A stretch of DNA of 64,000 nt from an uncultured Candidatus Saccharibacteria bacterium. Lineage in GTDB: Bacteria; Patescibacteriota; Minisyncoccia; Phycocordibacterales; Zambryskibacteraceae. The DNA lies in the NCBI GenBank assembly GCA_964504255.1, contig CAZDDU010000001.1, positions 99,512 to 163,511 on the forward strand, in the 5' to 3' direction. Below, in pieces: positions 1 through 64,000 of this stretch (within the stretch, counting starts at the first letter, position 1; the number at the start of each line of letters is the position of its first letter). The notes beneath the pieces are model-generated. The model did not search any database, was not told where the DNA came from, and saw nothing but the letters and a program-made list of their open reading frames with translations. A program made the position numbers and the translations under genes.

Positions 1-1
1 T

Positions 2-52
2 AAGGTTAAGGACCTAGCCGAGGCAGCTCGCGAGGCCGGACTAAAGTTTTAA
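2..52 (+). CDS. rplR: 50S ribosomal protein L18, C-terminal fragment (partial at window edge)
   Basis: Frame ends ...KVKDLAEAAREAGLKF* directly upstream of rpsE; typical L18 C-terminus and operon position. Confidence 0.5.
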   Translation, partial: KVKDLAEAAREAGLKF

Positions 53-57
53 ATATT

Positions 58-714
58 ATGGAAGATACAAAAGTACAAGAGAATACAGAGGTTGTAGTCG
101 CTCCAACAGAGCCAGTTCTTGAGAGTGTTGTTGTGGCCGACACTGTGACTCCAGCTCAGACAGTAGACCCTCGCAATTCTAGAGGAGGAGACAATCGTCG
201 TGGTCCAGGTGGTCCTCGTAGAGACAATCGTCGTGGTCCTCGTCGTGACACTCGTCCTAAGTCTGAGTTCGACCAGAAGATCGTGAGTCTCCGTCGTGTG
301 ACTCGTGTTACTTCGGGAGGTAGACGCTTCGCCTTCTCTGTCTGTGTTGTAGCAGGCAACAGGAAGGGTATGGTCGGTGTTGGACAGGGCAAGGCTACCG
401 ATACTCCACTAGCTATAGAGAAGGCCTTTAGAGATGCGAAGAAGAACATGATCTCAGTCAACATGACAAAGAACATGTCTATCCCTCACGAGGTTGAGGC
501 TAAGTATGCTGGATCCCGTGTGAAGATCATGCCAGCACCGGGCAAGGGTATCCTCGCAGGTTCATCAGTCCGTGCAGTACTTGAGCTAGCGGGATTGAAG
601 GAAATTTCTTCAAAGCTCCTCTCTCGTTCTAAGAACACTATTAACAACGCCTATGTAGGTATCAAGGCACTAGAGCAATTGTCGAAGACCAAGATAAAGG
701 CTAAGGACAGATAA
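58..714 (+). CDS. rpsE: 30S ribosomal protein S5 with ~85-aa Arg/Gly-rich N-terminal extension
   Basis: GGRRFAFSVCVVAGNRKGMVGVGQGKA and GSRVKIMPAPGKGI S5 motifs; extension carries RRDNRRGP repeats. Confidence 0.9.
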   Translation: MEDTKVQENTEVVVAPTEPVLESVVVADTVTPAQTVDPRNSRGGDNRRGPGGPRRDNRRGPRRDTRPKSEFDQKIVSLRRVTRVTSGGRRFAFSVCVVAGNRKGMVGVGQGKATDTPLAIEKAFRDAKKNMISVNMTKNMSIPHEVEAKYAGSRVKIMPAPGKGILAGSSVRAVLELAGLKEISSKLLSRSKNTINNAYVGIKALEQLSKTKIKAKDR

Positions 715-724
715 CCACACCACC

Positions 725-1165
725 ATGCAACTACACACTCTCAAATCAAAGACCAAGAGGAAGAAGTCACGCCAAGTAGGTCGTGGTGGTAAGCGCGGTA
801 AGACATCGGGTAAGGGTACCAAGGGTCAGAATGCTCGTGCCGGCAGAAAGAAGCGCCCAGAACTTAGAGACTTCATCAAGCGCTTCCCTAAGCTTCGTGG
901 ACGCGGTGTTTCCTCACTCAAGTCATTCCAGGACGCAGCTCTTGTTGTTAACTTGAAGGCAATAGACGTTGCGTACAAGGTTGGTGAGGTTGTCTCGGTT
1001 GCTACTCTACTCGACAAAAAGTTAATTGATATGAAGAACGCCAAGGCTACCAAGGTTAAGATCCTAGCTACAGGAGACTTGAGTAAGAAGCTCGATTTCG
1101 ACGGACTATTGGTCTCAGAGAGTGCAAAGAGTAAGATAGAGAAGGCAGGCGGCACTATCCGCTAA
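725..1165 (+). CDS. rplO: 50S ribosomal protein L15
   Basis: KRKKSRQVGRGGKRGKTSGKGTKGQNARAG N-terminus typical of L15; follows rpsE with 10-bp spacer (no rpmD). Confidence 0.9.
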   Translation: MQLHTLKSKTKRKKSRQVGRGGKRGKTSGKGTKGQNARAGRKKRPELRDFIKRFPKLRGRGVSSLKSFQDAALVVNLKAIDVAYKVGEVVSVATLLDKKLIDMKNAKATKVKILATGDLSKKLDFDGLLVSESAKSKIEKAGGTIR

Positions 1166-1169
1166 TCAA

Positions 1170-2444
1170 ATGTTTAAAACTTTTATAGAAAAGGTCGGCC
1201 TAGTTCTCAGTGACTCGGTCCTTAAGAGAAGGATTTTCGTTACCATTGCCATTCTCGTACTTGCGAGAGTTTTGGCGGTTGTTGCTATCCCTGGTATCGA
1301 CCAAAGTGCCTTGGCGTCTTTCTTTTCTGGTAACCAGTTCCTCTCACTTCTGAACATCTTCTCAGGAGGTGGGCTTGCATCACTCTCTATCATCATGCTC
1401 GGAGTAGGTCCATATATCACTGCATCTATTATCATGCAGCTTCTAACCTTGATGATTCCAAACCTGAAGGAGATGCAGCAAGACGGGGGAGACTCAGGTA
1501 GACAGAAGCTCTCTCAATACGGTCGACTCTTGGCAGTGCCTCTATCCTTCCTTCAGGCATATGCATTTATCTCACTCTTCCAGAAGCAGGGTGTCTTGCC
1601 AGCTCTTACCACAGGTACTCTAGTACTCGACATTCTGCTTATCACTGCGGGTTCGATGCTCCTAGTATGGTTGGGAGAGCTCATTACTGAGTTTGGTATA
1701 GGTAACGGAGTCTCTCTTATTATCTTCGCGGGTATTGTGAGCTCACTACCTAGTGCTATCGCGCAACTTGCCTTCACCTTCGATCCAGCACAGATCCCTG
1801 TCTACATAGCTATGTTTGTTGTAACCATCCTACTTATCTTCGGAGTGGTTATTGTGAGTGAGGCTGAGCGTCCAATACCGATTACTTACTCCAAGCAGAT
1901 TCGAGGAGGCACAACCTCAGGAGGTATGCAGAGCTACCTCCCACTACGAGTCAACCAGGCTGGAGTGATCCCAATAATTTTTGCTCTTTCAATCCTTCTC
2001 TTCCCACAAATGATTTTGCAGTTCCTCACTTCCTCTACAGTAGCGTCAGTTGCAAGTGCCGCTACTGCCATACTAGCTCTTCTTAATAATCTTTGGTTCT
2101 ACAATTCTGCTTACTTTCTCTTGGTCTTCCTCTTTACTTACTTCTACACTGCAGTGACCTTCGACCCAGAGCAGATAGCAGAGAACTTGCAGAAGTCGGG
2201 TGCCTTCGTCCCAGGTATACGCCCTGGTGAGCCAACAGCAGACTATATCTCGAGAGTCTTGACCCGTCTCACTCTCATAGGAGCACTCTTCCTCGGTGTG
2301 GTAGCTGTGCTCCCGCTCGTGCTTCGCTCTGTTACTCAGATACAGTCTATGGCTATCGGTGGTACAGCACTTCTTATCGTGGTCTCAGTGGTCATTGATC
2401 TCATCAAGAAGATCGACGCACAACTTTCGGTACGAGAATACTAG
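1170..2444 (+). CDS. secY: preprotein translocase subunit SecY
   Basis: 10 TM helices; GNGVSLIIFAGIV and plug/hinge motifs; operon position after rplO. Confidence 0.9.
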   Translation: MFKTFIEKVGLVLSDSVLKRRIFVTIAILVLARVLAVVAIPGIDQSALASFFSGNQFLSLLNIFSGGGLASLSIIMLGVGPYITASIIMQLLTLMIPNLKEMQQDGGDSGRQKLSQYGRLLAVPLSFLQAYAFISLFQKQGVLPALTTGTLVLDILLITAGSMLLVWLGELITEFGIGNGVSLIIFAGIVSSLPSAIAQLAFTFDPAQIPVYIAMFVVTILLIFGVVIVSEAERPIPITYSKQIRGGTTSGGMQSYLPLRVNQAGVIPIIFALSILLFPQMILQFLTSSTVASVASAATAILALLNNLWFYNSAYFLLVFLFTYFYTAVTFDPEQIAENLQKSGAFVPGIRPGEPTADYISRVLTRLTLIGALFLGVVAVLPLVLRSVTQIQSMAIGGTALLIVVSVVIDLIKKIDAQLSVREY

Positions 2445-2467
2445 TTTTGCTCTATAATAATTAGAGC

Positions 2468-3067
2468 ATGTTACACACCGTTATATTTATAGGGCGTAGT
2501 GGTTGTGGTAAGGGGACTCAGGCAGAGCTACTTCGTAACCGCATCAAGGAGCACGATCTCAAGAAGAGGCAGATCCTCTACATCGAGACAGGCGACGGAT
2601 TTAGAGAGTTCGTTAGAGGCAAGAGTTTGTCGTCTAGGTTGTCTAAGGCTATATACGACCGGGATGCTAGGCAACCAGACTTCCTCGCCACAATGATGTG
2701 GGGCAAGATGCTTCTCGAGCAGTTGGACGAAGAGATGCACCTAGTCTTCGACGGTGTGGCTCGTTCCAAGGCCGAGGCACACATGCTCTCTACTGCTCTT
2801 TGGTTCTACGAAAGAGAGAAGCCAACGGTGATTTATATCAACGTCTCTCGTAAGTGGAGCGAGGAGAAGTTGCTCAAGCGTGGTCGTGCTGATGACGTTA
2901 ACCTGGCAAGGATAGACAAGAGACTCGACTGGTTCGACAAGGATGTTATACCCTCTATTGAGTCCTTCAGGGAAAATCCATTCTTTAGAGTGATAGAAAT
3001 CAACGGCGAGCAGAGTGTAGAGGCGGTGCATGCAGAATTAATTTCTAAATACGAATACTCAGAGTGA
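2468..3067 (+). CDS. adk: adenylate kinase
   Basis: P-loop IFIGRSGCGKGTQAELL; operon position secY-adk-map. Confidence 0.85.
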   Translation: MLHTVIFIGRSGCGKGTQAELLRNRIKEHDLKKRQILYIETGDGFREFVRGKSLSSRLSKAIYDRDARQPDFLATMMWGKMLLEQLDEEMHLVFDGVARSKAEAHMLSTALWFYEREKPTVIYINVSRKWSEEKLLKRGRADDVNLARIDKRLDWFDKDVIPSIESFRENPFFRVIEINGEQSVEAVHAELISKYEYSE

Positions 3068-3831
3068 TCAGACTAAAGACCAAAGAACAAATACAAACAA
3101 TGCATGAGGGTGGCAAGCGACACTCCGAGATTCTTCGTGCTTTAGCCGAGATGGTCACTCCAGGTATGTCCACTCTAGTACTCGAGGAGGAGGCCCTACG
3201 GCTTATTCATGCTCACGGTGACACGCCAGCTTTTTTGAACTACTCTCCTAAGGGTGCTTCGCGTCCATTCCCCGCAGCACTCTGTGTATCTATAAACGAC
3301 GAGATTGTGCATGGAATACCAAATGAGAAGGAGAGGATACTTAGAGATGGCGACATAGTATCACTCGACCTTGGGCTCAAGCATGAGGGCTTCATTACCG
3401 ACTCAGCAGTCACAGTAGCAGTGGGTTCTGTAGACGATGAGTCTAGAGACATCATGCGTCTTGCCAAGGAGGCACTAGAGGCGGGGATTAAGGCTGCACA
3501 GCCAGGTGCGCATATAGGTGACATTGGTGATGCTGTATACAAGGTAGTGAAGGGCACTGGCTACTCACTCGCAGAGGACCTAGCAGGACACGGTGTTGGC
3601 TTCGAGGTGCATGAGGACCCATTCGTACCAAACATGGGGAGGAGGGGAGAGGGTGAGAAGTTGGTCCCTGGTATGGTTATTGCTATAGAACCAATGGTTA
3701 ATGCTGGAGGTGGTGCCATAGCCGACACCGATGACGGATATACCATCGTCACCGCAGACGGTTCTCGCAGTGCTCATTTCGAACATACTATTGCAATTAC
3801 CGATACAGGAAACATCGTTTTGACTCGTTAG
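3064..3831 (+). CDS. map: type I methionine aminopeptidase
   Basis: 4-nt overlap with adk; pita-bread fold motifs (DIVSLDLG, GHGVG..HE, IAIEPM). Confidence 0.85.
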   Translation: MIRLKTKEQIQTMHEGGKRHSEILRALAEMVTPGMSTLVLEEEALRLIHAHGDTPAFLNYSPKGASRPFPAALCVSINDEIVHGIPNEKERILRDGDIVSLDLGLKHEGFITDSAVTVAVGSVDDESRDIMRLAKEALEAGIKAAQPGAHIGDIGDAVYKVVKGTGYSLAEDLAGHGVGFEVHEDPFVPNMGRRGEGEKLVPGMVIAIEPMVNAGGGAIADTDDGYTIVTADGSRSAHFEHTIAITDTGNIVLTR

Positions 3832-3877
3832 GTGGGTGTGGTAGTGTTGGCCATAGAATCAACCTACAGGGGGCCAA

Positions 3878-4309
3878 ATGTCAGCGAAGATCTTGCTTGG
3901 GCTCATCGTCGCTATCGTAGCTTTCGGAATACTAGCTGAGTGGTACTACCGCTGGATCAGGCGCGTGCAACCGGTGGATAACTCTGATCCGTTTGCTGCA
4001 CCAGATCTGGACAAGTATGTTGCTGATATTGAACATGGTGATAATTTGGATAGAGGTCATAATTTATTAGACTCAGTAGAGAAATGGGCTGCTGAGAGGG
4101 GAATGACACTAGATGAGTATCGCGATCACATCATCGAACAGATAGCGAAGTGTCCATACCCAACGATCAACTGCCTTACTCAGACTGAGCTCGAGGATGT
4201 AGCAATGCAGAGATTTGGTCTCTCTTCTCCGAGAGTGGCTGATCATGCATATCATTGTAGGTATTGTCGGCCACAAGTCCTGTTGCTTCGTCAGCGAGGA
4301 CCGAGATAA
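3878..4309 (+). CDS. hypothetical protein, N-terminal TM anchor
   Basis: ORF with single N-terminal hydrophobic helix; no recognisable domain. Confidence 0.4.
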   Translation: MSAKILLGLIVAIVAFGILAEWYYRWIRRVQPVDNSDPFAAPDLDKYVADIEHGDNLDRGHNLLDSVEKWAAERGMTLDEYRDHIIEQIAKCPYPTINCLTQTELEDVAMQRFGLSSPRVADHAYHCRYCRPQVLLLRQRGPR

Positions 4310-4365
4310 TCTCGGTCTTTTTCTTTGGTCTAACCTTTGTTATACTCATCTTCTAATTCATATTT

Positions 4366-4968
4366 ATGTCACATCCAAAGAAAGAAAGGAGTTTCGTAGC
4401 TGTTAAGCACGATGGAGTGCAGAGGACTTTGGTGGGGGAGATCATCAACCGCGTAGAGAGGACAGGACTTAAGATTATTGGTCTCAAGATGTTTGTGCCA
4501 AGTATGCCTCAGACGGTAGAGCACTATGGCAAGGATGATGCTTGGTGTGAGAAGGTGGGTCAGAGGACTTTAGACAATATGGCGAAGGAGGGTAAAACTA
4601 CAGATAAGACAGCTGTTGAGATTGGTCGCGAGGTGTTGAATGCTCTTTATAGGTACTTCACTCTAGGACCAGTTGTTGGATTTGTCGTTGAGGGCAACAA
4701 GGCGGTTGACATTGTGAAGAAGTTGGTCGGTGGTACCGAACCTACTACTTCGGATGTTGGTACTATAAGAGGTGATTACACTCTAGACTCATATGATTTG
4801 GCCAATGTAGATGGGAGAGCAGTGAGGAATCTTATACATTGCTCCGATAAGCCAGAGGAAGCAGAGCGCGAGATCAAGATTTGGTTTAAGAATGACGAAT
4901 TGATCAACTACAAATCTATTCAAGAGGCGATATTGTACGACGTAAACATTGACGGTATCTTAGAATAA
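4366..4968 (+). CDS. ndk: nucleoside diphosphate kinase (long variant, 200 aa)
   Basis: N-terminal FVAVKHDGVQRTLVGEIINRVERTGLKIIGLKMF matches NDK fold; longer than canonical ~140 aa. Confidence 0.7.
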   Translation: MSHPKKERSFVAVKHDGVQRTLVGEIINRVERTGLKIIGLKMFVPSMPQTVEHYGKDDAWCEKVGQRTLDNMAKEGKTTDKTAVEIGREVLNALYRYFTLGPVVGFVVEGNKAVDIVKKLVGGTEPTTSDVGTIRGDYTLDSYDLANVDGRAVRNLIHCSDKPEEAEREIKIWFKNDELINYKSIQEAILYDVNIDGILE

Positions 4969-5187
4969 TTCTGTATTCTTAGCTTAGTATTCCCATTTTT
5001 TCGAAAACTGGGGATTACTCATCTCTTATAACTTTTGCAAAAGTTCTAAGTAGTTATAATGATTGTAGGGTTATCTAAGGTATTATCTAGCTAACCAATA
5101 TTTAGGGATCTCGAATCGTTCTCGACCTTGGTCCTGAACTGAGAGAACCCACCTAGTTTTAGAACTAGGGAATACCAAGGTAACCCC

Positions 5188-5640
5188 ATGAAAGTCCCCC
5201 ATTCCGCGCAAGCGTTATGGGGGGTTCTCGTTTATAATATGCCGATGCAACGCAACTTCCTCTTCCTAACCTTTCTCTCTGTGGCCCTTATGGGCTTTCT
5301 TCATCATTTAGGAAGTTATTACTTTCTGTATTGGAGTATCGGTTGGTTTGATATGGTGATGCACTTCTTGGGTGGACTCTCTGTGGCACTCATTTTTGTC
5401 TGGGGGTATTACTTCTCTGGAGTTGGGGGAGGGGATGTGTCTGTCGACAAGCGTTTGATTATGAAGACCTTTCTCTTTGTCATGATTATTGGTGTTGCAT
5501 GGGAGTACTTCGAATATTATTTCAAAATTGCTAATCCAACGAAGGGCAATTATGTAGAGGACACCACTCTCGACCTCATCTTCGACGCACTTGGAGCACT
5601 CTTGGTCGGTATAATAAGTAACAAAAAAATAAATTCATGA
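5188..5640 (+). CDS. hypothetical integral membrane protein
   Basis: 4 predicted TM helices; stop overlaps start of downstream gene (ATGA). Confidence 0.45.
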   Translation: MKVPHSAQALWGVLVYNMPMQRNFLFLTFLSVALMGFLHHLGSYYFLYWSIGWFDMVMHFLGGLSVALIFVWGYYFSGVGGGDVSVDKRLIMKTFLFVMIIGVAWEYFEYYFKIANPTKGNYVEDTTLDLIFDALGALLVGIISNKKINS

Positions 5641-6956
5641 AAACAAATCTAACTTGCTACGGTGGTGTAGGTACAGTCACGGGAGCGAACTTCCTCCTTG
5701 AAGTAGAGGGTGATGGGAAGTTGCTCAAGGTACTTATTGACTGTGGGCTTTTCCAAGGATTAATCGCTGAGAGTGAGGTGTCAAAAACTTTTGATTACGA
5801 TACCACTACCATCGACTTCCTCTTCATCACTCACGCGCATATTGACCATATTGGTCGCATACCTGACCTGGTTAAGGCTGGCTTTAACGGTAAGATTCTC
5901 TCTACTCGAGAGACGAAGGATATCGCACGCTTTATGTTGAAGGATCTCTCGCATATTGCGGGGGAAGGGGACGATGCTGCCGAAAAGGCTCTAAGCATGT
6001 GGGATACACTGCCTTATCACACAGCTAAGAAGTTTGATCTCGGTGGAGTAGAGGCTTTCTCACTTGAACTCTTCGATGCCGGCCACATCTTGGGCTCTGC
6101 AATGTACAAGCTCACCTTCCCCTCGGGTAAGTCGATCTTGTTTAGTGGTGACATTGGTAACTCACCCTCACCACTCCAGAGTGATGTCGAGAGGGTGAGC
6201 GATACTACCTACATTCTTATGGACTCTGTCTATGGAGACCGTAATCACCAAAGCAATGATGAGAGAGACAAGCGGTTTGCCGAGATAATAGAGGATGTTA
6301 TAGAGAGGAAGAGTACTCTCCTTATACCCGTTTTCTCTCTCGAGCGTACACAGGTAATGATTCATGAGTTAGACAAACTCTTTACTTCTAAGGGTCTTAG
6401 GAGTATTCCAGTATTCCTCGACTCACCACTCGCGATCAACATTACCGAGATTTATAGAAATCATTTCAACACTCCCGATAAAGATTTGTACTTCAACAAG
6501 CTTCAAGAGACCGCACAGGTGAGAGACTCAATTAGCATCAGTCATATCCCTGGACCCAAGATCATTATGGCTGGCTCTGGTATGTCGACTGCTGGACGCA
6601 TTGTGCATCACGAAGAGCATTATTTACCAGACCAGAATGCCACACTGCTCTTTGTCGGGTACCAAGCAGCTGGGACTCTAGGACGACTTATCCAAGACGG
6701 TGCGAAGGAGGTGAAGATCAATGACAAGTTGATTAAGGTTAATGCGAGAGTGCTGACTATTGACGGCTTCTCTGCACACGCAGACTCTGACCAGTTGGTG
6801 AAGTTCGTTGAAGCGAGCGAGAAGAGTGTGCAGAAGGTCTTCATTACTATGGGTGAACTCAAGTCCTCGATTTTCTTGGCACAAAGACTCAAGGACGAGC
6901 TCGGTGTTGAGTCTGTCATCCCAGAGAAGGGCAAGAGGTACGAACTCGACTTATAG
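5637..6956 (+). CDS. MBL-fold metallo-hydrolase, beta-CASP RNA-processing family
   Basis: HAHIDHIGRIPDL (HxHxDH), downstream D/H motifs, C-terminal GFSAHADSDQL beta-CASP motif. Confidence 0.7.
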   Translation: MKTNLTCYGGVGTVTGANFLLEVEGDGKLLKVLIDCGLFQGLIAESEVSKTFDYDTTTIDFLFITHAHIDHIGRIPDLVKAGFNGKILSTRETKDIARFMLKDLSHIAGEGDDAAEKALSMWDTLPYHTAKKFDLGGVEAFSLELFDAGHILGSAMYKLTFPSGKSILFSGDIGNSPSPLQSDVERVSDTTYILMDSVYGDRNHQSNDERDKRFAEIIEDVIERKSTLLIPVFSLERTQVMIHELDKLFTSKGLRSIPVFLDSPLAINITEIYRNHFNTPDKDLYFNKLQETAQVRDSISISHIPGPKIIMAGSGMSTAGRIVHHEEHYLPDQNATLLFVGYQAAGTLGRLIQDGAKEVKINDKLIKVNARVLTIDGFSAHADSDQLVKFVEASEKSVQKVFITMGELKSSIFLAQRLKDELGVESVIPEKGKRYELDL

Positions 6957-6963
6957 TAAAAAT

Positions 6964-7125
6964 ATGAACACCAAACTTATTTGGTTACTGATGGCAGTGG
7001 GCACTACTCTCGGTGGTTATGTACCACTATTTTGGGGCGGCAGCACCTTCTCTATGTCATCAATTATACTCGCAGCAGTTGGTGGCTTCCTTGGTATCTA
7101 TGCTGGTTACAAACTCAGTCAGTAA
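6964..7125 (+). CDS. small Gly-rich membrane protein (54 aa)
   Basis: ATG at 6964 in frame of ORF 6808..7125; two hydrophobic segments with GxxxG-like spacing. Confidence 0.35.
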   Translation: MNTKLIWLLMAVGTTLGGYVPLFWGGSTFSMSSIILAAVGGFLGIYAGYKLSQ

Positions 7126-7130
7126 GAGGG

Positions 7131-7475
7131 TTACTTAACTGCTTCTACAATCTTAGCGAAAATAGTTGGATGATTCTCTGCGAGGTCAGCGAGGATCTTG
7201 CGATCAAGCTTGATACCCTTCTTGTTCAAAGCGTCGATGAACTTTGAGTAGGAGAGACCTAGTGGCTTAACAGCTGAGGAGATGCGGACATTCCAAAGAC
7301 GGCGGAAGTCACCCTTCTTGTCTCGTCTGTGAGCAAAGGCGTATGTACCTGCATGGAAGATGGCCTCGTTAGCCTGGCGTTCCTTGGTTGAGCGACCAAA
7401 GCGGTAACCCTTAACCTTTCTTAATATATTCTTTCTTGTTTTGAGGGCATTTACACCCTTTTTGACTCTGGTCAT
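7131..7475 (-). CDS. rplT: 50S ribosomal protein L20
   Basis: MTRVKKGVNALKTRKNILRKVKGYRFGRS... canonical L20. Confidence 0.9.
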   Translation of the reverse strand: MTRVKKGVNALKTRKNILRKVKGYRFGRSTKERQANEAIFHAGTYAFAHRRDKKGDFRRLWNVRISSAVKPLGLSYSKFIDALNKKGIKLDRKILADLAENHPTIFAKIVEAVK

Positions 7476-7501
7476 GGACTTGTAGTGAGTTTATCGAACT
7501 A

Positions 7502-7696
7502 TTATTTGATATTTACTAGGAAACGGCTCCTCTCCTTGTTGCTCATGTGGAACTCTGAGTTCCTACCCTTGGCACCCTTCTCAGAGCTAGACTCCTTGGC
7601 GTTGAAGTGGTTTTGACCAGTTTTGCGCACCAAAATCTTGCCCCTCTTGGTGACTTTGATCCTTTTGGCGAACGATTTGTTGGTCTTAATTGACAT
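7502..7696 (-). CDS. rpmI: 50S ribosomal protein L35
   Basis: Lys/Arg-rich 64-aa protein between infC and rplT. Confidence 0.85.
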   Translation of the reverse strand: MSIKTNKSFAKRIKVTKRGKILVRKTGQNHFNAKESSSEKGAKGRNSEFHMSNKERSRFLVNIK

Positions 7697-7747
7697 AAAA
7701 TAAGCCGTTTATTGGCCTGTACATATTACTTATTTCTGAGCGTTTGT

Positions 7748-8254
7748 CTAGGCTTTTTCGATAATAGCTGTCATGCCCTTCGGGCTCTTTTTGGGAGCAT
7801 CAGCGATCTTGTGGGGGACAGTTACCAGCTTGAGTAGGCGCTCTATACGCTCTTTGAGGAACTTCTCATCCAGGTACTTAGCTCTGCCTGGGAGGAAGAG
7901 GTTGATCTGGACTCTGTTGCCCTCAGCAAGCCATTCTGAGGCCTTCTTAGCCTTGAGGCCGAGATCGCTCTCGCCGGTACCTAGCTTCACTTGGACGCTC
8001 TTCACCTCGACTGAGTGGGCCTTCTTCTTTGATTCCTTCTCCTTCTTAGCTTCGGCATACATGTACTTACCTAGGTCGGTAATCTTAGCTACCGGGGGTA
8101 TCGCGTTTGGAGAGATCTCGACTAGGTCAAGGGAGAACTCAGCCGCCTTCTTAAGAGCGTCTTCTAGACTAAGGACACCGAAGTTCTCTCCCTCAGGGCC
8201 TATGACTCGAACTTCTTTAGATCTTATGGCGTGATTCGTTCTCGGGGTGAGCAA
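7748..8254 (-). CDS. infC: translation initiation factor IF-3 (non-ATG start, TTG at 8254)
   Basis: EVRVIGPEGENFGVLSLEDALKKAAEFSLDLVEISPNAIPPVAKITDLGKY... IF3 N- and C-domains. Confidence 0.85.
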   Translation of the reverse strand: MLTPRTNHAIRSKEVRVIGPEGENFGVLSLEDALKKAAEFSLDLVEISPNAIPPVAKITDLGKYMYAEAKKEKESKKKAHSVEVKSVQVKLGTGESDLGLKAKKASEWLAEGNRVQINLFLPGRAKYLDEKFLKERIERLLKLVTVPHKIADAPKKSPKGMTAIIEKA

Positions 8255-8321
8255 TGCCTTTTTATTAGTTGGTGTGAGTATACACTATATTTTCCTTAGT
8301 TTCTACTGGTACTATATAGGT

Positions 8322-8777
8322 ATGGAAATAAAGCACAGTCTCCCAGATCTTGAGCAAATCATCAGATCTCGCCGTCCTTTGAAGAACGCTTTCGTGAAGA
8401 CTCAAGCAACTTTATCTGCCTCAGAGCGATTCGCTGTTTATGTTACTCATCATGTGGGTTCTATCGAGTTTTTCTCCATTCTTATGGTGTGGAGTTTGGG
8501 GTGGCTCATGTGGAACCTCTTTGGTCCATCACACCTACGCTTCGACCCAGCACCCGCTTTCGTTATATGGCTCTTCCTCTCAAATATCATCCAGCTCATT
8601 CTTTTGCCACTCATTCTTATTGGACAGAACTTGGACAACAGACATACCAACATGCAGGCAGAGGAAGATTATCAGATTAACAAGCACTCAGAGGAGGAGA
8701 TTAAGATCATCATTGGCCATCTTGAGAACCAGAACGAGCTTATGTTAGAAATTATGCGCAAACTAGACAGAAATTAA
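8322..8777 (+). CDS. DUF1003-like membrane protein
   Basis: Internal ATG at 8322 avoids overlap with infC; LSASERFAVYVTHHVGSIEFFSILMVWSLGWLMWN, two TM helices. Confidence 0.45.
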   Translation: MEIKHSLPDLEQIIRSRRPLKNAFVKTQATLSASERFAVYVTHHVGSIEFFSILMVWSLGWLMWNLFGPSHLRFDPAPAFVIWLFLSNIIQLILLPLILIGQNLDNRHTNMQAEEDYQINKHSEEEIKIIIGHLENQNELMLEIMRKLDRN

Positions 8778-8902
8778 TCGTCGCTTTAGAATGGTCAGAA
8801 TGACAATTAAGCAGACATTTATTGGACTCGATCTGGCCTACACGGAGGTTCGGAGTCTTATGTCTGTCTTTCTTAAGAAACTAATTTAAGGAAACCAAAC
8901 AC

Positions 8903-8934
8903 AAGCCTCTGAACCACAGAGGCTTTGTTCTTTT
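8903..8934 (+). terminator. intrinsic terminator
   Basis: aagcctctg-aacca-cagaggctt hairpin followed by T-run. Confidence 0.5.
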
Positions 8935-8966
8935 ACCCCGTGTCTCACTCCCAACCAGAGGACAAG

Positions 8967-9134
8967 ATGCAGCAAGAGCTCGAAGTTGTGAAGGTCGATG
9001 TGAAGGATGGCAAGAAGATCGCCAAGATCAGGCACCAGTGTGATCCGACGACGCTCCTGACTTTGACGGAGACACACCATGGCTGGGTGGACGAACTCGG
9101 GGTGAAGTATCCACCGGACTACATCGAGGTGTAG
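8967..9134 (+). CDS. hypothetical small protein (55 aa)
   Basis: ATG at 8967 preceded by GAGGA; upstream part of ORF 8925 overlaps the terminator. Confidence 0.3.
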   Translation: MQQELEVVKVDVKDGKKIAKIRHQCDPTTLLTLTETHHGWVDELGVKYPPDYIEV

Positions 9135-9138
9135 TCTC

Positions 9139-9164
9139 AGTCCCGCGCAAAGCGGGACTTTTTC
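9139..9164 (+). terminator. intrinsic terminator
   Basis: agtcccgc-gcaaa-gcgggact hairpin + TTTTT. Confidence 0.55.
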
Positions 9165-9170
9165 TATAAG

Positions 9171-9195
9171 AAAAACCGCACCACAAGTGGTGCGG
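9171..9195 (-). terminator. intrinsic terminator (convergent partner)
   Basis: ccgcacca-caag-tggtgcgg hairpin preceded by A-run on plus strand (T-run on minus). Confidence 0.5.
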
Positions 9196-9197
9196 AC

Positions 9198-9443
9198 TTA
9201 CTTCAGGAACTTGATTCCGATTTTGATAATGATAGCGAGGAAGCTAAGAGCGCACATCACACCCGTAGTACGGTGGAAGAAGCTCTCAAGTATCGAGTCG
9301 AACATTGGTACTTGCTTGTTCTTCTTCCGCTTCGTATCATTTTTCTCCCACTGGATACAGTAGAGAAGAAGAGGGAAGAATGTCGCAAGGATCATGACGG
9401 CCCAGAGGTTGTCGAAACCAAGCACCAAGTCGAGCACACTCAC
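9198..9443 (-). CDS. hypothetical small membrane protein
   Basis: 81-aa ORF with two hydrophobic helices. Confidence 0.4.
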   Translation of the reverse strand: MSVLDLVLGFDNLWAVMILATFFPLLLYCIQWEKNDTKRKKNKQVPMFDSILESFFHRTTGVMCALSFLAIIIKIGIKFLK

Positions 9444-9452
9444 TCCTTTTTT

Positions 9453-9722
9453 CTAAGTGTTAGGCTCTGGGATTTTCTCGATCTTGATTCGGAATTGCTT
9501 AGGCCCACTAATGGCCATCTTGTGGAGGGCTCTGTGGCAAATACCGATCATTGTACCTTCGAAGTAAATCCATTTGCCGGACGTTGCCTCAAAGCCATCG
9601 AGCGGATGAGGCTTTTCGACCAGTGTGTATGTACAAGGCGGACACTCCATCTCAACAAAATTGTTGTCCGCATCGTAGAGATAGAATCTCACCGGGAAGG
9701 TGACCTCATACATGTTCGCCAC
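9453..9722 (-). CDS. hypothetical protein
   Basis: 89-aa ORF; upstream AAAGGAGG RBS, TTGACT-17-TAGTAT promoter and its own terminator. Confidence 0.45.
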   Translation of the reverse strand: MANMYEVTFPVRFYLYDADNNFVEMECPPCTYTLVEKPHPLDGFEATSGKWIYFEGTMIGICHRALHKMAISGPKQFRIKIEKIPEPNT

Positions 9723-9810
9723 CTCCTTTAGGGTTCAGGTCTAGTGCGATACTAAGTCCTCCAAACCCCAAAGTCAAACAAAAAAACTCCACGCAGGGTG
9801 GAGTGTGGTA

Positions 9811-10173
9811 CTAGTCAGAATATGGTGGATTCAGAAGCTTGAGTTCGTAGAGCTCACCGACGATGAATTTGATCAGGTACTCGGCAGCATCATCGTGGTA
9901 CATCTCTAGGAGTTCCTCAGCTCGATCGAGGAATGTGAGGATGTGTCCCGCGGTGGGCCCCTCCTTGCTCGCGTTCGTCAGAGACTCATTCTCATGGCCC
10001 CAACAGCGTAGTGCCCCACGGTACTTTGTAATGAGTGAGCGGAGCATGATGCGTTTGTCGCTCCTTCGTATGTCAGCTCGGAGACGCCGACCAGCGTCGT
10101 TGAGGTGGCCCCAGAAACCAAACTTAGCTACCTGCTCTTCGTCAAAACTCGGGGTTGTACCACGGTTGCCCAT
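9811..10173 (-). CDS. hypothetical protein
   Basis: 120-aa ORF; AGGAGG RBS 7 nt upstream of ATG; higher GC than neighbours. Confidence 0.45.
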   Translation of the reverse strand: MGNRGTTPSFDEEQVAKFGFWGHLNDAGRRLRADIRRSDKRIMLRSLITKYRGALRCWGHENESLTNASKEGPTAGHILTFLDRAEELLEMYHDDAAEYLIKFIVGELYELKLLNPPYSD

Positions 10174-10212
10174 TAACTCCTCCTGTAAGGTTCAAGATTC
10201 TTCAGTCAGCCT

Positions 10213-10268
10213 ACTCTCAAAATTAAAAAATGCAAAAGAAAAACTCCGATACTGTCGGAGTTTTGTAT
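10213..10268 (-). promoter_or_regulatory. terminator hairpin followed by conserved 31-bp promoter-like element (copy 1)
   Basis: Plus-strand actctcaaaattaaaaaatgcaaaagaaaaa (10213-10243) identical to 10811-10841; minus-strand reading gives hairpin + TTGCAT-16-TAGGCT. Confidence 0.4.
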
Positions 10269-10772
10269 CTAGCTCAGCTTCGCTTCATCCCAGGGCCATT
10301 TGGGGAGCCAAGCTTTGCAGAACTTGAGTGCCGCCTTGCGAATGGTTTTTGAGTGGACCCTCTTCTTTTCTGAATCGTCCTCGAAACTGTAGCTAAACTT
10401 CGGGGTGATAAAGTACACAGCGTCTTTCTCTTCAGGTAGATAGATCAGTATCGCTGGGCACTTACCGTCTTCACCTTTTCGATAGAAACGGCCCTTGAAC
10501 CCGAGTGTCTTAGCAAAGGCGGGGAAGTGTTCATGAAGTTCATCCGGAGAAATTGGGATCAATGCCCCTAATGCCTCATGGTATTGACCAATAGCCATGA
10601 GACACAAATGAACTCTTTCGTAGGCCAGCCTTTGGTGAACCGTTAGAGACTTGAGGTAATTAACGCGCTTCTCCACTTTCTTCTTTCGCGTGTTCGCGGA
10701 CGCCTTATTAGCATGGGGGTTCCATCTGCTCCAGCCCACTGCATGTTCGCGCTCATCATGACACAGTGCCAT
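10269..10772 (-). CDS. hypothetical protein
   Basis: 167-aa ORF, no recognisable domain. Confidence 0.45.
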   Translation of the reverse strand: MALCHDEREHAVGWSRWNPHANKASANTRKKKVEKRVNYLKSLTVHQRLAYERVHLCLMAIGQYHEALGALIPISPDELHEHFPAFAKTLGFKGRFYRKGEDGKCPAILIYLPEEKDAVYFITPKFSYSFEDDSEKKRVHSKTIRKAALKFCKAWLPKWPWDEAKLS

Positions 10773-10810
10773 TTTGTCTCCAAGTGTGGGTTCGTTTCTA
10801 TTTTTAGAAT

Positions 10811-10866
10811 ACTCTCAAAATTAAAAAATGCAAAAGAAAAATCCCCTAAGCCGGGCCTGGGGGATT
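10811..10866 (-). promoter_or_regulatory. terminator hairpin + conserved 31-bp promoter-like element (copy 2)
   Basis: Same 31-mer as 10213-10243; minus-strand TTGCAT-16-TATTCT; hairpin aatcccc..ggggatt. Confidence 0.4.
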
Positions 10867-10903
10867 GAAGGAATGTCCTCGTTGTGAGGATTGGAACAGA
10901 GCT

Positions 10904-11222
10904 TTAGTGGCGTCCGGGCGCGACGACGTTCAGAACAACCTTCTTCCATTCGGGAGAAGTATTGGCCTTGTCGTTGTCCAATGCCGCCTTGTACACTTCG
11001 TAGCTCTGTGCGGCAAGACCGAGCTGACGAGCTTCTCGGACAACATGGCGGCACTGGTTGTTGTGCTGCCGCCACTCTTCGGCCTCGGCCATTCTGCGCC
11101 GGAATGATTCCGCGTCTCCATCGTTTGGGTGATCTTCCTCGGTCAAGATGGAACGGAGCCCAATTCCGAAGAGACGGAGGAAGGCGTTGAGATGAATCTT
11201 CAAACCTATGAACATAACAGTG
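10904..11222 (-). CDS. hypothetical protein (start uncertain)
   Basis: ORF in locally GC-rich stretch with several overlapping antisense ORFs; most protein-like frame kept. Confidence 0.3.
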
Positions 11223-11347
11223 CTCCTATATGTGAGTTCTACATTAATAGAATCACACATCATTAAAATTGTCAAGCTACCACAATATAGAACTACTATG
11301 AGGAGGGTTAGTGGAGAAGAGGCTGTGGCGCAGATGAGTACATCTGC

Positions 11348-11403
11348 ATCCTACCAAAATATAGAAAAGCCCCGCTCATGCGGGGTTTTCTTATTTTGGT
11401 GGA
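11348..11403. repeat. second copy of the 56-bp ssrA 3'-flank/terminator
   Basis: atcctaccaaaatatagaaaagccccgctcatgcggggttttcttattttggtgga; one mismatch versus 14270-14323. Confidence 0.7.
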
Positions 11404-11466
11404 CTTAGTTAGCGAAAATTGGAATATGCTCCATCTATGGGTTTTCGAAGCCTCTGAGGTGATTTC
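11388..11466. repeat. direct repeat R copy A
   Basis: cttattttggtgga + cttagttagcgaaaattggaatatgctccatctatgggttttcgaagcctctgaggtgattt. Confidence 0.7.
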
Positions 11467-11474
11467 CAGCTCAA

Positions 11475-12200
11475 ATGATAGAATTATCTATCATGAGTTA
11501 TGAAAGCCTAAATTCTGATCTCGACAAACAAGAATTTCTATTTCTGAGTGAGAAAGATCAGCAAGTCTTAAAAGAAGGGGGGCGAAAGGTTGTGGAACTT
11601 TTACTTAAAGACTTTACAGATGAATTACCCAAAGCAATAATTTTCCCTGATACTTCCGCGAGGCCTCTCGCTCACATGTTTCTGCCTATTTTAAGGAAGT
11701 TGTCAGAAGAAAGGGGGCAAGAGATTCCGTCTTTTTATTTTTTCCAACAGGTCCATGGTGACCCATCAAATATAGAGAGAGCTGAAGAGATCCTGGATTA
11801 TGAGGGAAGGGGCTCTAAACTGGAAGAATTTTTAAAGAAGTTTCTATTTAAAGATGGTGGTGGGATAGCAATTATTGATGATTATGTCAGTGCAGAAGCA
11901 AACACTATAGGTAAAATCAGACACGCATTTGGTGACAAAAATATCCCTGCTTATGCAGTGATTGGACAGGTAAATTTTTTTCCTGATTTTGCCAAGATAA
12001 ATGTTGGGTTGCTTGATCCATATGCATCTCGTCCAGGAAGATTGTCAAAAGGTTTCGATTACAGAGAAAGTAATGCTATTGGAGTAAGTAAGGATTCTAA
12101 CTCGATCTATGTATCTAAAAATGAAAGTGTTGGGGAGGATGTTACCAAGCTGAGATCTGATATGAAAAAAGTGGGTGAGGAAATTGCTTCTGGTCTATAG
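11475..12200 (+). CDS. hypothetical protein, diverged phosphoribosyltransferase-like fold
   Basis: GIAIIDDYVSAEANTIGKI resembles the PRTase PRPP-binding loop (hhhhDDhh-TTG-T); GAGGTG RBS supplied by repeat A. Confidence 0.4.
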   Translation: MIELSIMSYESLNSDLDKQEFLFLSEKDQQVLKEGGRKVVELLLKDFTDELPKAIIFPDTSARPLAHMFLPILRKLSEERGQEIPSFYFFQQVHGDPSNIERAEEILDYEGRGSKLEEFLKKFLFKDGGGIAIIDDYVSAEANTIGKIRHAFGDKNIPAYAVIGQVNFFPDFAKINVGLLDPYASRPGRLSKGFDYRESNAIGVSKDSNSIYVSKNESVGEDVTKLRSDMKKVGEEIASGL

Positions 12201-12224
12201 CACAAAACCCACCATGAAGGTGGG

Positions 12225-12303
12225 TCGTGTTATCTGGGGACTTAGTTAGTGAAAATTGGAATATGCTCCATCTTTGGATTTTTGAAGTCTCTGAGGCGAT
12301 TTT
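12225..12303. repeat. direct repeat R copy B
   Basis: hairpin cccaccatgaaggtggg + tcgtgttatctgggga + cttagttagtgaaaattggaatatgctccatctttggatttttgaagtctctgaggcgattt. Confidence 0.7.
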
Positions 12304-12317
12304 AAACAAAACAAAAG

Positions 12318-12350
12318 GAGAGCTGGTTGGGCTCTCCTAAAATCTTTTTG
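12318..12350 (-). terminator. intrinsic terminator for 12369..12650
   Basis: ggagagc-tggttg-ggctctcc hairpin with T-run on minus strand. Confidence 0.5.
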
Positions 12351-12368
12351 GACCAGAGCACTTTCATG

Positions 12369-12650
12369 CTACTCAGGCTTCGTCTTCTTGAATCGCTCGT
12401 CCTTCTCTGCGAGCCAAGTTTCAAGGGCACCGAAGAGTTCTCCGGATTTCACGCCCAGGAGTGTGTGTGGTGGAACTAAGAGAGCATCTTTAGTTCCGTA
12501 AGTCACGTGCCGCTCCTCGCAGATTGCCCTGCCGACCGCTTCAGCGCGCTCGCGGTATTCGCGGTAGAAGTCGGGGTCACTTCCGAAGAGAGTAGTTACA
12601 ACGCCCACTAGTTGAACAGCTTCTATCACATCACTCACAGTTCTTGTCAT
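12369..12650 (-). CDS. hypothetical protein (93 aa)
   Basis: Strong AAGGAG RBS and TTGACA-17-TTTTAT promoter immediately downstream of the duplicated ssrA 3' end. Confidence 0.45.
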   Translation of the reverse strand: MTRTVSDVIEAVQLVGVVTTLFGSDPDFYREYRERAEAVGRAICEERHVTYGTKDALLVPPHTLLGVKSGELFGALETWLAEKDERFKKTKPE

Positions 12651-12712
12651 GGGGGCTCCTTTGGAGATGGTTCTACCAACATAAAATCACAATCAAAAAA
12701 GTATGTCAATAG

Positions 12713-12729
12713 TGGTGGAGATGGGCGGA
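12713..12729 (-). other. 17-nt duplicate of the ssrA 3' end (att-like core)
   Basis: tggtggagatgggcgga identical to 14317-14333, same orientation as ssrA. Confidence 0.6.
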
Positions 12730-12870
12730 CGCTTAGCTATCTCACTCCTCGGAAACCCACGGTTTTCCGAATCCTTCCTCCACGGGAGACCAGAGTGTTC
12801 TCCCGACCCCTCTCCAAGGTTCGATTCCATCACTACTAGCAGATAACACAAAACTCACCATGAAGGTGGG

Positions 12871-12949
12871 TCGTGTTATCTGGGGACTTAGTTAGTGAAA
12901 ATTGGAATATGCTCCATCTTTGGATTTTTGAAGTCTCTGAGGCGATTAT
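12871..12949. repeat. direct repeat R copy C
   Basis: Identical core to copy B, preceded by the same caccatgaaggtgg hairpin. Confidence 0.7.
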
Positions 12950-12974
12950 AGGCTAACGGTGTTAATATGATTGT

Positions 12975-13235
12975 ATGAATTTTGAAAAACCAATAACACA
13001 GGAATCTAACAAGAGGGAAGTTTTTATTAATAAGCTTCGTGAAGAAGTGGGTAGGCTAGTGGAAGCAGGAAGACTTACTCAAGAGCAAGCAGATGAGAAG
13101 ATTGCTAACGCAGAAAAGATTGAGGAGGGTCTTTCTGAAACTCCTGAAGTAGACGCAGAGATATTCGCAATTGCTGGAATATCTACGGAGGCAGAAATGA
13201 TTCAATTGTTAGGAAAAAGAAAAACTGACATTTAG
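12975..13235 (+). CDS. hypothetical protein (86 aa)
   Basis: Coiled-coil-like acidic protein; immediately downstream of repeat C. Confidence 0.4.
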   Translation: MNFEKPITQESNKREVFINKLREEVGRLVEAGRLTQEQADEKIANAEKIEEGLSETPEVDAEIFAIAGISTEAEMIQLLGKRKTDI

Positions 13236-13243
13236 TCAGTCTT

Positions 13244-13320
13244 CTTATTTTGGTGGACTTAGTTAGCGAAAATTGGAATATGCTCCATCTATGGGTTTTC
13301 GAAGCCTCTGAGGCGATTTT
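13244..13320. repeat. direct repeat R copy D
   Basis: cttattttggtgga + core nearly identical to copy A (single T/C difference). Confidence 0.7.
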
Positions 13321-13377
13321 CAAAAATGGCTCTAAATAGGGGTTTTGAACTACCTTTGTTTCAGTGCAGGGTATCTA

Positions 13378-13406
13378 TTGACAGACAGCTCTTACTATGC
13401 TATACT
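13378..13406 (+). promoter_or_regulatory. sigma70-type promoter candidate
   Basis: TTGACA-17 nt-TATACT upstream of ORF 13546. Confidence 0.45.
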
Positions 13407-13545
13407 TATTAGGTAAAGTAAGTTCTTTGAAAGATGTCATCCTGTTGAGTTTGGAAGAAGGGACGTAATTGACTTGCTGGCGAAACAGCTAAGCCGATTA
13501 TAGATTTTCTTCCAAACTCAACTCAACCCACAGGAGAAGCATACA

Positions 13546-13944
13546 ATGATTAAGTTCGTTACCACCTACCACGGCATGCACCTCAATGTCTTCCTGGTTG
13601 TCGACCAGGACCAAGCCTACCTTTTGTGCTATGAGCACGAGACGGATGAGTTCGGTTACATGTGTCCTTGTTGCATGAACGACAGTCATCGTCGAGCCAT
13701 CATGGACACGGTGAGTGAGGCTATCCGTGATGGTAACGTGAAGGGGACAGTCTTGTGGTGCAGCCACAAGAATGACTCTCCTCACCTCGGCGAAAACTTG
13801 GGCCACTATGCTCCCTTGGAGCAACGCATGTTCAAGGGTGGTTCGGCGAAAGGAATTTCTGCCGAAACTAAGGCCCTCATTCGTGAGGAAGCTTTGCGTC
13901 AGGTGGCTGTGGGAGCCATCAAGGATTTTGCGCCGCGAACGTAA
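13546..13944 (+). CDS. hypothetical Cys-rich protein (132 aa)
   Basis: AGGAGA RBS; CPCC..H motif; chosen over antisense ORF 13498..13959, which is low-complexity. Confidence 0.5.
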   Translation: MIKFVTTYHGMHLNVFLVVDQDQAYLLCYEHETDEFGYMCPCCMNDSHRRAIMDTVSEAIRDGNVKGTVLWCSHKNDSPHLGENLGHYAPLEQRMFKGGSAKGISAETKALIREEALRQVAVGAIKDFAPRT

Positions 13945-14282
13945 TAGCGGTAAACCCACTCGGTGAAGTAACCTACGAGTTCAATCCTCGTAAAACTTTC
14001 AAACAGAACGCACGACCTTAGGGTACGGCGTTCTTTTTCTTTGAATAAAACTATACCTCAAAGAAACAAGAGCTTGAGGGCAGTGGCTTTAATAGCTAAT
14101 AGAAAAGAAATGAACAGTCCACAAAATATCACAAGCTAAACTCGGGAAAGTCTTTCGAGATACTTTCGCGGGCAGATGTGGCTTTAATGAAGCGTCCCGA
14201 TATGCGCAAGCTTATCGAGTATATTGAATCCACCACCTCAGTTGGTGTGGCGTCGCATAGTAATGCGACATCCTACCAAAAT

Positions 14283-14306
14283 ATAGAAAAACCCCGCTCA
14301 TGCGGG
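14283..14306 (-). terminator. intrinsic terminator of ssrA
   Basis: ccccgc-tcat-gcgggg hairpin followed on minus strand by TTTTTCT. Confidence 0.6.
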
Positions 14307-14316
14307 GTTTTCTTAT

Positions 14317-14711
14317 TTTGGTGGAGATGGGCGGAATCGAACCGCCGTGCAAAGATGAATCAGAGTGAGGTCTACATGAGGTAGACTGCTTCATTTGGTT
14401 TCAAACATTAAGATACAAAACAGACGAAAGCTCTTAATGCTCTATCCTCGAGTGTTAGAAGGAGAGTGAGGAGGCTCTACTTCGAGTCCAAAGTATTCCA
14501 CAACTTTCAAGCCCTTGGACAAAGCTTGAGGTCATGCGCACATGCGAGCTTACGCTCTAGCGTATGCGAACTGGAAGTCCTTCATACCGAAGTATGGAGA
14601 AATCCTAGCAAAAGAATCTTTTGCAGTTGAGTTTTGAGAGGGATTTAAGAGTCCTCTCGGCTCTCTCACGCGTCACTCTGATGGTCGTCCTTGTCTAGGC
14701 CGATCATCCCC
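14317..14711 (-). ncRNA. ssrA: transfer-messenger RNA (tmRNA)
   Basis: 5' GGGGAUGAUCGGCCUAGACAAGGACG; 3' GGCGGUUCGAUUCCGCCCAUCUCCACCA; acceptor stem with G3-U70 wobble; sits directly downstream of smpB; ~395 nt. Confidence 0.75.
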
Positions 14712-14726
14712 GTATTTAAATGTAAG

Positions 14727-15164
14727 TTACAAACTTCTCTTTAGGTCTCTCTCGGTGTCGCGCTTCTTGATCGATTCGCGTTTGTCGAATTCCTTCTTAC
14801 CGCGAGCAATAGCGACGCGACACTTGATAAACCTACCTTTATTATACACCGTAATTGGCACAATTGTCAAGCCCTTGGTGGCCTCGGCTGTGGCGAGTTT
14901 CGAGAGCTCGTCTTTGGTCATGAGGAGCTTCCTAACTCTTTTAGGGTCGTAGTCTGTCTTAAGATTTTTGGGCTGGTACGGAGCCACCTCTGCATTGAGG
15001 AGGAAGGCCTCTCCACCTCGGACCGAGACGAAGGAGCCGGCGAGACTCATCTTCCCAGCACGAACACTCTTCACCTCGGGACCATCTAGTTCGAGCCCCG
15101 CCTCGAACTCTTCCATAAGTTCGTAGTCGAAGCGTGCCTTCCTGTTCTCTGCGTAATTACTCAT
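14727..15164 (-). CDS. smpB: SsrA-binding protein SmpB
   Basis: ENRKARFDYEL..AGLEL.G.EVKS.R.G...L..SFV; C-terminal Lys/Arg tail. Confidence 0.9.
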   Translation of the reverse strand: MSNYAENRKARFDYELMEEFEAGLELDGPEVKSVRAGKMSLAGSFVSVRGGEAFLLNAEVAPYQPKNLKTDYDPKRVRKLLMTKDELSKLATAEATKGLTIVPITVYNKGRFIKCRVAIARGKKEFDKRESIKKRDTERDLKRSL

Positions 15165-15209
15165 GGTGTCATCATAGCAAAACCTAGATTTTTCGGTATA
15201 ATTCGGTGA

Positions 15210-17147
15210 ATGTCAGAGAACAAAAACCAGCATAATAAGAAGAAGATCATCATCACTAAGTCAGGTGGTAAGGGCAAGATACCCGAGAGCTTCGCCAGAC
15301 AAGCAATTCTCACGGTCTTCATCTTCTTCGTCATTACCAGTCTCTACTCTTATATCAATGGCAGTGGAGAGAAGCCGGCTGAGATACCGCTATCTGTCCT
15401 TGCTCAGGATGTGGTTGCTGAGTTGGTACAGAAGATCGAGGTGAAGGGTGACGAGCTCATCATCACCTACAAGGATGAGACACAGAAGATCTCTAAGAAG
15501 GAGGAGGGAGCACCACTCACCACCACTCTCGCTAACTATGATGTCACCAAGGAGGCACTTGCTGGTGTAGAGGTCTCTATAATCTCAGACCGTGGAGCCG
15601 GCTTCTGGATCCTCTCACTCACACCCATCATCCTCCCAATTATTTTTGTTATCTTCTTTGTTTGGTTCCTTTCGAGACAAGTTAAGGGTGCGGGGATGCA
15701 AGCCTTCACCTTCGGACAGTCGAAGGCGAGGATGATCCATCCAGACGACAAGGTGAGTCGCATTACATTTAAGGATGTAGCGGGTGCCAAGGAAGCTAAG
15801 GAAGAACTAAGTGAGATAGTCGACTTCTTGAAGAATCCAAAAAAGTTTTTAGAAATTGGCGCGAGGATTCCTAAAGGTATTCTTCTCATGGGTGCACCAG
15901 GTACAGGCAAGACCTTGCTTGCACGAGCGGTGGCGGGGGAGGCTGGAGTGGCCTTCTTCTCCATTTCGGGTTCTGAGTTTGTCGAGATGTTTGTCGGAGT
16001 GGGAGCGTCACGAGTACGCGATCTTTTCGACATGGCGAAGAAGTCAGCACCAGCAATTATTTTCGTCGATGAGATTGATGCAGTAGGCCGAGTGCGTGGT
16101 GGTGGTATGGGCGGAGGGAACGACGAGAGGGAGCAGACTCTAAACCAAATCCTAGTCGAGATGGATGGCTTCGAACCGAACGAGAAGGTAATAGTCATGG
16201 CCGCGACGAATAGACCCGATGTCCTTGACCCCGCGTTACTTCGACCTGGTCGCTTTGATCGTCGTGTTACTCTCGACCTACCAGACCGATCTGATCGCGA
16301 GGAGATTTTGAAAATACATGCGAGGAAGAAGCCTCTGGCTGAGGATGTGAACTTGATCCTCATTGCCGAGCGAACACCAGGCTTCTCTGGTGCCGACCTC
16401 TACTCGCTGATGAACGAAGCGGCGATACTCGCCGCTAGGGAGAATAGGACTAAGGTGTCTCAGTTTGATTTGATCCGCTCGATAGAGAAGGTGATGCTTG
16501 GTCCAGAGAGGAAGAGCCATATTCTGAGCAAGAAGGAGAAGGAGTTGACCGCCTACCACGAAGCAGGGCACGCCATCGTTGCATCTGTCCTTCCATACGC
16601 GGACCCAGTGCACAAAATTTCTATCATTAGTCGAGGTCGCGCAGCGGGTTATGTTCTTAAGCTACCAATTGAGGACAGAAAGCTCCAGAGTAAGAAGGAG
16701 TTCTTAGATGACATTGCAGTAGCGCTCGGTGGTTATGTAGTGGAGAAGACGATCTTCGGTGACCTTACTACTGGTCCATCTAACGACCTGCAAGTTGCCT
16801 CAGCTCTAGCTCGGGATATGGTGGCGAAGTATGGCATGAGCGAGAAGTTGGGTGCCGTAGCGTTCGAGAGTCAGCCTGGTAGACCAATGTTTGGTCAACG
16901 CCTAGAGGAGAAGGGTTATTCGGAAGAGGTGGGGGCGAAGATAGATGCAGAAGTTTCTAAAATAATTGATGACTCAATGAAGAGGGCACACGAGATCATT
17001 ACTACTCATCGTGAGGCATTGAATGATATTGCGAAGACTCTGATAGAAGTCGAGACAATAGAGCAGAAGCAGTTTGAAGAGATCTTAGTGAGGAACAAGA
17101 TCAAGCCTAAGAAGAAGCTCGATATAGAGCATCAGCCTCTAGTGTAG
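15210..17147 (+). CDS. ftsH: ATP-dependent zinc metalloprotease FtsH
   Basis: Two N-terminal TM helices; AAA Walker [19 protein letters not shown]; SRH; HEAGHAIV zinc motif. Confidence 0.9.
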
Positions 17148-17151
17148 TAAC

Positions 17152-17187
17152 AAAAAACCGTCCCGAATCTCGGGACGGTTTTTTTTG
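17152..17187. terminator. bidirectional intrinsic terminator
   Basis: aaaaaaccgtcccga-atct-cgggacggtttttttt. Confidence 0.65.
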
Positions 17188-17207
17188 ATTCTTAAGAATA
17201 CTCTCAA

Positions 17208-17417
17208 CTACATTGTTGAACCAGAAGCGTTGCAGTTTCGGCACATCTTCTTGTGGCCGAAGATCTCAACGATAGCTGAGATACCTACGAGGATGTAGAT
17301 AACCATAGCTACTGTTGGACCAACGAAGTTAGCTAGGTCCCAACTAGACATAAGTCCAGTTAGAAGCCAGTTAAGACCTCCAACAATGAGCAAGATAAAC
17401 GCGATTTTGTGAAGCAT
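17208..17417 (-). CDS. DUF378-like small membrane protein
   Basis: LIVGGLNWLLTGL motif; internal Met start chosen so the CDS does not abut or overlap the tRNA at 17526. Confidence 0.45.
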   Translation of the reverse strand: MLHKIAFILLIVGGLNWLLTGLMSSWDLANFVGPTVAMVIYILVGISAIVEIFGHKKMCRNCNASGSTM

Positions 17418-17525
17418 TAAATTAATTAATTTACTTATAACCTCACGGTTAATTATAGCAATATAGATAGTGTTAAGGATGAAGTTTGTCCACAGAGGTT
17501 TTTTGATATATCCTTGTGTAAACAA

Positions 17526-17599
17526 CCGCCCGTAGCTCAGTTGGTTAGAGCACAGAGCTTATACCTCTGGGGTCCTTGGTTCGAATCCAAGCGGGCGGA
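17526..17599 (+). tRNA. tRNA with anticodon UAU (Ile-AUA by standard code); C1-G72; no encoded CCA
   Basis: Cloverleaf: CCGCCCG/CGGGCGG acceptor, TAGCTCAGTTGGTTAGAGC D-arm, CAGAG-CTTATAC-CTCTG anticodon arm, TTCGAAT T-loop. Confidence 0.6.
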
Positions 17600-17638
17600 C
17601 AAGAAAAATCCCCAAACAAAAGTTCGGGGACATGTAAA

Positions 17639-18445
17639 TTACTGATCCTTCATAAGCACGAGGAGTGCGGCTCTTGCTTCCTCGGCACTCTTGTACACCC
17701 TGGTCTTCACAGTGATGTTCGGTACCTTCACTGGATTCGAGAGGACACCCAAGGGTTCTTGTGAGTCTGTGCGTCGAAACATTACTCCAGCAGATGATGT
17801 GATCTTAGTCACTCCATCACGAACGCACATAAGGGACTTAACCTCGTACGAGCTCTCAAGGAAGTACACAGCCTTCTGCTGGCTGAAGTAGTTCACATTC
17901 GCCAGCCCATTCTTCACATCTTTGATCCGCCAGATGTGGTCGTTGCCATACTCCTTCCAGAGTGGTCTGCCAAAGGCATCGAACTCAGTAACTCTCCAGA
18001 AGCCCGAGTAGAAGCGAGTCTTACTCGCAACCTCTAGACCATTCGTTGTGTCACTTGGGTTCTGTACATTCCAGTCGGAGTTTTGAAGCAGGTTTGCCCC
18101 AGTACTACCGTATGGGTAGATGTTGTAACCGTAGTAGTTCCTCGCCGCGATGAAGAAAGTCTTACCCTCTTCGATCATGAAGCTTGTTCTATACTCGTCG
18201 GGCAGACGCCGTATCCACCAAGGTAGACCCAGGTAGTATGCACCTGTGTCTGGTGGGGTAGGACTTACATAGATGTCACTCATCTCGATCCAATAGGGTG
18301 GATTCGAGTCGATCATGATGATGTCGACGACGCACATTTGTTTGGGCTCTTCGGGCTCAATGATCGTCGGCCTCTCCTCAGAAGTGCAGTTGAGCACAAT
18401 GCTGAACAAGAGGAAGAGCAAGATAACTCTGATAACTCGGCGCAT
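17639..18445 (-). CDS. hypothetical lipoprotein / secreted protein
   Basis: Signal peptide MRRVIRVILLFLLFSIVLNCTSE; no known domain. Confidence 0.5.
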   Translation of the reverse strand: MRRVIRVILLFLLFSIVLNCTSEERPTIIEPEEPKQMCVVDIIMIDSNPPYWIEMSDIYVSPTPPDTGAYYLGLPWWIRRLPDEYRTSFMIEEGKTFFIAARNYYGYNIYPYGSTGANLLQNSDWNVQNPSDTTNGLEVASKTRFYSGFWRVTEFDAFGRPLWKEYGNDHIWRIKDVKNGLANVNYFSQQKAVYFLESSYEVKSLMCVRDGVTKITSSAGVMFRRTDSQEPLGVLSNPVKVPNITVKTRVYKSAEEARAALLVLMKDQ

Positions 18446-18592
18446 GCTACATCTCCAAGTCGGGGGAGTGTATGAGAAGAACTTCTAGTCGCATATTGCT
18501 CTTCGGTTAGAGCCTTGTCAAACAATTTTTATAAAAAAGCACCCCCGCGACATCTCTGTCGTCAGGGGTTTTCTCTCGGCCGAGCTCTAGGC

Positions 18593-19024
18593 TCAGCCCT
18601 TGCCGAGGGCGGGTACAGCGGTGACGCTGAAGGTGGAGGTCCGCGACGGATTCGATTGATCGTAAACCGAAATCAATGCTTCGCCGGGATTCTTGGCGGC
18701 GAAATCGACGTAGAGTCTCCACGTCACCCGCTCGCAGTTAGGGGAGCACGGCTCGTCCATGGCGGGATACGCATACAAGCGGATCGTCATGTCCGGGTTG
18801 CCCGAGACCTCCTTCACCTTGTAGTCGAGCTGGGGTGCGCGACCGGCTGGGGCGTAGAAGTTCATCGACTGGGAGTGGAAGTTCCCAACCTGGATCTCGA
18901 AGGAGAGCCATTCGAACGGCGGGAGCTCGATCTTCTCCTCGACGACGGGCGCGAGGATCTCCTTGGTGCAGCCGGTGAGCGTGAGCGACATGAAGATCAT
19001 GACGAGCGAGAGCAGACGACGCAT
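18593..19024 (-). CDS. hypothetical lipoprotein
   Basis: Signal peptide + lipobox LTGC; GC-rich; preferred over antisense ORF 18515..19171. Confidence 0.5.
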   Translation of the reverse strand: MRRLLSLVMIFMSLTLTGCTKEILAPVVEEKIELPPFEWLSFEIQVGNFHSQSMNFYAPAGRAPQLDYKVKEVSGNPDMTIRLYAYPAMDEPCSPNCERVTWRLYVDFAAKNPGEALISVYDQSNPSRTSTFSVTAVPALGKG

Positions 19025-19098
19025 GGACTACCTCCGAACGGGGTGGATTTGTTGCGGGGAACTTCTGCCTATATTATATTACACAAATGCCCATTTTG

Positions 19099-19533
19099 TC
19101 AAGCCCTGGCTAAACGCTTCTTCTTGAACACTTTTTTCAAAAACTTTCTTAATTTAAATATTTCCATATGAAAGAATGGGGTGAACCAGTCGATAGAAGC
19201 AGTGAAGAGGATTCCACCAGTAAAGAAGGTTGAGTGCTGCACAGTTTTAGATGCGAGAGAGACATCAAAAAGTTTATGCATATAGTAGGGGAGGAAGCCG
19301 ACTGAGGTGAGGTTCACCCCAGTTTGTCCCGCAAGATCGCGGAAGCGTTGCTCGACAATGGTCAACGGACAGTTGCCGTAGTATGACCAGAGTATGACGA
19401 TGAGCACCAAGGCTCCCGCCTCCCAAGGACGAAATCTCTTATATCTAAATGAGAGCAAAAGTCCAAGTACTACAGCAATAAGGGTGGCGACGTGTGCGAG
19501 GGCGGTTAGGTTCGCGAGTAGTGCATAATTCAT
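19099..19533 (-). CDS. hypothetical integral membrane protein
   Basis: 3-4 TM helices, Lys-rich C-terminus. Confidence 0.45.
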   Translation of the reverse strand: MNYALLANLTALAHVATLIAVVLGLLLSFRYKRFRPWEAGALVLIVILWSYYGNCPLTIVEQRFRDLAGQTGVNLTSVGFLPYYMHKLFDVSLASKTVQHSTFFTGGILFTASIDWFTPFFHMEIFKLRKFLKKVFKKKRLARA

Positions 19534-19600
19534 TCCGATAATTTTAGCACAAAGAAAAACACCATTCGGATTCTTTCGAATTCAAATGGTGTTGTTGTGC

Positions 19601-20173
19601 CTACGGGCAAGTAGTTTTGACAGTGAGGACGATGTCGCTTACTCCCATAGTGGCGGTGACATTGTCACCAGAAACGGTTTTCACCCTGATCGAGTCACTC
19701 ATGATCGAGAAGGTGTACGAACCAGCAGTCGGAGGGTTGGGGACACTGCCCTTGAGGGTTGTTCGCCACTTGCCTCCTGGCAGGATCGCAGACAATGTAC
19801 CGAACTGGATGTACGAAGCGATTGAGTCCGTCTGCGCATCGATGTTTGGGGTGATACTGTTGTCGCTGTTCCGCCATGAAGGGCTGAACTGCCACACCTT
19901 TATGCCAACAACAGTGCGCGCGGTCATTCTGACCGTGAGTTGCTTTGGTACGATTGAAGCTGTGCTCGAAGTGTTCTCGAACTCGACAGTGCCCATGTTG
20001 AGCGAGTCACTTGGTGTGTCGAGTCTCGCACACACACCCGGAGCGAGGAAGCGCACAGTCGCGCCGACAGTCTCGGGTCCGGGCTCGGTCGTACCTCCCT
20101 CGCCACAAGCAGTGATGAGGGAGATGAGGCCGATCAGGCTGAGGATCACGAACCTGCGGATGCTAGCAGTCAT
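19601..20173 (-). CDS. hypothetical lipoprotein
   Basis: Signal peptide + lipobox LITAC; preferred over antisense ORF 19617..20216. Confidence 0.5.
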   Translation of the reverse strand: MTASIRRFVILSLIGLISLITACGEGGTTEPGPETVGATVRFLAPGVCARLDTPSDSLNMGTVEFENTSSTASIVPKQLTVRMTARTVVGIKVWQFSPSWRNSDNSITPNIDAQTDSIASYIQFGTLSAILPGGKWRTTLKGSVPNPPTAGSYTFSIMSDSIRVKTVSGDNVTATMGVSDIVLTVKTTCP

Positions 20174-20251
20174 TGGCCCCTCCGGGTCAATAGGGTTTGG
20201 AGAACTACATATCTGAAAGCCATTAGACTCCTATCATGTGTTCTTGTCAAC

Positions 20252-20270
20252 TTTATTCAAAATGGATTTT
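20252..20270. repeat. 19-bp direct repeat, left copy
   Basis: tttattcaaaatggatttt identical to 21101-21119; the copy equals the last 6 codons + stop of recG read on minus strand. Confidence 0.8.
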
Positions 20271-20371
20271 GTAGGTGGAGCAGGAGAGACGGTTTTTTGA
20301 CATCCGTATTTTAAGGAGTACCTTGGTATTTGAGAGGTACGCCTCTCATAACCTTCACTGGAGGATCGGGT

Positions 20372-21082
20372 ATGCCCGAGACCACAGGAAACAAAGTTCT
20401 TTCCACGGGTGTTCTGACTCGTACGACTCCGCTTAGTCTGTCGGACTGGGAGGTTCTCATCGAGGATCGGGTGGCCATGCTCAGGCCTCATTGGGATGAG
20501 TTGGCGACGAGAGAACTCGCCACCGCCTTCCACTTGAGGAGTTGCAGTACTCGCAGGCATTTGATCAGGGAGGATGACCCTAAGTTCGAGAGGATTTTTC
20601 CCGATGGATCAAGGGATAAGAACTTCGAATTGGAGAGAGCTCTCTACGGGGATGAATTCAAGGCTCGGCGAGTGACGATTCCCAATTCTGGCTACGTGCC
20701 GGATGGTTTGCTGGGGGATTACGGAGCTCGTGATGGGGTGCTACTTAGTTGGCGGATCATGGAGAGCCGGACTTGGTCGATCGTGAGGGTTCACTTTATT
20801 GGTATTCGTGACCCAGAAGTCGACAAGCTGGATGACAGTCATGCGATGAACATCGCTGGCTGGTTCAGTGGGTATGAGAAGGCGACTCTAGTAGAGGTGC
20901 AGCCAATGGAGCTTGGCGAGCTCATCCAGACTCTTGCCATCAACCCTCTTGAGATCTGGCTCCGATTGGGTGAGGCGCTAATCCAACTCACCAGTCATCG
21001 CCGCCGTCTCTACGAGTCACTCCAAGCGCTCGAACGTAGGGTTCAGCGCGAGGAAGAGATGTTCCGTCATGTTCCCAACTGA
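20372..21082 (+). CDS. hypothetical protein (236 aa), GC-rich cargo gene of a DR-flanked insertion
   Basis: GGAGGA RBS before ATG at 20372; no recognisable domain; terminated by hairpin shared with recG. Confidence 0.45.
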   Translation: MPETTGNKVLSTGVLTRTTPLSLSDWEVLIEDRVAMLRPHWDELATRELATAFHLRSCSTRRHLIREDDPKFERIFPDGSRDKNFELERALYGDEFKARRVTIPNSGYVPDGLLGDYGARDGVLLSWRIMESRTWSIVRVHFIGIRDPEVDKLDDSHAMNIAGWFSGYEKATLVEVQPMELGELIQTLAINPLEIWLRLGEALIQLTSHRRRLYESLQALERRVQREEEMFRHVPN

Positions 21083-21104
21083 GAGCCTTGCTCTCAGTTT
21101 TTTA
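21080..21104. terminator. bidirectional intrinsic terminator
   Basis: tgagagc-cttg-ctctca + TTTTTT. Confidence 0.5.
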
Positions 21105-21119
21105 TTCAAAATGGATTTT
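21101..21119. repeat. 19-bp direct repeat, right copy (recG 3' end)
   Basis: tttattcaaaatggatttt. Confidence 0.8.
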
Positions 21120-23258
21120 TTGTTCTGAGGATCCCAATCTCTTGCTTAGTTTTGGATACTTTTTTAATTCGGGATCCGTTTCAATAATCTTTACTGCCTC
21201 AGTGCGAGCCGCTTCGACCATCTTGAGGTTCTTAATAGCTTCCATTCCAATGTCCGAGATGCCCCATTGTTTTAGACCACCAAGTTCGCCGGCACCACGC
21301 TGACGAAGATCGTGCTCTGCAAGTTCGAACCCATTCTTTGCTGTTTTGAGCGCCCTCAATCTCTCAATAGAAGTTTGAGAAGTCGAGTCAGTGAAGACAT
21401 AGGCGTACGGCTGGTGAGTACCACGAAGCACTCGTCCACGAAGTTGATGAAGTTGTGAGAGACCAAAGCGCTCTGCACCTTCGATAACTATCACACTAGC
21501 ATTCTCCACGTTCACTCCCACTTCGACTACCGATGTAGAGACGAGTATATCCAATCTTCCTTCCTTAAACTCATTCATCACTCTCTCCTTTTCATCTGTG
21601 CTCATCTTCGAATGCATGATACCTATCTCGTATTCGGGGAAGATGCTTTTCTTCAACCTTTTTGCTTCTTCTTTAACCGACTTCGCTTGCACGGCAAATT
21701 CTTTGTCTGGGTCTGGTTCGTCTATGCGTGGACAGATAATGTATGCTTGGCGACCCTTCACGAGTTCCTCGCGTATCTTTTCGTAAGTTTCTTTACGCTT
21801 GCTTGGGAGGACTATCTCAGTAATTATTTTTTTCCTTCCTTCTGGCATCTCGTCTAGTAGAGTGAGATCAAGGTCGCCGTAGAGTGTAAGTGCGAGAGTG
21901 CGAGGTATGGGAGTAGCCGTCATTGAGAGTAGGTGGGGTGCGACCTTGTCTTTATTTACCAGAGCTTGTCTTTGCTTCGTGCCGAAGCGATGTTGCTCGT
22001 CAATTACAGCTAACGCCAGGTGTTTGAAGGAGACTGACTTCTGTATCAGAGCATGAGTGCCTATGACTATAGCAATTTCACCATTAGCCACCCACTTCTT
22101 GAGCTGGGGTCGAGAGATGTCAGTTGGGTTTTCTGGATTCACCTTGCTTGGGAATTTCTTGCAACCTGCTCCTGTGATGAGAGCGATGTTTATCGGCATG
22201 TGTCTAAAGAGCTTGATAAACGAGTCGAAGTGTTGCTTGGCCAGTATCTCAGTTGGTGCCATGATCGCCGTTTGCAACGTACCGAAGCTCTGGCCCTTGG
22301 GTTTCGAGGTTGTAATAGCGTATGCGAGCGTGGCTGCGACAGCAGTCTTGCCACTGCCCACATCTCCTTCTAGAAGCCTAGACATTGGGTACCCACGACG
22401 GAAGTCATCAAGCGCAGCTTCGACCGCTCTCCTCTGAGCTTTCGTTGCCTCGAAGGGGAATCTAGATATAAACTTTTCTACGTCATCCACACCCTTCTCA
22501 ATCTTGAAGGCATTCTGTATTTGGAATAAATGCTTGGACCTCTGCTTCTCTAATTGGATAAAAAATATTTCCTCGAAGGCAAATCTTTTCCTTGCTACTT
22601 CAGCGTCACTAAGTTTTTTGGGTGTATGGATATAGAGGAGTGCGGTGCGGAGAGAGGGGAGAGAATACTTTTTCAAACTATTTTCTGGTATTGGATCTTC
22701 TAGTTTGTCGAGGACACCACTAAGGAAGATGTTTTGAATCTTATGCATGATCCAGTTACTCGTTAGCCCCTTCGTCTCTCTGTATACTGGGTAGAGAGCA
22801 TGGACACCACTCTCTTCACCAAAGAGTGATACTCCGATAGTCTCTGGGAGTTTATCTACCTGCTCGACCTTGGGGTTTGAGAAGTAGAGTTCATTTCTTC
22901 TTTCACTTACTTTGCCCTCAATACGTACGAAGCCTCCTTCATGGAGCATCTTCGCAAGGTACGCTTGGTGGAACCAAACTATTTTTATCTTCTCTGACCC
23001 GTCTGTTACCCAAGCCTCTGACATTGGGATCTTCTTAGTCCAAGCTTTTTTGGTTTCTAGTCCTGTGATCTTGCCGAAGATGGTGGCTGTCTCTCCTTTC
23101 TTAAGTGAGGCAATGTTACTCACTTCTGCTGTGTCGGTATAGCGAGTGGGGAAGTGATAAAGTATGTCCTCGATAGTGAGTAGTCCGAGTCTCTTCAGAG
23201 CCTTCTCTTGTGCAGGAAGTATCCGGAAGTGTGTCTTGAGGTTATCCCTTAAATTCAT
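21102..23258 (-). CDS. recG: ATP-dependent DNA helicase RecG
   Basis: Wedge domain; helicase motif I GDVGSGKTAVAA; DEQHRFG; motif VI QLRGRVGR-like. Confidence 0.85.
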   Translation of the reverse strand: MNLRDNLKTHFRILPAQEKALKRLGLLTIEDILYHFPTRYTDTAEVSNIASLKKGETATIFGKITGLETKKAWTKKIPMSEAWVTDGSEKIKIVWFHQAYLAKMLHEGGFVRIEGKVSERRNELYFSNPKVEQVDKLPETIGVSLFGEESGVHALYPVYRETKGLTSNWIMHKIQNIFLSGVLDKLEDPIPENSLKKYSLPSLRTALLYIHTPKKLSDAEVARKRFAFEEIFFIQLEKQRSKHLFQIQNAFKIEKGVDDVEKFISRFPFEATKAQRRAVEAALDDFRRGYPMSRLLEGDVGSGKTAVAATLAYAITTSKPKGQSFGTLQTAIMAPTEILAKQHFDSFIKLFRHMPINIALITGAGCKKFPSKVNPENPTDISRPQLKKWVANGEIAIVIGTHALIQKSVSFKHLALAVIDEQHRFGTKQRQALVNKDKVAPHLLSMTATPIPRTLALTLYGDLDLTLLDEMPEGRKKIITEIVLPSKRKETYEKIREELVKGRQAYIICPRIDEPDPDKEFAVQAKSVKEEAKRLKKSIFPEYEIGIMHSKMSTDEKERVMNEFKEGRLDILVSTSVVEVGVNVENASVIVIEGAERFGLSQLHQLRGRVLRGTHQPYAYVFTDSTSQTSIERLRALKTAKNGFELAEHDLRQRGAGELGGLKQWGISDIGMEAIKNLKMVEAARTEAVKIIETDPELKKYPKLSKRLGSSEQKIHFE

Positions 23259-23300
23259 TTTTCTATTTTACCCTTAAAAGGATAGAATAGGGTCTATTGT

Positions 23301-23945
23301 ATGAAGGACTTTTTCAAGACATTGCCAGAGAATATAGCTGAAAACTTCAAGGGTCTTAACCTCGTTTGGAACGCTCTTGCTATAGTTATAACTTTTTTAG
23401 TGGTTACTTTGGGTGTTGATTGGTACTACTTTCTCCTAACCAGGAGTGACTTTGTAATTCTCTTCTCTTGGCCAGCCGCTGTGCTCGGAGGATTGCTGCC
23501 CATTTTGCTTCCCCTCACCTTACTTATTTACGGTAGGCGTAAGAGTAGAACGAATCTTGTTATTCTGGCATGGGCACTAGCACAGGCTGCACTTATTGGT
23601 TCACTCGTCTCTTCTTTCTACAAGTCTTTAACGGGCCGTATTCAACCAGATTTGGCTAACACACTTATTGACTCTAGTCGGCAATTTAATTTTGGATTTT
23701 TGGAGCATGGAGTCTTTTGGGGTTGGCCGTCTTCGCATACCACCATTGCCTTTGCTATGGCGCTTACACTAGTTGCCTTATACCCAGATAATAAGAAGTT
23801 GAGATTCTTCGCTATTCTTTATGCAATATATATTGGCCTTGGTGTCTCAACCACCATACACTGGCTTTCCGAATTTCTCGCTGGCGCAATTATTGGCTCT
23901 GTTATAGGCATGGTTGTTGGCAAGAGTTTCAAGAAAAGATTATGA
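23301..23945 (+). CDS. PAP2-family membrane phosphatase-like protein
   Basis: KSLTGRIQP (KX6RP), PSSH (PSGH), 5-6 TM helices. Confidence 0.5.
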   Translation: MKDFFKTLPENIAENFKGLNLVWNALAIVITFLVVTLGVDWYYFLLTRSDFVILFSWPAAVLGGLLPILLPLTLLIYGRRKSRTNLVILAWALAQAALIGSLVSSFYKSLTGRIQPDLANTLIDSSRQFNFGFLEHGVFWGWPSSHTTIAFAMALTLVALYPDNKKLRFFAILYAIYIGLGVSTTIHWLSEFLAGAIIGSVIGMVVGKSFKKRL

Positions 23946-23957
23946 AAAAGCCGCGGA

Positions 23958-24236
23958 CTACTGTCCGCGGCGCCTGACCACTTCATCCCTGAAGAGTCTG
24001 AGAAGGTCTCCGTCGAGACCGAGGTCACCGTTCTCACGGACTCTGATGAGATTCTTCTCAAGCAGAGAGTCGGCTGCTCCCTTGAAGTCGGCACTGCTCA
24101 TGCGAGTCTCCACCTCAACAAGATTAAAATCGATGTACTCCACACCTCCAGCTACAGAGAGTTCATTGAAGAGAACTGAGGCGATCAGAGCCTCTTTGAA
24201 GTTAAGTGTGTACCACGCCGGCGAATGGTCGAGCAA
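23958..24236 (-). CDS. hypothetical protein (92 aa)
   Basis: Downstream of the ECF sigma gene but separated from it by a terminator; no anti-sigma zinc motif. Confidence 0.3.
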   Translation of the reverse strand: MLDHSPAWYTLNFKEALIASVLFNELSVAGGVEYIDFNLVEVETRMSSADFKGAADSLLEKNLIRVRENGDLGLDGDLLRLFRDEVVRRRGQ

Positions 24237-24312
24237 TGCTACTCCTATGTTAAGTTGTCTACGTACAATTATAACCTATTTTTATTATGTAGTCAATGAA
24301 AAAGCGTACCCA

Positions 24313-24942
24313 CTAGGTACGCTCGCGTCTGATCAGTCTCCTGGCAAGACGAGTGATCTCACCCTCAGCCCGGTTCACATCTGACTTCACGGTGCCTTGT
24401 GGGCACATCATGATTAATGCAGTCTCGGCGATGGTATGGCGCTCGAGTCTCCGGAGTTCGAAGATCCTTCTCCTTCTTTCCGGTATCCGCTTGAGACATT
24501 CAGCGAGTACGAGTCTTGCTTCTCGTTCTCTTATAGCGATTTCCGGGTCTTGCCTCGGATCCTCAAACTCGATCTCCCTGTCTCCAGTTTCACTTTTTTT
24601 GATTGGCTGGAAGAGGGAGATTATGTTTCTTTTACGACTACGAATCTCATTCGAGCATAGTCTTGAAGCTATGGTATAGATCCAAGTAGAGAACTTCCTT
24701 GTCGGATCATATTTCTCGAGATGTCGCCAGACTCTGAAGAAGGTCTCTTGGACGATGTCCTCTGATCTCTCTTTGTCGCCCACCATGCTTTGTACAAACC
24801 GCAGGAGTTTCTTCTCGTACTTCTGGTGGAGAAGTTCGAAGGCTCGTTCATCACCTTTGAGGTGTCTCGCTACTAGTTCGTTGTCCTCATCATGGAACTC
24901 TGGATTATCTCTGACTCGTCTCACAGCCCTCGCTCTTGGCAT
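24313..24942 (-). CDS. ECF-type RNA polymerase sigma factor
   Basis: Region 2 (DIVQETFFRVWRHLEKYDP...FSTWIYTIA) and region 4 HTH. Confidence 0.75.
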   Translation of the reverse strand: MPRARAVRRVRDNPEFHDEDNELVARHLKGDERAFELLHQKYEKKLLRFVQSMVGDKERSEDIVQETFFRVWRHLEKYDPTRKFSTWIYTIASRLCSNEIRSRKRNIISLFQPIKKSETGDREIEFEDPRQDPEIAIREREARLVLAECLKRIPERRRRIFELRRLERHTIAETALIMMCPQGTVKSDVNRAEGEITRLARRLIRRERT

Positions 24943-25004
24943 GTTCGGGTCCTCTGAGTGGGGTTTGGGTACAGTCTGGGGATGATTTTGCTCCTCCTTA
25001 AACT

Positions 25005-25394
25005 TTATTGCAAATGAGATTCACCGTTTCTGACTCTTTTCCTGTGTGCGAGGAAGCCCCATGTATTGAAGATGAGGAAGGCTACTATAGAGCAGATGAC
25101 TACTGAAAGACTTATGCTCATGTCACGTCCAAGATAGAAGTAGAGGACAGCAAGGAAGCCCAAGAAGTCGAATACCACATCCATTACCATGTTTGATATG
25201 TGTTCCTTTATGCCGAGAGTCACTTCTACGGCCTCCCAACCTACAAAGAGCATCGATGCTACAACGAAGGAGAGTGTAAGTTCTGTGTTGAAGTAGAAGA
25301 GTGTGGATGCGAGCACCACTCCCGAGAGAGTGTGAGTAATACTCCAAAGATCGTAATGTCTACCTTCCTTCCAATGATGTGCGAATCCTTTCAT
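25005..25394 (-). CDS. hypothetical integral membrane protein
   Basis: 4 TM helices. Confidence 0.45.
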   Translation of the reverse strand: MKGFAHHWKEGRHYDLWSITHTLSGVVLASTLFYFNTELTLSFVVASMLFVGWEAVEVTLGIKEHISNMVMDVVFDFLGFLAVLYFYLGRDMSISLSVVICSIVAFLIFNTWGFLAHRKRVRNGESHLQ

Positions 25395-25461
25395 GCACGA
25401 AGCATATCACACTAGGTTGCTTAGTCTGTTACAATGTTTCTATTAACATAATCTAACCACC

Positions 25462-25812
25462 ATGCTTATCTCACTACTCGACTACTTCGACATTGGCTTA
25501 CTTCTTCTTAGGCTCACAGTTGGAGCGATATTCATCGTCCACGCAATACCTAAGTTCAAGGACAAGGAGTGGATGCCTCTCGGGGTAGTAGAGGTCTTAG
25601 GTGGTATAGCAGTCGCACTAGGCATCTTTACTCAACTAGCGGCTCTCGGTCTCTCGATCATCATGGTCGGTGCTATCTACATGAAGTCGAGAAAGTGGGG
25701 GATACCATTCACCACCCAGAGTTCTACTGGTTGGGAGTTCGACTTACTTATCCTTGTGGCGAACATTGTCATTGTTACAACTGGTGGAGGTGCCCTAGTA
25801 CTCTTCTCATAA
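25462..25812 (+). CDS. DoxX-family membrane protein
   Basis: LLRLTVGAIFIVHAIPKF and 4-TM topology typical of DoxX. Confidence 0.6.
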   Translation: MLISLLDYFDIGLLLLRLTVGAIFIVHAIPKFKDKEWMPLGVVEVLGGIAVALGIFTQLAALGLSIIMVGAIYMKSRKWGIPFTTQSSTGWEFDLLILVANIVIVTTGGGALVLFS

Positions 25813-25816
25813 ATAT

Positions 25817-26149
25817 ATGAAGACTCTCATACATCTATTACTCTCAGCGTTGGCTATATTCGTTACTGCTTACTTACTCCCAGGAGTTGAGGTAGATACT
25901 TGGGTTACTTACTTTATTCTTGCTGTAGTCTTGGGTGCGATCAACATCTTCATAAGGCCCATTCTTACCTTACTTACTCTCCCTCTCTCGATCATCACTC
26001 TGGGTCTATTCTCAGTAGTTATCAACGCCTTTATGGTGATGCTTGCTGACAGGATCGTTCCTGGTTTTTCTGTTGACGGTTTTGTCTCCGCACTTCTCTT
26101 CGGGATCGTTCTCGGAGTAGTTACTTTTGTACTTAAGAGGTTTGATTAA
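25817..26149 (+). CDS. DUF360 / phage-holin-4-like membrane protein
   Basis: LPGVEVDTW...AINIFIRPILTLLTLPLSIITLGLF...VPGFSVDGF pattern of the YvlD family. Confidence 0.5.
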   Translation: MKTLIHLLLSALAIFVTAYLLPGVEVDTWVTYFILAVVLGAINIFIRPILTLLTLPLSIITLGLFSVVINAFMVMLADRIVPGFSVDGFVSALLFGIVLGVVTFVLKRFD

Positions 26150-27075
26150 CTGCTTAGTGTGAACTCGACAATCACATAGGTTATCCAAAGTAGCGCAAGG
26201 ATCGCACCTTCCTTCACACTGATCTTTCTGTTTGTATGCATAAAGTTCACGAGCATCATCGCTCCGAGGAACATGAACCCTCCAGTAATGTAAATAATTT
26301 TTGTGGGGAAGGCGAATGGCGATATGACTGCAAGTATGCCGACAACTATAGTTGCGTCAGCAAGCACTGTGCCCAAGAGGTCGCCGACAGCCAGACTGTC
26401 CTCCTCACGCTCGACAGACTTGAGAGAGAAGAAGAGTTCGGGCATAGTGGTCCCAAGACCGACGATGAGCATGCCGATAAGTACTGGACTAATGCCCAAA
26501 GCGAGCGCAAGCGAGCTAGCAGATGAGACGGTGAAGTGGGATCCAACTAGCAGGAGTGCTACAGAGAAGGTGAGTAGGTAGAGACTCTTGTACGCTTTCA
26601 CCGCTGTGTGTTGAGTGGGGGAGTCGCTCACTCCACCTTTAAATATTTTGTAGTAGAAGTAGCTTCCCGCGATAATGAGGAAGATCCCTTCGAGTCTAGA
26701 GTAATACCCATTGAGTCCAAAAATAAGTGGTATGAGGATAAAGAGAGGGAAAAACTCAGTGCTGCTTAGAACTTTGTTGCTAACTCTAACACCTCGCCCG
26801 ATATGGAAGATGAGTATGGCGAAGATGATCGTGAGATCAGCGACATTCGAGCCGAAGAGTGTACCGAGTCCGAACTCGGGCATTCCGGCTAGAGCCGAGT
26901 TAATCGCGATCATGGTCTCAGGGAGTATCGAGATGAGTGCTACGACAATGAAACCGATAACATAGCGAGAGATGTGGAAGCTCTGGGCTAGTCTCGTCGC
27001 ATGCTTGGTGGACATGGTAGAACCACGTATAACGAGGAAGAGCGAGCCGACGAAGATAAAGATACTTTCTGCCAT
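26146..27075 (-). CDS. Ca2+/Na+ antiporter (CaCA / YrbG family)
   Basis: Two alpha-repeats GSNVADLTIIFAI and GTTMPELFFS; 10 TM helices. Confidence 0.7.
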   Translation of the reverse strand: MAESIFIFVGSLFLVIRGSTMSTKHATRLAQSFHISRYVIGFIVVALISILPETMIAINSALAGMPEFGLGTLFGSNVADLTIIFAILIFHIGRGVRVSNKVLSSTEFFPLFILIPLIFGLNGYYSRLEGIFLIIAGSYFYYKIFKGGVSDSPTQHTAVKAYKSLYLLTFSVALLLVGSHFTVSSASSLALALGISPVLIGMLIVGLGTTMPELFFSLKSVEREEDSLAVGDLLGTVLADATIVVGILAVISPFAFPTKIIYITGGFMFLGAMMLVNFMHTNRKISVKEGAILALLWITYVIVEFTLSS

Positions 27076-27156
27076 CCTTTGATTATATCCGTATTTCGCA
27101 CCCCGAGCACTTTTTTTGTTATAGTATCAACTGTAACCAGATTAATTGATAATAAA

Positions 27157-27570
27157 ATGAACATGAGTAGAGAGAAAATGGTGGACGTTGCCTTCGTGCT
27201 CCTTAGAGTAGTCGCAGGATTATTATTCCTTCAACATGGTGGTCAAAAGATTTTTGGCTGGTTTGGTTCAGGTATGAGTATTGGTGCGCTACCAACCTTG
27301 ATAGCAATTGCCGGCCTTCTTGAAACCATAGGTGGGTTACTAATAGTGGTGGGTGCTTTTGTAAGACCAGTCGCCTTTATCCTATCAGGTGAGATGGCCG
27401 TAGCTTACTTCATGGCACACTTCGCCAAAGGTTTTTGGCCGATACAAAATGGGGGTGAGGCAGCAGCTCTCTTCGCATTCATCTTTCTATTTCTTGCTGC
27501 ACAGGGTGCAGGTAAGTGGAGTATTGATGATTGGATGAAGAACAGGAAGATGGGTGTTCAGCAGGTGTAA
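27157..27570 (+). CDS. DoxX-family membrane protein
   Basis: Internal ATG; VLLRVVAGLLFLQHGGQKIFGWFG DoxX N-terminus. Confidence 0.6.
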   Translation: MNMSREKMVDVAFVLLRVVAGLLFLQHGGQKIFGWFGSGMSIGALPTLIAIAGLLETIGGLLIVVGAFVRPVAFILSGEMAVAYFMAHFAKGFWPIQNGGEAAALFAFIFLFLAAQGAGKWSIDDWMKNRKMGVQQV

Positions 27571-28134
27571 CTACATCTTTCTAGAATCATATGCCCAATG
27601 AAGCAGCGCCTGGCGCTGCTTTGTATTGCAAGAGAAGTCGCCCACCCGACATTTGTTCACCACCTGCGCGACATGTCGTCTCATAGCGACCCAACGCTTG
27701 ATCTGCTTCTCATCTTCTTTAGGTGTCCTCCTGCCCATGTAGTAGCGGGCGTACCACTCGAACCAACCCCTGGGGTCGTCCTTGTGTATCCAGCCCTTCT
27801 CTCGCCATACCTCTAATGGTTGAGACGCATCTACTTTGAAGAAGTTTAGAGTTTTGTCATGCCCAGGCACACCTTCTTTATGTAGCTTTGCTTTAGCAAA
27901 CCAATTCTTAGGGTACTCGTCTTTGCAATCTCTCATGTACCTGCCACCGAAGACTCCGAGCTCAAGCATCTCTTTTGGTGTTAGGTCTGGTTTAAAGTCT
28001 TTATCAAAGTTTTTCCCCACAGGTTCTACGAGTTCGTACTCGTAACCCTTTTGCATTTTGTTGTCTACCTTTACGATCTTTTTCATTAGTTGGTACTCAA
28101 ATAGTATGCGAGGAGGAAGAGTGCAGACCACCAA
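27571..28134 (-). CDS. hypothetical protein
   Basis: 187-aa ORF, Trp/Lys-rich; no recognised domain. Confidence 0.45.
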   Translation of the reverse strand: MVVCTLPPRILFEYQLMKKIVKVDNKMQKGYEYELVEPVGKNFDKDFKPDLTPKEMLELGVFGGRYMRDCKDEYPKNWFAKAKLHKEGVPGHDKTLNFFKVDASQPLEVWREKGWIHKDDPRGWFEWYARYYMGRRTPKEDEKQIKRWVAMRRHVAQVVNKCRVGDFSCNTKQRQALLHWAYDSRKM

Positions 28135-28544
28135 CCGAGGTCAGATATGATAAATGAGAAAGCAACCTTCCTCTGCCAACTTTCGGGCAAGAGCTCCTTT
28201 GCCTTACCCTCTACCTCTTGCTTCAAAAGGTATGGACTCACAACAAAACTGAGGAAGAGTCCGTTCAAGATGAGTACTACTGCAATACATAAGAGAGTGA
28301 GAGGAATGGTGGTGAAGGGGAAATTTCTGAAGTATAAAACTCCGCCAATTATCGCGAGTGTCGTGCCGAGCCAGATCAAGGGCTTCGTTACCTTGTGAGT
28401 GCGGATAGTTGCTTCACTCCAGTAAGAAGACTTCCTCCCCAAGAAGCCGTGCATATCGATCACTGTCACTGCACCGAGCCCGATGACAAAGCCCGAGAGT
28501 AGGAGAAAGAGGGGGATAACTTCAATAATGTTATTTGTCATCAA
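28086..28544 (-). CDS. hypothetical integral membrane protein
   Basis: 4 TM helices. Confidence 0.4.
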   Translation of the reverse strand: MMTNNIIEVIPLFLLLSGFVIGLGAVTVIDMHGFLGRKSSYWSEATIRTHKVTKPLIWLGTTLAIIGGVLYFRNFPFTTIPLTLLCIAVVLILNGLFLSFVVSPYLLKQEVEGKAKELLPESWQRKVAFSFIISDLGWWSALFLLAYYLSTN

Positions 28545-28629
28545 TAGATTATTTCACATTCTTTGACTTGACCAAAGCTCTCTAGTATTAGAGGATTCTC
28601 CTAGACAGAACCTAAATTCCGGAGGAGAG

Positions 28630-28938
28630 ATGAAGAAACCGAAGTTCCTTAGGAAGAGGTATGCCGACTTTTCGCTAGGGGAGTTAGGTCTTTGCTTGGG
28701 GGCACTCTGTGTTGTTACGCAGACTCTATATGTGCTTCTGAGTCTTGTGGCAGATAGCAAGTTTGTTTTTCATCCGGTTGTGTACTGGGTCTTGGCAATT
28801 GTAGGGTATCTGATCTTCATCGTTCTCGGAGTCTTGACCTTGGTCTTTGGATTTGGAGTCATACTTCGAATCATGGATCGAAGGGAGATTAAGAAACTAA
28901 TCAAAGAATGTAACGAAGAGGAAAAGGTGCATAGATAA
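28630..28938 (+). CDS. hypothetical membrane protein
   Basis: Two TM helices; followed by terminator aagcgcgacc-ccac-ggtcgcgctttttc at 28942-28968. Confidence 0.4.
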   Translation: MKKPKFLRKRYADFSLGELGLCLGALCVVTQTLYVLLSLVADSKFVFHPVVYWVLAIVGYLIFIVLGVLTLVFGFGVILRIMDRREIKKLIKECNEEEKVHR

Positions 28939-28992
28939 TTAAGCGCGACCCCACGTCGCGCTTTTTCTTACCTAGGAGAGGTCTAGGGAAAG

Positions 28993-29829
28993 TTATTGGC
29001 GGATCAGGTTCGAGTAGTTGGGGACATCTCCAGCTTTCTCAGATTTATCGTTTATCAAATATTTTTTTCTTGCTTCGTCTATTGATAGATCTGTATCGAG
29101 TAGGCCGCTCTTCAAAGCGAGTTCGTCGGCTGAGGCTGTGAGATAGAGTTGCCAAGAGAGGGAAGAGATCCTGCCTGGTGTGATGTTGTTCACATGCTTG
29201 GCGATGCTTGAGGTACAACTAGCAAAGAGGGTGTTGTACCAAACTGGTTTCTCTACCAACTCATTCATCATACCTAGCATGTCCACCAAGAGTAGGCGAG
29301 GGTTCTCAGGGCTCGAGGTCTTAACAGGATAGACATAGACCTTGTCCTTTCGAACATTCGCTCTTAGTAGCACCACGTCTCTCTCGTCTGCTGCAATGTA
29401 GATAAGTGGATAGGTCTTAAGCATTCCTTTGCCCATACTATACTTTTGACCTTTAGCCTTTCTCGCTTCGATAGTAATAGCGAGGAAGTCGCCGTTCTTA
29501 AACTCGAAGGAGACGAAGGTGTGTGCAGCATAAGTCGCTTCGTTGAAGGGCTCAGTGATGTACCACACTTTCTCCACCTCACGCAGGTCATAAGTCTTGT
29601 CGTAGTAGTTGGGGATTATGTCTGCTTCAGTAGGTGAGTAACGGAAGTTTCTGACATTCCTCACTGTGACAAGGTCACCGTCGAACTCTGCAGTCGAAGC
29701 GATCTTCAAATGCTCTTGCCAGTCCGCATCTTTGGGAGGGGAGAGAAATGGTTTGTACACTACAATGAAAACAATCACCAACAACCCGAGTACAATCCAT
29801 TTCTTGTGAGATTTAATGAACTTAATCAT
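28993..29829 (-). CDS. hypothetical membrane-anchored protein
   Basis: N-terminal TM anchor, 250-aa extracytoplasmic domain. Confidence 0.5.
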   Translation of the reverse strand: MIKFIKSHKKWIVLGLLVIVFIVVYKPFLSPPKDADWQEHLKIASTAEFDGDLVTVRNVRNFRYSPTEADIIPNYYDKTYDLREVEKVWYITEPFNEATYAAHTFVSFEFKNGDFLAITIEARKAKGQKYSMGKGMLKTYPLIYIAADERDVVLLRANVRKDKVYVYPVKTSSPENPRLLLVDMLGMMNELVEKPVWYNTLFASCTSSIAKHVNNITPGRISSLSWQLYLTASADELALKSGLLDTDLSIDEARKKYLINDKSEKAGDVPNYSNLIRQ

Positions 29830-29845
29830 TCCTCAATCTTAGCAC

Positions 29846-30139
29846 TCATCTAAAGAGGAAGAAGAAGATGACAAGAGTAATCCCGCCGAAGGTCACGAGA
29901 GTTTTGAGGAAGAACCTGACCGATTCCTGCTTCTGTCCATCTAGATACATTTGTAGAGGGACGAAGACAAAGAAGTAGCCCATAGTCGCGACAGAGAGGG
30001 TGAGGAGAGAGATGAAGGCGATACCGCTGTACCACTTGTCTGGAGTGTTGGCGTAGCCCTTCTCCATAAGGTGCATGAATGTGCCCACTACTCCTATATA
30101 TAGACTCGCACACACTGCGTTTAAGTATGGATTTTTCAT
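29846..30139 (-). CDS. hypothetical membrane protein
   Basis: 3 TM helices. Confidence 0.4.
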   Translation of the reverse strand: MKNPYLNAVCASLYIGVVGTFMHLMEKGYANTPDKWYSGIAFISLLTLSVATMGYFFVFVPLQMYLDGQKQESVRFFLKTLVTFGGITLVIFFFLFR

Positions 30140-30187
30140 ATTTTCAATTATAACAAAAAGCCCCTCGCATACGCTCGGGGCGGGGAA

Positions 30188-30436
30188 CTATATACCCGTG
30201 GTGAGACGACCAGCCACTTCTTTGATGGTTGGATTACGACCCTTCTCGCGATGGAGGTCGGAGATAGCTTCGCTTACTCTCTGGCGGCTCTCCCTCACAT
30301 TCTGGTCATTGCCACCAGCGAGGATACGCAATTTCTCGAAGAGGTTGTTCACATCCTCACGGTCGAACTTCTTGTCCTTGGACATCCTCCAGATGATGAA
30401 GACCACAACGAGACTCCCTAGGATCTTCTCAAACAT
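30188..30436 (-). CDS. hypothetical protein with N-terminal TM helix
   Basis: 82-aa ORF. Confidence 0.4.
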   Translation of the reverse strand: MFEKILGSLVVVFIIWRMSKDKKFDREDVNNLFEKLRILAGGNDQNVRESRQRVSEAISDLHREKGRNPTIKEVAGRLTTGI

Positions 30437-30507
30437 CGTGTGCCTCCTGTGAGTGAGCTTGAGTCTAGACTAAAGATATCACAAATTTGGAAGAGTTCGC
30501 AGTTTCA

Positions 30508-30975
30508 TTAAATTAGGTCAGATAAATTATTTTCTTTGATGAAGTTTTTAAAACTTTTAAGTGCTTCGTTGTAACCAGCGGGCGGAAAATAAACTCCATC
30601 TCTGCTTATCGTAGCGGTAATTTGCATTTTGTGTCTCCCAACATGATTTTTATCGATCAATTTCATTTCACGATCGGTTTTTAAGTATTTGATACCCTTA
30701 TCATTGTTTATTAGAAAGAAATCAACAGTTTGTGTATCGTCCTTTTTTATATAGAAGAGCTCAAGAATGAATCCAGAATTATCTGAACTTAAAGATGGTT
30801 CAACCGAGTATAATACTCCATCCTTGTTTCTTATTTTTATTCCTTCTGATGATAATAATTTGATTATTCTTGCAGTCCATTCTTTTGGTCTACCATAAGT
30901 TTCTAACATCAATTCTCTAATCCCATAATACGAATCTGGATATTGAGATATAAAATGTTTATCTAGGTCAATCAT
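30508..30975 (-). CDS. hypothetical protein
   Basis: Truncated to internal Met (MIDLDKHF...) because the first 32 codons of ORF 30508..31071 overlap tRNA-Ser. Confidence 0.4.
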   Translation of the reverse strand: MIDLDKHFISQYPDSYYGIRELMLETYGRPKEWTARIIKLLSSEGIKIRNKDGVLYSVEPSLSSDNSGFILELFYIKKDDTQTVDFFLINNDKGIKYLKTDREMKLIDKNHVGRHKMQITATISRDGVYFPPAGYNEALKSFKNFIKENNLSDLI

Positions 30976-30980
30976 TATAG

Positions 30981-31069
30981 CGGAGACGGGGAGATTCGAA
31001 CTCCCGAGGCCTTTTAAAGGGCCTGCCTCTTTAGCAAAGAGGTACGTTAGACCACTCTGACACGTCTCC
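30981..31069 (-). tRNA. tRNA-Ser (GCU), type II
   Basis: GGAGACG acceptor, CCTCT-TTGCTAA-AGAGG anticodon arm, long variable arm, TTCGAAT T-loop, G73. Confidence 0.75.
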
Positions 31070-31122
31070 AAACATTCAAATTAGAGGCTAGTTAGACTTC
31101 ACCCCGCCAGGGCGGGGCAAGC

Positions 31123-31137
31123 TCTGACACGTCTCCA
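31123..31137 (-). other. 15-nt duplicate of the tRNA-Ser 5' end followed by hairpin
   Basis: ctctgacacgtctcc identical to 31051-31065; ccccgccagggcgggg hairpin between copies. Confidence 0.5.
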
Positions 31138-31214
31138 GAATGTGGTCAATTTAGCATAATTGGCCATTTTTAGCGAAGACGCTTTCTGCTATAATCGGCT
31201 CTTAAGTAGCCCAA

Positions 31215-31301
31215 GGAGAGATGGATGAGTGGTTTAAATCAACAGTTTACTAAACTGTCGTTCCTTAATTGGAACCGCGAGTTCGAATCTCGCTCTCTCC
31301 G
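31215..31301 (+). tRNA. type II tRNA, Ser-like (G73), anticodon reads ACU by my fold
   Basis: GGAGAGA/TCTCTCC acceptor, 3-bp D-stem, ACAGT-TTACTAA-ACTGT anticodon arm, 18-nt variable arm, GCGAG-TTCGAAT-CTCGC T-arm. Confidence 0.55.
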
Positions 31302-31325
31302 CATGTGTGCCTCTATAATAGAGAG

Positions 31326-31565
31326 ATGAAAATATGGGTTAAGGCACGGACGGGGGCGAAGGTGGATGAAGTGGTGTCTCCACAAGCTAGACTCATACCA
31401 CAAGAGGAGGAATGGTATGTGGTGAAGACGAAGGCCGAGCCCGTGGAAGGGAAGGCGAATGAGGCCATCACCATCCTTCTTGCAGAGCACTTTGGTGTGG
31501 CTAGGTCACAAGTGAGACTCATAAGAGGGGCGACCTCGAAGCAAAAAATTTTCGAGATAAAATAG
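31326..31565 (+). CDS. DUF167 (YggU-like) protein
   Basis: KARTGAKVDEVV...PVEGKANEAITILLAEHFGVARSQVRLIRGATSKQKIFEI. Confidence 0.6.
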   Translation: MKIWVKARTGAKVDEVVSPQARLIPQEEEWYVVKTKAEPVEGKANEAITILLAEHFGVARSQVRLIRGATSKQKIFEIK

Positions 31566-31616
31566 ATTTTACGTGACGCACGAAAATCTATTTTATTGGT
31601 AAGATAGATACAAATT

Positions 31617-32105
31617 ATGACTAAAAAGATTGTACTAGCGGGTGGGTGTTTCTGGGGTTTGGAGGATTTAATAAGGAGTCAGCCAGGGGTGGTGAATACC
31701 GAGGTGGGTTACACTGGCGGAGAAAACCCTGATCCAACTTATGCGAACCACCCAGGTCACGCAGAAGCGGTCGAGATAGAGTACGACCCAGAGATCACCA
31801 CATACAAAAAGCTTTTGGACTTCTTCTTCCAGATACATAACCCTACGACTCTGAATCAGCAGGGTAACGACATCGGTACTTCATACAGGTCTGCAATATT
31901 CTATGCGAATGACGAAGAGCGAGGGGAGGCGGAGAAGTTTATCAAGATTGTGGATGACTCGAAGAGGTGGCCGAAGCCAGTGGTCACGAGTCTTGAGCCT
32001 CTAACTAAGTTCTACAAAGCAGAGGAGTATCATCAAGACTACTTACAGAAGAATGTTGGAGGCTACACCTGCCACGCCATCTGGTTCGATAGTTATTTGA
32101 AATAG
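31617..32105 (+). CDS. msrA: peptide methionine sulfoxide reductase MsrA
   Basis: GGCFWGLE catalytic motif. Confidence 0.85.
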
Positions 32106-32120
32106 GAGTAAAATAGATAA

Positions 32121-32516
32121 ATGAACACATACAATTGGTATTCGACACTTATTAAGCCTACTTGGGCGCCACCGGCCTTCCTCTTCGGACCAGTGTGGTC
32201 TGTACTCTACCTGCTTATTGCCATCTCCTTCGGCTTTGTCTTCTATAAGGTGTGGCAAGGCGAGTTGCCTAAGATTGTACTCTTGCCCTTCGTGCTTAAC
32301 CTCATCTTCAACTTCGCCTTCACTCCACTTCAGTTTGGCCTGCAAAATAACCTCCTCGCCTCTATAGATATCTTGCTTGTACTCGGAACACTGGTCTGGA
32401 CTCTATTCTCTATATTTAGCTACATACCTTGGGTCGCCTTCATCAATATCCCGTACTTACTCTGGGTCTCCTTCGCTACTTGTTTACAATTAACCATAAC
32501 TTACTTAAATAGATAA
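32121..32516 (+). CDS. TspO/MBR-family tryptophan-rich membrane protein
   Basis: LIKPTWAPPAFLFGPVWSVLYLLIAIS and Trp-rich 5-TM pattern. Confidence 0.55.
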   Translation: MNTYNWYSTLIKPTWAPPAFLFGPVWSVLYLLIAISFGFVFYKVWQGELPKIVLLPFVLNLIFNFAFTPLQFGLQNNLLASIDILLVLGTLVWTLFSIFSYIPWVAFINIPYLLWVSFATCLQLTITYLNR

Positions 32517-32517
32517 C

Positions 32518-32916
32518 ATGTTCATAAAATTATACTCGATCGCACTACCAGTATTCTTTGCTATTGATATGTTTTGGCTTGGGGTGGTGTCTAAGGATTT
32601 TTATCGTGCACAAATAGGCACACTCATGAAGTCAGATGTGAATTGGACCGCAGCCATCATCTTCTATCTCATCTTTATAGCTGGCCTAGTGGTATTTGTC
32701 ATATCACCAGCAATGGAACGAGGTTCGTGGACACACGCACTTATCTTCGGTGCGTTGTTTGGTTTAGTTTGTTATGCCACCTATGACCTAACGAATTTGG
32801 CTGTAGCGAAGGATTGGCCGCTTCTAGTGACGATCGTTGATTTGGCATGGGGGGCGGTGCTCGCTGCCTCAGTTTCAGTTGTGACATATTTTATCGGAGC
32901 TAAGCTTGGTTTATGA
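32518..32916 (+). CDS. hypothetical membrane protein
   Basis: 4 TM helices; start overlaps the upstream stop. Confidence 0.4.
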   Translation: MFIKLYSIALPVFFAIDMFWLGVVSKDFYRAQIGTLMKSDVNWTAAIIFYLIFIAGLVVFVISPAMERGSWTHALIFGALFGLVCYATYDLTNLAVAKDWPLLVTIVDLAWGAVLAASVSVVTYFIGAKLGL

Positions 32917-33677
32917 ATTATTATTTAACTCTAGCCTTAGTATTGTTTGTGTACATGAGTCTTTGGTTTGTAGTTTCTTTGATCAAGAGAAGAAATGATG
33001 TAGCGGATGTGGCATGGGGTTTGGGTTTTGTACTTTTGGCATGGACATCTTATTTCCTTTCTGAGGACTCAGATGTGCGTGGAGTTCTGGTAAACATACT
33101 AGTGAGTATTTGGGGACTGCGCTTAGCGTGGCACATTCATAAGAGGAACAAGAACAAGACCGAGGATTATCGTTATTTAGCATGGCGTAAGGAGTGGGGG
33201 GCATGGTTCTACCCACGCTCGTATTTGCAGGTCTATCTTTTGCAGGGATTTCTACTCTTCTTGATCGTTTCTCCTGTACTTTTGATCAACAAGGGGCAGG
33301 GTTCGTCTCTTGGCTGGATCGATCTTGCTGGTGTAGTGGTGTGGCTCGTTGGTTTTTGTTTTGAGGCGATCGGTGACGCACAGCTAGCACAATTTATTAA
33401 AAATCCATCTAATGGAGGCAAATTGATGCAGAGTGGTCTCTGGGCATATACTCGTCATCCAAATTACTTTGGAGAGGTAACTCAGTGGTGGGGTATTTGG
33501 CTTATAGCACTCTCAGTTTCGGGAGGAGTGTTTACTATTATTGGTCCTCTCACAATTACTTTTTTGATTTTGAAGGTCTCTGGCGTCCCAATGCTCGAAA
33601 GGAAGATGGAAGAGAATCCAGACTTCGCTGAGTATAAGCGTAGAGTAAGTATGTTTGTGCCTTTGCCTAGAAGATAG
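32913..33677 (+). CDS. ICMT/DUF1295-superfamily membrane protein (steroid-reductase-like fold)
   Basis: C-terminal YTRHPNYFGEVTQWWGIWL motif. Confidence 0.5.
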   Translation: MNYYLTLALVLFVYMSLWFVVSLIKRRNDVADVAWGLGFVLLAWTSYFLSEDSDVRGVLVNILVSIWGLRLAWHIHKRNKNKTEDYRYLAWRKEWGAWFYPRSYLQVYLLQGFLLFLIVSPVLLINKGQGSSLGWIDLAGVVVWLVGFCFEAIGDAQLAQFIKNPSNGGKLMQSGLWAYTRHPNYFGEVTQWWGIWLIALSVSGGVFTIIGPLTITFLILKVSGVPMLERKMEENPDFAEYKRRVSMFVPLPRR

Positions 33678-33762
33678 TTCTAATCCGCATCTGGGTTATA
33701 TAAATATTCAATTTGTATTAGACACCTCGGTGTGGTATTAAATGGTTAGACACAGAACCTAA

Positions 33763-34215
33763 ATGGGGGAGACAATGGGTGTTCACGAGAAGATCAGGCG
33801 AGAAGATCTGAAGGTCGAGGTGTTCAAGTCAGTGACTGAGAACCACCGCCTCGAGCTATGCCCGAAGTGTGGTGAGGGGGTCGAGAGACCGACGTGCTTC
33901 TCTGGCAGAGAAGACTTGCAGTACGGCGCTCCGGGCTCAGGCTCTGCGAAGGTGATCTGCCACAAGTGCAGTATCGTCTGGGAGCTCCAGCTCTTCAACT
34001 GGACGAATGAGAACGGTGATGGCACGATCAGGGGTGAGGGTCATCGCATCACGCTTCTCGCCTTCGCGAACTGCTTCTGCCGCAGGTCGCTCATAGATCA
34101 TCATCCAGCCTCCATTCACATTCACGAAGGAGTGGATCATTCTCGACTTGACTCACCTTGTGGCTCGACGAGGAGTCAGAGGGGGACGGTGGTCATGAAG
34201 AATCTCGAGTACTAG
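33763..34215 (+). CDS. hypothetical Cys-rich protein
   Basis: CPKCGEG...CHKC zinc-ribbon-like; GC-rich; C-terminal part doubtful. Confidence 0.3.
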   Translation: MGETMGVHEKIRREDLKVEVFKSVTENHRLELCPKCGEGVERPTCFSGREDLQYGAPGSGSAKVICHKCSIVWELQLFNWTNENGDGTIRGEGHRITLLAFANCFCRRSLIDHHPASIHIHEGVDHSRLDSPCGSTRSQRGTVVMKNLEY

Positions 34216-34259
34216 ACCTCATTTGAGGTCTTTTTCTTTAAATGAGATAAAATAGACAG

Positions 34260-35177
34260 ATGTCCATTCAAAATTTTCAGGATAAACAAAAAATAATTCC
34301 ATCACTTTGGTTCGACAATAATTGTGAGGAGGCTATCAACTTCTACGCTTCCATCATTCCGAACTCGAAGATCACTACTATCAAGCGCTATCCAACTGAC
34401 TTCCAAGTTGGTCCCATTCCAGGTATGGGAGGTAAGGTGCTTACAGCGGTATTTGAGTTAGCTGGAGAGAAGTTCATGGCCTTAGACGGAGGAGACTACT
34501 TTAAGTTTAACCCTACAGTGTCACTAACCATCACTTGCCCAACAGTTGAAGAGACAGAAGAGATGTACAAGAAGCTCTCAGAGGGAGGTGAGACCCTCAT
34601 GCCATTCCAAAAATATCCATGGGCCGAGAGATATGGGTGGTTCAAGGATAGGTTCGGACTATCCTGGCAGATTAATCTTGAGCCCGGAGCGGTCAAGATC
34701 GTGCCTTCGATGATGTTTGTCGGCAAGTACTTTGGACATGTCGAGGAGGCACTCGACTTCTACACTTCAATATTCAAAAATTCTTCAAAGCACATGGTGG
34801 TTAAATACGAGGAGGGGGACAGTGATGTAACAGGGAAGGTGAAGTACTCGAGCTTCTCACTTGAGAACCACCCCTTTGTCGCGATGGAGAGTAGCGCGGA
34901 CCACAAGTTCGAGCCGAACGGAGCAATTTCCTTTACCGTTGATTGTGAGGATCAGGCCGAGACAGATTATTATGCAGACAAGCTCTCGGCGAACCCTGAG
35001 AATGATCAGTGTGGCTGGGTACAAGACAAATACGGCTTCTCTTGGCAGATAATACCTAAGGGTATGGGGGAATTGGTTACTGGGCCCGACAAAGCTGGAG
35101 CAGACAGAGCTCTCAAGGCCATGTTACAGATGAAGAGGATCAATCTGGCTAAGCTTGAGGAGGCATATAAGGGCTAA
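34260..35177 (+). CDS. tandem PhnB-like VOC-family protein
   Basis: Two repeats of the SLWFDNNCEEAINFYASIIPNSKI-type PhnB/3-dmu-9_3-mt motif. Confidence 0.55.
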   Translation: MSIQNFQDKQKIIPSLWFDNNCEEAINFYASIIPNSKITTIKRYPTDFQVGPIPGMGGKVLTAVFELAGEKFMALDGGDYFKFNPTVSLTITCPTVEETEEMYKKLSEGGETLMPFQKYPWAERYGWFKDRFGLSWQINLEPGAVKIVPSMMFVGKYFGHVEEALDFYTSIFKNSSKHMVVKYEEGDSDVTGKVKYSSFSLENHPFVAMESSADHKFEPNGAISFTVDCEDQAETDYYADKLSANPENDQCGWVQDKYGFSWQIIPKGMGELVTGPDKAGADRALKAMLQMKRINLAKLEEAYKG

Positions 35178-35262
35178 TTTGACCTTCAAAACCATTGTTG
35201 TTAAATGGTCTGAATGGTATATAGTAGATTGGTAACTAAATTTAATAAGAAAGATCAAAAAC

Positions 35263-35709
35263 ATGGATAGCAATATGCAAAGTGCTTGGTACAAGAACAA
35301 GATAGTCCTCGGCGTTGTGCTTATAGTAGTCGTGGCTCTAGGCTTGGTACTCTTCGGTGGCGATAAGGCACCAAAGACTGAGGGTGGTGTAGTAGGAGAG
35401 GTAACAGAGACAACCAATGTCGAGCCAAAGACTGGCGAGATCGCAGTCACAGGTAAGCTCGGTTGTACTCCATTAAAGAGTGGTGCTCAGCCAAGTGCTG
35501 ATCAATGTGTCTTGGGACTCGTTGGTTCTGATGGTAAGTTCTACGCTCTTGAGACCTCAAAGATCGAGATGGCAGAAAGTGGTATCGAACCTAACTCAAC
35601 CATCAAGGTTGTAGGTGTTTACACCAAGATCGATGCTGCAAGTGAGGAGGCAGGAGTTTTCAAGTATGACGGTGTGATGGCCGTTAGACTAATGGTGATA
35701 AACAAATAA
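35263..35709 (+). CDS. hypothetical secreted protein, paralogue 1
   Basis: N-terminal TM; shares TGEIxxTGxLxCTPxKSG...DGKFYxLxTSK motifs with the next gene. Confidence 0.45.
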   Translation: MDSNMQSAWYKNKIVLGVVLIVVVALGLVLFGGDKAPKTEGGVVGEVTETTNVEPKTGEIAVTGKLGCTPLKSGAQPSADQCVLGLVGSDGKFYALETSKIEMAESGIEPNSTIKVVGVYTKIDAASEEAGVFKYDGVMAVRLMVINK

Positions 35710-35710
35710 T

Positions 35711-36118
35711 ATGCCAAGGAATTTAGCAATCGCAGTTGTAGCTATTGCCCTTATAGGTGGAGGCTATCTGCTCAAGAATAATAGTGTTCCTCAGGTTGCT
35801 ACTACTCCCTCTGACACTAACTTGGCTCTCGTATCCTTCGAGGCTAGAACTGGTGAGATAGATGCGACCGGGACACTAGACTGTACTCCACACAAGAGTG
35901 GCAAGCCTGTAGCTGAGGGCGAGTGTGTCATGGGTCTCAAGGCCGATGATGGTAAGTTCTACTCACTCGACACTTCTAAGATGGAAGACGCCAAGGGTTC
36001 AACACTTGAGAAGGTTAGAGTGCTCGGAATGCTCGTTCTTACAGATGCAGAGAATGAAGAAGTTGGCGACTACGCATACGATGGAGTTATCACAGTTAGA
36101 GCGATAGAGGCTAACTAG
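35711..36118 (+). CDS. hypothetical secreted protein, paralogue 2
   Basis: Same architecture and motifs as 35263..35709. Confidence 0.45.
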   Translation: MPRNLAIAVVAIALIGGGYLLKNNSVPQVATTPSDTNLALVSFEARTGEIDATGTLDCTPHKSGKPVAEGECVMGLKADDGKFYSLDTSKMEDAKGSTLEKVRVLGMLVLTDAENEEVGDYAYDGVITVRAIEAN

Positions 36119-36134
36119 CCCTTCCGAATTAGGA

Positions 36135-36785
36135 CTAGTGCGCTAGAGTAAAGCAAATAATCTTCTTCGCACCTGACTCGCGAAGAGCCCGACGGGCGTC
36201 ACCTAAGGTGGCGCCCGTTGTTGTTACATCATCTATGAGTATTGTGTTTCTATCCTTCACAAGTTCTGGATCTTTGACATCCACGGTGTTACTCATGTTT
36301 GCTATTCTTTCTTTTCTATTCTTTGTATGTGTCTGGCTCTCAGTATGCACCACCCTTCTTAGTGAGGTAGGGGAGTACTCAAACAAGTTTTCTGTATCAA
36401 GCTTTTTCATGGCCTTACAGAGCAATTCAGTTTGATTGTAACCTCGCTCGAGCCTGCGTCTCTTAGATATGGGTACGGGGATGAGGAGGGGGTTAACGAA
36501 ATTCTCTGTCACGACTCTCTCCAAGATCTCTGTTGAGACTGTGTCGTATAATACTTGCGCTACATTTTCTATAATCTTCTCATTTCTCCTGTACTTTATC
36601 TCCCAGATGATGGTGCGGACATTCTCGTCAGCATAGTTCCATATAGCGATAGTATCATTGCTCAAGCCTTTCGCTGGGGTGAGCTTCACTAGTAAATATT
36701 CGGGTTTGAGACTCTCTAGAGCGATCACTCTGGAGTCCTTAGGATAGAGGAAATCGAATAAGCTAGAGATAAATGCTCTAAACAT
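36135..36785 (-). CDS. comF: ComF-family protein (PRTase domain), lacks N-terminal zinc finger
   Basis: ILIDDVTTTGATLGDA canonical PRTase loop; location next to the pilus locus. Confidence 0.65.
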   Translation of the reverse strand: MFRAFISSLFDFLYPKDSRVIALESLKPEYLLVKLTPAKGLSNDTIAIWNYADENVRTIIWEIKYRRNEKIIENVAQVLYDTVSTEILERVVTENFVNPLLIPVPISKRRRLERGYNQTELLCKAMKKLDTENLFEYSPTSLRRVVHTESQTHTKNRKERIANMSNTVDVKDPELVKDRNTILIDDVTTTGATLGDARRALRESGAKKIICFTLAH

Positions 36786-36786
36786 A

Positions 36787-37911
36787 ATGTATAATGAGCA
36801 TTATATGGCATTTCTCGGGAAGTTCTTTGGTAAGAAAGAGTCTCCTTCCGTCGTCGGGGTAGATATCGGCTCTTCTGCTATCAAAGTTGTTCAGATTAAG
36901 AAGAAGAGCGGTCAAGCAGTGCTCGAGACTTACGGCGAGCTCGCTCTTGGTCCATACGGAGGTGCGTCTATAGGCCAGGCGGTAAACTTACCCCAAGACA
37001 AAGTAGCCTCAGCTCTATTCGACCTTATGCGAGAGAAGGAGGTCAACATCACCACCACTCAAGCGGGAATCTCTATACCGTTCGGTTCCTCTCTAATGTC
37101 GGTAATTGAGATGCCAGAGGTTAGTCAAAAGCAACTCGAGGTGATGGTCCCTATCGAAGCGAGGAAGTATATACCAGTACCTGTGAACGAGGTGATGCTC
37201 GACTGGTCGGTCATCCCCAAGCCTTCGAATCCAAATGATGATGAGGACGAGGATAAGAAGAACGCTTTGAAGCGCATCGATGTGCTTGTAGTCGCTATAC
37301 ACAACGACACTATTGCTCGGTATCAAAATATTATTCAAAAGGCTGGGCTCGAACCAGGGTTCTTCGAGATAGAGATTTTCTCCACAATGAGGAGTGTGGT
37401 AGATGAGAGTCTGACCCCGGTCATGGTTATGGATATGGGCGCGGCCTCAACCAAGCTCTACATTATTGAGCGAGGGATCATCCGCGCCTCGCATACAGTG
37501 AATCGCGGGGCTCAAGACATTACCTCTGCCATTGCTCAGTCACTTGGACTCTCAATCGAGAAGGCCGAGATCATGAAGAGAGAGATTGGGGCATCGGGGC
37601 AGGATCCGACTCTGGCCAAGATTATTTCTCTCGTACTCGACTTCATCTTTGCCGAGACCAACAGGACGCTACTCAACTTCGAGAAGAAGTACAACAAGAG
37701 TGTCTCGAAGGTGGTACTTGTCGGTGGTGGAGCAGCAATGAAGGGGTTGAATGAACTCACCAAGAATGCCTTCAAGACTGAGGCGGTGATGGGGAACCCC
37801 TTCGGCAAGCTTGCCACCCCAGCATTTATAGAGAATATTTTGAAAGAGACTGGTCCAGAGTTCGCTGTAGCCATTGGCTCAGCACTTAGGAGACTAAATG
37901 ATCTTAATTAG
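36787..37911 (+). CDS. pilM: type IV pilus assembly ATPase-like protein PilM
   Basis: VVGVDIGSSAIKVVQIKKK actin-like fold; locus context. Confidence 0.7.
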   Translation: MYNEHYMAFLGKFFGKKESPSVVGVDIGSSAIKVVQIKKKSGQAVLETYGELALGPYGGASIGQAVNLPQDKVASALFDLMREKEVNITTTQAGISIPFGSSLMSVIEMPEVSQKQLEVMVPIEARKYIPVPVNEVMLDWSVIPKPSNPNDDEDEDKKNALKRIDVLVVAIHNDTIARYQNIIQKAGLEPGFFEIEIFSTMRSVVDESLTPVMVMDMGAASTKLYIIERGIIRASHTVNRGAQDITSAIAQSLGLSIEKAEIMKREIGASGQDPTLAKIISLVLDFIFAETNRTLLNFEKKYNKSVSKVVLVGGGAAMKGLNELTKNAFKTEAVMGNPFGKLATPAFIENILKETGPEFAVAIGSALRRLNDLN

Positions 37912-38000
37912 GTCGAAGTGCTTGTGCTGAGAGACTGAAAGAGTCGAAGTGTGTATAGAACTCTGTGTTTGTGTGCCAACTTGTTCTATAATTTAGAAAG

Positions 38001-38672
38001 ATGGAACCGAAATTCCAATCATCATTCATACCCAAAGGACCGTTGGCAACAACCGGCACTGTAACCAAGACTTCTCGCCAATCAAACACGAGTTTCCTTG
38101 GTACTTTGGCTGTATTTGTTTTCGTCCTGTCTATACTTGCTACCTTAGGTGCTGCGGGTTACGAATATTATTTGAAGAAGGATATCGGCAACCTGGCAGA
38201 GAAACTCCTTGCCGCTAAGTCTACCCTCGAACCAGAGATCATCCAGAAGATCAGTGACTTAGATGAGCGTATTAACGCCACAGAGAGTTTGTTGAACCAA
38301 CACATTATCCTCAGCCCTCTCTTTGCATATCTTGAATCCTATACTGTTAAGACTGTTCAATTGACTCATTTCAAATATGCTTCTGAAGATGGGGTACTCA
38401 AGCTCTCTATGCGAGGTAAGTCTCGCGGGTACTCTACATTGGCTTACCAAGCACAACTCTTTAACAGTAGTGATTTTATGAGGGATGTTGTCTTTGGGGA
38501 CTTGTCCCTCGATGAGACGGGTAATGTGGACTTCACCTTCAAGGCCATTCTTGAACCATCAATAATTGCGTTTAAAAGTGGGGATGATGAAGTGGTCGAG
38601 ATAGAGACAGCACCAGAGGCTGCCGGAGTAGGAATCCAGGACGCAGTTACAACTAACGGAACCACACAATAA
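38001..38672 (+). CDS. PilN-like bitopic membrane protein
   Basis: Short cytoplasmic N-terminus, one TM, periplasmic coiled coil; follows pilM. Confidence 0.45.
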   Translation: MEPKFQSSFIPKGPLATTGTVTKTSRQSNTSFLGTLAVFVFVLSILATLGAAGYEYYLKKDIGNLAEKLLAAKSTLEPEIIQKISDLDERINATESLLNQHIILSPLFAYLESYTVKTVQLTHFKYASEDGVLKLSMRGKSRGYSTLAYQAQLFNSSDFMRDVVFGDLSLDETGNVDFTFKAILEPSIIAFKSGDDEVVEIETAPEAAGVGIQDAVTTNGTTQ

Positions 38673-38673
38673 C

Positions 38674-39222
38674 ATGAGGAACTCTACTGCTTTACTCCTA
38701 CTCTTGATCTCAGTTGTAGTGGTTTATGCAGTGGGTTTCCCTTACTACGACAAGATTATGATTCTCAGGAATCAGTCTAGCCAGTACAAGGAATCACTAG
38801 AAAAGGTTGATGTTTTAATCAAGACAAGGAACGATCTTGAGGCTAAGTATAAGAACATGCCTCAAGATGAGATCGCTAAATTGGAGAAGGTGTTGCCCGA
38901 CAATGTTGATACCGTTAACTTGGCGGTAAACTTTGACTCCATTGCTGCCAAGTACGGCATCTCTATCAAAAAGATAAGTACAGTAGACAGCGTCGATCAA
39001 TCTGGTGCAGCTATTATACAAGACACCACCGGTGGGGCTTACAAGCCAGTGACAGTGGTCTTCTCCTTCACAGCGGCATATCAAGACTTCAGAGATTTTA
39101 TTGGTGATATCGAGCAGAGTCTTAGGATTACAGATATTAAGAGTGTCTCTTTCGAATCAAACGAAAAAGGTTTGTACGAATTTAGTCTAGCGGTGCAGAC
39201 TTATTGGCTAAAGACTAAATAA
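38674..39222 (+). CDS. PilO-like bitopic membrane protein
   Basis: N-terminal TM then coiled coil; position after the PilN-like gene. Confidence 0.45.
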   Translation: MRNSTALLLLLISVVVVYAVGFPYYDKIMILRNQSSQYKESLEKVDVLIKTRNDLEAKYKNMPQDEIAKLEKVLPDNVDTVNLAVNFDSIAAKYGISIKKISTVDSVDQSGAAIIQDTTGGAYKPVTVVFSFTAAYQDFRDFIGDIEQSLRITDIKSVSFESNEKGLYEFSLAVQTYWLKTK

Positions 39223-39232
39223 ACTTAATACC

Positions 39233-39535
39233 ATGGACTTCTTCCACAAAAATCAAAAAATGATCCTCGTAGTGGTTCTCCTGGCGTGCGGATTCTACTT
39301 TTATAGCACCTACTTTAAGTCTGATGCAGCGCTCGTAGTAACTCAAAATGATATTACAGCTCAACAAGTAGGTGCTGAGGTTATAGAACTACAAAACAGA
39401 ATTAGCTCAGTTAATTTGCGACAAGGACTCTTTACCTCATCTCTGTATAACAAGCTTATTGATTTCTCGGTGCCAATACTAGAGCAACCAAGAGGGAGAA
39501 TTAATCCATTTGGACCAATAGTCTTTGGTGAATAA
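39233..39535 (+). CDS. hypothetical small membrane protein (PilP position)
   Basis: One TM helix, 100 aa. Confidence 0.35.
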   Translation: MDFFHKNQKMILVVVLLACGFYFYSTYFKSDAALVVTQNDITAQQVGAEVIELQNRISSVNLRQGLFTSSLYNKLIDFSVPILEQPRGRINPFGPIVFGE

Positions 39536-39547
39536 AGTTAGTTCCTA

Positions 39548-41272
39548 ATGACAATACTTGATGTACTAAAGGATAAGAAGGTGATCAAGGCAACAGACGT
39601 TGCCTCAATCGAAGAAGAGGCTAAGAGCACTGGCCTTTCTTTAGAGCAGGTGCTCGTGGGCCGTGGTGTACCTCCACAGAGGATTCTTGAGGCCAAGGGT
39701 GCCGAGCTCGAGATACCTACAAGGAGTCTGAAGAATGTCTCAGTACCTTCGAAAATGCTCGAATATATTTCGGAAGAGAGTGCTGAGCACTACAAGGTGG
39801 TGCCTATAGGCACTAAGGACGGAGTACTCGAGATTGGTGTGGTTGACCCAGACGACATTGAGGCTAGAGACGCACTCAACTTTATCTCGTCCAAGGCGGG
39901 GATGCCCTACAAACTATTTTTAATAACTGAAGAGGATTTCGACAGAGTTTTTGCTCAGTACAAAGGGCTTTCAAGTGAGGTGACTCAAGCGCTCTCGGAG
40001 CTCGATAGTGAGCTCACCCAGAGAGAGAATGTCATTCTAGAAAAGACAGATAAGGAGAAGGAGGCTCAACAAGATAGAGAGGCTAAGATTGTCGAGGATG
40101 CACCGGTGACGAAGATCGTGGCTACTATACTTTCGTACGCTGCTGAGGGAGCGGCTTCGGATGTGCATATCGAGCCCCTCCACGAGACAGTTCGAGTCCG
40201 CTTCCGTGTAGATGGAGTTCTTAACACCTCGCTTACTCTCCCTATCAAGGTTCACTCAGCGGTAGTGGCACGCATAAAGATTCTTTCTAACATGCGTTTA
40301 GACGAGAAGAGGAAGCCTCAAGACGGTCGCTTCTCTGCCAAGGTTGATGACAGGCGTATCGACTTCCGTGTTTCGACATTCCCAACAACTTTCGGCGAGA
40401 AGGTGGTGATGAGAATTCTTGACCAGTCTAAGGGAGTGAAGACTTTAAATGATTTAGGGTTATCTCCTGAAAACATGCAACTTATTAAGGATGCTATTGA
40501 TCGTCCTTATGGCCTTATTCTCATCTCTGGTCCTACCGGAAGTGGTAAGTCGACAACTCTTTATGCCATGCTAAACGAGCTCGATAAGGACCATGAGAAC
40601 GTGCTCTCGCTTGAAGACCCGGTCGAGTACAATATGGAGGGTGTGAGTCAGTCGCAGGTTCAGCCAGAGATTGATTACACCTTTGCCACCGGACTACGCA
40701 CTACTCTTCGCCAAGACCCAGATGTGATCATGGTTGGAGAGATCCGCGACAAGGAGACAGCCCAGCTTGCTATCCAGGCGGCACTTACAGGCCACCTTGT
40801 GCTCTCTACTATCCACACCAACAATGCTATCGGTGTGATCCCTAGACTTATCGACATGGGTGTTGACCCATACCTTATCGCACCAACTCTTGTCCTAGCT
40901 ATGGCTCAGAGACTGGTATCTAAACTAGTAGATGGTGGTGGTAAGCCAGTGCCCGTATCTGAAAGCATGAAGCTCATGATGGAGAAGCAGTTCGCTGACC
41001 TACCTGCCGAGTTCAGGAAGAAGATTCCAACAGGCAAGGAGTTCTATGAGGCAGCGCCAACTCCAGAGAGTGTAACAGGAGTATCCGGTCGAGTAGCCGT
41101 CATGGAGGTGCTCTCAATGGATAAGGATATAGAACAAGTGCTTTTAAAGAATCCAACAGAAATAGAGCTCTTTAAGATGGCAAGGTCTAAGGGCATGCTA
41201 ACCATGAAGGAGGACGCTATCATCAAAGCCTTTGGCAGAATGATTCCTTTCGAAGAAGTAAATACGCTATAA
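39548..41272 (+). CDS. pilB: type IV pilus assembly ATPase PilB (GspE family)
   Basis: Walker A LISGPTGSGKSTTLYAML, Asp box, His box, tetracysteine-like region. Confidence 0.85.
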   Translation: MTILDVLKDKKVIKATDVASIEEEAKSTGLSLEQVLVGRGVPPQRILEAKGAELEIPTRSLKNVSVPSKMLEYISEESAEHYKVVPIGTKDGVLEIGVVDPDDIEARDALNFISSKAGMPYKLFLITEEDFDRVFAQYKGLSSEVTQALSELDSELTQRENVILEKTDKEKEAQQDREAKIVEDAPVTKIVATILSYAAEGAASDVHIEPLHETVRVRFRVDGVLNTSLTLPIKVHSAVVARIKILSNMRLDEKRKPQDGRFSAKVDDRRIDFRVSTFPTTFGEKVVMRILDQSKGVKTLNDLGLSPENMQLIKDAIDRPYGLILISGPTGSGKSTTLYAMLNELDKDHENVLSLEDPVEYNMEGVSQSQVQPEIDYTFATGLRTTLRQDPDVIMVGEIRDKETAQLAIQAALTGHLVLSTIHTNNAIGVIPRLIDMGVDPYLIAPTLVLAMAQRLVSKLVDGGGKPVPVSESMKLMMEKQFADLPAEFRKKIPTGKEFYEAAPTPESVTGVSGRVAVMEVLSMDKDIEQVLLKNPTEIELFKMARSKGMLTMKEDAIIKAFGRMIPFEEVNTL

Positions 41273-41279
41273 TATAAAT

Positions 41280-41666
41280 ATGAAAAAGCCATACACAGTA
41301 CTCTTGGTCGATGACGATAAGTTCCTCCTCGGAATGTACCAAAAGAAGTTTGATAAGCTTGGCGCTAAGTCTGAGATGTCTGCAGTGCCAGAAGAGGCTC
41401 TTAATAAGTTACGAGAGGGTGCCAAGTACGACATAGTTGTCCTAGATGTCATTATGCCAGGTATGGATGGACTAGAACTTTTGAAGAAAATTCGTGAGGA
41501 GAAGCTTGGTGAGGGTTCGATCTTTATCATGTTAACGAACGAGAATACCTCAACCAGGATCGAGGAGGCCAAAGCCTTAGGTGTTGCAGGCTATATCGTT
41601 AAGGCCACCTCAATACCATCTGAGGTTGCAGAAGAAATTATCAAGATTGCTGATGCAGAGAATTAA
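41280..41666 (+). CDS. single-domain response regulator (CheY-like receiver)
   Basis: VLLVDDD...D(54)VIMPGMDGLELL...K receiver motifs. Confidence 0.75.
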   Translation: MKKPYTVLLVDDDKFLLGMYQKKFDKLGAKSEMSAVPEEALNKLREGAKYDIVVLDVIMPGMDGLELLKKIREEKLGEGSIFIMLTNENTSTRIEEAKALGVAGYIVKATSIPSEVAEEIIKIADAEN

Positions 41667-41669
41667 TCT

Positions 41670-42734
41670 ATGGTCGCATCTCACTCACTCTTAGACGAGT
41701 TGGTAGATATTGTGAACAAGGAGGGTGCATCAGACCTCCATATTGCTGAAGGTAGGAAGCCTATTATTCGTGTATCGAGCTTCCTCATCCCACTTGAGAA
41801 GTATCCTGCTATGACCGTTGAGGATGTTAAGGGCTTTTTCAATATCTTTCTCACACCTGAGAACTTGAAGGAGTTTGATATGAAGCAGGAAGCTAACTTT
41901 GCCTATGCTCACAAGAATGGTTCTCGCTTCCGAGGCAACGCCTTTGAGACGGTGGGCAAGCGTGCTATTGCACTTCGCCTTATTCCGACGAGGATCAGGA
42001 CCTTCGAAGAATTAAATTTGCCAAATATTTTGAGCCACTTCACTTCTAAGCAACAAGGATTCTTCCTTGTGGTAGGTCCAGCGGGTCAGGGTAAGTCCAC
42101 AACGCTTGCAAGCATGATCGAGCTTATCAACAACGACAGACTCGAGCACATCGTGACTATCGAAGATCCTATTGAGTTTCTCTTTGAGCCAAAGAAGTCA
42201 ATGATCGACCAAAGAGAGGTGAAGACTGACACTCCAGACTTCCACACAGCACTTTGGGGCATTTTCCGTCAGGATGCAGATGTCATCATGGTTGGAGAGA
42301 TGCGCGAGCCTCATACTATTGCGACTGCTGTAACGGCAGCTGAGACTGGTCACCTTGTGCTCTCCACCCTCCACACCAACACGGCAGCTCAAACTGTGGA
42401 CCGCATTATTGACTCCTTCCCAGCAGAGAGTCAGGATCAGATTCGTTACCAACTTTCTAGCTCACTCCTCGGCATTTTCTCTCAGAGACTCTTGCCTCGT
42501 ATTAAAGGAGGTCTCATCCCAGCTTATGAACTTCTCATCAACAATACCGCTGTGTCTAATCTTATAAGAGAGAAGCGCACCCACGAACTAAATTCAATTA
42601 TCGAGACCTCAAGTGAGGAGGGGATGATCGACTTCAATCGCTCACTTGGAGAGTTGGTTAGACTCGGTGAGATTACACCAGAGAATGCCTTCCAATACTC
42701 TACAAACCCAAGGTCACTAGAACGCATGATTTAA
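41670..42734 (+). CDS. pilT: twitching-motility/retraction ATPase PilT
   Basis: Walker A LVVGPAGQGKSTTLASMI; ~350 aa PilT size. Confidence 0.85.
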   Translation: MVASHSLLDELVDIVNKEGASDLHIAEGRKPIIRVSSFLIPLEKYPAMTVEDVKGFFNIFLTPENLKEFDMKQEANFAYAHKNGSRFRGNAFETVGKRAIALRLIPTRIRTFEELNLPNILSHFTSKQQGFFLVVGPAGQGKSTTLASMIELINNDRLEHIVTIEDPIEFLFEPKKSMIDQREVKTDTPDFHTALWGIFRQDADVIMVGEMREPHTIATAVTAAETGHLVLSTLHTNTAAQTVDRIIDSFPAESQDQIRYQLSSSLLGIFSQRLLPRIKGGLIPAYELLINNTAVSNLIREKRTHELNSIIETSSEEGMIDFNRSLGELVRLGEITPENAFQYSTNPRSLERMI

Positions 42735-42741
42735 TAAAGCA

Positions 42742-43950
42742 ATGTTATACAACTACAAAGCACTAGAGCAGTCAGGGTTACAGAAGGAGGGATCTATTGA
42801 CGCAGTCTCGCTTGAGGTTGCAATAGATAGTTTGCAGAAGAGAGGATTAATTATTGCTTCGATAGACGAGGATGACAAGGAGCCTTGGTACTCTAAGCTC
42901 ACCATTGGAGCGAAGGTGAAGAACAAGGACATTGTGATCCTAAGTAGGCAGATCTCGACACTTTTCGGAGCATCAGTTTCAGCTCTCAAAATTTTCTCTC
43001 TCCTCTCAGCGGAGATAGAGAATATCCATCTTCGCAAAAGCATGGTCGAAATTGCGGATGATCTCCAGGCTGGTAGTTCAATCTCCAAGGCTTTATCGAA
43101 GCATCCAGACATCTTTTCTGACTTCTATGTGAACATGGTCAAGGCGGGTGAGGAAACTGGTAAGCTTAATGAGACCTTCGACTATCTCGCTGACCACTTG
43201 GACAGGAATTATGAGGTTGTCTCGAAGGCTAAGAACGCTTTGATCTACCCAATTTTCGTGATCGGAGTATTCGTAGCGGTGATGGTTCTTATGTTCACTC
43301 TTATTATTCCTAAGATATCGGTCATTCTACTTGATTCAGGTCAACCGGTGCCTATCTACACAGCTATTGTATTCGGTATCTCCGACTTTATTATTGATTA
43401 TGGAGTGATATTACTAGTTTTCTTGGTTATTATGGTTTTTGTGCTTATACGATACCTAGGCACTCCTGATGGCAAGAGAGCTCTGGGCCGATTCAAGCTA
43501 GAAGTGCCTTATGTGGGGGACTTGTATCAGAAGCTCTATCTCTCTGTTATATCAGACAACTTGGCCACGATGATCTTATCGGGTATACCTATGGTTCGAG
43601 CAATTGAGGTGACAGCGAACGTGGTGGGGAATGATATTTATAAGACAATACTCTCAGACAGCGGAGTGTCGGTGAAGAGCGGCAGCTCACTATCTCAATC
43701 TCTTATGCAGTATGAGGAGGTGCCATCTATACTCACTCAAGTGATCAAGGTGGGGGAGGAGTCGGGAGAGTTGGGTGAGATTCTTAAGACCATGGCCAAG
43801 TTCTACCAAAGAGAGGTTATCAATGCGGTGGATACCCTAGTTTCACTTATTGAGCCAGTGATGATCGTGGCGCTTGGCTTGGGGGTTGGAATACTACTTG
43901 CATCAGTGCTTATCCCCATCTACAATATTGCTAACACCGCAGGCGTTTAG
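42742..43950 (+). CDS. pilC: type IV pilus platform protein PilC (GspF family)
   Basis: Two GspF repeats, 3 TM segments. Confidence 0.8.
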   Translation: MLYNYKALEQSGLQKEGSIDAVSLEVAIDSLQKRGLIIASIDEDDKEPWYSKLTIGAKVKNKDIVILSRQISTLFGASVSALKIFSLLSAEIENIHLRKSMVEIADDLQAGSSISKALSKHPDIFSDFYVNMVKAGEETGKLNETFDYLADHLDRNYEVVSKAKNALIYPIFVIGVFVAVMVLMFTLIIPKISVILLDSGQPVPIYTAIVFGISDFIIDYGVILLVFLVIMVFVLIRYLGTPDGKRALGRFKLEVPYVGDLYQKLYLSVISDNLATMILSGIPMVRAIEVTANVVGNDIYKTILSDSGVSVKSGSSLSQSLMQYEEVPSILTQVIKVGEESGELGEILKTMAKFYQREVINAVDTLVSLIEPVMIVALGLGVGILLASVLIPIYNIANTAGV

Positions 43951-43993
43951 GCTAAGGTGTATAATGAGTGGGTATTAAAAATTTATAATTTAC

Positions 43994-44461
43994 ATGCTTA
44001 AAAGGACAACAAAAGGCTTTACCCTCATCGAACTCTTGGTGGTTATTGCCATCATCGGTATCTTGAGTTCAGTCGTGCTCGCATCGCTTAACAGTGCCAG
44101 AACAAAGGCAAATGACTCAAAGGTTAAGGCTCAGCTTGCTACCTTGAGAGCTTCTGCAGAACTTTACTACGACAACAACAACAGTTCTTACGGAGTAGCA
44201 GTCAGCATGGCGGCTCCAGCTTCTGTTTGTGCTGGTCCTGGTATGTTCCTCGACACTACATCAGGTATGGCTAACTTGACCAACAACTCGGCAGCATGGC
44301 CATCAGGTACATTACTTAGTTGCCAAGTTACCGCAACTTCCCCAGTGGGTTATGCAGTGTCTGCAAACCTATCTACAGCTGGCACCTTCTGGTGTGTCGA
44401 CAGCTCTGGTAAGTCAGCATCTACCAGTGCCCAGCAAGCTTCTGGTGACATTACTTGCTAG
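43994..44461 (+). CDS. type IV major pilin paralogue 1
   Basis: Prepilin leader MLKRTTKG|FTLIELLVVIAIIGILSSVVLASL; C-terminal Cys pair. Confidence 0.75.
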   Translation: MLKRTTKGFTLIELLVVIAIIGILSSVVLASLNSARTKANDSKVKAQLATLRASAELYYDNNNSSYGVAVSMAAPASVCAGPGMFLDTTSGMANLTNNSAAWPSGTLLSCQVTATSPVGYAVSANLSTAGTFWCVDSSGKSASTSAQQASGDITC

Positions 44462-44484
44462 TTTTTAAACCGCAAGGATAATAC

Positions 44485-44513
44485 AAAAAAGCTCGGGTAA
44501 CCGAGCTTTTTTG
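44485..44513 (+). terminator. intrinsic terminator
   Basis: aaaaaagctcgg-gtaa-ccgagctttttt. Confidence 0.6.
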
Positions 44514-44586
44514 TATGTGTGGATTAATACTGGATGAAGATCTGAAATTAGAGGTATAATTATATGGTAATAATTTTTTAATTTAC

Positions 44587-45042
44587 ATGCTTAAAAGGAC
44601 AACAAAAGGCTTCACACTTATTGAACTTCTAGTGGTGATCGCAATTATCGGAATCCTCAGTTCCGTCGTGCTCGCATCACTTAACGCTGCACGAGGCAAG
44701 AGTCAAAATGCCAAGATCAAGGCTCAGCTAGCAAACGCTAGATCATCTGCTGAGATTTACTACGACAACAATGGTAGTTCCTATAATGGTACAGCAGGGG
44801 ACGTGAGCGGTGATTGCACTACAGCAGATAGTATGTTCGTTGATGGTAACAGCAACATGGCTTCTTTCACCGATCCGGCTAATTATCCAAACACACCAAC
44901 TATTACTTGTTACTCAACTCTTGATGCGTATGCTGTATCTGCACCTCTTTATGTAGACGACAATGGTAATAACGAGTGGTGTGTTGACTCAACGGGTACC
45001 TCGATGGGTAGAGTTGGACCTATTACATCAACATCATGCTAA
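44587..45042 (+). CDS. type IV major pilin paralogue 2
   Basis: Identical leader/N-terminal helix to paralogue 1. Confidence 0.75.
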   Translation: MLKRTTKGFTLIELLVVIAIIGILSSVVLASLNAARGKSQNAKIKAQLANARSSAEIYYDNNGSSYNGTAGDVSGDCTTADSMFVDGNSNMASFTDPANYPNTPTITCYSTLDAYAVSAPLYVDDNGNNEWCVDSTGTSMGRVGPITSTSC

Positions 45043-45539
45043 GCACTAGGCAAAGGGGCTTCACTCTTATAGAGCTTCTGGTGGTGATAGCAATTATTGG
45101 TGTGCTTAGTTCTGTGGTACTTGCATCACTCAATGCTGCTAGAAGTAAGGCAAATAATTCTAAGGTAAAGGCACAATTAGCTACGGTTAGAGCCGCTGCT
45201 GAGATTTACTACGATAATAACAATAGTTCTTATGCACCAGCAGTTACTGGAATGGTGTCTGCTCCTGCTTGTACTGCGGGTGCGCCGGTAAACGGAGGGG
45301 GAATGTTTGTTGATGTTAACTCCGGTATGAACACTTTGACGGGAACAGCTGGCTCTTGGCCCACAAACACCAGCATGAGATGTTATTCTACGGCACAGGC
45401 TTACTCTGTCTCAGCAACCTTGCCAGTTGCAGAAGTTGTAGGTGCCAATACTTATACAATCTGGTGTGTAGACAGTAGTGGTAGATCTATGGGTAGAACC
45501 GCACTACAGGGTCATGTTACTGCAGCAACATGCTTATAA
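45036..45539 (+). CDS. type IV major pilin paralogue 3
   Basis: MLSTRQRG|FTLIELLVV...; ATG overlaps the paralogue-2 stop (ATGCTAA). Confidence 0.7.
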   Translation: MLSTRQRGFTLIELLVVIAIIGVLSSVVLASLNAARSKANNSKVKAQLATVRAAAEIYYDNNNSSYAPAVTGMVSAPACTAGAPVNGGGMFVDVNSGMNTLTGTAGSWPTNTSMRCYSTAQAYSVSATLPVAEVVGANTYTIWCVDSSGRSMGRTALQGHVTAATCL

Positions 45540-45550
45540 ATTATTAGTTA

Positions 45551-46042
45551 ATGTATACTAGAGTGACCATGACAAAGACAAGGCAACAAGGCTTCACACT
45601 TATTGAACTTCTAGTGGTGATCGCAATTATCGGAATCCTCAGTTCCGTCGTGCTCGCATCACTTAATAGTGCCAGAGCCAAAGCTAATAATTCTAAGGTG
45701 AAGGCTCAACTCTCAAGTATCAGAGCATCTGCAGAGCTTTTCTACGATAGCAACAATAGTGCTTATGTCGCATCAAACATGGGCACAGAGCAGTCTGCAT
45801 GTACGGGGACGATGTTCTTCGACACAGCATCACCTGTCTCTACAATAACCGGTAATTCTCAGGTTTGGCCAGGCAATGTCCTACTTAGCTGTCAGGCAAC
45901 TGACAGTGCATACGCAGTTTCAGCATCTTTACCTGTAGCAGAGGGTGTCGGAGGCACTATAACTCACTGGTGTATAGATAGTTCGGGTAGATCTATGGGG
46001 ATCACCAGTGCTCTCGCAAGTAATGATGTTAGTTGTAACTAA
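45551..46042 (+). CDS. type IV major pilin paralogue 4 (start 45551 or 45569)
   Basis: MTKTRQQG|FTLIELLVV... Confidence 0.7.
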   Translation: MYTRVTMTKTRQQGFTLIELLVVIAIIGILSSVVLASLNSARAKANNSKVKAQLSSIRASAELFYDSNNSAYVASNMGTEQSACTGTMFFDTASPVSTITGNSQVWPGNVLLSCQATDSAYAVSASLPVAEGVGGTITHWCIDSSGRSMGITSALASNDVSCN

Positions 46043-46055
46043 CTAATTCTTTAGT

Positions 46056-46799
46056 TTGGCTTTATTTATCTTTATCTTAGGCACAATAGTAGGCAGCTTC
46101 TTGAATGTGGTCGGGTTGAGGTTTAGGAGTAGTCTGACCCTTGGGGGCAGATCCTTTTGTCCAACATGTAGTAAGACCCTTAAGTGGTATGAGCTTGTAC
46201 CTGTATTTAGCTTCCTCATTCTCCGTGGTAGGTGTAGCAAGTGTAAGTCACCGATCTCGGTGCAGTATCCCATGATTGAGCTTTGGACAGGTATTGTCTT
46301 TGTCTCTTTGTATTCTATCTTCGGTCTTACCACTTACTCTTTGCTACTTACAATAGTTTTCTGTATTTACACTGTTATTCTTATATATGATCTGAGGCAC
46401 AAGATAATTCCTGATTCTCTGGTCTATCTCTCTATTGGACTTAGTCTACTTGTTCCATTATTCCTCATTCCTTATTCTTTGATCGACTGGCTGACCGGAC
46501 CGATACTTTTCTCGGCTTTCGGTCTTATCTGGCTAGTGTCCAAGGGTCGAGCGCTCGGCTTTGGTGATGCAAAGCTGGCACTTTCTATAGGACTTCTTCT
46601 TGGTTCCTCACAGGGCTTCTCGGCTATTGCTTTAGCTTTCTGGATAGGGGCTGGACTCATGTTACCAGTGATGCTCTTTTCCCGAAAAGGCATTACAATG
46701 AAGAGCGAGATACCCTTCGCTCCATTCATGATTATTGGTGCCTGGGTCTCAATATTCTTTGGTTTTGATCTCTTTCATGTCCAAGCACTCATCAATTAA
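46056..46799 (+). CDS. pilD: prepilin peptidase PilD (A24 family)
   Basis: N-terminal CxxC...CxxC zinc motif, multi-TM, Asp active-site region. Confidence 0.75.
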   Translation: MALFIFILGTIVGSFLNVVGLRFRSSLTLGGRSFCPTCSKTLKWYELVPVFSFLILRGRCSKCKSPISVQYPMIELWTGIVFVSLYSIFGLTTYSLLLTIVFCIYTVILIYDLRHKIIPDSLVYLSIGLSLLVPLFLIPYSLIDWLTGPILFSAFGLIWLVSKGRALGFGDAKLALSIGLLLGSSQGFSAIALAFWIGAGLMLPVMLFSRKGITMKSEIPFAPFMIIGAWVSIFFGFDLFHVQALIN

Positions 46800-47460
46800 G
46801 GGTAAAAGAGGACTAACTGTGATGGAACTTCTTGTCTCTATCGCCATCATGATCATTATTAGCACCGTCATTGCCTCGAACCAGAAGCAGTTCGGTGCAG
46901 GTGCCGCACTTAAGAATATTGTGAATAACTTGAGCCTCTCTCTCAGACAAGCGCAGATCTACGGAGTCTCTGTTAAGCAGCTGTCTCCATCAAGTTCCCA
47001 GGCTTATACCACCACTGGATTCAATGCTGGATACGGTGTGCACTTTAGTATTAATCCATCATTTCCTACTGGGGACAATGGCTCATACCTATTTTTCCTC
47101 GATACTAAGCCGTCTCCCGTTACCGCGCCGAACGGTCTCTATCTTGGAGATATGAACTGTAACCCGATTGGAGGCACCCCAGCATCAGAGTGTTTGGATA
47201 AGGTAGTCTTGGGTCAGGGGCACACCATCACAGCGCTTTGTAGTGTTGAGAGTGGTTCGGAGAACTGCACCAATGAGCAGTTGGACATTACCTTCGTTAG
47301 GCCGGCAGTCGATGCTCAGATAAGGTTTAATAACACCGGTGTACTCACAGATACGGCTTGTATAGAGGTGACAGCCACAGATGGAAGAAAAAATTCTGTC
47401 GTGGTTTATACTACGGGACAAGTCTCTGTTAGAGGAACCTCATGTATAGACGCGCTATGA
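46777..47460 (+). CDS. minor pilin / pseudopilin
   Basis: KRG|LTVMELLVSIAIMIIISTVIA prepilin N-terminus; overlaps pilD end. Confidence 0.6.
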   Translation: MSKHSSIKGKRGLTVMELLVSIAIMIIISTVIASNQKQFGAGAALKNIVNNLSLSLRQAQIYGVSVKQLSPSSSQAYTTTGFNAGYGVHFSINPSFPTGDNGSYLFFLDTKPSPVTAPNGLYLGDMNCNPIGGTPASECLDKVVLGQGHTITALCSVESGSENCTNEQLDITFVRPAVDAQIRFNNTGVLTDTACIEVTATDGRKNSVVVYTTGQVSVRGTSCIDAL

Positions 47461-48023
47461 TGAAGAAGGGCTTCACATTGATAGAGATAATGACGGCGGT
47501 GTCGATCTTTGCTGTTATTACTACAATATCTATGGGCTCAATACTTACGGTCTTTGATGTGAATAGGAAGTCTGAGTCTATCAAGACTGTGATGGATAAC
47601 CTGAACCTCGCTATCGAAAGCATGGCGCGCGAGATGCGCTTCGGCACCAACTATATTTGTAGTCCACTTTTGCCAATGTTAGACACCATAACCTCACCTC
47701 AATCATGTCCATCGGGTGATATCTCTGTAGCATTCTTGGCGACGGATGGAGTTACTAAGGTGGTTTATCGCCAAACTGGCTCAGGTGTAGGTATAGAGAA
47801 GTCTAAGGACGGAGGACAGAGCTTTGTGCCTGTCACCGCACCGGAGATCACTATCCAGGACCTGAAGTTTTTTGTAATAGGTGCACTGCCATCAGTGTCT
47901 GAGGGCTCACCACTACAACCTAAAGTACTTATCCGCATAAGAGGAGTGGCTGGGAGTAAGGCAGGGACGAAGACCGACTTCACCATTCAGACTTTGGTCT
48001 CGCAAAGAAGGCTTGATATATAA
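47442..48023 (+). CDS. minor pilin
   Basis: MMKKG|FTLIEIMTAVSIFAVITT. Confidence 0.65.
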   Translation: MYRRAMMKKGFTLIEIMTAVSIFAVITTISMGSILTVFDVNRKSESIKTVMDNLNLAIESMAREMRFGTNYICSPLLPMLDTITSPQSCPSGDISVAFLATDGVTKVVYRQTGSGVGIEKSKDGGQSFVPVTAPEITIQDLKFFVIGALPSVSEGSPLQPKVLIRIRGVAGSKAGTKTDFTIQTLVSQRRLDI

Positions 48024-48566
48024 AACAATGTTTAAAAAATCCTTACACACAAATAGACAAGGCTTCACTCTAGTTGAGACTCTTATCGCTATATCAATAC
48101 TAGTCTTGGCGGTCACAGGAGCCTTCGCTGCTGCACACAATGGTATGATGTCTTCTTTGTACTCTAAAGATCAGGTGACAGCCTTCTACCTTGCACAAGA
48201 AGCAATAGAGCAAATAAGAAACCTACGGGATCAAAATGGTATTAGCGGTAATGCACAAGGTTGGCTTGCGGGTATAGCTAATGCAGGTGACCCATGCGCA
48301 GTGGGGAACGTCTGTTATGTGAATGCTTTGAGCTCGTCAGCTCCATTGATACAGTGTCCAGCAGTCTGTCCAAACTTACTCTTGAACTCAAATGGCTTCT
48401 ATAGTTATGACAATGGCACAACCACCAAGTTCAGAAGAGAGGTAACCATTACCTCGGTTGCTGGTAGTAGTGGAAATGAGATAGTAGTTCAAGCAAAAGT
48501 CTTTTGGTCTAAGGGGTTACTTGTAGACAAGAGCTTTACCGCGACAGAACATTTATTTAACTGGCA

Positions 48567-48570
<4 letters not shown>
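48013..48570 (+). CDS. minor pilin
   Basis: NRQG|FTLVETLIAISILVLAV. Confidence 0.65.
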
Positions 48571-51034
<2,464 letters not shown>

Positions 51035-51038
51035 GTTT

Positions 51039-51317
51039 ATGAATAAAAGTGAGGTCCAAAAGCTGGCCAAGCTAGCTAGGGTTAGCATAAGCGACGAGGA
51101 AGCAGAGAGTCTCTCTCATGAATTCGAGAGCATTCTTAATTATGTCGGCGAGATCAAGAAGGCCAACATTTCTTCCTCTTTGTCACAGGACTTACTTATT
51201 AAGAACGTGATGAGGGAAGATACTGATCCACATGAGTCTGGGCTTTATACAGAGGCGATTTTAAGAGAGATGCCAAGTGCTGAAGGTCAGTACTTGAAAG
51301 TAAAGAAAATACTCTAG
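51039..51317 (+). CDS. gatC: Asp/Glu-tRNA amidotransferase subunit C
   Basis: 92 aa; LAKLARVSISDEEAESLSHEFESILNYV. Confidence 0.75.
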   Translation: MNKSEVQKLAKLARVSISDEEAESLSHEFESILNYVGEIKKANISSSLSQDLLIKNVMREDTDPHESGLYTEAILREMPSAEGQYLKVKKIL

Positions 51318-52718
51318 ATGATAGATCTCACTAAATTAACCGTCATAAGCGCAAGACAGGCCCTGAAGAAGGGTGAGTTCACTGCTACGGAATTAACCAA
51401 GAGATCCCTTGAGGTCATAGGTGAGAAGGATGCAGAATTACACGCATTCCTAGAAGTGTTTGAAGATGTACTAGACCAAGCCAAAGTTTCTGACGAGAAG
51501 ATTGCCTCTGGTGTGGACCTACCTCTTCTCGGTATCCCAGTTGCTATTAAGGATAATATTTTGTTTGATGGTCACACTGCTTCAGCTGGGTCAAAGATAC
51601 TCGAGAAATATCGAGCAACTTACGACTCAACTTTGATCAAGAAGTTGAAGGAGGCTGGGGCGATTATCATAGGTAGAACCAATTGTGATGAGTTTGCTAT
51701 GGGCTCTTCAACCGAGAACTCGGCCTATGGAACCACCAAGAATCCCATCGATACTTCGAGAGTCCCGGGAGGCTCATCAGGAGGCTCGGCTGTGGCAGTA
51801 TCGGCCGGCATGGTGCTTGCGAGCTTCGGTTCTGATACTGGTGGCTCAATAAGGCAACCAGCTGCCTTTACGGGCATAGTGGGTATGAAGCCGACATATG
51901 GCAGGGTGTCTAGGAGTGGGCTAATTGCCATGGCAAGCTCTCTAGATCAAATTGGTCCATTTACCAAAACAGTTGAGGATGCAGAACTTTTGTATGAGAT
52001 TGCGAAGGGGAGAGATGCGATGGACAGCACTACAATAAGCGATGATACATATAAATTAAGAGAGAATAAGAAAGTGATAGGGGTACCAAGATCATTCTTC
52101 GAATCCAGTTTGGATAAGGAGGTGATGAAGAACTTCAATAATACAGTTGATAGGTTTAAAAAACTTGGCTATGAAGTTAAAGACATTGAGTTGCCCCACC
52201 TCAAGTACTCACTTGCTGTGTACTACATCCTAATGCCCGCTGAGGTCTCCTCGAACCTTGCACGCTTTGATGGGGTGAAGTATGGACTTCATGTAGATGG
52301 AGATAATTCTATTGATGATTATTTTAAAACCCGTGGGGCAGGTTTCGGCCGTGAGGTTAGAAGGAGAGTGATACTCGGTACTTACGTGCTCTCGTCTGGA
52401 TACTATGATGCTTACTATGGTCAGGCCCAGAATATGAAAAAGGCTATTACTGATGAGATCAGAGAGGCATTTAATAATGTAGATGTCATAATTACTCCGA
52501 CGACTCCAACACCCGCCTTTAAATTCGGGGAGAAGACAGATCCACTCTCAATGTATTTGGCAGATATCTTTACTGTACCAGCGAACATTACCGGTTGCCC
52601 TTCTATTTCAATACCCTCGGGCGAGGTTAATGGTCTACCACTTGGACTCCTTATTACCGCTGACCTAGGTAGTGAGGAAAAGCTTTTTGCCACAGCCAAA
52701 GACTTCGAAAAGAGTTAG
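51318..52718 (+). CDS. gatA: Asp/Glu-tRNA amidotransferase subunit A
   Basis: Amidase signature GGSSGGSAVAVSAG, Ser-cisSer-Lys triad context. Confidence 0.85.
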   Translation: MIDLTKLTVISARQALKKGEFTATELTKRSLEVIGEKDAELHAFLEVFEDVLDQAKVSDEKIASGVDLPLLGIPVAIKDNILFDGHTASAGSKILEKYRATYDSTLIKKLKEAGAIIIGRTNCDEFAMGSSTENSAYGTTKNPIDTSRVPGGSSGGSAVAVSAGMVLASFGSDTGGSIRQPAAFTGIVGMKPTYGRVSRSGLIAMASSLDQIGPFTKTVEDAELLYEIAKGRDAMDSTTISDDTYKLRENKKVIGVPRSFFESSLDKEVMKNFNNTVDRFKKLGYEVKDIELPHLKYSLAVYYILMPAEVSSNLARFDGVKYGLHVDGDNSIDDYFKTRGAGFGREVRRRVILGTYVLSSGYYDAYYGQAQNMKKAITDEIREAFNNVDVIITPTTPTPAFKFGEKTDPLSMYLADIFTVPANITGCPSISIPSGEVNGLPLGLLITADLGSEEKLFATAKDFEKS

Positions 52719-52727
52719 AATGTAAGC

Positions 52728-53381
52728 ATGGCAGACAAGAAAGAAGGTCCCAAAGATAATGGTCCCGTAGTAGAGGTTGGCTTTATTATCCTCGTGCTTA
52801 TATTCCTCTGGGTAATCTGGTCAACAATCCTAAATTACTTTCTTGTATCTCGTTTTGGATCATATGGCACCATCTGGGCCACCATGGTGGCTTGGTTTAT
52901 TAAATATATATATCCCATCATTATCCTCTTGGGTATTGTAGCCACCATTCTTGCTATTATGAGTATGGTAAGGAATGTGTCTAAGCTTAAGGATTTGAAG
53001 GAGGCAGAAAAGAAAGTGTTTGGTTCAGATCCTGATGGTACTGAGGTCAAAGAAATCATTGCACCCTTGAACCCAAAGTGGGAGAAGGCCATGAGCCACC
53101 TCAACTCCACCAATGCCTCAGAATGGCGCTTGGCTATCATTGAGGCCGATATCATGCTCGATGACATGCTTCGTGCTCAGGGCCACCACGGCGACTCCAT
53201 AGGTGAGATGCTTAAGGGTATAGAGAAGTCAGATATGCTCACTCTCGACTATGCCTGGGAAGCACACAAGATAAGAAACGAGGTGGTTCACTCCGGTTCT
53301 ACCTATGAGTTAAGCGAGCGCGAGGCAAAGCGAGTGATGTCACTCTTCGAAGCCGTTTTCCGAGAATTCAAGATGATATAA
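52728..53381 (+). CDS. hypothetical membrane protein with C-terminal HEPN-like region
   Basis: Two N-terminal TM helices; C-terminal EAHKIRNEVVHSG (R-x4-H). Confidence 0.4.
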   Translation: MADKKEGPKDNGPVVEVGFIILVLIFLWVIWSTILNYFLVSRFGSYGTIWATMVAWFIKYIYPIIILLGIVATILAIMSMVRNVSKLKDLKEAEKKVFGSDPDGTEVKEIIAPLNPKWEKAMSHLNSTNASEWRLAIIEADIMLDDMLRAQGHHGDSIGEMLKGIEKSDMLTLDYAWEAHKIRNEVVHSGSTYELSEREAKRVMSLFEAVFREFKMI

Positions 53382-53412
53382 TAAATTTGTTATTAAAGTT
53401 TATTAATTACAA

Positions 53413-54231
53413 ATGTCAAAGAAATTAAGTTTAATATTGGGTAGTTTTTTTGTTTTATTTGTTGGAATAGCGTCTGCCAGCTTAACTACTGATATTATGC
53501 CAACGGGTGACGGAGCATACACACAGTGGACGAAGAGCTCAGGTCTCACTCACTACACATTGGTTGATGAAAGTTCATGTAATGGTGTTACTGACTACAA
53601 TTTCACCACAACTGTGGGCAATAGGGATTCATATGTAGTCAGCACAAGCCAGGTTTCAAATGGTTCTCAAATAACTAAAATAGAAATAAAGCCTTGTGCC
53701 TCAAGAAATTCTGGAGGAGGCGCTAGCCCAGTTATGAATGTTTTCTACAGACTTAATGGTTCAAACAGTGCAGATGCTGGAGCATACTCACTTACAGGCA
53801 CAACTCCTGTACAACTCGCTACGACCACCTTCAGTGGTCTATCGGCTATTAAGACTGGGACAACTACACTAGAAGTTGGTTCTGTTCTAACTTCCGGTAT
53901 TAGAGGAGCAAGATTGAGTAGGATAGCAACTGTTATTACTTACACAGCTCTCAATGCTCCATCGGGCCTTGGGGCAACCACAACCTCATCTTCTCAAATT
54001 AATTTGGGATGGTCTGACAATTCAACCTTTGAGGATGGTTTCGTGATAGAGAGACAGAATGTTACTGCTTCTAGTACCTTCTCAGTAATCGCTACAACAA
54101 CTGCAAATGTTGTTGGTTATAGTGATATGGGATTAGCATCTTCAACTGTGTACAAATACAAGGTTCGTGCATACAACATTGGTGGGTATTCGAATTACTC
54201 AAATACCGCCACAGCTACAACTACTCCATAA
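53413..54231 (+). CDS. secreted protein with C-terminal fibronectin type III domain
   Basis: Signal peptide; INLGWSDNSTFEDGFVIERQ...YKYKVRAYNIGGYS FN3 pattern. Confidence 0.5.
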   Translation: MSKKLSLILGSFFVLFVGIASASLTTDIMPTGDGAYTQWTKSSGLTHYTLVDESSCNGVTDYNFTTTVGNRDSYVVSTSQVSNGSQITKIEIKPCASRNSGGGASPVMNVFYRLNGSNSADAGAYSLTGTTPVQLATTTFSGLSAIKTGTTTLEVGSVLTSGIRGARLSRIATVITYTALNAPSGLGATTTSSSQINLGWSDNSTFEDGFVIERQNVTASSTFSVIATTTANVVGYSDMGLASSTVYKYKVRAYNIGGYSNYSNTATATTTP

Positions 54232-54323
54232 GAGTAAGTTGATACCTGAAACAAAAACTGCCTTAGGGGCAGTTTTTGTTTGCATCAAATAGAGTACCTT
54301 CCGAAAGTTTAAATGATCTAGTT

Positions 54324-54623
54324 TTAAAGCTTGTTGGCTTCCTCCGTTAACTTCTCAAAAAGTTCATCATCATTCTCTTGCCATGCTTGTTCTGCCGCAT
54401 CTATCAAAGCTTCTTTGGCTAGTTTATTTAGACCAGCTTCTTTGTACATATAAGCCACTTCGACATTGAGCATCATGCCTTGTTGACTGGTTTCGATCTC
54501 AAGTTGTCTTCGATCAAGAAACTCATTCAATAATGATAAATCTTCTGTTCCGAGCTTAAGAGACTCGATCACTCTTGCTTTGAGGGATTCTATATCTTCC
54601 TGATTTGGCGCTCCTTCAAACAT
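54324..54623 (-). CDS. hypothetical acidic protein
   Basis: 99-aa ORF. Confidence 0.35.
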   Translation of the reverse strand: MFEGAPNQEDIESLKARVIESLKLGTEDLSLLNEFLDRRQLEIETSQQGMMLNVEVAYMYKEAGLNKLAKEALIDAAEQAWQENDDELFEKLTEEANKL

Positions 54624-54666
54624 GACTCAAGTATATACCTTTGCACAGGCTAGACTAGCCCGTAGG

Positions 54667-55098
54667 CTATGGCCGAGGGTGGATGATTTCAGAACTAAAA
54701 TCTTCAAAAAATTGGTCTAAAATACTTCTATTACGATCGATCATTTTTAAACCAGTAGAATTATGATACCCAAAGAATCCTAGATCCGTTCCTTCAGTCT
54801 GCTTAATTCTTAGCTCTTCCTCCGATTCATTTACCGGAATAAGAAAATAGAAAACTTCTTCATTTGTTCCGTCATTAGATTCTACGCGTCCGAAGAATTT
54901 GAATTCAGGCTGATTGAATGTAAGGGACAGCTCTTCGTCTAACTCCCTAGTGAGAGCTTCCTCTATGGATTCATTATCTTCGACTGCTCCACCGAAAAAG
55001 GCCCAAGTGTTTGGGTACAGAGGAGCCTTACCGTCCCTGAGTTGCAGTAATACTTGACCTTCTCTGTTATAAAGAACCGCCTTTGCGATTTTCTTCAT
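54667..55098 (-). CDS. NUDIX hydrolase
   Basis: Nudix box GGAVEDNESIEEALTRELDEELSL. Confidence 0.7.
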   Translation of the reverse strand: MKKIAKAVLYNREGQVLLQLRDGKAPLYPNTWAFFGGAVEDNESIEEALTRELDEELSLTFNQPEFKFFGRVESNDGTNEEVFYFLIPVNESEEELRIKQTEGTDLGFFGYHNSTGLKMIDRNRSILDQFFEDFSSEIIHPRP

Positions 55099-55164
55099 AA
55101 TGAGATTATACCTTTGCGCGGGATATTTATCCTGAGCTAGTCGAAGGTGTGGAGGATGTTAGAA

Positions 55165-55767
55165 CTAAATTGCAGAACAGTTCCAGTCTTCCGTCCGTGA
55201 ATTGCTATTAATACGAGCTTCCGAACATTTCGTTTTTTCGCTTTCAGGGCTACACTGGAAAGCAAATGTTGCCCGAGCAACAATATGGCTCTCATTACTA
55301 CCAGAAGGAGTGTATGAGAAGTTTTCGCAAGCGTACGTTCTAAATGAGAAGTCATTCGGAACATAACTGCTCTTAACCATTTTGCATTCATTAGTAGCGG
55401 CTGCGTAGACTGGACCTCTGCCAACTCTTACACTCCCAACTTCTGAGAACTGTGTCATTAGTGTTCCACATGGAGAGAAGTATTGCAGGTAATTCCCATT
55501 ATTTGAGTCATCTTTGTATTCATACACAACAGTGTGTTCTGCCTTACCAAGAGTTTGCGAAGACACTTGCTTATAATTTTGGTCATAGAAAGCTGGGTCG
55601 CTAGATGAAGATGGACCTAAATCAGAAACTCCACCAGGCACAGCTCGAGGCGCATTACTAATCTCTTTCTCATAAAAATAGAACACTGTTCCTCCCGTTA
55701 ATATCACAACTGTAATAGCAGCTAAAATAGGTGTTATGGTAAAACCTTTGTTCATTTTTATTTTCAC
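55165..55767 (-). CDS. hypothetical secreted/anchored Cys-containing protein
   Basis: N-terminal TM; preceded by TGGTATAAT extended -10. Confidence 0.45.
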   Translation of the reverse strand: MKIKMNKGFTITPILAAITVVILTGGTVFYFYEKEISNAPRAVPGGVSDLGPSSSSDPAFYDQNYKQVSSQTLGKAEHTVVYEYKDDSNNGNYLQYFSPCGTLMTQFSEVGSVRVGRGPVYAAATNECKMVKSSYVPNDFSFRTYACENFSYTPSGSNESHIVARATFAFQCSPESEKTKCSEARINSNSRTEDWNCSAI

Positions 55768-55860
55768 TTATTTATTATACCAGTTCCATATCTCATAGAC
55801 CCATACAGAAAAGAGCCCTTCCGCCAGCTGGCGGATCTAGGACTCTTTTCGTTTGCGCGG
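55768..55860 (-). promoter_or_regulatory. repeated terminator + extended -10 promoter module (copy 1)
   Basis: ~90 bp ~85% identical to 56508-56600; minus-strand TGGTATAAT. Confidence 0.5.
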
Positions 55861-55889
55861 GCTAGTGGATGATGTTAGAACTGTTTTTT

Positions 55890-56504
55890 CTAAAGAGGAT
55901 CTGGTTCATTAGAATAACAAGTCAAACTCGACGTTGGAATTTGTTCAAATTTATCAGTTTTAGAACTTGATACCCAGGCCATAGTAGGATACACCCTAAT
56001 TAGGTCAGGGCTCTCATATTTATTTTTTTCAACCATGGCCACAATAAGAGTGCGGTCGGGCATATATGGAAATTGAACAGAGGTACAGTTATCAATGGCC
56101 ATAGTTAGACCGCTGTCAGCTGACGGGAAGGATAATGTGTCTGTTACCGTATACATCTGTGAGCATTCGTCCTTGTGGCTTAATATGTATTCATAGCTTT
56201 TTGTGTCAACATTCGTCATCCAAATCTCTTTTCCTTCTTTTGTCATCATAAGCTCTAAATTATTATAGTAGCCGACATTCTCTGTGCCATTCGGTGGTAA
56301 ATTCGAGCAGTAACTAACCCCAATCCATTTAGATTTAGGAGCATCGTTTTTTTCAGAAGAGTATGTCGATATCTCGTCTTGTTGTGGTTCTGTAGAGAGT
56401 GTTGTTTCTTGAGCCAAAAAACCAGGGTTGTTTTTGTACAGATAACCTCCTACTAGAAAAAGTCCCACTACGGTTAAGCTTAGGATAATTGTAAATTTTC
56501 TCAT
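55890..56504 (-). CDS. hypothetical secreted/anchored Cys-containing protein
   Basis: N-terminal TM; same promoter module upstream. Confidence 0.45.
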   Translation of the reverse strand: MRKFTIILSLTVVGLFLVGGYLYKNNPGFLAQETTLSTEPQQDEISTYSSEKNDAPKSKWIGVSYCSNLPPNGTENVGYYNNLELMMTKEGKEIWMTNVDTKSYEYILSHKDECSQMYTVTDTLSFPSADSGLTMAIDNCTSVQFPYMPDRTLIVAMVEKNKYESPDLIRVYPTMAWVSSSKTDKFEQIPTSSLTCYSNEPDPL

Positions 56505-56507
56505 TTC

Positions 56508-56600
56508 TTAATTATACCAGTTCCACGTCCCATAGACCCCTACAGAAAAGAGCCCTTCCGCCAGTTGGCGGATCGAGGACTCTTTTCGTTTGCGCGGTCG
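56508..56600 (-). promoter_or_regulatory. repeated terminator + extended -10 promoter module (copy 2)
   Basis: ccgccagttggcgg hairpin then TGGTATAAT on minus strand. Confidence 0.5.
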
Positions 56601-56666
56601 ACCGGACTTGAACCGGCAACCTCTCGCGTGACAGGCGAGTGCTCTAACCAGTTGAGCTACGACCGC
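56593..56666 (-). tRNA. tRNA-Asp (GUC)
   Basis: GCGGTCG acceptor, CTCGC-CTGTCAC-GCGAG anticodon arm, TTCAAGT T-loop, G73. Confidence 0.8.
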
Positions 56667-56743
56667 AAGGGGAGTATCAGAAACTTGTTTACGCTTACTC
56701 CGAGCGCAGCGGACCGCCTTACGAAGTAAGACAGTCCGCAATG

Positions 56744-56818
56744 TGTCGGCGGGAGGGATCGAACCTCCGACCTTGGGCTTATGAGTCCCACGCTCTAACC
56801 AACTGAGCTACGCCGACA
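56744..56818 (-). tRNA. tRNA-Met (CAU), elongator type (G1-C72)
   Basis: GTCGGCG acceptor, CTCATAA loop, TTCGATC T-loop. Confidence 0.65.
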
Positions 56819-57056
56819 AGCTTTGGCTTACTGCCGTAAGCTGTCTCACATTGCGTGGCTAGTACTATACTATTTTACATTGATTTTGTCAGTAGAGTGC
56901 GATATAATGGCTCTCTACAGCGGGTTGGAGGAGCAGTACCTCGACAGGCTCATAACCTGTAGGCGTCCGTGCAAATCGGGCACCCGCAACAAATTTGTTT
57001 TTCGAATAGGAGTATAATCTATAAGGGATTAGGATTATCAATAATCTTTTATATTC

Positions 57057-57416
57057 ATGTCCAATTCACAAAAGGCTGTTTGGGTATTGCGTATCGCTGT
57101 CGCAGGAGAGTTCTTGGGTCATGCGGTGTTCGCTCTACAAGGTAAGGCAGACTGGGTTAAGTGGTTTGCCAAATTTGGAGTAAGTGACCCAGCGACTGCA
57201 ACGACTCTTCTTATGCTAGTGGGTATTATGGATCTTATTGTCGCGCTAGTCGTCTTGGTTAAGCCGATGAAGCCAATACTTCTCTGGGCTGTGTTCTGGG
57301 GCTTCTGGACTGCACTTGTCCGACCAATTGTAGGCATGCCTATTTGGGACTTTATCGAAAGATTTGCTAATTGGGGAGCACCTCTCGCTCTGTACTACTT
57401 GATCAAAAAGGAGTAA
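57057..57416 (+). CDS. hypothetical integral membrane protein
   Basis: 3-4 TM helices. Confidence 0.45.
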   Translation: MSNSQKAVWVLRIAVAGEFLGHAVFALQGKADWVKWFAKFGVSDPATATTLLMLVGIMDLIVALVVLVKPMKPILLWAVFWGFWTALVRPIVGMPIWDFIERFANWGAPLALYYLIKKE

Positions 57417-57428
57417 AGTTTTTTCCAT

Positions 57429-58088
57429 ATGTGGAAGCAGTTAACATCACTAGTACTCTTGGTATTAGTGTTTACGGTCGTGGCTGGTGTGGCTTGGTTT
57501 GTTGATTACTACAAGCCAACCAATTCCTATGATCCAGTGATTATTGGCGGTGTTTTTCCAACCAAGGAGCCAGAAGAAGGTCGGATTACTCTCAGAGTCG
57601 GTGAGACTGGGGTGTTTAGGAACATCTCTATCAAGCCAACAGAGGTAGTAGAGGATAGCCGTTGCCCAGTGAATGTGAATTGTATCTGGGCGGGAACTCT
57701 TAAGGTTAAGCTTGATGTACTCTCGGGCCTTGGTGCTTCCAATCCTACAATTGAGCTGGGCGGTTTAATCACCACAGAAGCCGAGGAGATAAAACTAATT
57801 TCTGTATCACCTGAGAAGATGCGGGAGGAGACTCTGCCGAGTGACTATGAATTTGTTTTCGAAGTATCTAAGAGGGGTCAGACTCCTATAGGAGCTAGAG
57901 GCTGCTTCGTGGGTGGGTGTTCTGGTCAGATTTGCTCGGATAGTCCTGACATGGCTTCTACTTGTGAGTTTAGAGCTGAGTATGCCTGCTATAAGACATC
58001 TAAGTGCGAGAGACAGACAAGTGGACAGTGTGGATGGACTGATACAAGTGAACTGAGGATGTGTCTCAATAATCCTCCCGCACTTTAA
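57429..58088 (+). CDS. hypothetical secreted Cys-rich protein
   Basis: N-terminal TM/signal; 12 Cys in C-terminal half. Confidence 0.45.
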   Translation: MWKQLTSLVLLVLVFTVVAGVAWFVDYYKPTNSYDPVIIGGVFPTKEPEEGRITLRVGETGVFRNISIKPTEVVEDSRCPVNVNCIWAGTLKVKLDVLSGLGASNPTIELGGLITTEAEEIKLISVSPEKMREETLPSDYEFVFEVSKRGQTPIGARGCFVGGCSGQICSDSPDMASTCEFRAEYACYKTSKCERQTSGQCGWTDTSELRMCLNNPPAL

Positions 58089-58127
58089 AAAGTACTCGAT
58101 TTGTAATACTATAATGGCCTGTTTCGT

Positions 58128-58203
58128 GCCAAGATAGCTCAGTTGGTAGAGCACTTCCATGGTAAGGAAGAGGTCCCCGGTTCGATCCCGGGTCTTGGCT
58201 CCA
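58128..58203 (+). tRNA. tRNA-Thr (GGU), CCA encoded
   Basis: GCCAAGA/TCTTGGC acceptor, CTTCC-ATGGTAA-GGAAG. Confidence 0.8.
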
Positions 58204-58223
58204 AGTGTTAGAATGCTTCTTGT

Positions 58224-58296
58224 GCCAAAGTAGCTCAGTTGGTAGAGCGGCAGTATCGTAAACTGCAGGTCGTGAGTTCGATCCTCACCTTTGGCT
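58224..58296 (+). tRNA. tRNA-Thr (CGU)
   Basis: GCCAAAG/CTTTGGC acceptor, GCAGT-ATCGTAA-ACTGC. Confidence 0.8.
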
Positions 58297-58299
58297 CAT

Positions 58300-58790
58300 T
58301 TGTTTATGCTTAATCTCTGATATAGAATCAGTTGGCACTCAAGGCAACCAATGCGAGCCACCGCATAAATAGAGCATGCTACAAGGTTTTTGCTCTAGTC
58401 GCGGGATTAGATACCCTGCGAGCAATCCTCGGTTGACCTTATGCTTAGGGTGAAAATCCCGCAATAGGCGAAACGGGTGTTAAACACAAATCCTGGAGTT
58501 GAGAGCAGTCAGCGTAGATATGTCGGGGTAGTTTAAGCCTTGAGCTTACGACAACCTGACTTATTACGAGGATTGTGATCGACGATAGGTGCAGATGATG
58601 CCTGATATACGTAGTGTGGCTAGACGCGTGTATCGAGCCGGGTGCCTCACTGGTGAGGTCCGGGATTTAGATCATCTGGCTCTATCCCTGTGCTCGGGGA
58701 ATGTCGGCCCCAGATGCACGAAAGGGAAATACGGCACTGGCCAAGCGGAGAGATACTTCTCCCTTGGCCTTTCCCTTTTGGTATACTTCT
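58300..58790 (+). ncRNA. candidate structured ncRNA (identity unresolved: SRP RNA or RNase P RNA are testable hypotheses)
   Basis: ~490 bp with no convincing ORF between tRNA-Thr and prfB; nested helices GCGGGAU...AUCCCGC and CATCTGG...CCAGATG; motifs GGGUGAAA, GACGCGUGU, AGGUCCGGGAU. Confidence 0.3.
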
Positions 58791-58795
58791 AATAC

Positions 58796-59674
58796 ATGGC
58801 AAGTAAGGACGAAATACAGAAGAAAATTGAAGCGATTGAGGAGCGGATGCAAGCTCCGGACTTTTGGTCTGACAAGGACTCGGCTCAAGGCGCTATCAAA
58901 GAACTGGAGAATTTGAGGAACGAGCTCGAAGGAGTTGGTAAGTACGATAAGGGAGATGCTGTGATGACAATATTTAGTGGCGCTGGGGGAGATGATGCAG
59001 AGGACTTCACCAACATCTTACTCCAAATGTATTTAAAGTATTTTGATAATAAGGGATGGAGTTACTCTGTGATGCACAAGAATGATAATGACCATGGGGG
59101 ATATAGAAACATCACTCTTGAGATAAACGGTAAGGGAGTGTATGGCACTCTGAAGAACGAATCAGGGGTTCACCGACTGGTACGCATCTCTCCCTTCAAT
59201 GCGAAGAAGTTACGACACACATCCTTCTCTATGGTTGAGGTGATACCTAAGTTTGAGAAAGTGGGTGAGGTTAGCATACCGCCTGAAGATATTCGGCTTG
59301 AGTATTCGAAGTCGTCTGGTCCAGGAGGACAGAATGTGAACAAGCGTGAGACTGCGGTGCGTGTAGTGCATATACCAACAAATCTTGCAGTGCATGTAGA
59401 AAGTGAGAGAAGTCAGGCACAGAACAAGGAGAGAGCTCTCGCTATGCTCGAAGCTAAGCTCTATAAACTACAAGACGAAGAGAGGAAGGCGAAAGAGAAA
59501 GGAATGTATGTCTCTAAAACAACAAGTATCGAGTGGGGGAGCCAAATACGATCTTATGTCCTGCATCCATACAAGATGGTTAAGGATCATAGAACAGATG
59601 TAGAAGTACGAGATGTAGATAAGGTGTTGAATGGAGATCTCGACGAATTTATCGAAGCTGAAAGAGGTTTGTAG
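58796..59674 (+). CDS. prfB: peptide chain release factor 2 (short, 292 aa, no programmed frameshift)
   Basis: SPF tripeptide (RF2-specific) and GGQ motif SGPGGQNVNK. Confidence 0.8.
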   Translation: MASKDEIQKKIEAIEERMQAPDFWSDKDSAQGAIKELENLRNELEGVGKYDKGDAVMTIFSGAGGDDAEDFTNILLQMYLKYFDNKGWSYSVMHKNDNDHGGYRNITLEINGKGVYGTLKNESGVHRLVRISPFNAKKLRHTSFSMVEVIPKFEKVGEVSIPPEDIRLEYSKSSGPGGQNVNKRETAVRVVHIPTNLAVHVESERSQAQNKERALAMLEAKLYKLQDEERKAKEKGMYVSKTTSIEWGSQIRSYVLHPYKMVKDHRTDVEVRDVDKVLNGDLDEFIEAERGL

Positions 59675-59686
59675 TTGTGTTAAAAT

Positions 59687-60373
59687 GTGAGGATGATTTT
59701 CTTTGACCGAGTGACGAAAGTTTACCCGGATACTTCGGTAGCCCTTCAAAATATAACGCTCACGATAGAACCAAGTGAGTTTGTGTCTATTGTGGGTCAG
59801 TCCGGTGCGGGTAAGACCACGCTATTGAAGATGCTTTTGGCCGAGGAGAAGCCGAGTGAGGGCAAGGTCTTCTATGAGTCCTCCGATGTACACCGCTTGA
59901 GTAAGAGTGGAATGAACGATCTTAGGAGGAAGATCGGTATGATCTTCCAAGACTTCCGTCTCATATCAGGTAAGACTGTGTATGAGAACATTGCTTTCAC
60001 CATGGAGGCATCTGGGAAGACCGATGAGGAGATAGAGCAAGATGTGCCTCATGTGCTCGAGCTTGTGGATCTGAAGAACAAGATTTGGAATTTTCCTCAC
60101 GAGCTCTCTGGAGGAGAGAAGCAGAGAGTGGCCATAGCTCGTGCCTTGGTGAATCAGCCTGACGTCCTTATAGCTGATGAACCTACGGGTAACCTAGATC
60201 CTGTAAACACCTATGACATTGTGCAGATACTAAAGAAGATCAACGACTACGGTACTACCGTCATCCTCACCACACACAACAAAGGTATTATCGACATGCT
60301 AGGCAAGCGTGTAGTAGCTATGGAGAAGGGGAGAATTGTACGAGACGATAAGGAGGGCAAGTACTTTATATAG
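59687..60373 (+). CDS. ftsE: cell-division ABC ATPase FtsE
   Basis: Walker A GQSGAGKTTLLKML, signature LSGGEKQRVAIARAL, Walker B LIADEPTG. Confidence 0.85.
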   Translation: MRMIFFDRVTKVYPDTSVALQNITLTIEPSEFVSIVGQSGAGKTTLLKMLLAEEKPSEGKVFYESSDVHRLSKSGMNDLRRKIGMIFQDFRLISGKTVYENIAFTMEASGKTDEEIEQDVPHVLELVDLKNKIWNFPHELSGGEKQRVAIARALVNQPDVLIADEPTGNLDPVNTYDIVQILKKINDYGTTVILTTHNKGIIDMLGKRVVAMEKGRIVRDDKEGKYFI

Positions 60374-60387
60374 TAGAATAAAAAACA

Positions 60388-61314
60388 ATGCTCTGGACTA
60401 ATTTTAAAAGAATATCGAAGACCGGCTTCATGAACTTCTGGAGGAACGGCACTGTCTCTCTAGCCTCTGTCTTCATGATGACTGCCACCCTCTCTGTCAT
60501 TGGCTTCACTATGCTTGGAGGTGCAGTGCTTACCACCGCACTTGAGACTCTTAAGGATAAGGTGGATATATCTGTAACCTACATCCCTACTGCTCCAGAG
60601 GAGGACATCTTGAAGATCAAGAGCTCACTCGAGACACTATCTGAAGTCTCGCTTGTTACTTACACCTCAAGAGAGGAGGCACTCGAAGCCTTCAAGCTTC
60701 GTCATGAGAATGATCAATCTATTCTTACAGCATTAAACGAGCTTGATGAGAATCCTCTTGGAGCCTCGCTTGATATCAAGGCCAAGGATCCATCTCAGTA
60801 CAAGAGCATTGCCGAGTTTCTCGAGGGCAACAGTGCCCTCTCGAGTGGTGGGCTCACCATTGTTGACCATGTGAATTATTATCAAAACAAAGTAGCCATA
60901 GACAAGCTTACCGGGATAGTAAAGAGTGCTGACAAACTCGGATTTGCTATTGCTCTCTCGTTCATCCTCCTCTCAGTGCTTATTGCTTTCAATACTATTC
61001 GCCTCACTATCTACATCTCGAGAGAAGAGATCAATGTCATGCGACTTGTTGGAGCGTCGACAAATTATATTGAGGGTCCTTTCGTTACCCTGGGTGTCAT
61101 CTACGCTGTCGTAGCAACTGTGCTCACAGCTCTAGTATTTCTGCCTATGACTTATTGGATAGGTGGAGCGACACAAGATTTCTTCATTGGACTCAACCTC
61201 TTTAGTTATTATATAGGACACTTCGTCTCGATCTTCTTTACTTTACTTGGCGCTGGAGTGGTAGTTGGGGTTGTATCCTCACTTCTTGCCATCAGGAAGT
61301 ATTTGAGAGTTTAA
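60388..61314 (+). CDS. ftsX: cell-division permease-like protein FtsX
   Basis: N-terminal TM, periplasmic domain, 3 C-terminal TMs; follows ftsE. Confidence 0.8.
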   Translation: MLWTNFKRISKTGFMNFWRNGTVSLASVFMMTATLSVIGFTMLGGAVLTTALETLKDKVDISVTYIPTAPEEDILKIKSSLETLSEVSLVTYTSREEALEAFKLRHENDQSILTALNELDENPLGASLDIKAKDPSQYKSIAEFLEGNSALSSGGLTIVDHVNYYQNKVAIDKLTGIVKSADKLGFAIALSFILLSVLIAFNTIRLTIYISREEINVMRLVGASTNYIEGPFVTLGVIYAVVATVLTALVFLPMTYWIGGATQDFFIGLNLFSYYIGHFVSIFFTLLGAGVVVGVVSSLLAIRKYLRV

Positions 61315-61316
61315 AA

Positions 61317-61340
61317 AACTGCCCCTCTGGGGCAGTTGTG
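61317..61340 (+). terminator. intrinsic terminator (weak T-run)
   Basis: aactgcccc-tctg-gggcagtt. Confidence 0.4.
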
Positions 61341-61345
61341 TTGTT

Positions 61346-61717
61346 CTAGGCCATGATGGCAAGTATGGGCTGACCACAGTGCCTGCACTTGCCGTTCCTT
61401 TCCGGCTCATGATCGCAGATCGAGGAAAGGTCAAGCTGTTGCTGCTTCAAGCCTCTGACCTCCATCTCGAGCCTCGCGAGTTCTTCCTTGAGATCTCCTC
61501 CATATCTCCTTGCATCATTCGTCTGAACTGGTGTCATCTTGGGCGTTTTGCCAGGACGAGCTGGGCCATTGCCTCGATTTTCTTCGATGAGGCTTCTGAT
61601 TGGAAGTGGTACCACGAGCATTAATACTCTCCGGAATGGGTAAAAAGGTACTGCTCCAGGAGAGACTTTACAGTAACCAGCCGAAAAATCAAATCTTGAA
61701 ATAAGGCCAAAATTCAA
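61346..61717 (-). CDS. hypothetical protein (start uncertain)
   Basis: C-terminal coiled coil and CxxC; GC-rich. Confidence 0.3.
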   Translation of the reverse strand: MNFGLISRFDFSAGYCKVSPGAVPFYPFRRVLMLVVPLPIRSLIEENRGNGPARPGKTPKMTPVQTNDARRYGGDLKEELARLEMEVRGLKQQQLDLSSICDHEPERNGKCRHCGQPILAIMA

Positions 61718-61732
61718 GTATTCTAGGCTTAT

Positions 61733-61804
61733 TGGGATATCGTCTAATGGTAGGACAACCGCCTCTGGAGCGGTTAATTGGGGTTCGAATCCCTGTATCC
61801 CAGC
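61733..61804 (+). tRNA. tRNA-Gln (CUG), U1-A72
   Basis: TGGGATA/TATCCCA acceptor, ACCGC-CTCTGGA-GCGGT anticodon arm. Confidence 0.75.
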
Positions 61805-61866
61805 ACTTCGACTCGCTTTGCTCGCTCAGTGCGAGCTAGGCGAAGTAATAATGAAATTATTTAGAT

Positions 61867-62268
61867 ATGAGAGATAAACTTGAAACACCAGTCACAAAAT
61901 TTAAATTGCGCACGGGGTTAGGTCTTTCCGGTAAGGGTGTATTTGCTCTGGAAGCAATTCCTAAAGGGAAAAGAATTATTGAGTACATCGGCAGAAATAT
62001 CCCACTCGAAGAGCAAGATTATGCGACTGGAAGGTATTTGTTTTTGACTGGGAGGAATAAAATGATCAACGGAAATATAAAGGAGAATATAGCAAGATTT
62101 ATCAATCATTCGTGTAAGCCTAATTGTGAAGCTAGGGGTCCAAGTGGAAGAGTCTTTGTATATTCGTTGAGAAGAATAAAGGCAGGGGAAGAGCTTACAT
62201 ATGATTATGGGGACGAATACTTTAATGATTTTATTAAACCAATTGGTTGCAAGTGTAATAAGTGTTAA
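61867..62268 (+). CDS. SET-domain protein (putative protein-lysine methyltransferase)
   Basis: ARFINHSCKPNC (NHSCxPN) and GEELTYDYG (ELxxDY) SET hallmarks; C-terminal Cys cluster CKCNKC (post-SET-like). Confidence 0.7.
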   Translation: MRDKLETPVTKFKLRTGLGLSGKGVFALEAIPKGKRIIEYIGRNIPLEEQDYATGRYLFLTGRNKMINGNIKENIARFINHSCKPNCEARGPSGRVFVYSLRRIKAGEELTYDYGDEYFNDFIKPIGCKCNKC

Positions 62269-62329
62269 GCAATACAAGGAGGTAGGGGTGTCATGTGTTA
62301 CCCAGATCTAGGCGGGTTATAATTGGGTT

Positions 62330-62626
62330 ATGCGAATAATTAAGGAACATTTAGGCTGTTTGAATGATAATCCAGAGAAACTATGGTTCAAGCGGAAGCT
62401 CTATGGTTGGGGATGGACACCCGCACGTCCACAAGGGTGGTTGGTAATACTCGTTTACATTCTCTTGATCATACCCTTCTCACTAAACATAAGTGAGAGC
62501 TCTACTCGAAGTGAAGTAATCCTTAACTTCTTCTTACCCATCTTGATACTGACATCAGTCTTGATACTTATTTGTTATAAAAAAGGGGAGGCTCCTCGTT
62601 GGCAGTGGGGAGATCCTAATAAATAG
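62330..62626 (+). CDS. hypothetical membrane protein
   Basis: 2 TM helices. Confidence 0.4.
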   Translation: MRIIKEHLGCLNDNPEKLWFKRKLYGWGWTPARPQGWLVILVYILLIIPFSLNISESSTRSEVILNFFLPILILTSVLILICYKKGEAPRWQWGDPNK

Positions 62627-62785
62627 GATTGTATTTACCCAAACAAGGGGAGGGCTTGTCAGGCTGGGGTATAATTAAATTATGCTACTTAAACTTTATG
62701 CCATAACTTTGCCAGTGCTTTTGGTTATGGACTTTGTATGGCCAAGATTCATTGATAGAGGATTTTATCAGGAGAATATCTGATT

Positions 62786-63151
62786 ATGAAGAAGGTCTTT
62801 TTAGAAATATTTTTCAGTCTCACATTCGTCGCTGTCGCAACTTTTCTTATGTATGGTCAGCTGGTTGGAGTGAGTGATTTTTGGAACGCTCAGAATGTCT
62901 GGAGCATTATCCTTGCATGTGGTTGGGTAGTCGTCTCACTGGGCTATTACCACCAAGGGTATGTGGTCCATAAGAGTAAGAGCGCTGAGCATGTGTCCAT
63001 CGTCCTGCCTGGAGCAGTTTTTATCGTTCAGTGTATTCTGTTCGTGAAAGGGATTTATTATGATGATTGGGCGCTCATATTCGGCGCCTTGGTAGTTAAC
63101 TCGGGCGTGATCTTCAGCCTCTATCAGATTACTCACGTTAAGTTCAGATGA
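62786..63151 (+). CDS. hypothetical integral membrane protein
   Basis: 4 TM helices. Confidence 0.45.
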   Translation: MKKVFLEIFFSLTFVAVATFLMYGQLVGVSDFWNAQNVWSIILACGWVVVSLGYYHQGYVVHKSKSAEHVSIVLPGAVFIVQCILFVKGIYYDDWALIFGALVVNSGVIFSLYQITHVKFR

Positions 63152-63169
63152 TTTTGCTATAATCAGGCT

Positions 63170-63568
63170 ATGAAAGGATACATCACAAACATTGAGAAAG
63201 AGACAATGGAGAATGATTACTTTAGGAAGGTGCTTTATACCGCCAAGAGTTCTCAACTCGTGCTTATGAGTCTTGAGCCACTTCAGGATATTGGTGAGGA
63301 GGTGCATCATTTGGATCAGTTTCTAAGGGTTGAGGCTGGGATAGGTCGAGTGGTACTAGACGGCGTCGGACATGAGGTTAGAGACGGCTCAGCTATAGTT
63401 GTTCCCGCAGGTACAAAGCATAATCTAATAAACACCTCTGTTGATAAGCCGCTCAAGCTATATAGTGTTTACTCTCCACCTAACCACAAGGATGGGACAA
63501 TACATGAGACTAAGGCAGATGCTGAAGCCAACGAGGAGCACTTTGATGGCATTGTGACAGAAGCCTAG
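63170..63568 (+). CDS. cupin-domain protein
   Basis: HHLDQF...E...GHEVRDGSAIVVPAGTKH cupin motifs 1 and 2. Confidence 0.6.
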   Translation: MKGYITNIEKETMENDYFRKVLYTAKSSQLVLMSLEPLQDIGEEVHHLDQFLRVEAGIGRVVLDGVGHEVRDGSAIVVPAGTKHNLINTSVDKPLKLYSVYSPPNHKDGTIHETKADAEANEEHFDGIVTEA

Positions 63569-63622
63569 TATTGATACTTGCTCGAAGGTAGGTCAGGGAG
63601 TATATTTGGCATACTAATCAAC

Positions 63623-64000
63623 ATGCTCTGGAGCAAGCTCAACTCGATCTATAAGAATTACGAGTACCACATTTCTTCTATTGCCCTTGTCTTGGGGTTC
63701 ATATTTGATGTCTTGACTCTGAGGCGGGCTGATGCATTTTGGGAGAACTTCTGGGTTGTCTTCCATCTCATTGTTGTTGCTACAGCTATACTACTTATCA
63801 ACAGGAAGAGTAAGTCCGAAGACAGGGACTCTGACATGGATTTCTGGTTACTTAGCTTGATGCAATTTAGCTTCGGAGGTTTGCTCTCTGCCTTCCTGAT
63901 ACTCTACTTTAGAAGTGCCTCACTAGCAGTGAGTTGGCCCTTCCTCCTTATGCTCGCACTCGCCTTCATTGCGAATGAGAGGTTGAAGCGACATTATCAA
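63623..64000 (+). CDS. hypothetical membrane protein (partial, runs off window)
   Basis: Open frame from ATG 63623 to window end, 3-4 TM helices. Confidence 0.35.
   Translation, partial: MLWSKLNSIYKNYEYHISSIALVLGFIFDVLTLRRADAFWENFWVVFHLIVVATAILLINRKSKSEDRDSDMDFWLLSLMQFSFGGLLSAFLILYFRSASLAVSWPFLLMLALAFIANERLKRHYQ

What the first reader, a model, noticed from the sequence alone, without database searches (positions are those of the whole stretch)
11348..14323. Integrase-less accessory segment at the ssrA (tmRNA) 3' end with att-like duplications
ssrA ends at 14317 (…CCCATCTCCACCA) and is followed by its terminator, ccccgctcatgcgggg + T-run. The 17 terminal nt of ssrA (tggtggagatgggcgga) recur at 12713-12729 in the same orientation. 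The 56-bp ssrA 3' flank plus terminator recurs, with one mismatch, at 11348-11403. Between these landmarks lie four cargo ORFs (a PRTase-like 241 aa, 93 aa, 86 aa and a Cys-rich 132 aa) and four copies of a 63-80 bp repeat. No integrase or transposase is recognisable. tmRNA 3' ends are classic integration sites for islands and prophages. The pattern fits repeated site-specific integration with subsequent decay, or a mobilisable integrase-less element, possibly with a 7-nt TCCACCA crossover core. An 11-nt T-loop-like GGTTCGATTCC also sits on the opposite strand at 12818-12828, suggesting scrambled tRNA-like fragments.
Basis: partly seen in the sequence, partly recalled or inferred. Interest (0 to 1): 0.8.

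Follow-up and report, generated by a model that had tools for sequence, protein, structure and literature searches.

The report
Variable gene-cassette array behind tmRNA gene
Directly behind the tmRNA gene of this tiny-genome (Patescibacteria) bacterium lies a 3.5-kb stack of four single-gene cassettes, each ending in the same ~65-base signature, which is missing or differently composed in near-identical relatives and has no recombination enzyme nearby, so it looks like a small gene-capture site of a kind not yet described for these bacteria.

Summary
ssrA (tmRNA) lies on the minus strand at 14319-14711.

Related metagenome contigs show the segment is accessory. One relative with 97%-identical flanks (L025) joins ssrA almost directly to window 10841. 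Others carry subsets: tmRNA|C|T2, tmRNA|D|T1, tmRNA|D|T2, tmRNA|C|D|T2 and A|B|T3, against tmRNA|A|B|C|D|T1 in the window. Every cassette starts about 10 nt after a TCCAC(CA) core with its own terminator and ends with rep plus the same core. Eight independent assemblies break exactly at that core.

No integrase or transposase was found in the array, the window or the related loci. The cargo is unannotated; the 241-aa protein is only weakly PRTase-like.

The 17-mer and the "T-loop" do not mark the array boundary. They belong to a separate non-coding mini-element of about 170 nt with a conserved two-hairpin core. The same element is inserted after tRNA-Ile in L025, where the window has the empty site.

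Best reading: site-specific accretion of integrase-less cassettes at the ssrA 3' end by a trans-encoded recombinase, then reshuffling by homologous recombination. A homologous-recombination-only explanation is not excluded. I rate it a new variant of a known kind, interest about 0.6.

The parts
14319..14711 (-). ssrA (tmRNA) gene. Its 3' end ...CATCTCCACCA carries the core TCCACCA at 14319-14325.
   Evidence: ARAGORN; Rfam RF00023 at 100 bits. SmpB lies immediately upstream at 14727-15164 (Pfam).
13253..14320 (-). Cassette A (1068 nt). Contains the a-type start with the ssrA terminator (14287-14312) and a second hairpin (14246-14269). Carries its own promoter (13378-13406, +), a 16-nt perfect inverted repeat (13444-13459 / 13507-13522), the 132-aa Cys-rich ORF (13546-13944, +) and rep4 (13255-13321).
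   Evidence: Independent contigs L104-L106 confirm that A is adjacent to tmRNA. A is absent from L001, L011, L012, L112 and L025.
12882..13252 (-). Cassette B (371 nt). Start AAATAAGAAGA plus terminator (13220-13244), 86-aa ORF (12975-13235, +; weak DUF2680 match), rep3 (12884-12950).
   Evidence: In L107-L109, B is joined to a different terminal segment, T3, instead of C.
12236..12881 (-). Cassette C (646 nt). Contains the b-type start AGATAACACGA plus terminator (12853-12871), the nested mini-element, a promoter-like TTGACA and RBS, the 93-aa ORF (12369-12650, -), a terminator (12316-12338) and rep2 (12238-12304).
   Evidence: C follows tmRNA directly in L001, L026 and L112. It is absent from L011 and L012.
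12713..12881 (-). Non-coding mini-element.
   Evidence: nhmmer and covariance-model hits in L001, L026, L025, L027, L046 (two copies), L035 and L049. Compensatory pairs in both hairpins. Insertion polymorphism at tRNA-Ile between the window (empty) and L025 (108-nt insert with a 17-nt duplication). No Rfam family.
11399..12235 (-). Cassette D (837 nt). b-type start plus terminator (12207-12225), 241-aa ORF (11475-12200, +; remote PRTase-like), rep1 (11401-11467).
   Evidence: D follows tmRNA directly in L011 and L012. It sits between C and T2 in L113-L116. Protein analysis.
10842..11398 (-). Variable terminal segment T1. An a-type start that duplicates the ssrA 3' flank (11324-11400, terminator 11366-11389), followed by a 103-aa (or 123-aa from TTG) ORF at 10904-11215/11275 (-).
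   Evidence: D2. Replaced by T2 (95-aa ORF) in L001, L012 and L113-L116, and by T3 (membrane ORF) in L107. Nearly absent from L025.
10800..10850 (-). Conserved right-hand boundary: terminator plus TTTTTCTTTTGCATTTTTTAATTTTGAGAGTA (promoter-like, TTGCAT-N16-TATTCT). Homology to all relatives resumes here. A second copy lies at about 10212-10270.

Best explanation
The stretch 10842-14318 is a strain-variable array built at the extreme 3' end of the tmRNA gene of a Parcubacteria-type Patescibacterium. It holds four single-gene cassettes (A 1068, B 371, C 646 and D 837 nt) and a replaceable terminal segment.

Read along the tmRNA strand, every cassette has the same plan. It begins just after the core TCCAC(CA), and about 10 nt further on it carries an intrinsic terminator. 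That terminator serves as the ssrA terminator when the cassette is first in line. The cassette then carries a gene with its own promoter, in either orientation. It ends with a conserved ~65-nt sequence (rep) that itself ends in TCCAC(CA).

The most likely mechanism has three steps.
1. Cassettes enter by site-specific recombination. The cassette-borne site is rep-TCCACCA-terminator (attP-like). The chromosomal site is tmRNA-TCCACCA-terminator (attB), or an existing rep junction.
2. The recombinase is encoded elsewhere in the genome or on a helper element, so the cassettes are non-autonomous.
3. Successive entries push older cassettes away from ssrA. Homologous recombination between the 65-108-nt junction repeats then deletes and reshuffles units.

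What is shown: the anatomy; the presence/absence polymorphism; the empty site; the location of junctions in the core; the conservation of rep across species.

What is inferred: a circular intermediate, the type of recombinase, and the direction of events (gain versus loss).

Nested in cassette C is a different, non-coding mini-element.
For: 1. Empty site. L025 has SmpB 90% identical and flanks 97% identical in nucleotides. It reads tmRNA-TCCACCA, its own terminator, about 40 nt, then window 10841 downward.

2. Alternative contents in contigs 97-100% identical to the window where they align: tmRNA|C|T2 (L001), tmRNA|D|T1 (L011), tmRNA|D|T2 (L012), tmRNA|C|D (L112), C|D|T2 (L113-L116) and A|B|T3 (L107-L109).

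3. tmRNA and rep share only TCCAC(CA); a local alignment is not above shuffles. Even so, cassettes are joined to either one at exactly that point.

4. Eight independent metagenome contigs that contain SmpB and tmRNA stop at ...TCC...TCCA or ...TCCAC. This is expected if the assembly graph branches there.

5. rep is found only in these arrays, always on the tmRNA strand. It occurs 4 times in the window and nowhere else in it. It also occurs downstream of ssrA in other species: L026 (SmpB 87%, two copies) and L032 (SmpB 68%, one copy), plus two copies in L016.

6. rep is as conserved as tmRNA itself and more conserved than the coding DNA. Against L026: rep 80-86%, coding regions 74-78%. Against L032: rep 75-79%, the infC region 67%.

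7. rep has no conserved RNA fold and no Rfam match, which fits a protein-binding DNA site.

8. Terminators are enriched, 14 against 4.5 +/- 2.4 expected, with one at every cassette start.

9. In the a-type junction, the terminator palindrome extends down to the core (z = -5.3 and -5.8).

10. GC content differs between cassettes: 0.37-0.41 in B and D, 0.50-0.52 in A and C.
Against: No recombinase was found in the array, in the 64-kb window, or between ssrA and infC in relatives.

No circular or excised form was seen.

All variants are subsets of one order (A, B, C, D, T), which deletions alone could produce.

The rep after cassette B in L107 is a chimera of two rep types. The 3' half of rep co-varies with the start type of the next cassette. 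Both show exchanges inside the repeat, which means homologous recombination or gene conversion.

rep2 and rep3 with their starts are 97% identical over 108 nt, as expected from homogenisation.

The shared core is only 5-7 nt.
Confidence: 0.5

Rival explanations
1. Homologous-recombination hot spot with no dedicated recombinase. The region behind ssrA is a flexible island. Cassettes are swapped, lost and gained through RecA-dependent recombination between the 65-108-nt junction repeats, the conserved tmRNA gene and the conserved downstream flank. The DNA is taken up from relatives. rep persists because it provides the homology, or because it has some unrelated regulatory role.
For: The rep in L107 is chimeric, and the 3' half of rep co-segregates with the neighbouring start type. 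Paired junction blocks are 97% identical. Every observed variant keeps the same relative cassette order. Relative to L001, D appears as an 837-nt unit with a duplicated block of about 100 nt. The window encodes a type IV pilus / DNA-uptake-type gene set: PilM, PilO, two T2SSE-family ATPases, a T2SSF-family platform protein and a prepilin peptidase. No recombinase was found.
Against: It does not explain how unrelated genes each acquired the same rep in the same orientation, whatever the orientation of the gene. It does not explain why rep ends in the tmRNA-terminal TCCAC(CA). It does not explain tmRNA|cassette junctions, where the only shared sequence to the left of the junction is 5-7 nt. rep is conserved across species at least as well as tmRNA.
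Confidence: 0.28
2. Inert debris. The segment is the decayed remnant of one or a few classical integrase-bearing islands or prophages that once integrated at ssrA. The repeats are leftover att scars and nothing is mobile now.
For: The 80-nt direct repeat (tmRNA 3' end plus flank) at 14246-14325 and 11324-11403 brackets the A-D block like attL/attR. A displaced 17-nt tmRNA 3' end is present. There is no integrase. Tandem and decayed islands at tmRNA genes are well known (PMC4383910; PMC3146451).
Against: At least seven different arrangements occur among contigs that are 97-100% identical to the window where they align. rep is conserved across species with entirely different cargo (L026, L032, L016). 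The units are single genes of 0.37-1.07 kb, each with a complete start and end. None of the cargo has phage or island hallmarks (PHROGs).
Confidence: 0.1
3. Single-strand (HUH/Y1, IS200/IS605-like) or integron-like hairpin-dependent insertion. The cassettes move as single-stranded DNA. They are cut 3' of TCCAC at the foot of the long terminator palindrome, by an enzyme supplied in trans.
For: The crossover lies at the foot of an extended imperfect palindrome. Related genomes extend the ssrA and tRNA-Ile terminator palindromes into the acceptor strand. Insertion is oriented and leaves no target duplication beyond the core.
Against: The rep end has no comparable hairpin; only a 5-bp stem with no covariation is predicted. 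No Y1 transposase or IntI was found. There is no GTTRRRY/RYYYAAC box at the crossover. The terminators are sufficiently explained by the need to terminate ssrA.
Confidence: 0.08

Closest known systems
Tandem genomic islands at tmRNA/tRNA genes (Islander-type islands; Dehalococcoides ssrA-GIs, PMC3146451; 'accretion' and cis-mobilisable elements)
   Same: Insertion occurs at the 3' end of the single-copy ssrA gene. Several units stand in tandem downstream, each bounded by a copy of the ssrA end. The content is strain-specific. Some units lack integrases, like the cis-mobilisable elements discussed in PMC3146451.
   Different: The units here are 0.37-1.07 kb single genes rather than islands of many kb. 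No unit carries an integration module; DsiB and DsiA serine recombinases are absent. The ssrA-derived repeat is only 5-7 nt instead of 20 nt. The conserved boundary is a ~65-nt sequence unrelated to ssrA. Every unit supplies a terminator.
Integron cassette arrays and CALINs (clusters of attC sites lacking an integrase)
   Same: An array of mostly single-gene cassettes of unknown function, separated by a repeated ~65-110-nt site in one orientation. The cassette complement differs between close strains. As in a CALIN, no integrase is adjacent.
   Different: There is no IntI, attI or Pc. rep is conserved in sequence and does not fold into an attC-type bulged hairpin. It has no R/L boxes. The cassettes have their own promoters and terminators and lie in both orientations. 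The array is anchored on the tmRNA gene.
Tycheposons and their remnants in Prochlorococcus islands (bioRxiv 10.1101/2020.12.28.424599)
   Same: The host has a streamlined genome and few classical mobile elements. Flexible islands lie next to tRNA and tmRNA genes. Newly arriving elements push older ones further into the island. Partial tRNA repeats are scattered through the islands.
   Different: Tycheposons encode tyrosine recombinases and replication modules and are several kb long. Here no such genes are present, and the boundary repeat is not a partial tRNA.
MITE-like non-autonomous elements and T-loop-class tRNA integration (Williams 2002 sublocation classes, cited from memory and)
   Same: This comparison concerns the nested mini-element. 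It is short and non-coding, has terminal inverted sequences, duplicates 16-17 nt running from the T-loop to the 3' end of the t(m)RNA gene, and shows presence/absence polymorphism.
   Different: Its terminal sequences are copies of whichever gene it sits next to, tRNA-Ile or tmRNA. No fixed-end transposon or fixed-specificity integrase element does this. It has a conserved two-hairpin core with covariation and matches no Rfam family.

Membership tests
tRNA/tmRNA-integrating genomic island (Islander definition) | An integrase gene (tyrosine or serine recombinase) inside the island | tested here: not met
   No recombinase domain in any ORF of 8.2-15.2 kb (Pfam; PHROGs; NCBIfam). None in the ORFs of at least 180 aa from 17.6 kb onward that were scanned.
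tRNA/tmRNA-integrating genomic island (Islander definition) | An intact target gene at one end and a displaced 3' fragment of it, as a direct repeat, at the other end | tested here: inconclusive
   An 80-nt direct repeat brackets the A-D block, but only 7 nt of it is tmRNA sequence (D2). The proper 17-nt tmRNA fragment belongs to the nested mini-element.
tRNA/tmRNA-integrating genomic island (Islander definition) | An uninterrupted (empty) site in related genomes | tested here: met
   L025 joins tmRNA plus terminator to window 10841, with 97% identical flanks.
Integron / CALIN | IntI integrase with attI and Pc upstream of the array | tested here: not met
   The array starts at ssrA/SmpB. No tyrosine recombinase is present.
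Integron / CALIN | attC sites: imperfect palindromes with R''/L''-L'/R' boxes, with the crossover in GTTRRRY | tested here: not met
   The consensus fold of 11 rep copies is a single 5-bp hairpin with no covariation. No GTTRRRY lies at the junction. The IntegronFinder attC model itself was not run.
Integron / CALIN | An array of short, mostly single-ORF cassettes separated by a repeated site, variable between strains | tested here: met
Cis-mobilisable element (CIME) / accretion | Flanked by functional att sites but encoding neither integration nor transfer functions, and mobilised by a related element's integrase | not testable with these tools
   The first half (att-like ends, no integrase) is met. 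The existence of a cognate integrase elsewhere in the genome cannot be checked from a 64-kb window.
Dehalococcoides-type ssrA-GI | A 20-bp ssrA direct repeat plus the DsiB/DsiA serine-recombinase integration module | tested here: not met
   No serine recombinase. The cassette repeat shares 5-7 nt with ssrA. Family features taken from PMC3146451.
IS200/IS605-type or PATE element | Subterminal hairpins at both ends and a Y1 (HUH) transposase, in cis or in trans | tested here: not met
   A hairpin is present only at the start end. The rep end has none. No Y1_Tnp hit.
Phosphoribosyltransferase (type I PRTase) for the 241-aa cargo | PRTase fold with a PRPP-binding loop; a significant match to Pfam Pribosyltran | tested here: inconclusive
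   The query has no Pfam hit. 2 of 31 family members hit PF00156 at E = 0.002. A family profile against PDB gives HPRT as the best hit at E = 0.002, over profile positions 120-214. The AF2 model has pLDDT 86. Foldseek gives only weak mixed SIS and PRTase matches, TM 0.3-0.45.

The most novel reading that the evidence does not exclude
Patescibacteria of this lineage possess a tmRNA-anchored gene-capture system that works like an integron. Single-gene cassettes carry a previously undescribed ~70-bp recombination site (rep-TCCACCA) and a built-in ssrA terminator. An as-yet unidentified trans-acting recombinase inserts them one after another at the tmRNA 3' end. Alongside it, a non-coding mini-element with a structured core homes to the 3' ends of tRNA-Ile and tmRNA genes, using flanks copied from or matched to its target. 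That would imply nucleic-acid-guided or template-copying targeting.
Probability: 0.3. Interest if true: 0.8.

Novelty: new variant of a known kind. Interest (0 to 1): 0.6.

Why it matters
Patescibacteria (CPR) have genomes of about 1 Mb, few recognisable mobile elements, and no established route for gaining accessory genes.

A compact cassette array at the essential single-copy tmRNA gene would be a concrete, testable mechanism of gene flux in these organisms. It is polymorphic between near-identical populations, and its junction signature is conserved across species.

It would also extend the integron-like principle (many small cassettes, one docking site) to a new docking site and a new site sequence.

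The nested mini-element is a second lead. Its ends match whichever t(m)RNA gene it sits beside, so it may point to an unusual targeting mechanism or to an uncatalogued small RNA.

If the variation turns out to be plain homologous recombination, the locus is still a useful marker of strain-level variation, but it is ordinary.

Tried and rejected
**rep as a known RNA.** There was no Rfam hit at E <= 5; the only matches were terminator look-alikes. No conserved fold or covariation was found.

**rep as a sigma-70 promoter.** No consensus promoter lies in rep. The 132-aa gene has its own TTGACA-17-TATACT promoter downstream of rep4.

**rep derived from tmRNA or from the mini-element.** Local alignments were not above shuffles.

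**rep or the mini-element core on phages.** rep was absent from IMG/VR. The core pattern gave two contigs that read identically over the stretch examined, which is about what chance predicts.

**Metagenome scan with a 19-mer of rep.** Of 11 loci returned, 10 were chance matches. Only L016 carries true rep copies.

**Search for a recombinase.** Pfam was run on 30 ORFs of at least 180 aa from 17.6 kb onward and on the small ORFs around the array. All unannotated proteins were inspected by eye. ORFs downstream of ssrA in six relatives were examined. Nothing was found.

**Cargo annotation.** Pfam, PHROGs, NCBIfam, PADLOC and PDB sequence searches gave nothing for the 93-, 132-, 103/123-, 167- and 120-aa proteins, and only a sub-threshold DUF2680 match for the 86-aa protein.

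**Mini-element as a second tmRNA, tRNA, RNase P RNA or SRP RNA.** No ARAGORN or Rfam support.

**Covariance model of the mini-element core.** It recovered only the copies already known.

**Lookups that returned nothing.** One Pfam call failed on a bad coordinate. The exact-sequence lookup of the 93-aa protein found nothing.

Full report
**Observation.** ARAGORN and Rfam place a complete tmRNA gene on the minus strand at 14319-14711. smpB lies just upstream at 14727-15164.
- The 17-mer TGGTGGAGATGGGCGGA is at 12713 and 14319.
- The 56-nt flank plus terminator is at 11348-11403 and 14270-14325, with one mismatch. The similarity extends to 80 nt.
- A ~65-nt repeat has four copies, at 11401, 12238, 12884 and 13255. 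They are the only four in the window, against zero in shuffles.
- The plus-strand GGTTCGATTCC is at 12818.
- The four ORFs exist.
- None of them, nor any neighbour, matches an integrase or transposase family.

**Anatomy on the tmRNA strand.** Read downstream from ssrA, the region is strictly modular. After the tmRNA end ...CATC-TCCAC(CA) comes a short spacer and an intrinsic terminator. Next comes a gene, then the ~65-nt repeat (rep). rep ends in ...CTAACTAAG-TCCAC(CA), and after it the next unit starts with its own spacer and terminator.
- This gives cassettes A (13253-14320; 132-aa ORF), B (12882-13252; 86 aa), C (12236-12881; 93 aa) and D (11399-12235; 241 aa).
- A terminal segment T1 follows (10842-11398; 103/123 aa).
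- The unit lengths equal the repeat spacings of 371, 646 and 837 nt.
- Two start types occur. Type a (CAAAATAAGAA plus terminator) is found after tmRNA, rep4 and rep1. Type b (AGATAACACGA plus terminator) is found after rep3 and rep2.
- Terminator-like sites are three times more frequent than in shuffles, and one sits at each cassette start.
- The 132-aa gene has its own strong promoter.
- Genes lie in both orientations relative to rep.
- GC content differs between units: 0.37-0.41 for B and D, 0.50-0.52 for A and C.

**Relatives.** Exact-protein lookups and a SmpB-based scan returned contigs from related Patescibacteria/Parcubacteria MAGs and from many metagenomes.
- L025 has flanks 97% identical to the window. 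It reads tmRNA-TCCACCA, a terminator of its own, about 40 nt, and then window 10841 downward.
- Other contigs, 97-100% identical where they align, carry different subsets: tmRNA|C|T2 (L001), tmRNA|D|T1 (L011), tmRNA|D|T2 (L012), tmRNA|C|D (L112), C|D|T2 (L113-L116) and A|B|T3 (L107-L109).
- T1, T2 and T3 are unrelated genes that occupy the same slot before a conserved terminator/promoter motif at about 10800-10850.
- Eight independent assemblies that contain smpB and ssrA stop at ...TCC...TCCA or ...TCCAC. An assembly graph that branches at that base would give this result.
- These independent contigs also confirm the window's junctions, so a collapsed-repeat artefact is excluded.

**The repeat.** rep occurs downstream of ssrA in other species with quite different cargo. 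L026 (SmpB 87%) has two copies, L032 (SmpB 68%) has one, and the metagenome contig L016 has two. One L016 cassette carries a TIR-like protein.
- rep is 80-86% identical to the window in L026 and 75-79% in L032. That is as conserved as tmRNA and more conserved than the neighbouring coding DNA.
- It has no conserved secondary structure, no Rfam relative, no similarity to tmRNA beyond the terminal 5-7 nt and no copy in viral contigs.
- In the a-type junction, the terminator palindrome extends down to the core, TCCACCAAAATA...TATTTTGGTAGGA.
- I read rep plus core plus terminator as a protein-recognised recombination site.

**Mechanism.** The simplest account of unrelated genes all carrying the same oriented end signature, docked at a 5-7-nt core they share with the tmRNA terminus, is site-specific recombination. 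The cassette-borne site would be rep-TCCACCA-terminator, and the chromosomal site tmRNA-TCCACCA-terminator.
- Each cassette must bring a terminator, because it separates ssrA from its own.
- CCA need not be encoded. b-type junctions read TCCAC-AG, and several relatives also lack an encoded CCA.
- No recombinase is present in the array, in the 64-kb window or in the ssrA-infC interval of relatives. The enzyme, if it exists, acts in trans.

There is also clear evidence for homologous recombination or gene conversion inside the repeats.
- The rep after B in L107 is a chimera of two rep types.
- The 3' half of rep co-varies with the following start type.
- rep2 and rep3 with their starts are 97% identical over 108 nt.
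- All variants keep one relative order.

I therefore give about 0.5 to site-specific accretion followed by homologous reshuffling. I give about 0.28 to homologous recombination alone, about 0.1 to inert debris, and less to a single-strand hairpin mechanism.

**The 17-mer and the 'T-loop'.** These do not mark the array. The stretch 12713-12881 is a distinct non-coding element. On the tmRNA strand it consists of:
- a palindromic terminator;
- a conserved core, GAGAGGGGTCGGGAGA-loop-TCTCCCGTGGAGGAAGG-(variable insert)-TCGGAAAACCGTGGGTTTCCGAGGAGTGAGAT;
- a direct 17-nt copy of the tmRNA 3' end.

The same core lies after ssrA in L001, L026, L035 and L046, and after tRNA-Ile(TAT) in L025, L046 and L027.
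- At tRNA-Ile the window has the empty site (17526-17600 followed directly by its terminator). L025 has a 108-nt insertion with a 17-nt duplication, ATCCAAGCGGGCGGACA.
- Conversely, L025's ssrA lacks the element.
- The flanking copies match whichever gene is adjacent.
- The two core hairpins show compensatory changes: 4 pairs and 7 cells, with at most 8 of 500 shuffles reaching the observed values.
- No Rfam family matches it.
- More distant relatives (L034, L038, L040) extend the ssrA or tRNA-Ile terminator palindrome into the acceptor strand.
- I cannot decide between three readings: a T-loop-class mini-integrative element, a small RNA gene with tRNA-minihelix-like ends, or template-switch products.

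**Cargo.** The 93-, 132-, 103/123-, 167- and 120-aa proteins have no match in any profile library; the 86-aa protein has only a sub-threshold DUF2680 match.
- The 241-aa protein belongs to a family of about 160 representatives.
- A profile of that family hits hypoxanthine PRTases in the PDB at E = 0.002.
- Two of 31 members weakly hit Pfam Pribosyltran.
- A confident AF2 model (pLDDT 86) gives only weak, mixed SIS and PRTase fold matches.
- 'PRTase-like' is therefore plausible but unproven.

**Comparison and novelty.** The closest known systems are:
- tandem islands at tmRNA genes, notably the Dehalococcoides ssrA-GIs, which have 20-bp ssrA repeats and a serine-recombinase module and include integrase-less cis-mobilisable units (PMC3146451);
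- tycheposon-built islands (bioRxiv 10.1101/2020.12.28.424599);
- integron arrays and CALINs.

The present locus works like these, through docking at one site, tandem accretion and strain-specific content. It nevertheless fails their membership tests. It has no integrase module, no attC structure and no IntI. Only 5-7 nt of target sequence is repeated. The boundary sequence is new, and the units are single-gene cassettes that each carry a terminator.

I rate it a new variant of a known kind, with interest about 0.6. There is about a 0.3 chance that it represents a real tmRNA-anchored cassette-capture system plus a target-matched mini-element, and that would deserve about 0.8.

Noticed in passing
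window 17526-17640; L025 7440-7631: The tRNA-Ile(TAT) gene in the window is an empty site for the mini-element. L025, with 97%-identical flanks, carries a 108-nt insertion there with a 17-nt duplication of the tRNA 3' end and an inverted copy of its T-arm.
   Followed up: yes
window 10212-10270 and 10800-10850: A second boundary repeat: a terminator hairpin followed by TTTTTCTTTTGCATTTTTTAATTTTGAGAGTA (promoter-like, TTGCAT-N16-TATTCT). It flanks the 167-aa ORF on both sides and also marks the end of T1, T2 and T3. The genes further downstream may be modular as well.
   Followed up: partly
window 11324-11347 vs 14246-14269; L107 565-585: In the a-type start, a second hairpin follows ...GGTAGGAT. 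Its stem sequence is completely different between the two window copies (GCAGATG/CATCTGC vs GTCGCAT/ATGCGAC), yet it stays paired. In the third copy (L107), GCAGTTG...CAGATGC pairs only partly. The structure, not the sequence, looks conserved.
   Followed up: no
L034 7938-8300; L038 10894-11140; L040 10879-11200; L035 3237-3320: In more distant Patescibacteria, the ssrA terminator is a long palindrome that includes the acceptor 3' strand (26 bp and perfect in L034). It is followed by several tmRNA-3'-end-like repeats (GTACTCACGGTCCCGCCAT). L034 shows the same extension after tRNA-Ile.
   Followed up: partly
L016 1-828 (minus strand): A rep-bounded cassette in another metagenome carries a protein that starts MAKSIFFSWQSD... 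and gives weak TIR-effector matches in PADLOC (E = 0.0016). This hints that cassette cargo may include defence genes.
   Followed up: partly
window 13444-13459 / 13507-13522: A perfect 16-nt inverted repeat (GTTGAGTTTGGAAGAA / TTCTTCCAAACTCAAC) lies between the promoter and the start codon of the 132-aa Cys-rich ORF. It is operator- or attenuator-like.
   Followed up: no
window 31215-31302 and 17526-17600; also L038 1351-1438: Unusual anticodons: tRNA-Ser(ACT) next to tRNA-Ser(GCT), and tRNA-Ile(TAT). The tRNA-Ile(TAT) is conserved next to ftsH/smpB across the clade.
   Followed up: no
window 36787-47460: A cluster of type IV pilus / DNA-uptake-type genes: PilM, PilO, two T2SSE-family ATPases, a T2SSF-family platform protein and a prepilin peptidase. 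This is a plausible route for acquiring cassette DNA from relatives.
   Followed up: no
L032 13284-13925 (minus strand): A reverse-transcriptase-like ORF with a YCDD motif lies about 7.5 kb downstream of ssrA in the relative L032, beyond the conserved infC block. No link to the cassette array was seen.
   Followed up: no
window 9811-10173; L026 4926-5309; L032 6909-7328: A conserved small protein starting MGNRGTTPS(F/W)D(E/D)EQ is the first gene after the last rep in L026 and L032. In the window it lies two genes further on. No family match.
   Followed up: no

What the first reader, a model, noticed from the sequence alone, without database searches (positions are those of the whole stretch)
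11388..13320. Four-copy 63-80 bp direct-repeat family, each copy preceded by a hairpin and a TGGTGGA/TGGGGGA junction
Copies A (11388-11466), B (12225-12303), C (12871-12949) and D (13244-13320) share the core cttagttagYgaaaattggaatatgctccatctWtggRtttttgaagYctctgaggYgatt. A and D are near-identical, B and C are identical, and the two pairs differ at about 8 positions. The substitutions in the cgaaaa…ttttcg segment convert C-G/G-C pairs to U-G/G-U wobbles, which is compatible with a conserved RNA stem. Every copy is immediately preceded by a hairpin, a T-rich tract and tggtgga (A, D) or tggggga (B, C). This is the same junction that ends ssrA (TCCACCA on the coding strand). The 3' end of the repeat, ctgaggYgatt, supplies the GAGG Shine-Dalgarno for the downstream ORFs of A and C. 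The candidate explanations are element ends left by serial integration next to TCCACCA, a cassette-array recombination site (integron-like, but with no IntI and no RYYYAAC/GTTRRRY cores), or a structured 5' leader or sRNA.
Basis: seen in the sequence. Interest (0 to 1): 0.7.

Follow-up and report, generated by a model that had tools for sequence, protein, structure and literature searches.

The report
Orphaned integrase gene tails beside tmRNA
The four repeats are the cut-off last ~22 codons of a serine-integrase gene, left behind each time a small mobile element inserted at the end of the tmRNA gene of this Parcubacteria (candidate phyla radiation, CPR) bacterium; it is a new variant of a kind of island already described in Dehalococcoides.

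Summary
Four copies of a ~66-nt sequence lie on the + strand just downstream of ssrA (tmRNA, 14319-14711, minus strand). Each copy follows a terminator-like hairpin and a TGG(T)GGA junction.

It is not a structured RNA, a Shine-Dalgarno leader or an integron site. Read as (G)TG GAC TTA..., the repeat encodes VDLVSENWNMLHLWVFEASEAI. This is the C-terminal tail of a large serine recombinase (LSR).

- In near-identical strains (L034) and close relatives (L026-L028), LSR genes abut the same ssrA end and read into it antisense (...RLV|EMGGIEPP).
- Joining the L034 attL half to repeat D gives a gapless match to intact LSR C-termini (60% identity, E 3e-28).
- The crossover therefore lies inside the integrase ORF. 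Integration strands the tail at attR.
- A decayed LSR N-terminus (14058-14234) survives in the unit nearest ssrA.
- Strains at 98-99% identity differ by whole hairpin-cargo-tail units.

The closest known system is the Dehalococcoides ssrA-specific islands: LSR DsiB overlapping attL, tandem arrays, integrase-less members.

How the integrase-less micro-units (0.4-1.1 kb) arise or move is unresolved.

The parts
11399..11464 (+). Repeat A: orphaned LSR tail (VDLVSENWNMLHLWVFEASEVI). The junction TGG|TGGA is at 11397-11403. This is an attR-type site with flank X.
   Evidence: (phmmer E 3.6e-4 with P0163)
12236..12301 (+). Repeat B: LSR tail (GDLVSENWNMLHLWIFEVSEAI). The junction is CTG|GGGA, preceded by hairpin hp2.
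12882..12947 (+). Repeat C: LSR tail, identical to B. The junction is CTG|GGGA, preceded by hairpin hp2.
13253..13318 (+). Repeat D: LSR tail (VDLVSENWNMLHLWVFEASEAI, ORF open to 13336). The junction is TGG|TGGA, preceded by hairpin hp3.
   Evidence: (E 3.8e-5)
11324..11398 (.). Flank X: ssrA-downstream-type module (CCA, T-tract, terminator hairpin, second hairpin) on the chromosomal side of junction A. It is 86% identical to X'.
   Evidence: (D2)
12197..12235 (.). hp2 hairpin module, copy 1, left of repeat B. The same module lies directly next to ssrA in strains L006, L024, L025, L029, L032 and L033.
12843..12881 (.). hp2 hairpin module, copy 2, left of repeat C.
13214..13252 (.). hp3 hairpin: the terminator of g86, followed by CTTATTTTGG, left of repeat D.
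14246..14318 (.). Flank X': the terminator module directly downstream of the intact ssrA. It gives an attB-like configuration.
14319..14711 (-). ssrA (tmRNA), the integration target. The crossover falls in TCCA at the discriminator/CCA boundary (14319-14325).
14058..14234 (+). Decayed N-terminal part of an LSR gene (catalytic-domain positions 17-74, two in-frame stops), reading towards ssrA.
   Evidence: E 4.8e-7
11475..12200 (+). Cargo gene g235/241 of unit A. No family match.
12369..12650 (-). Gene g93 in unit B, with its own TTGACA promoter-like site and a bidirectional terminator.
12975..13235 (+). Cargo gene g86 of unit C (near-threshold DUF2680 match: 23.7 bits against Pfam's gathering cut-off of 25).
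13546..13944 (+). Cargo gene g132 of unit D, preceded by a TTGACA-17-TATACT site at 13378-13406.
12716..12732 (-). 17-nt copy of the ssrA 3' end (TCCGCCCATCTCCACCA). It is a remnant of a different, T-loop-type integration event inside unit B.

Best explanation
Each repeat is the 3'-terminal ~22 codons of a large-serine-recombinase (LSR) integrase gene. It is also the element-side (P) arm of the element's attachment site.

In this LSR clade the crossover point lies inside the integrase ORF, at codons Leu-Val|Asp (..TTG G|TG GAC..). It pairs with TCCA at the discriminator/CCA boundary of ssrA. Integration therefore splits the gene:
- The body stays next to ssrA at attL and now reads into antisense ssrA (..LV|EMGGIEPP).
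- The tail is stranded at the far end of the element at attR, next to whatever terminator followed ssrA at that moment.

Repeated integrations at the regenerated ssrA end, each followed by loss of the integrase body, have left a stack of units. Each unit is tail, one small cargo gene, then a terminator hairpin. The newest unit lies nearest ssrA.

Shown:
- the coding identity of the repeat
- the split-gene junction
- integrase genes at this ssrA end in close strains
- unit-wise strain variation
- a decaying integrase in the ssrA-proximal unit

Inferred:
- that the LSR catalysed these events
- the order of arrival
- that the ssrA-proximal flank was restored (attB-like) between integrations

Not explained: the precise route by which integrase-less units with exact hairpin|tail joints arise.
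For: 1. Reading frame. The frame (G)TG GAC.. is open in 7 of 8 indel-free copies, with 1 stop in total. The other two frames carry 15 and 21 stops. In the 22-codon core, 7 variant codons are synonymous and 5 are not (output, counted by hand, leaving out the divergent L029 copy).

2. Independent homology. The C-termini of LSRs P0163 and P0186 were searched against all 2483 six-frame pieces of the window. The four repeats are the top four hits, with E 3.8e-5 to 8.5e-4 and 0.003 to 0.07.

3. Integrase at the same site. L034 is a strain 98.4% identical here and has ..SLPLRVFTLPEALKPRLV|EMGG running into ssrA. L026, L027 and L028 (SmpB 92-93% identical) have ..TEKSRLV|EMGGIEPP.

4. Family identity. 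Full-length relatives of these fragments are 514-545 aa with Resolvase, Recombinase and Zn_ribbon_recom domains.

5. Split-gene junction. The L034 attL half plus repeat D aligns without gaps across the joint to P0163 (42/70 identical, E 3e-28) and to P0186 (E 2e-18).

6. Tail types in the clade. By a rough pattern count, about 116 of 152 cluster representatives end in an antisense-tDNA tail (VEMxGIEP). Eight carry the 'free' tail LVD....WN.L..W.

7. Integrase remnant in the window. An LSR N-terminal pseudogene lies at 14058-14234 (E 4.8e-7).

8. Strain series:
- L024: ssrA|hp2-g235-A|X
- L006: ssrA|hp2-..g93-B'|hp2-g95
- L021: ..D|hp3-g86-rep|X
- window: four units
Seven of the ten smpB contigs fetched (L008, L010-L015) stop at the ssrA 3' end, within 6 nt of it. 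L007 and L009 run only about 400 nt past smpB, so they stop there or within a few nt beyond it.

9. Precedent. In Dehalococcoides ssrA islands, dsiB always overlaps attL at its 3' end. The islands stand in tandem and 15 of them lack an integration module (PMC3146451).
Against: - No intact LSR is present in the 64-kb window (Pfam on selected ORFs).
- No full-length LSR carrying exactly this tail was found.
- The hairpin flanks do not resemble the integrase-side (P') sequences of L034 or L026. Simple in-situ deletion of the integrase therefore does not explain the exact hairpin|TGGA joints.
- X' next to the integrase remnant is extra DNA of unexplained origin.
- Repeat copies are mosaics: the left part travels with the hairpin and the right part with the cargo. 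Homologous exchange inside the repeat therefore also happens.
- Two copies (L029_2, L003_2) have frameshifts and one (L025_1) has a stop. This fits scars but does not add support.
- The synonymous excess rests on only 12 variant codons.
- No recombination has been observed directly.
Confidence: 0.85

Rival explanations
1. The hairpin|tail junctions are live recombination sites of integrase-less micro-cassettes (tail, gene, terminator). A helper LSR would capture, excise or co-mobilise them in trans or in cis. The result would be an integron-like or CIME-like (cis-mobilisable element) gene-capture array at ssrA, not a stack of dead scars.
For: - Units have discrete boundaries at both ends in several strains.
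- The same unit appears in different neighbourhoods. g235 sits next to X in L024 but next to hp2 in L025. g86 sits next to hp2 in the window but next to X in L021.
- Contigs of unit length end at the repeats.
- Every hairpin module supplies CCA and/or a terminator to ssrA.
- Cis-mobilisable, integrase-less islands were proposed for Dehalococcoides.
Against: - Canonical serine integrases need specific half-sites on both sides. The hairpin sides are diverse and unlike the integrase-side arm.
- No circular junction or empty site specific to one cassette has been seen.
- Reshuffling can also be explained by homologous exchange within the 66-108-nt repeats (mosaic copies).
- Some tails carry a stop or a frameshift.
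Confidence: 0.3
2. The repeats matter mainly as portable homology. Cassette gain, loss and shuffling between strains would occur by RecA-type recombination between repeat copies, for example after DNA uptake. Site-specific integration would play a part only at the origin.
For: - Mosaic copies have break points at different places inside the repeat. L021_1 has a left part like A and a right part like C. L025_1 has a left part like B/C and a right end like A.
- B and C are identical over 108 nt within one genome.
- The window encodes type IV pilus genes.
Against: - It cannot create the ssrA|flank joints, where ssrA and the repeat share only 4-8 nt.
- It does not explain why the repeat is an integrase tail, or why integrase genes sit at the site.
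Confidence: 0.15
3. The repeat is a structured 5' leader, a small RNA or a promoter/ribosome-binding module for the downstream genes.
For: - A stem (CGAAAA/TTTTCG plus TGGA/TCCA) can be drawn, and 94% of cells pair.
- In the window, three of four copies are followed by a + strand gene.
Against: - There is no covariation: 373 of 500 shuffles reach the observed pairing, and the RNAalifold covariation term is +0.49.
- The outer stem is broken in L029 and L003_2.
- No Rfam family matches at E up to 10.
- GAGG lies 15 and 32 nt from the start codons.
- g132 has its own TTGACA-17-TATACT site. By eye, g235 and g86 have extended -10 sites.
- Copy B has no downstream + strand gene.
Confidence: 0.03

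Closest known systems
Dehalococcoides ssrA-specific genomic islands (ssrA-GIs) with the serine integrase DsiB (McMurdie et al. 2011, PMC3146451)
   Same: - Islands stacked in tandem directly downstream of the single-copy ssrA.
- A ~540-aa serine recombinase next to attL, on the strand opposite ssrA, whose ORF runs across attL into ssrA or into the next island.
- A conserved element-side motif next to each repeat.
- Many islands lack an integrase and were interpreted as cis-mobilisable elements.
- The authors already suggested that the integrase may be complete only on the circular element, or only when it lies downstream of an adjacent island that supplies the 3' gene fragment.
   Different: - Here the crossover is at the discriminator/CCA boundary, not in the T-loop.
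- Only 4-8 nt are shared with ssrA, instead of a 20-bp direct repeat.
- No six-gene integration module is seen.
- Units are 0.4-1.1 kb with one small gene, against about 12 kb for the vcrABC-carrying islands.
- The displaced tail is conserved as a peptide motif across distant LSRs, whereas that region of DsiB was reported as divergent.
- The host is a Parcubacteria/CPR bacterium.
- Whether DsiB belongs to this LSR clade was not tested.
SCC/SCCmec composite islands at rlmH (orfX) in staphylococci, with CcrAB serine recombinases
   Same: - Serine-recombinase elements insert at the 3' end of one conserved gene.
- Tandem composites include recombinase-less pseudo-SCC units bounded by repeated site sequences.
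(My own knowledge, and the comparison made in PMC3146451.)
   Different: - The target there is a protein-coding gene, and the repeat restores its last codons.
- The recombinase gene is internal and is not split by integration.
SSV1-type archaeal integrases, whose attP lies inside the int gene
   Same: Integration partitions the integrase gene, so a gene fragment marks each end of the integrated element (my own knowledge).
   Different: - Those are tyrosine recombinases.
- The split there is deep in the gene and inactivates it.
- Here only a ~22-45-residue tail is exchanged.
Integron cassette arrays
   Same: - A one-sided array of small, mostly single-gene units.
- Each unit carries a conserved ~60-110-nt site.
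- Units stack at one fixed chromosomal point, and content varies between strains.
   Different: - No IntI tyrosine recombinase.
- No attC cores or attC-type imperfect palindrome.
- The conserved site lies 5' of the cargo gene.
- The cargo genes have their own promoter-like sites.
- The anchor is ssrA, not attI.
Tyrosine-integrase tDNA islands (Islander-type signature)
   Same: Integration at a tRNA or tmRNA gene, with arrays of remnants downstream.
   Different: - Those leave a displaced tDNA 3' fragment, normally 15 nt or more. Here only TCCA(CCA) is shared.
- The enzyme here is a serine recombinase.
- Islander (2014) stated that serine integrases were not known to target tDNAs.

Membership tests
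LSR-driven ssrA-specific tandem islands (Dehalococcoides ssrA-GI type) | Units lie directly downstream of ssrA, stacked in tandem and bounded by a repeated att-derived sequence. | tested here: met
   Four junctions lie within 3 kb of the ssrA 3' end. Unit-wise differences appear between strains.
LSR-driven ssrA-specific tandem islands (Dehalococcoides ssrA-GI type) | A large serine recombinase gene lies next to attL, with its ORF running across the junction. | tested here: met
   - Seen in L034, a 98.4% identical strain.
- Seen in L026-L028.
- Domain content of full-length relatives confirmed.
- In the window itself only an N-terminal pseudogene remains.
LSR-driven ssrA-specific tandem islands (Dehalococcoides ssrA-GI type) | A direct repeat of about 20 bp of the ssrA 3' end lies at every boundary, with the crossover in the T-loop. 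| tested here: not met
   Only TGGA to TGGTGGA (4-7 nt) is shared between ssrA and the repeats. The crossover is at the discriminator/CCA boundary.
LSR-driven ssrA-specific tandem islands (Dehalococcoides ssrA-GI type) | A syntenic integration module is present (DsiA small recombinase, RecF-like, ParB, Mom, and a large protein with an RNA-polymerase domain). | tested here: not met
   Island ORFs give no such Pfam hits. L031 elements consist of cargo plus LSR only.
Integron | An IntI tyrosine recombinase with attI lies next to the array. | tested here: not met
   None of the 30 ORFs scanned in the window (the 10 island ORFs and 20 others) gave a tyrosine recombinase hit. Not every ORF was scanned.
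Integron | attC sites are present: imperfect palindromes with RYYYAAC/GTTRRRY cores 3' of promoterless cassettes. | tested here: not met
   - No such cores are seen in the sequence.
- The repeat lies 5' of the cargo.
- There is a promoter-like site before g132.
Structured RNA (cis-leader or sRNA) | Base pairs are maintained by compensatory changes, or the sequence matches a curated family. | tested here: not met
   - One pair has a double change.
- Pairing equals the shuffled expectation.
- The covariation term is +0.49.
- There is no Rfam hit.
CRISPR array | Short repeats (about 25-40 nt) at a regular spacing of about 60-75 nt, with unique spacers. | tested here: not met
   The spacing is 837, 646 and 371 nt, and genes lie between the copies.
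MITE (miniature inverted-repeat transposable element) | Terminal inverted repeats and target-site duplications, with copies dispersed in the genome. | tested here: not met
   - No inverted arms bound the copies.
- All copies share one orientation at one locus.
- The 20-mer is absent from the GTDB representative genomes apart from chance hits.
Tyrosine-integrase tDNA island (Islander signature) | A displaced tDNA 3' fragment lies at the distal end and a tyrosine integrase is on board. | tested here: not met
   This is not met for the 66-nt repeat junctions. A separate 17-nt ssrA fragment at 12716-12732 does fit this signature, but no integrase accompanies it.
Cis-mobilisable elements (CIME) / accretion | Integrase-less units are flanked by functional att sites and excise with or through a neighbouring element. 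| not testable with these tools
   The architecture is compatible. Excision cannot be observed here.

The most novel reading that the evidence does not exclude
The split is functional, not incidental. In a large clade of serine integrases (1565 cluster representatives at E<=1e-3) that target the extreme 3' end of tRNA/tmRNA genes, the enzyme would carry its conserved LVD..WN.L..W tail in only two situations: when the element is circular, or when it sits in front of another element's stranded tail. When integrated alone it would carry an arbitrary antisense-tDNA tail. The tail swap would act as a built-in sensor of integration state that biases integration against excision. Stranded tails in arrays could re-arm the integrase of the next element. 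Integrase-less micro-cassettes would exploit this, giving CPR bacteria an integron-like gene-capture site at ssrA.
Probability: 0.25. Interest if true: 0.75.

Novelty: new variant of a known kind. Interest (0 to 1): 0.5.

Why it matters
- It turns an unexplained repeat into a readable record of serial integrations at ssrA in a streamlined CPR genome.
- It shows that near-identical strains in several public samples differ mainly by these units.
- It extends the Dehalococcoides type of serine-integrase ssrA island to another phylum and to a different crossover position.
- It points to a large, mostly unannotated clade of serine integrases aimed at tDNA 3' ends, a target class long assigned to tyrosine integrases only.
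- The conserved stranded tail gives a testable hypothesis for state-dependent control of a serine integrase.
- It also gives a simple sequence signature (tail peptide plus TGGA joint) for mapping such elements.

Tried and rejected
- **Public collection scans.** The 20-mer AAATTGGAATATGCTCCATC gave only chance hits in GTDB genomes. It gave one true metagenome hit, L003. A degenerate 18-mer in viral contigs gave unrelated coding hits.
- **Rfam.** Nothing was found for the repeat at gathering thresholds or at E up to 10.
- **RNA stem.** My first structure string was mis-registered by 2 columns and was redone. There is no covariation.
- **Cargo function.** Pfam and PADLOC gave nothing on the window's cargo proteins beyond a near-threshold DUF2680 match for g86 (23.7 bits against a 25-bit cut-off). 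The L003 cargo protein gave a weak TIR match.
- **Integrase in the window.** Pfam on 20 mid-sized ORFs and an LSR profile against all six frames found only the pseudogene.
- **Full-length LSR with this exact tail.** A chimeric query found none.
- **Hairpin flanks as integrase-derived arms.** I looked for similarity between them and the LSR 3' coding ends of L034 and L026. None was seen by eye.
- **Dif/Xer-like and tyrosine core sites.** I considered these around TGGA-N6-TCCA and dropped them once the coding explanation held.
- **g93 look-up.** The exact protein is not on record.
Full report
**Observation**

The region was read directly. A 23-nt core of the repeat occurs exactly four times in the 64-kb window, always on the + strand. 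None is expected in 100 shuffles.

The repeat finder returns one four-copy family at 11360-11467, 12197-12304, 12843-12950 and 13214-13321. B and C are the same over 108 nt, including the hairpin to their left. A and D are near-identical. An alignment fixes the common block from the junction TGG(T)GGA to ...GATT(TT).

**Setting**

- ARAGORN and Rfam place a one-piece tmRNA gene (ssrA) at 14319-14711 on the minus strand.
- smpB lies at 14727-15164 and ftsH beyond it.
- A DUF1003 gene and infC-rpmI-rplT lie on the other side.
- Names given to SmpB homologues indicate a Parcubacteria/Minisyncoccota (CPR) bacterium.
- The 5.5 kb between DUF1003 and ssrA hold only small ORFs. Apart from a near-threshold DUF2680 match for g86, none has a family match.
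- On the + strand the ssrA 3' end reads TGGTGGA|GATGGGCGGAATCG. In the repeats the same TGGTGGA is followed by CTTAGTTAG...
- The 73 nt to the left of ssrA (X', 14246-14318) recur at 86% identity to the left of copy A (X, 11324-11396).

**Rarity and locus specificity**

A 20-mer from the core found only chance matches in one genome per GTDB species. It found one true match among metagenome contigs: L003, which carries two copies, again hairpin, TGGTGGA, repeat. Viral contigs gave nothing related. A nucleotide profile of the copies, run over all fetched loci, hit only ssrA-linked arrays.

**Strain comparison**

Contigs encoding the identical SmpB were aligned to the window. Seven of the ten (L008, L010-L015) stop at the ssrA 3' end, at 14321-14326. 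L007 and L009 run only about 400 nt past smpB, so they stop there or within a few nt beyond it. This is the pattern expected where strains diverge.

Below, units are written in the ssrA direction:

| Source | Array |
|---|---|
| Window | ssrA \| X'-PsiLSR-g132-D \| hp3-g86-C \| hp2-..g93-B \| hp2-g235-A \| X-g103.. |
| L006 (98-99% identical) | ssrA \| hp2-..g93-B' \| hp2-g95.. |
| L024 | ssrA \| hp2-g235-A \| X-g103 |
| L025 | ssrA \| hp2-g235-rep \| hp2.. |
| L021-L023 | ..D \| hp3-g86-rep \| X-another gene |
| L029 (SmpB 87%) | ssrA \| hp2-..g113-rep \| hp5-g231-rep \| hp6-g120 |

Whole units of hairpin, cargo and repeat are therefore the currency of variation. Every joint falls at TCCA.

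**What the repeat is**

In L026, L027 and L028 (SmpB 92-93% identical) no repeat is present. Instead an ORF fragment reads into the antisense of the ssrA end...SLPVMVFQHSHTEKSRLV|EMGGIEPP. Pfam did not name it.

A profile of it and three homologues (A2) was searched against 1.84 billion cluster representatives:
- It found 1565 proteins at E<=1e-3.
- The full-length ones are 514-545 aa and match at their C-termini.
- They carry Resolvase, Recombinase and Zn_ribbon_recom domains, so they are large serine recombinases.

By a rough pattern count, about 116 of the 152 sequences examined end in VEMxG(I/V)EP-type tails, the translation of antisense tDNA T-arms. Eight end differently, in LVD....(S/N)WN.L..W...

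In the frame set by the L026 junction, the window repeat reads (G)TG GAC TTA GTT AGC.. = VDLVSENWNMLHLWVFEASEAI. That is the same motif as P0163 (LVDVTRNQWNQLQDWVFQSSQAIL) and P0186 (LVDIEPESWNQLKHWLIESHERI).

**Tests of the coding reading**

1. The frame is open in 7 of 8 indel-free copies, against 15 and 21 stops in the other frames. In the 22-codon core, 7 variant codons are synonymous (AGC/AGT, CAT/CAC, CTA/CTT/CTC, TTC/TTT, GAA/GAG, GCC/GCT) and 5 are not (counted by hand, leaving out the divergent L029 copy).
2. The last 75-80 residues of P0163 and P0186, neither derived from this window, were searched against all 2483 six-frame pieces of the window. The four repeats are the four best hits, with E 3.8e-5 to 8.5e-4 and 0.003 to 0.07.
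3. L034, a strain 98.4% identical over ssrA-ftsH, has ...NSGFETATLSLPLRVFTLPEALKPRLV|EMGG abutting ssrA. Joining that attL half to repeat D gives a 75-residue peptide that aligns without a gap across the joint to P0163 (42/70 identical, E 3e-28) and to P0186 (E 2e-18).
4. Between g132 and X', the + strand at 14058-14234 matches positions 17-74 of the LSR catalytic domain (SxxQ..EGxG..S...RP.M..L..Y) through two in-frame stops, with E 4.8e-7. The unit nearest ssrA therefore still holds a decaying integrase. No other LSR sequence is in the window.
5. L031 shows the intact architecture elsewhere: LSR, cargo, LSR, cargo in tandem, each LSR body followed in frame by a tail.

**Mechanism**

The crossover lies in TGGA. 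The DNA shared by ssrA and the repeats is only TGGA to TGGTGGA, at codons Leu-Val|Asp of the integrase and at the discriminator/CCA boundary of ssrA. Integration leaves the integrase body at attL and the tail at attR.

Each hairpin to the left of a tail begins, on the ssrA strand, with CCA or CA followed by a T-tract terminator. It looks like the flank that followed ssrA when the next element arrived. The array then reads as a series of integrations at a repeatedly restored ssrA end, with the oldest unit farthest from ssrA.

That restoration step is inferred, not shown. X' beside the integrase remnant suggests that the integrase-proximal part was replaced by a naive ssrA flank. hp3 shares CTTATTTTGG with X, which would fit further trimming.

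Repeat copies are mosaics whose left part follows the hairpin and whose right part follows the cargo. Homologous exchange inside the repeat therefore also reshuffles units. Whether integrase-less units move on their own or with a neighbour cannot be decided here.

**Rejected readings**

- *RNA structure.* A stem can be drawn, but pairing (94.3%) equals the shuffled expectation. Only one pair has a double change, and the RNAalifold covariation term is unfavourable. There is no Rfam match.
- *Shine-Dalgarno.* GAGG is 15 nt and 32 nt from the start codons of g235 and g86. g132 has its own TTGACA-17-TATACT site. By eye, g235 and g86 are preceded by TGATAGAAT and TGTTAATAT.
- *Integron, CRISPR and MITE.* Their defining features are not met (see the membership table).

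**Comparison with the literature**

McMurdie et al. 2011 (PMC3146451) described tandem ssrA-specific islands in Dehalococcoides. Their findings:
- a 540-aa serine recombinase, DsiB, next to attL
- a remark that dsiB always overlaps attL at its 3' end, and may be fully functional only on the circular element or only when it lies downstream of an adjacent island that supplies the 3' gene fragment
- 15 islands without integration modules, interpreted as cis-mobilisable

The present case is the same kind of system. Its differences are a different crossover position, no 20-bp ssrA repeat, no integration module, micro-sized units, a tail conserved as a peptide motif, and a CPR host.

Islander (PMC4383910) stated that serine integrases were not known to target tDNAs. 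The size of this clade suggests otherwise, although only the ssrA cases were checked at the DNA level here.

**Verdict**

The repeat is real and explained. It is the stranded 3' end of a serine-integrase gene that marks attR sites of serial integrations at ssrA.

- Confidence in this: about 0.85.
- Confidence in the serial-integration-and-decay history: about 0.6.
- Novelty: a new variant of a known kind.
- Interest: moderate.

Noticed in passing
window 12716-12842 (also L006 5226-5352, L029 3243-3375, L033): A 17-nt copy of the ssrA 3' end (TCCGCCCATCTCCACCA on the ssrA strand) sits next to a conserved ~110-nt block and the hp2 inverted repeat. It looks like the attR of a different, T-loop-type (tyrosine-integrase style) element nested in the array. 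The 110-nt block has no Rfam match.
   Followed up: partly
window 10212-10243 and 10810-10841; 9450-9722: An identical 32-nt promoter-like repeat precedes minus-strand small genes of seemingly higher G+C. These gene slots also differ between strains. Window 9450-9722 (an 89-aa ORF) is absent from L006, with a 7-nt overlap at the joint. L006 and L021 each carry other genes at the same positions. This may be a second kind of cassette turnover in the same island.
   Followed up: partly
window 11330-11347 versus 14252-14269: The first hairpin of the X/X' module keeps its AGTA loop while 5 of 7 stem pairs differ on both sides (GCAGATG..CATCTGC versus GTCGCAT..ATGCGAC). A structure downstream of the ssrA terminator seems to be under selection. 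Its function is unknown.
   Followed up: no
L031 1849-12300: A tandem array of LSR, cargo, LSR, cargo. The cargo is defence-like: AAA_21/AAA_15 plus DUF4238, and an AAA_13 ATPase. In L003 a weakly TIR-like protein follows a repeat copy. This suggests that these elements often carry defence genes.
   Followed up: partly
window 17526-17600; 30980-31302: There is a tRNA-Ile with anticodon TAT. A predicted tRNA-Ser with the unusual anticodon ACT faces a tRNA-Ser(GCT). Rfam confirms the ACT one as a tRNA, but not the GCT one at gathering score.
   Followed up: no
window 14319-14711: ARAGORN predicts a long, unusual tmRNA tag peptide (AKDSFARISPYFGMKDFQFAYARA). It is conserved, with small changes, in the relatives L026-L029.
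   Followed up: no
L026 11488-11763 and 10790-11515: In the 92-93% relatives the LSR next to ssrA is truncated at its zinc-ribbon half, beside an HTH_5/ArsR-type regulator gene. The truncation point is the same in three samples, which points to a fixed integrase remnant.
   Followed up: partly

Follow-up and report, generated by a model that had tools for sequence, protein, structure and literature searches.

Phage 21 and e14 in icd, and islands in tRNA genes, supply a replacement 3' end for the gene they enter, and the displaced fragment of that gene is found at the far junction. SCC and pseudo-SCC elements lie at the 3' end of orfX with direct repeats, and the sequence recognized by Ccr includes at least 14 bp from the end of the gene (PMC6243372). 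CIMEs have been defined and described by an accretion model (PMC5704250), and in Neisseria minimal mobile elements move through transformation followed by homologous recombination (PMC3787668). Much of bacterial diversity belongs to the Patescibacteria, whose genomes are tiny and have few recognizable mobile elements. The Saccharibacteria among them have natural competence and use homologous recombination to integrate DNA (PMC10633639). A literature search found nothing relevant on recG as an integration site or on integrative elements of Patescibacteria.

We found that the terminus of recG is a recurrent docking site for small cassettes, many of them encoding toxin-antitoxin modules, and this is our main new result. 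One such cassette is in the stretch of DNA analyzed here, 64 kb in all, which we call the window. The window has an intact recG of 718 aa (21102..23258, minus strand, from the ORF list), the terminus of which is the docking site, and Pfam RecG_wedge, DEAD and Helicase_C were found on a product identical to its RecG. The sequence TTTATTCAAAATGGATTTT is present in exactly two copies, at 20252-20270 and 21101-21119, that flank a single gene, as an earlier note on this DNA had described. There was no third site in the 64 kb, even when up to 3 mismatches were allowed, and none of 100 dinucleotide shuffles had two or more matches. That is, with only two copies in the window the 19-mer is not the generic motif that the note had considered it might be.

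The right (proximal) copy of the repeat (21101..21119, minus strand) is the functional end of recG: K714 to E718, the stop codon (21102-21104) and one more base. It had been read as six codons and a stop (QKIHFE*); there are really five codons (KIHFE), the stop and one base, and the Q codon is outside. The left (distal) copy (20252..20270, minus strand) is an exact match to the right one and is a displaced, non-coding duplicate of the terminus, with an 18-bp core (20253-20270) that corresponds to KIHFE and the stop codon. In most strains of the species the repeat is 18 bp (AAA ATC CAT TTT GAA TAA; K-I-H-F-E-stop), and the 19th base is a strain-specific coincidence. The left copy has a G>A decay in two strains (L081 and L086), and no residual similarity to recG was found outside its 18-mer. 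We also compared recG from the window to that of the sister lineage L001. Identity was uniform, at 77-84% (nt) right up to the 3' end, and sliding identity revealed no foreign 3' tract, either against L001 or between other pairs.

Empty sites in related genomes indicate that the segment from 20271 to 21119 is a true insertion. In two sister lineages, L001 (RecG 92% identical in amino acids) and L129 (81%), the recG stop codon leads directly into the putative promoter of a lipoprotein gene, the same sequence that is to the left of the left copy in the window. This comparison of recG 3' ends had been proposed in the earlier note, and it bears out the note's view of a genuine insertion at the exact 3' end of recG, with the terminus regenerated. 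The cassette was present in at least nine independently assembled strains (contigs L081-L088, L200 and L201). There was no presence/absence polymorphism in the species: every contig with an identical RecG had the cassette, which is fixed within the species. An identical arrangement in all relatives, which the note had thought would speak against its interpretation, is found only within the species (where the left copy is decaying in two strains) and does not extend to the sister species.

The cassette body (20271..21100, plus strand; 830 bp) contains one complete transcription unit and is missing from the sister lineages. As read from the sequence, it has a TTGACA hexamer 5' of the cargo gene (20297..20302), a hairpin in the 5' leader (GAGAGG-TACG-CCTCTC, 20332..20347) and a GGAGGA ribosome-binding site (20360..20365) with the ATG 6 nt on, all on the plus strand. 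The cargo gene (20372..21082, plus strand, from the ORF list) encodes 236 aa and is followed by an intrinsic-terminator hairpin (21077..21099, plus strand, from a terminator scan). The T-tract of the terminator overlaps the right repeat and the recG stop codon, so the hairpin can act bidirectionally, also for the convergent recG. The parts given in the earlier note (the ORF, GGAGGA, TTGACA and the hairpin at 21077-21099) are therefore all present, but the promoter status of the TTGACA is uncertain because a consensus scan found no -10 element 16-18 nt from it. No Rfam match was found between 19500 and 21500, and no inverted repeats were found at the ends of the cassette. The single intact gene is preceded by only 101 bp and followed by 18 bp within the cassette, with no pseudogene remnants.

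A putative promoter of the lipoprotein gene is on the other side of the left copy (20222..20250, minus strand), with a -35 TTGACA at 20245-20250, a 17-nt spacer and a -10 TCTAAT at 20222-20227, as judged from its sequence and the comparison to L001. This promoter-like element abuts the displaced 18-mer in the window and abuts the real end of recG in the empty site. The GC content of the cassette is 53%, compared to 46% for the window. Composition alone is no proof of foreign origin, since the GC content of neighboring native lipoprotein genes is equal to or above that of the cassette.

The cargo protein had been called an orphan, which it strictly is not: HMMER against 1.84 billion representative proteins found 53 remote homologues. 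These make up an uncharacterized family of ~205 aa from Patescibacteria, and the copy in the window has a 15-aa insert. In the cargo protein, a central beta-sheet of weakly NTF2-like form precedes a long C-terminal helix. The protein had no Pfam, PHROG or PADLOC match, and no domain or fold of a recombinase, transposase or nuclease was found in it. The note's statement that there is no recombinase in cis is thus upheld; its suggestion of a homing-type insertion is not, since the cargo lacks any nuclease domain or fold and homing would not duplicate its target. Every member of the 90% cluster of the cargo is at recG. In contrast, the remote homologues are in unrelated variable regions and never at recG. 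Small ORFs recur as neighbors of the homologues in L089 and L095. No relatives of the cargo were found on viral contigs.

Cassettes directly follow recG in ~10 of ~140 lineages of Paceibacteria, with one or two cassettes of 0.5-4 kb in each. Every one of these cassettes is followed by a displaced 3' fragment of recG, 18-165 bp long and ending at the stop codon. Displaced fragments were found in L003, L004, L007, L028, L031, L104, L152, L162 and L020, all downstream and on the same strand. We found this pattern at 9 of 140 recG genes, compared to 2 of 1351 other ORFs (odds ratio 46, p=2e-8), and in a test at the protein level there were matches for RecG in 8 distinct lineages among 145 loci tested and none for FtsH (0/89); a detection bias toward conserved termini softens the preference for recG in these figures. 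The two cases with the same architecture elsewhere are at a fatty-acid desaturase gene and a pyrD-like gene. In the window, ftsH converges on the same interval as recG.

The cargo differs from one cassette to another and includes toxin-antitoxin modules, cell-surface proteins, a vault-like protein and a kinase module; 5 of the 12 cassettes examined had HicAB or MazF modules. All 12 (from 9 lineages) are equally compact. Other cassettes have promoter-like or hairpin sequences, and as far as their sequences go the cassettes seem to be complete transcription units. No common motif was found at the cassette ends. L004 and L104 have RecG proteins that are 93% identical (aa), yet their cassettes are wholly different, indicating rapid turnover of cassettes. 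L152 and L162 have hicAB cassettes that are 83% identical (nt), compared to 73.5% for their recG genes. Synteny breaks downstream of recG, even between genomes with recG 83% identical (nt).

Three of the loci have arrays of two cassettes. In those of L004 and L104, only the distal repeat has diverged, and the one next to recG is perfect. The longer distal fragments are mosaic, in-frame recG alleles and not products of random decay. In L004, all 12 differences in the distal fragment are within the first 94 of its 147 bp, and in L162 the two fragments are similar to each other and unlike the end of the resident recG. Fragments of this kind, variable in length, mosaic and in frame, also fit homologous recombination. 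A shared derived patch in the fragments of the mazF cassettes of L007 and L104 was considered and was too weak once translated. In the window (18 bp) and in L003 (24 bp) the repeats are short and sharply bounded, and no residual homology was found outside them, which is typical of att cores; both are short for RecA-dependent recombination.

We searched for recombinases in the whole 64-kb window and in 6-10 kb flanks of recG in the loci of relatives. None was found in any of the 12 cassettes examined. There were no tyrosine recombinases among 4062 ORFs from the window and ~180 loci (jackhmmer seeded with XerD from E. coli), and regex screens for recombinases were empty. A Pfam survey covered 141 families of ORFs downstream of recG; Phage_integrase was absent among the 25 families listed, and the only recombinase domains among these were serine-type Resolvase/Recombinase, with 2 members. 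Large serine recombinases are common in these genomes. They were found in 13 loci, beyond ftsH or upstream of recG; no serine recombinase was at the recG terminus itself or in any of the occupied recG loci. Viral contigs had no attP-like 18-mer; exact 18- and 17-mers were chance matches in unrelated phages only. The earlier note had offered site-specific recombination as one reading of the event, for which no recombinase (at recG loci), attP form (on viral contigs) or circular intermediate was found.

Our preferred reading, held tentatively and at somewhat less than an even chance, is an att-type insertion of an accessory cassette at the recG terminus by a site-specific recombinase supplied in trans. 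The 830-bp segment is a small accessory-gene cassette that encodes no recombinase, and it would have been brought into an ancestor of the species by a single reciprocal crossover. The last 18 bp of the chromosomal recG (AAAATCCATTTTGAATAA) would serve as attB and an identical 18-mer on the incoming, probably circular, cassette DNA as attP. A crossover inside the 18-mer would restore an intact recG and its stop codon beside the cassette and leave the second copy at the far end, ahead of the original downstream promoter. The gene for the enzyme would be at another place in the genome or would come with a visiting element. The predicted circular (attP) junction is ...CTCCACCTAC-AAAATCCATTTTGAATAA-AAAACTGAGAGC..., and precise excision would restore an empty site ...GAACAA-AAAATCCATTTTGAATAA-(A/T)(G/A)(-/C)TTGACAAGAAC.... 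Cassettes of one to three genes accumulate behind the conserved ...IHFE-stop end of recG, apparently with the youngest closest to the gene, and toxin-antitoxin modules could resist loss by recombination between repeats. Elements at the rlmH/orfX terminus that lack ccr (pseudo-SCC), together with CIMEs, are a precedent for a recombinase acting in trans. Also in favor of this reading are the exact and non-random repeat, the empty sites in both sister lineages, the fixation of the cassette, the displaced fragments and two-cassette arrays of other lineages, the strong preference for recG, the short, sharp repeats of the window and L003, the turnover seen in L004 and L104, the hicAB cassettes of L152 and L162, and the commonness of large serine recombinases. 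Against it are the absence of a recombinase from all 12 cassettes and of a tyrosine recombinase from the 4062 ORFs, the placement of the serine recombinases away from occupied recG loci, cassette ends with neither a common motif nor inverted repeats, the lack of an attP-like 18-mer on viral contigs, the compactness of the cassettes, repeat lengths of 18-165 bp, and the mosaic in-frame fragments. The rare presence of the same architecture at two other genes was also counted against it.

We rank just below the trans recombinase, and consider nearly as likely, a route without any recombinase, in which natural transformation and host recombination acquired the 3' part of recG and the downstream gene from a donor Paceibacterium. 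Pairing in recG would anchor the DNA, and the other end would be joined inside the recG terminus of the recipient by homology-facilitated illegitimate recombination or double-strand-break capture. The donor copy would complete recG, and the last 18-165 bp of the recipient's own gene would be pushed downstream. The displaced fragment would then be a portable right-hand homology arm, able to enter any similar recG end by a double crossover, in the fashion of a minimal mobile element, a concept already described (PMC3787668). Natural competence and homologous recombination in Saccharibacteria (PMC10633639) speak for this route, as do the fact that no cassette contains a recombinase or has one nearby, the varying length of the fragments, the in-frame mosaic alleles at the distal positions (L004 and L162), the synteny breakpoint downstream of recG, and the presence of the architecture at the desaturase and pyrD-like genes. 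In addition, the right boundary always coincides with the stop codon, beyond which donor and recipient would no longer be homologous. However, an arm of 18 bp (24 bp in L003) is under the usual minimum for RecA, recG has no foreign 3' tract in any of the comparisons above, and the preference for recG over other genes and ftsH is not predicted, a point softened by the detection bias. The first duplication also requires an unusual backward illegitimate join; experiments on homology-facilitated illegitimate recombination reportedly gave deletions, not duplications.

Four other explanations seem much less likely. Decay of a larger island or prophage with an integrase, of which only the cassette was left at the recG terminus (a classical CIME made by deletion), is improbable, even though direct repeats of a gene terminus around foreign DNA are the textbook scar of integrase-mediated islands and CIMEs arising by decay are documented (PMC5704250). 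The 101 bp and 18 bp around one intact gene contain no pseudogene remnants, all 12 cassettes are equally compact, and neither an intact parent element nor a tyrosine integrase is beside recG in ~140 lineages. Cassettes this compact have no room for decayed integrase remnants, and so were not made by decay of classical islands. Duplication in situ, by staggered cuts of a transposase-like or other nuclease followed by fill-in synthesis, would account for the sharp, perfect repeat in the window that has no residual homology outside. We consider it quite improbable: a transposase and terminal inverted repeats are both lacking, the length varies from 18 to 165 bp with one boundary always at the stop codon, and the long fragments are diverged alleles and not self-copies. 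An ancestral arrangement, in which relatives lost the gene by recombination between the repeats and nothing was inserted in this lineage, we judge to be equally remote. It is true that precise deletions are promoted by direct repeats and that the cassette is fixed throughout the species, but L001 and the more distant L129 are both empty, so that two independent precise deletions would be needed, and an earlier insertion would still be required to create the repeats. In addition, this cargo is at recG in no other lineage; its homologues are elsewhere. Finally, an assembly chimera or a chance repeat is hardly credible. These are metagenome assemblies, and some contigs have low coverage (~4x). 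The same junctions, however, are in at least ten independent assemblies from different samples and pipelines (ENA, Logan and NCBI), a repeat of 18-19 bp is shorter than the usual assembly k-mers, and shuffling gave no second copy in any of 100 trials.

It is possible, though we think it somewhat unlikely, that the recG loci represent an undescribed platform for acquiring cassettes in Paceibacteria. The last codons of recG would be a recombination site or a portable homology arm, behind whose stop codon small self-contained cassettes, many of them toxin-antitoxin modules, are added serially by a housekeeping or host-encoded recombinase or with no dedicated enzyme. A platform of this kind would be the functional counterpart of a chromosomal integron, but without an integrase, in a phylum regarded as having few mobile elements. 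More generally, a core-gene terminus that repeatedly captures compact cassettes with no recombinase in cis would give Patescibacteria a concrete route for gene flow. If no recombinase exists, then a core-gene fragment that is carried along would be enough to make a cassette mobile. The site would also offer a natural safe harbor and a minimal targeting sequence (15-18 bp and a recG arm) for engineering these naturally competent organisms.

We compared the locus to several known classes of elements. An IMEX is integrated at the chromosomal dif site, in the replication terminus, between 28-bp dif-like sites. The recG locus does not resemble one: GC skew keeps a positive sign over the full 64 kb and does not switch near recG, and, as read from the sequence, the 18-mer and its flanks do not have the two-arm symmetry of dif. 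The lack of a transposase domain or fold and of terminal inverted repeats, together with duplications of 18-165 bp across lineages, does not fit an IS or transposon. A homing endonuclease gene (LAGLIDADG, GIY-YIG, HNH or similar) is not indicated either, with no nuclease family or fold and a duplication present. As with phage 21, e14 and tRNA-gene islands, the target gene is intact and the far junction has a displaced 3' fragment. In contrast to those elements, which encode their own integrase, the recG cassettes carry none.

Like the CIMEs of streptococci, the cassette has no integration or transfer genes (it has a single ORF and no recombinase fold) and is bounded on both sides by a direct repeat, of 18/19 bp, that includes the 3' end of the target gene, with empty sites in L001 and L129. 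CIMEs also form tandem arrays by repeated integration at an att site holding an intact gene end (PMC5704250). However, CIMEs are decayed ICEs or IMEs that coexist with intact relatives, and the recG cassettes have neither decay remnants nor intact relatives: in the window there are no remnants in the 830 bp, and there is no tyrosine recombinase in the 6-10 kb flanks of recG. The likeness to minimal mobile elements is that close relatives (such as L004 and L104) have different whole-gene cassettes, with no mobility genes, at one site by a conserved gene. The definition of those elements requires a conserved gene on either side and includes no duplicated terminus, whereas at recG only the recG side is conserved and a recG fragment follows every cassette.

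Arrays in chromosomal integrons are similar in having small, one-gene cassettes that are rich in toxin-antitoxin modules and separated by repeats, in their apparent growth next to the platform, and in having the recombinase outside the cassettes. They differ in that the recG cassettes seem to be complete transcription units, and that of the window has its own terminator. There is no intI or attI beside the array and no tyrosine recombinase in the window or near recG, and the repeats are recG coding fragments and not attC-like imperfect palindromes.

The comparison with pseudo-SCC elements at rlmH/orfX of staphylococci has points on both sides. SCC elements are 20-70 kb and ccr-bearing ones are common at the site, in contrast to the 0.5-4 kb of the recG cassettes and the absence of any recombinase-bearing element at recG in ~140 lineages. 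The repeats at recG, unlike those at orfX, reach 165 bp of diverged coding sequence, and the cassette has no terminal inverted repeats. In both cases foreign DNA is at the very end of a housekeeping gene that is kept intact, and short direct repeats containing the gene terminus bound the insert (PMC6243372). Elements without a recombinase also occupy the orfX site, either singly or in tandem with others (PMC6243372). Should a trans-acting recombinase for the recG cassettes be discovered, the logic of SCC and orfX would be newly exemplified outside the Firmicutes.

We found that the 3' end of recG in the window (21102..23258, minus strand, 718 aa) is duplicated. The 19-mer TTTATTCAAAATGGATTTT occurs at 20252-20270 and 21101-21119, as the earlier note had claimed, and is no generic motif: the 64-kb window has no third copy with up to three mismatches allowed, and none of 100 dinucleotide-preserving shuffles contained two 19-mer matches. 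The right copy takes in the recG end: five codons (K-I-H-F-E), rather than the six first counted, plus the stop codon and one base past it. In most strains of the species the repeat is 18 bp, exactly AAA ATC CAT TTT GAA TAA; the 19th base in the window is a strain variant. The left, non-coding copy has a G>A change in two strains, and no similarity to recG is left there past the 18-mer.

The 830 bp between the copies (the cassette) contain one ORF, the cargo gene (20372..21082, plus strand, 236 aa). We confirmed its GGAGGA ribosome binding site, six bases 5' of the ATG, and the hairpin terminator shared with recG (21077-21099), whose T-tract extends into the recG stop. The TTGACA noticed earlier is present at 20297-20302 but lacks a correctly spaced -10 partner. 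The cassette region matched no Rfam family.

Comparison with relatives indicates an insertion. In L001, the closest available relative (RecG 92% identical in amino acids), a TTGACA promoter and a lipoprotein gene follow immediately after the recG stop. In the window, the left copy has the same promoter and gene on its left. The more distant L129 (RecG 81%) has the same empty arrangement as L001. These empty sites show that the lineage of the window acquired 20271-21119 (849 bp) by insertion; ancestral presence followed by loss in the relatives is less likely. The recG end is intact in the window, and nucleotide identity between the window and L001 recG genes is uniform (77-84%) up to the gene end. 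The core reading of the earlier note, a precise insertion that regenerated the recG terminus, holds. Strains of the species show the same junctions in ten or more independent assemblies (L081-L088, L200, L201). Thus, the less likely alternative of an assembly artefact is ruled out, and the cassette is fixed in the species, although the site is empty in L001 and L129.

The surroundings have features of their own. Within window 20222-20270, the displaced 18-mer directly precedes the -35 hexamer (TTGACA) of the lipoprotein promoter, at the place expected for an A/T-rich UP element; in the L001 empty site the true recG end holds that place. Judging from this arrangement, the duplication may have kept not only the RecG C-terminus but also the surroundings of the promoter. 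The lipoprotein-like gene beside the left repeat (19601-20173, minus strand) is hypervariable between strains. Window and L081 alleles are 65% identical in nucleotides and 58% in amino acids, whereas recG, the cassette and PAP2 are >99% identical; the switch is located at the left repeat copy, and the L081 allele resembles that of L001, a sister species. The small lipoprotein-like gene cluster (17639-20173) has a GC3 of 63-84% in a window of 45.8% GC. L001 and L129 have the cluster at the same position, and its high GC is thus no sign of recent import. ARAGORN called a tRNA-Ile (anticodon TAT, 17526-17600) and a tRNA-Ser (31215-31302) with an unusual ACT anticodon, which could reflect a miscall or else a tRNA that is modified or variant. 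An 82-bp sequence adjoining tRNA-Ile in L001 (10836-10915) is 88% identical to window 12748-12829, a different place ~5 kb off and past the tmRNA gene, and could represent a small mobile repeat or att-like remnant.

The cargo protein is a passenger and not an insertion enzyme. It had no match in Pfam, PHROGs, PADLOC, NCBIfam or PDB sequences. However, it is not the orphan it was taken for: 53 remote homologues (~205 aa) came up in an exhaustive HMMER search, and they share conserved W, R, WGLTR-like and GYERA-like positions. The homologues are in variable regions beside core genes of other Patescibacteria, and none of the contexts inspected was at recG. A confident AlphaFold model from the family alignment (pLDDT 82, pTM 0.76) has N-terminal helices, a central sheet and a C-terminal helix of 40 residues. 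Homology, context and fold together therefore identify a passenger, and the homing-type insertion suggested in the earlier note is not supported. The gene is indeed GC-rich (54%, GC3 61%; recG 46%), but adjacent native lipoprotein genes are equally or more so, and its composition is not diagnostic.

We searched for similar duplications using the last 18-200 nt of each recG against the remainder of its locus, in 80 genome and 80 metagenome loci. All significant matches were on the recG strand, downstream of the gene, and had the stop codon as their exact endpoint. Cassettes have docked repeatedly at the recG terminus. The distal copy is offset from the recG copy by +849 in the window (18-19 bp) and by +792 in L003 (= L100; 24 bp). 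Fragments of recG were 65 bp in L007, 55 bp in L028, 48 bp in L031 and 31 bp in L152; L162 has two (~165 and ~75 bp), and that of L020 was seen only at the protein level. L004 and L104 hold two-cassette arrays. In both, the recG-proximal fragment is perfect (L004 (= L105), 47 bp, 100%, +2882; L104, 90 bp, 100%) and the distal fragment diverged (147 bp, 92%, +3689; 68 bp, 88%), which suggests that new cassettes enter beside recG.

Based on ORF lists and Pfam, the other cassettes encode HicA and HicB (L004, L152, L162), a PemK/MazF toxin (L007, L104), a vault-shoulder/SPFH protein (L004), a peptidoglycan-binding secreted protein (L031) and small unknown proteins (L003, L028, L162). The first cassette behind recG in L104 (12233-16093) has genes for an adenylosuccinate-synthetase-like protein, a 348-aa unknown protein and a protein kinase, a trio that looks more like a defence or stress module than metabolism. 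L004 and L104 have no cassette in common even though their RecG proteins are 93% identical. Between L152 and L162, the hicAB modules share 83% nucleotide identity and the recG genes 73.5%. Toxin-antitoxin modules are in 5 of the 12 cassettes; we infer that repeat-flanked inserts are deletion-prone and that addiction modules resist loss, so such cargo is sensible under either main model below.

The preference for recG is real. Among 1502 ORFs of at least 120 aa, with trivial tandem and tRNA repeats excluded, nine lineages had a recG whose terminal repeat extended to the stop codon, and only two other genes showed such a repeat (9/140 versus 2/1351; Fisher's test, odds ratio 46, p = 2e-8), the truly eligible genes being only conserved ones that border variable regions. 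A protein-level search, less biased to conserved termini than the nucleotide search, found RecG C-terminal fragments in 8 distinct lineages (E < 0.002, plus two weak matches; 145 loci) whereas none of 89 loci held such a fragment of FtsH, whose gene in the window runs convergently towards recG over the same interval. The region downstream of recG is the edge of a variable region, unconserved even between genomes whose recG genes are 83% identical in nucleotides.

Of the two other genes, the fatty-acid desaturase gene (L080 2934-5319) has its last 46 bp repeated 1159 bp downstream, with a single convergent ORF (305 aa, acidic) in between. For the pyrD-like gene, the duplicated stretch comprises the final 21 bp and the terminator hairpin, 36 bp in total, and surrounds a dihydroorotase-like gene (L130 8245-10420). 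The last 16 nt of an AbiEii-like ORF (L091 8202-8522) recur 4.3 kb downstream, by chance or as another terminus duplication; the variable region there also carries a cargo homologue.

As the earlier note had stated for the window, there is no recombinase in cis: none of the 12 cassettes contains a recombinase gene, and jackhmmer with an E. coli XerD seed found no tyrosine recombinase in 4062 ORFs from the window and ~180 loci. Large serine recombinases are in 13 loci, beyond ftsH or upstream of recG (among them L146 18281-19846, L114 20776-21729, L110 10796-11830, L129 16959-17564, L063 13565-14164, L164 250-1749, L154 382-1677 and L046 1435-2370), and in no occupied locus nor in the window. 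In five lineages the gene is just past ftsH, on the side that holds the tmRNA gene in the window; this recurrence points to a separate, recombinase-bearing integration hot spot. L154 also has a long-arm tRNA gene, part of which is duplicated 280 bp away. When the repeat was searched exactly on viral contigs, only chance matches emerged. A terminus/dif region was rejected, since GC skew is positive across the entire window.

What can be inferred robustly is that the recG terminus was already present once on the mobile or precursor form of the cassette, and that its recombination with the end of the chromosomal gene gave rise to the two copies. Site-specific recombination is a plausible route, and we tentatively favor a recombinase acting in trans as the catalyst. 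Such an enzyme would account for the preferred site, for the sharpness of the 18- and 24-bp repeats and for the arrays, but it is missing from the occupied loci. In addition, the cassettes were evidently "born small" and not formed through decay, which counts against this reading; a decayed island is less likely. Cassette ends have no common motif and no inverted repeats; a staggered-cut duplication is also less likely.

Only slightly less probable, in our view, is that natural transformation and host recombination were responsible. Donor DNA anchored in recG would be joined within the recipient's terminus, and the displaced fragment would be a portable homology arm. This fits the demonstrated competence of Saccharibacteria (PMC10633639) and explains the missing recombinase, the variable fragment length, the rare cases at other genes and the in-frame mosaic fragments: all 12 differences in the L004 distal fragment are within the first 94 of 147 bp, and the two L162 fragments are alike and both unlike the resident recG end. 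However, transformation does not easily explain an 18-bp arm, the initial creation of the duplication or the preference for recG over ftsH.

Cassettes at the recG terminus were not described in the literature that could be searched. A recombinase acting in trans would follow the logic of pseudo-SCC elements, which lack ccr and sit at the end of orfX (PMC6243372), and that of accreting CIMEs (PMC5704250), and the displaced fragment as a portable homology arm is comparable to minimal mobile elements (PMC3787668). The likeness to these and to integron cassettes differs by respect, and the element fails at least one defining feature of each. The most fitting description is a cassette that lacks a recombinase and sits at an att-like gene terminus.
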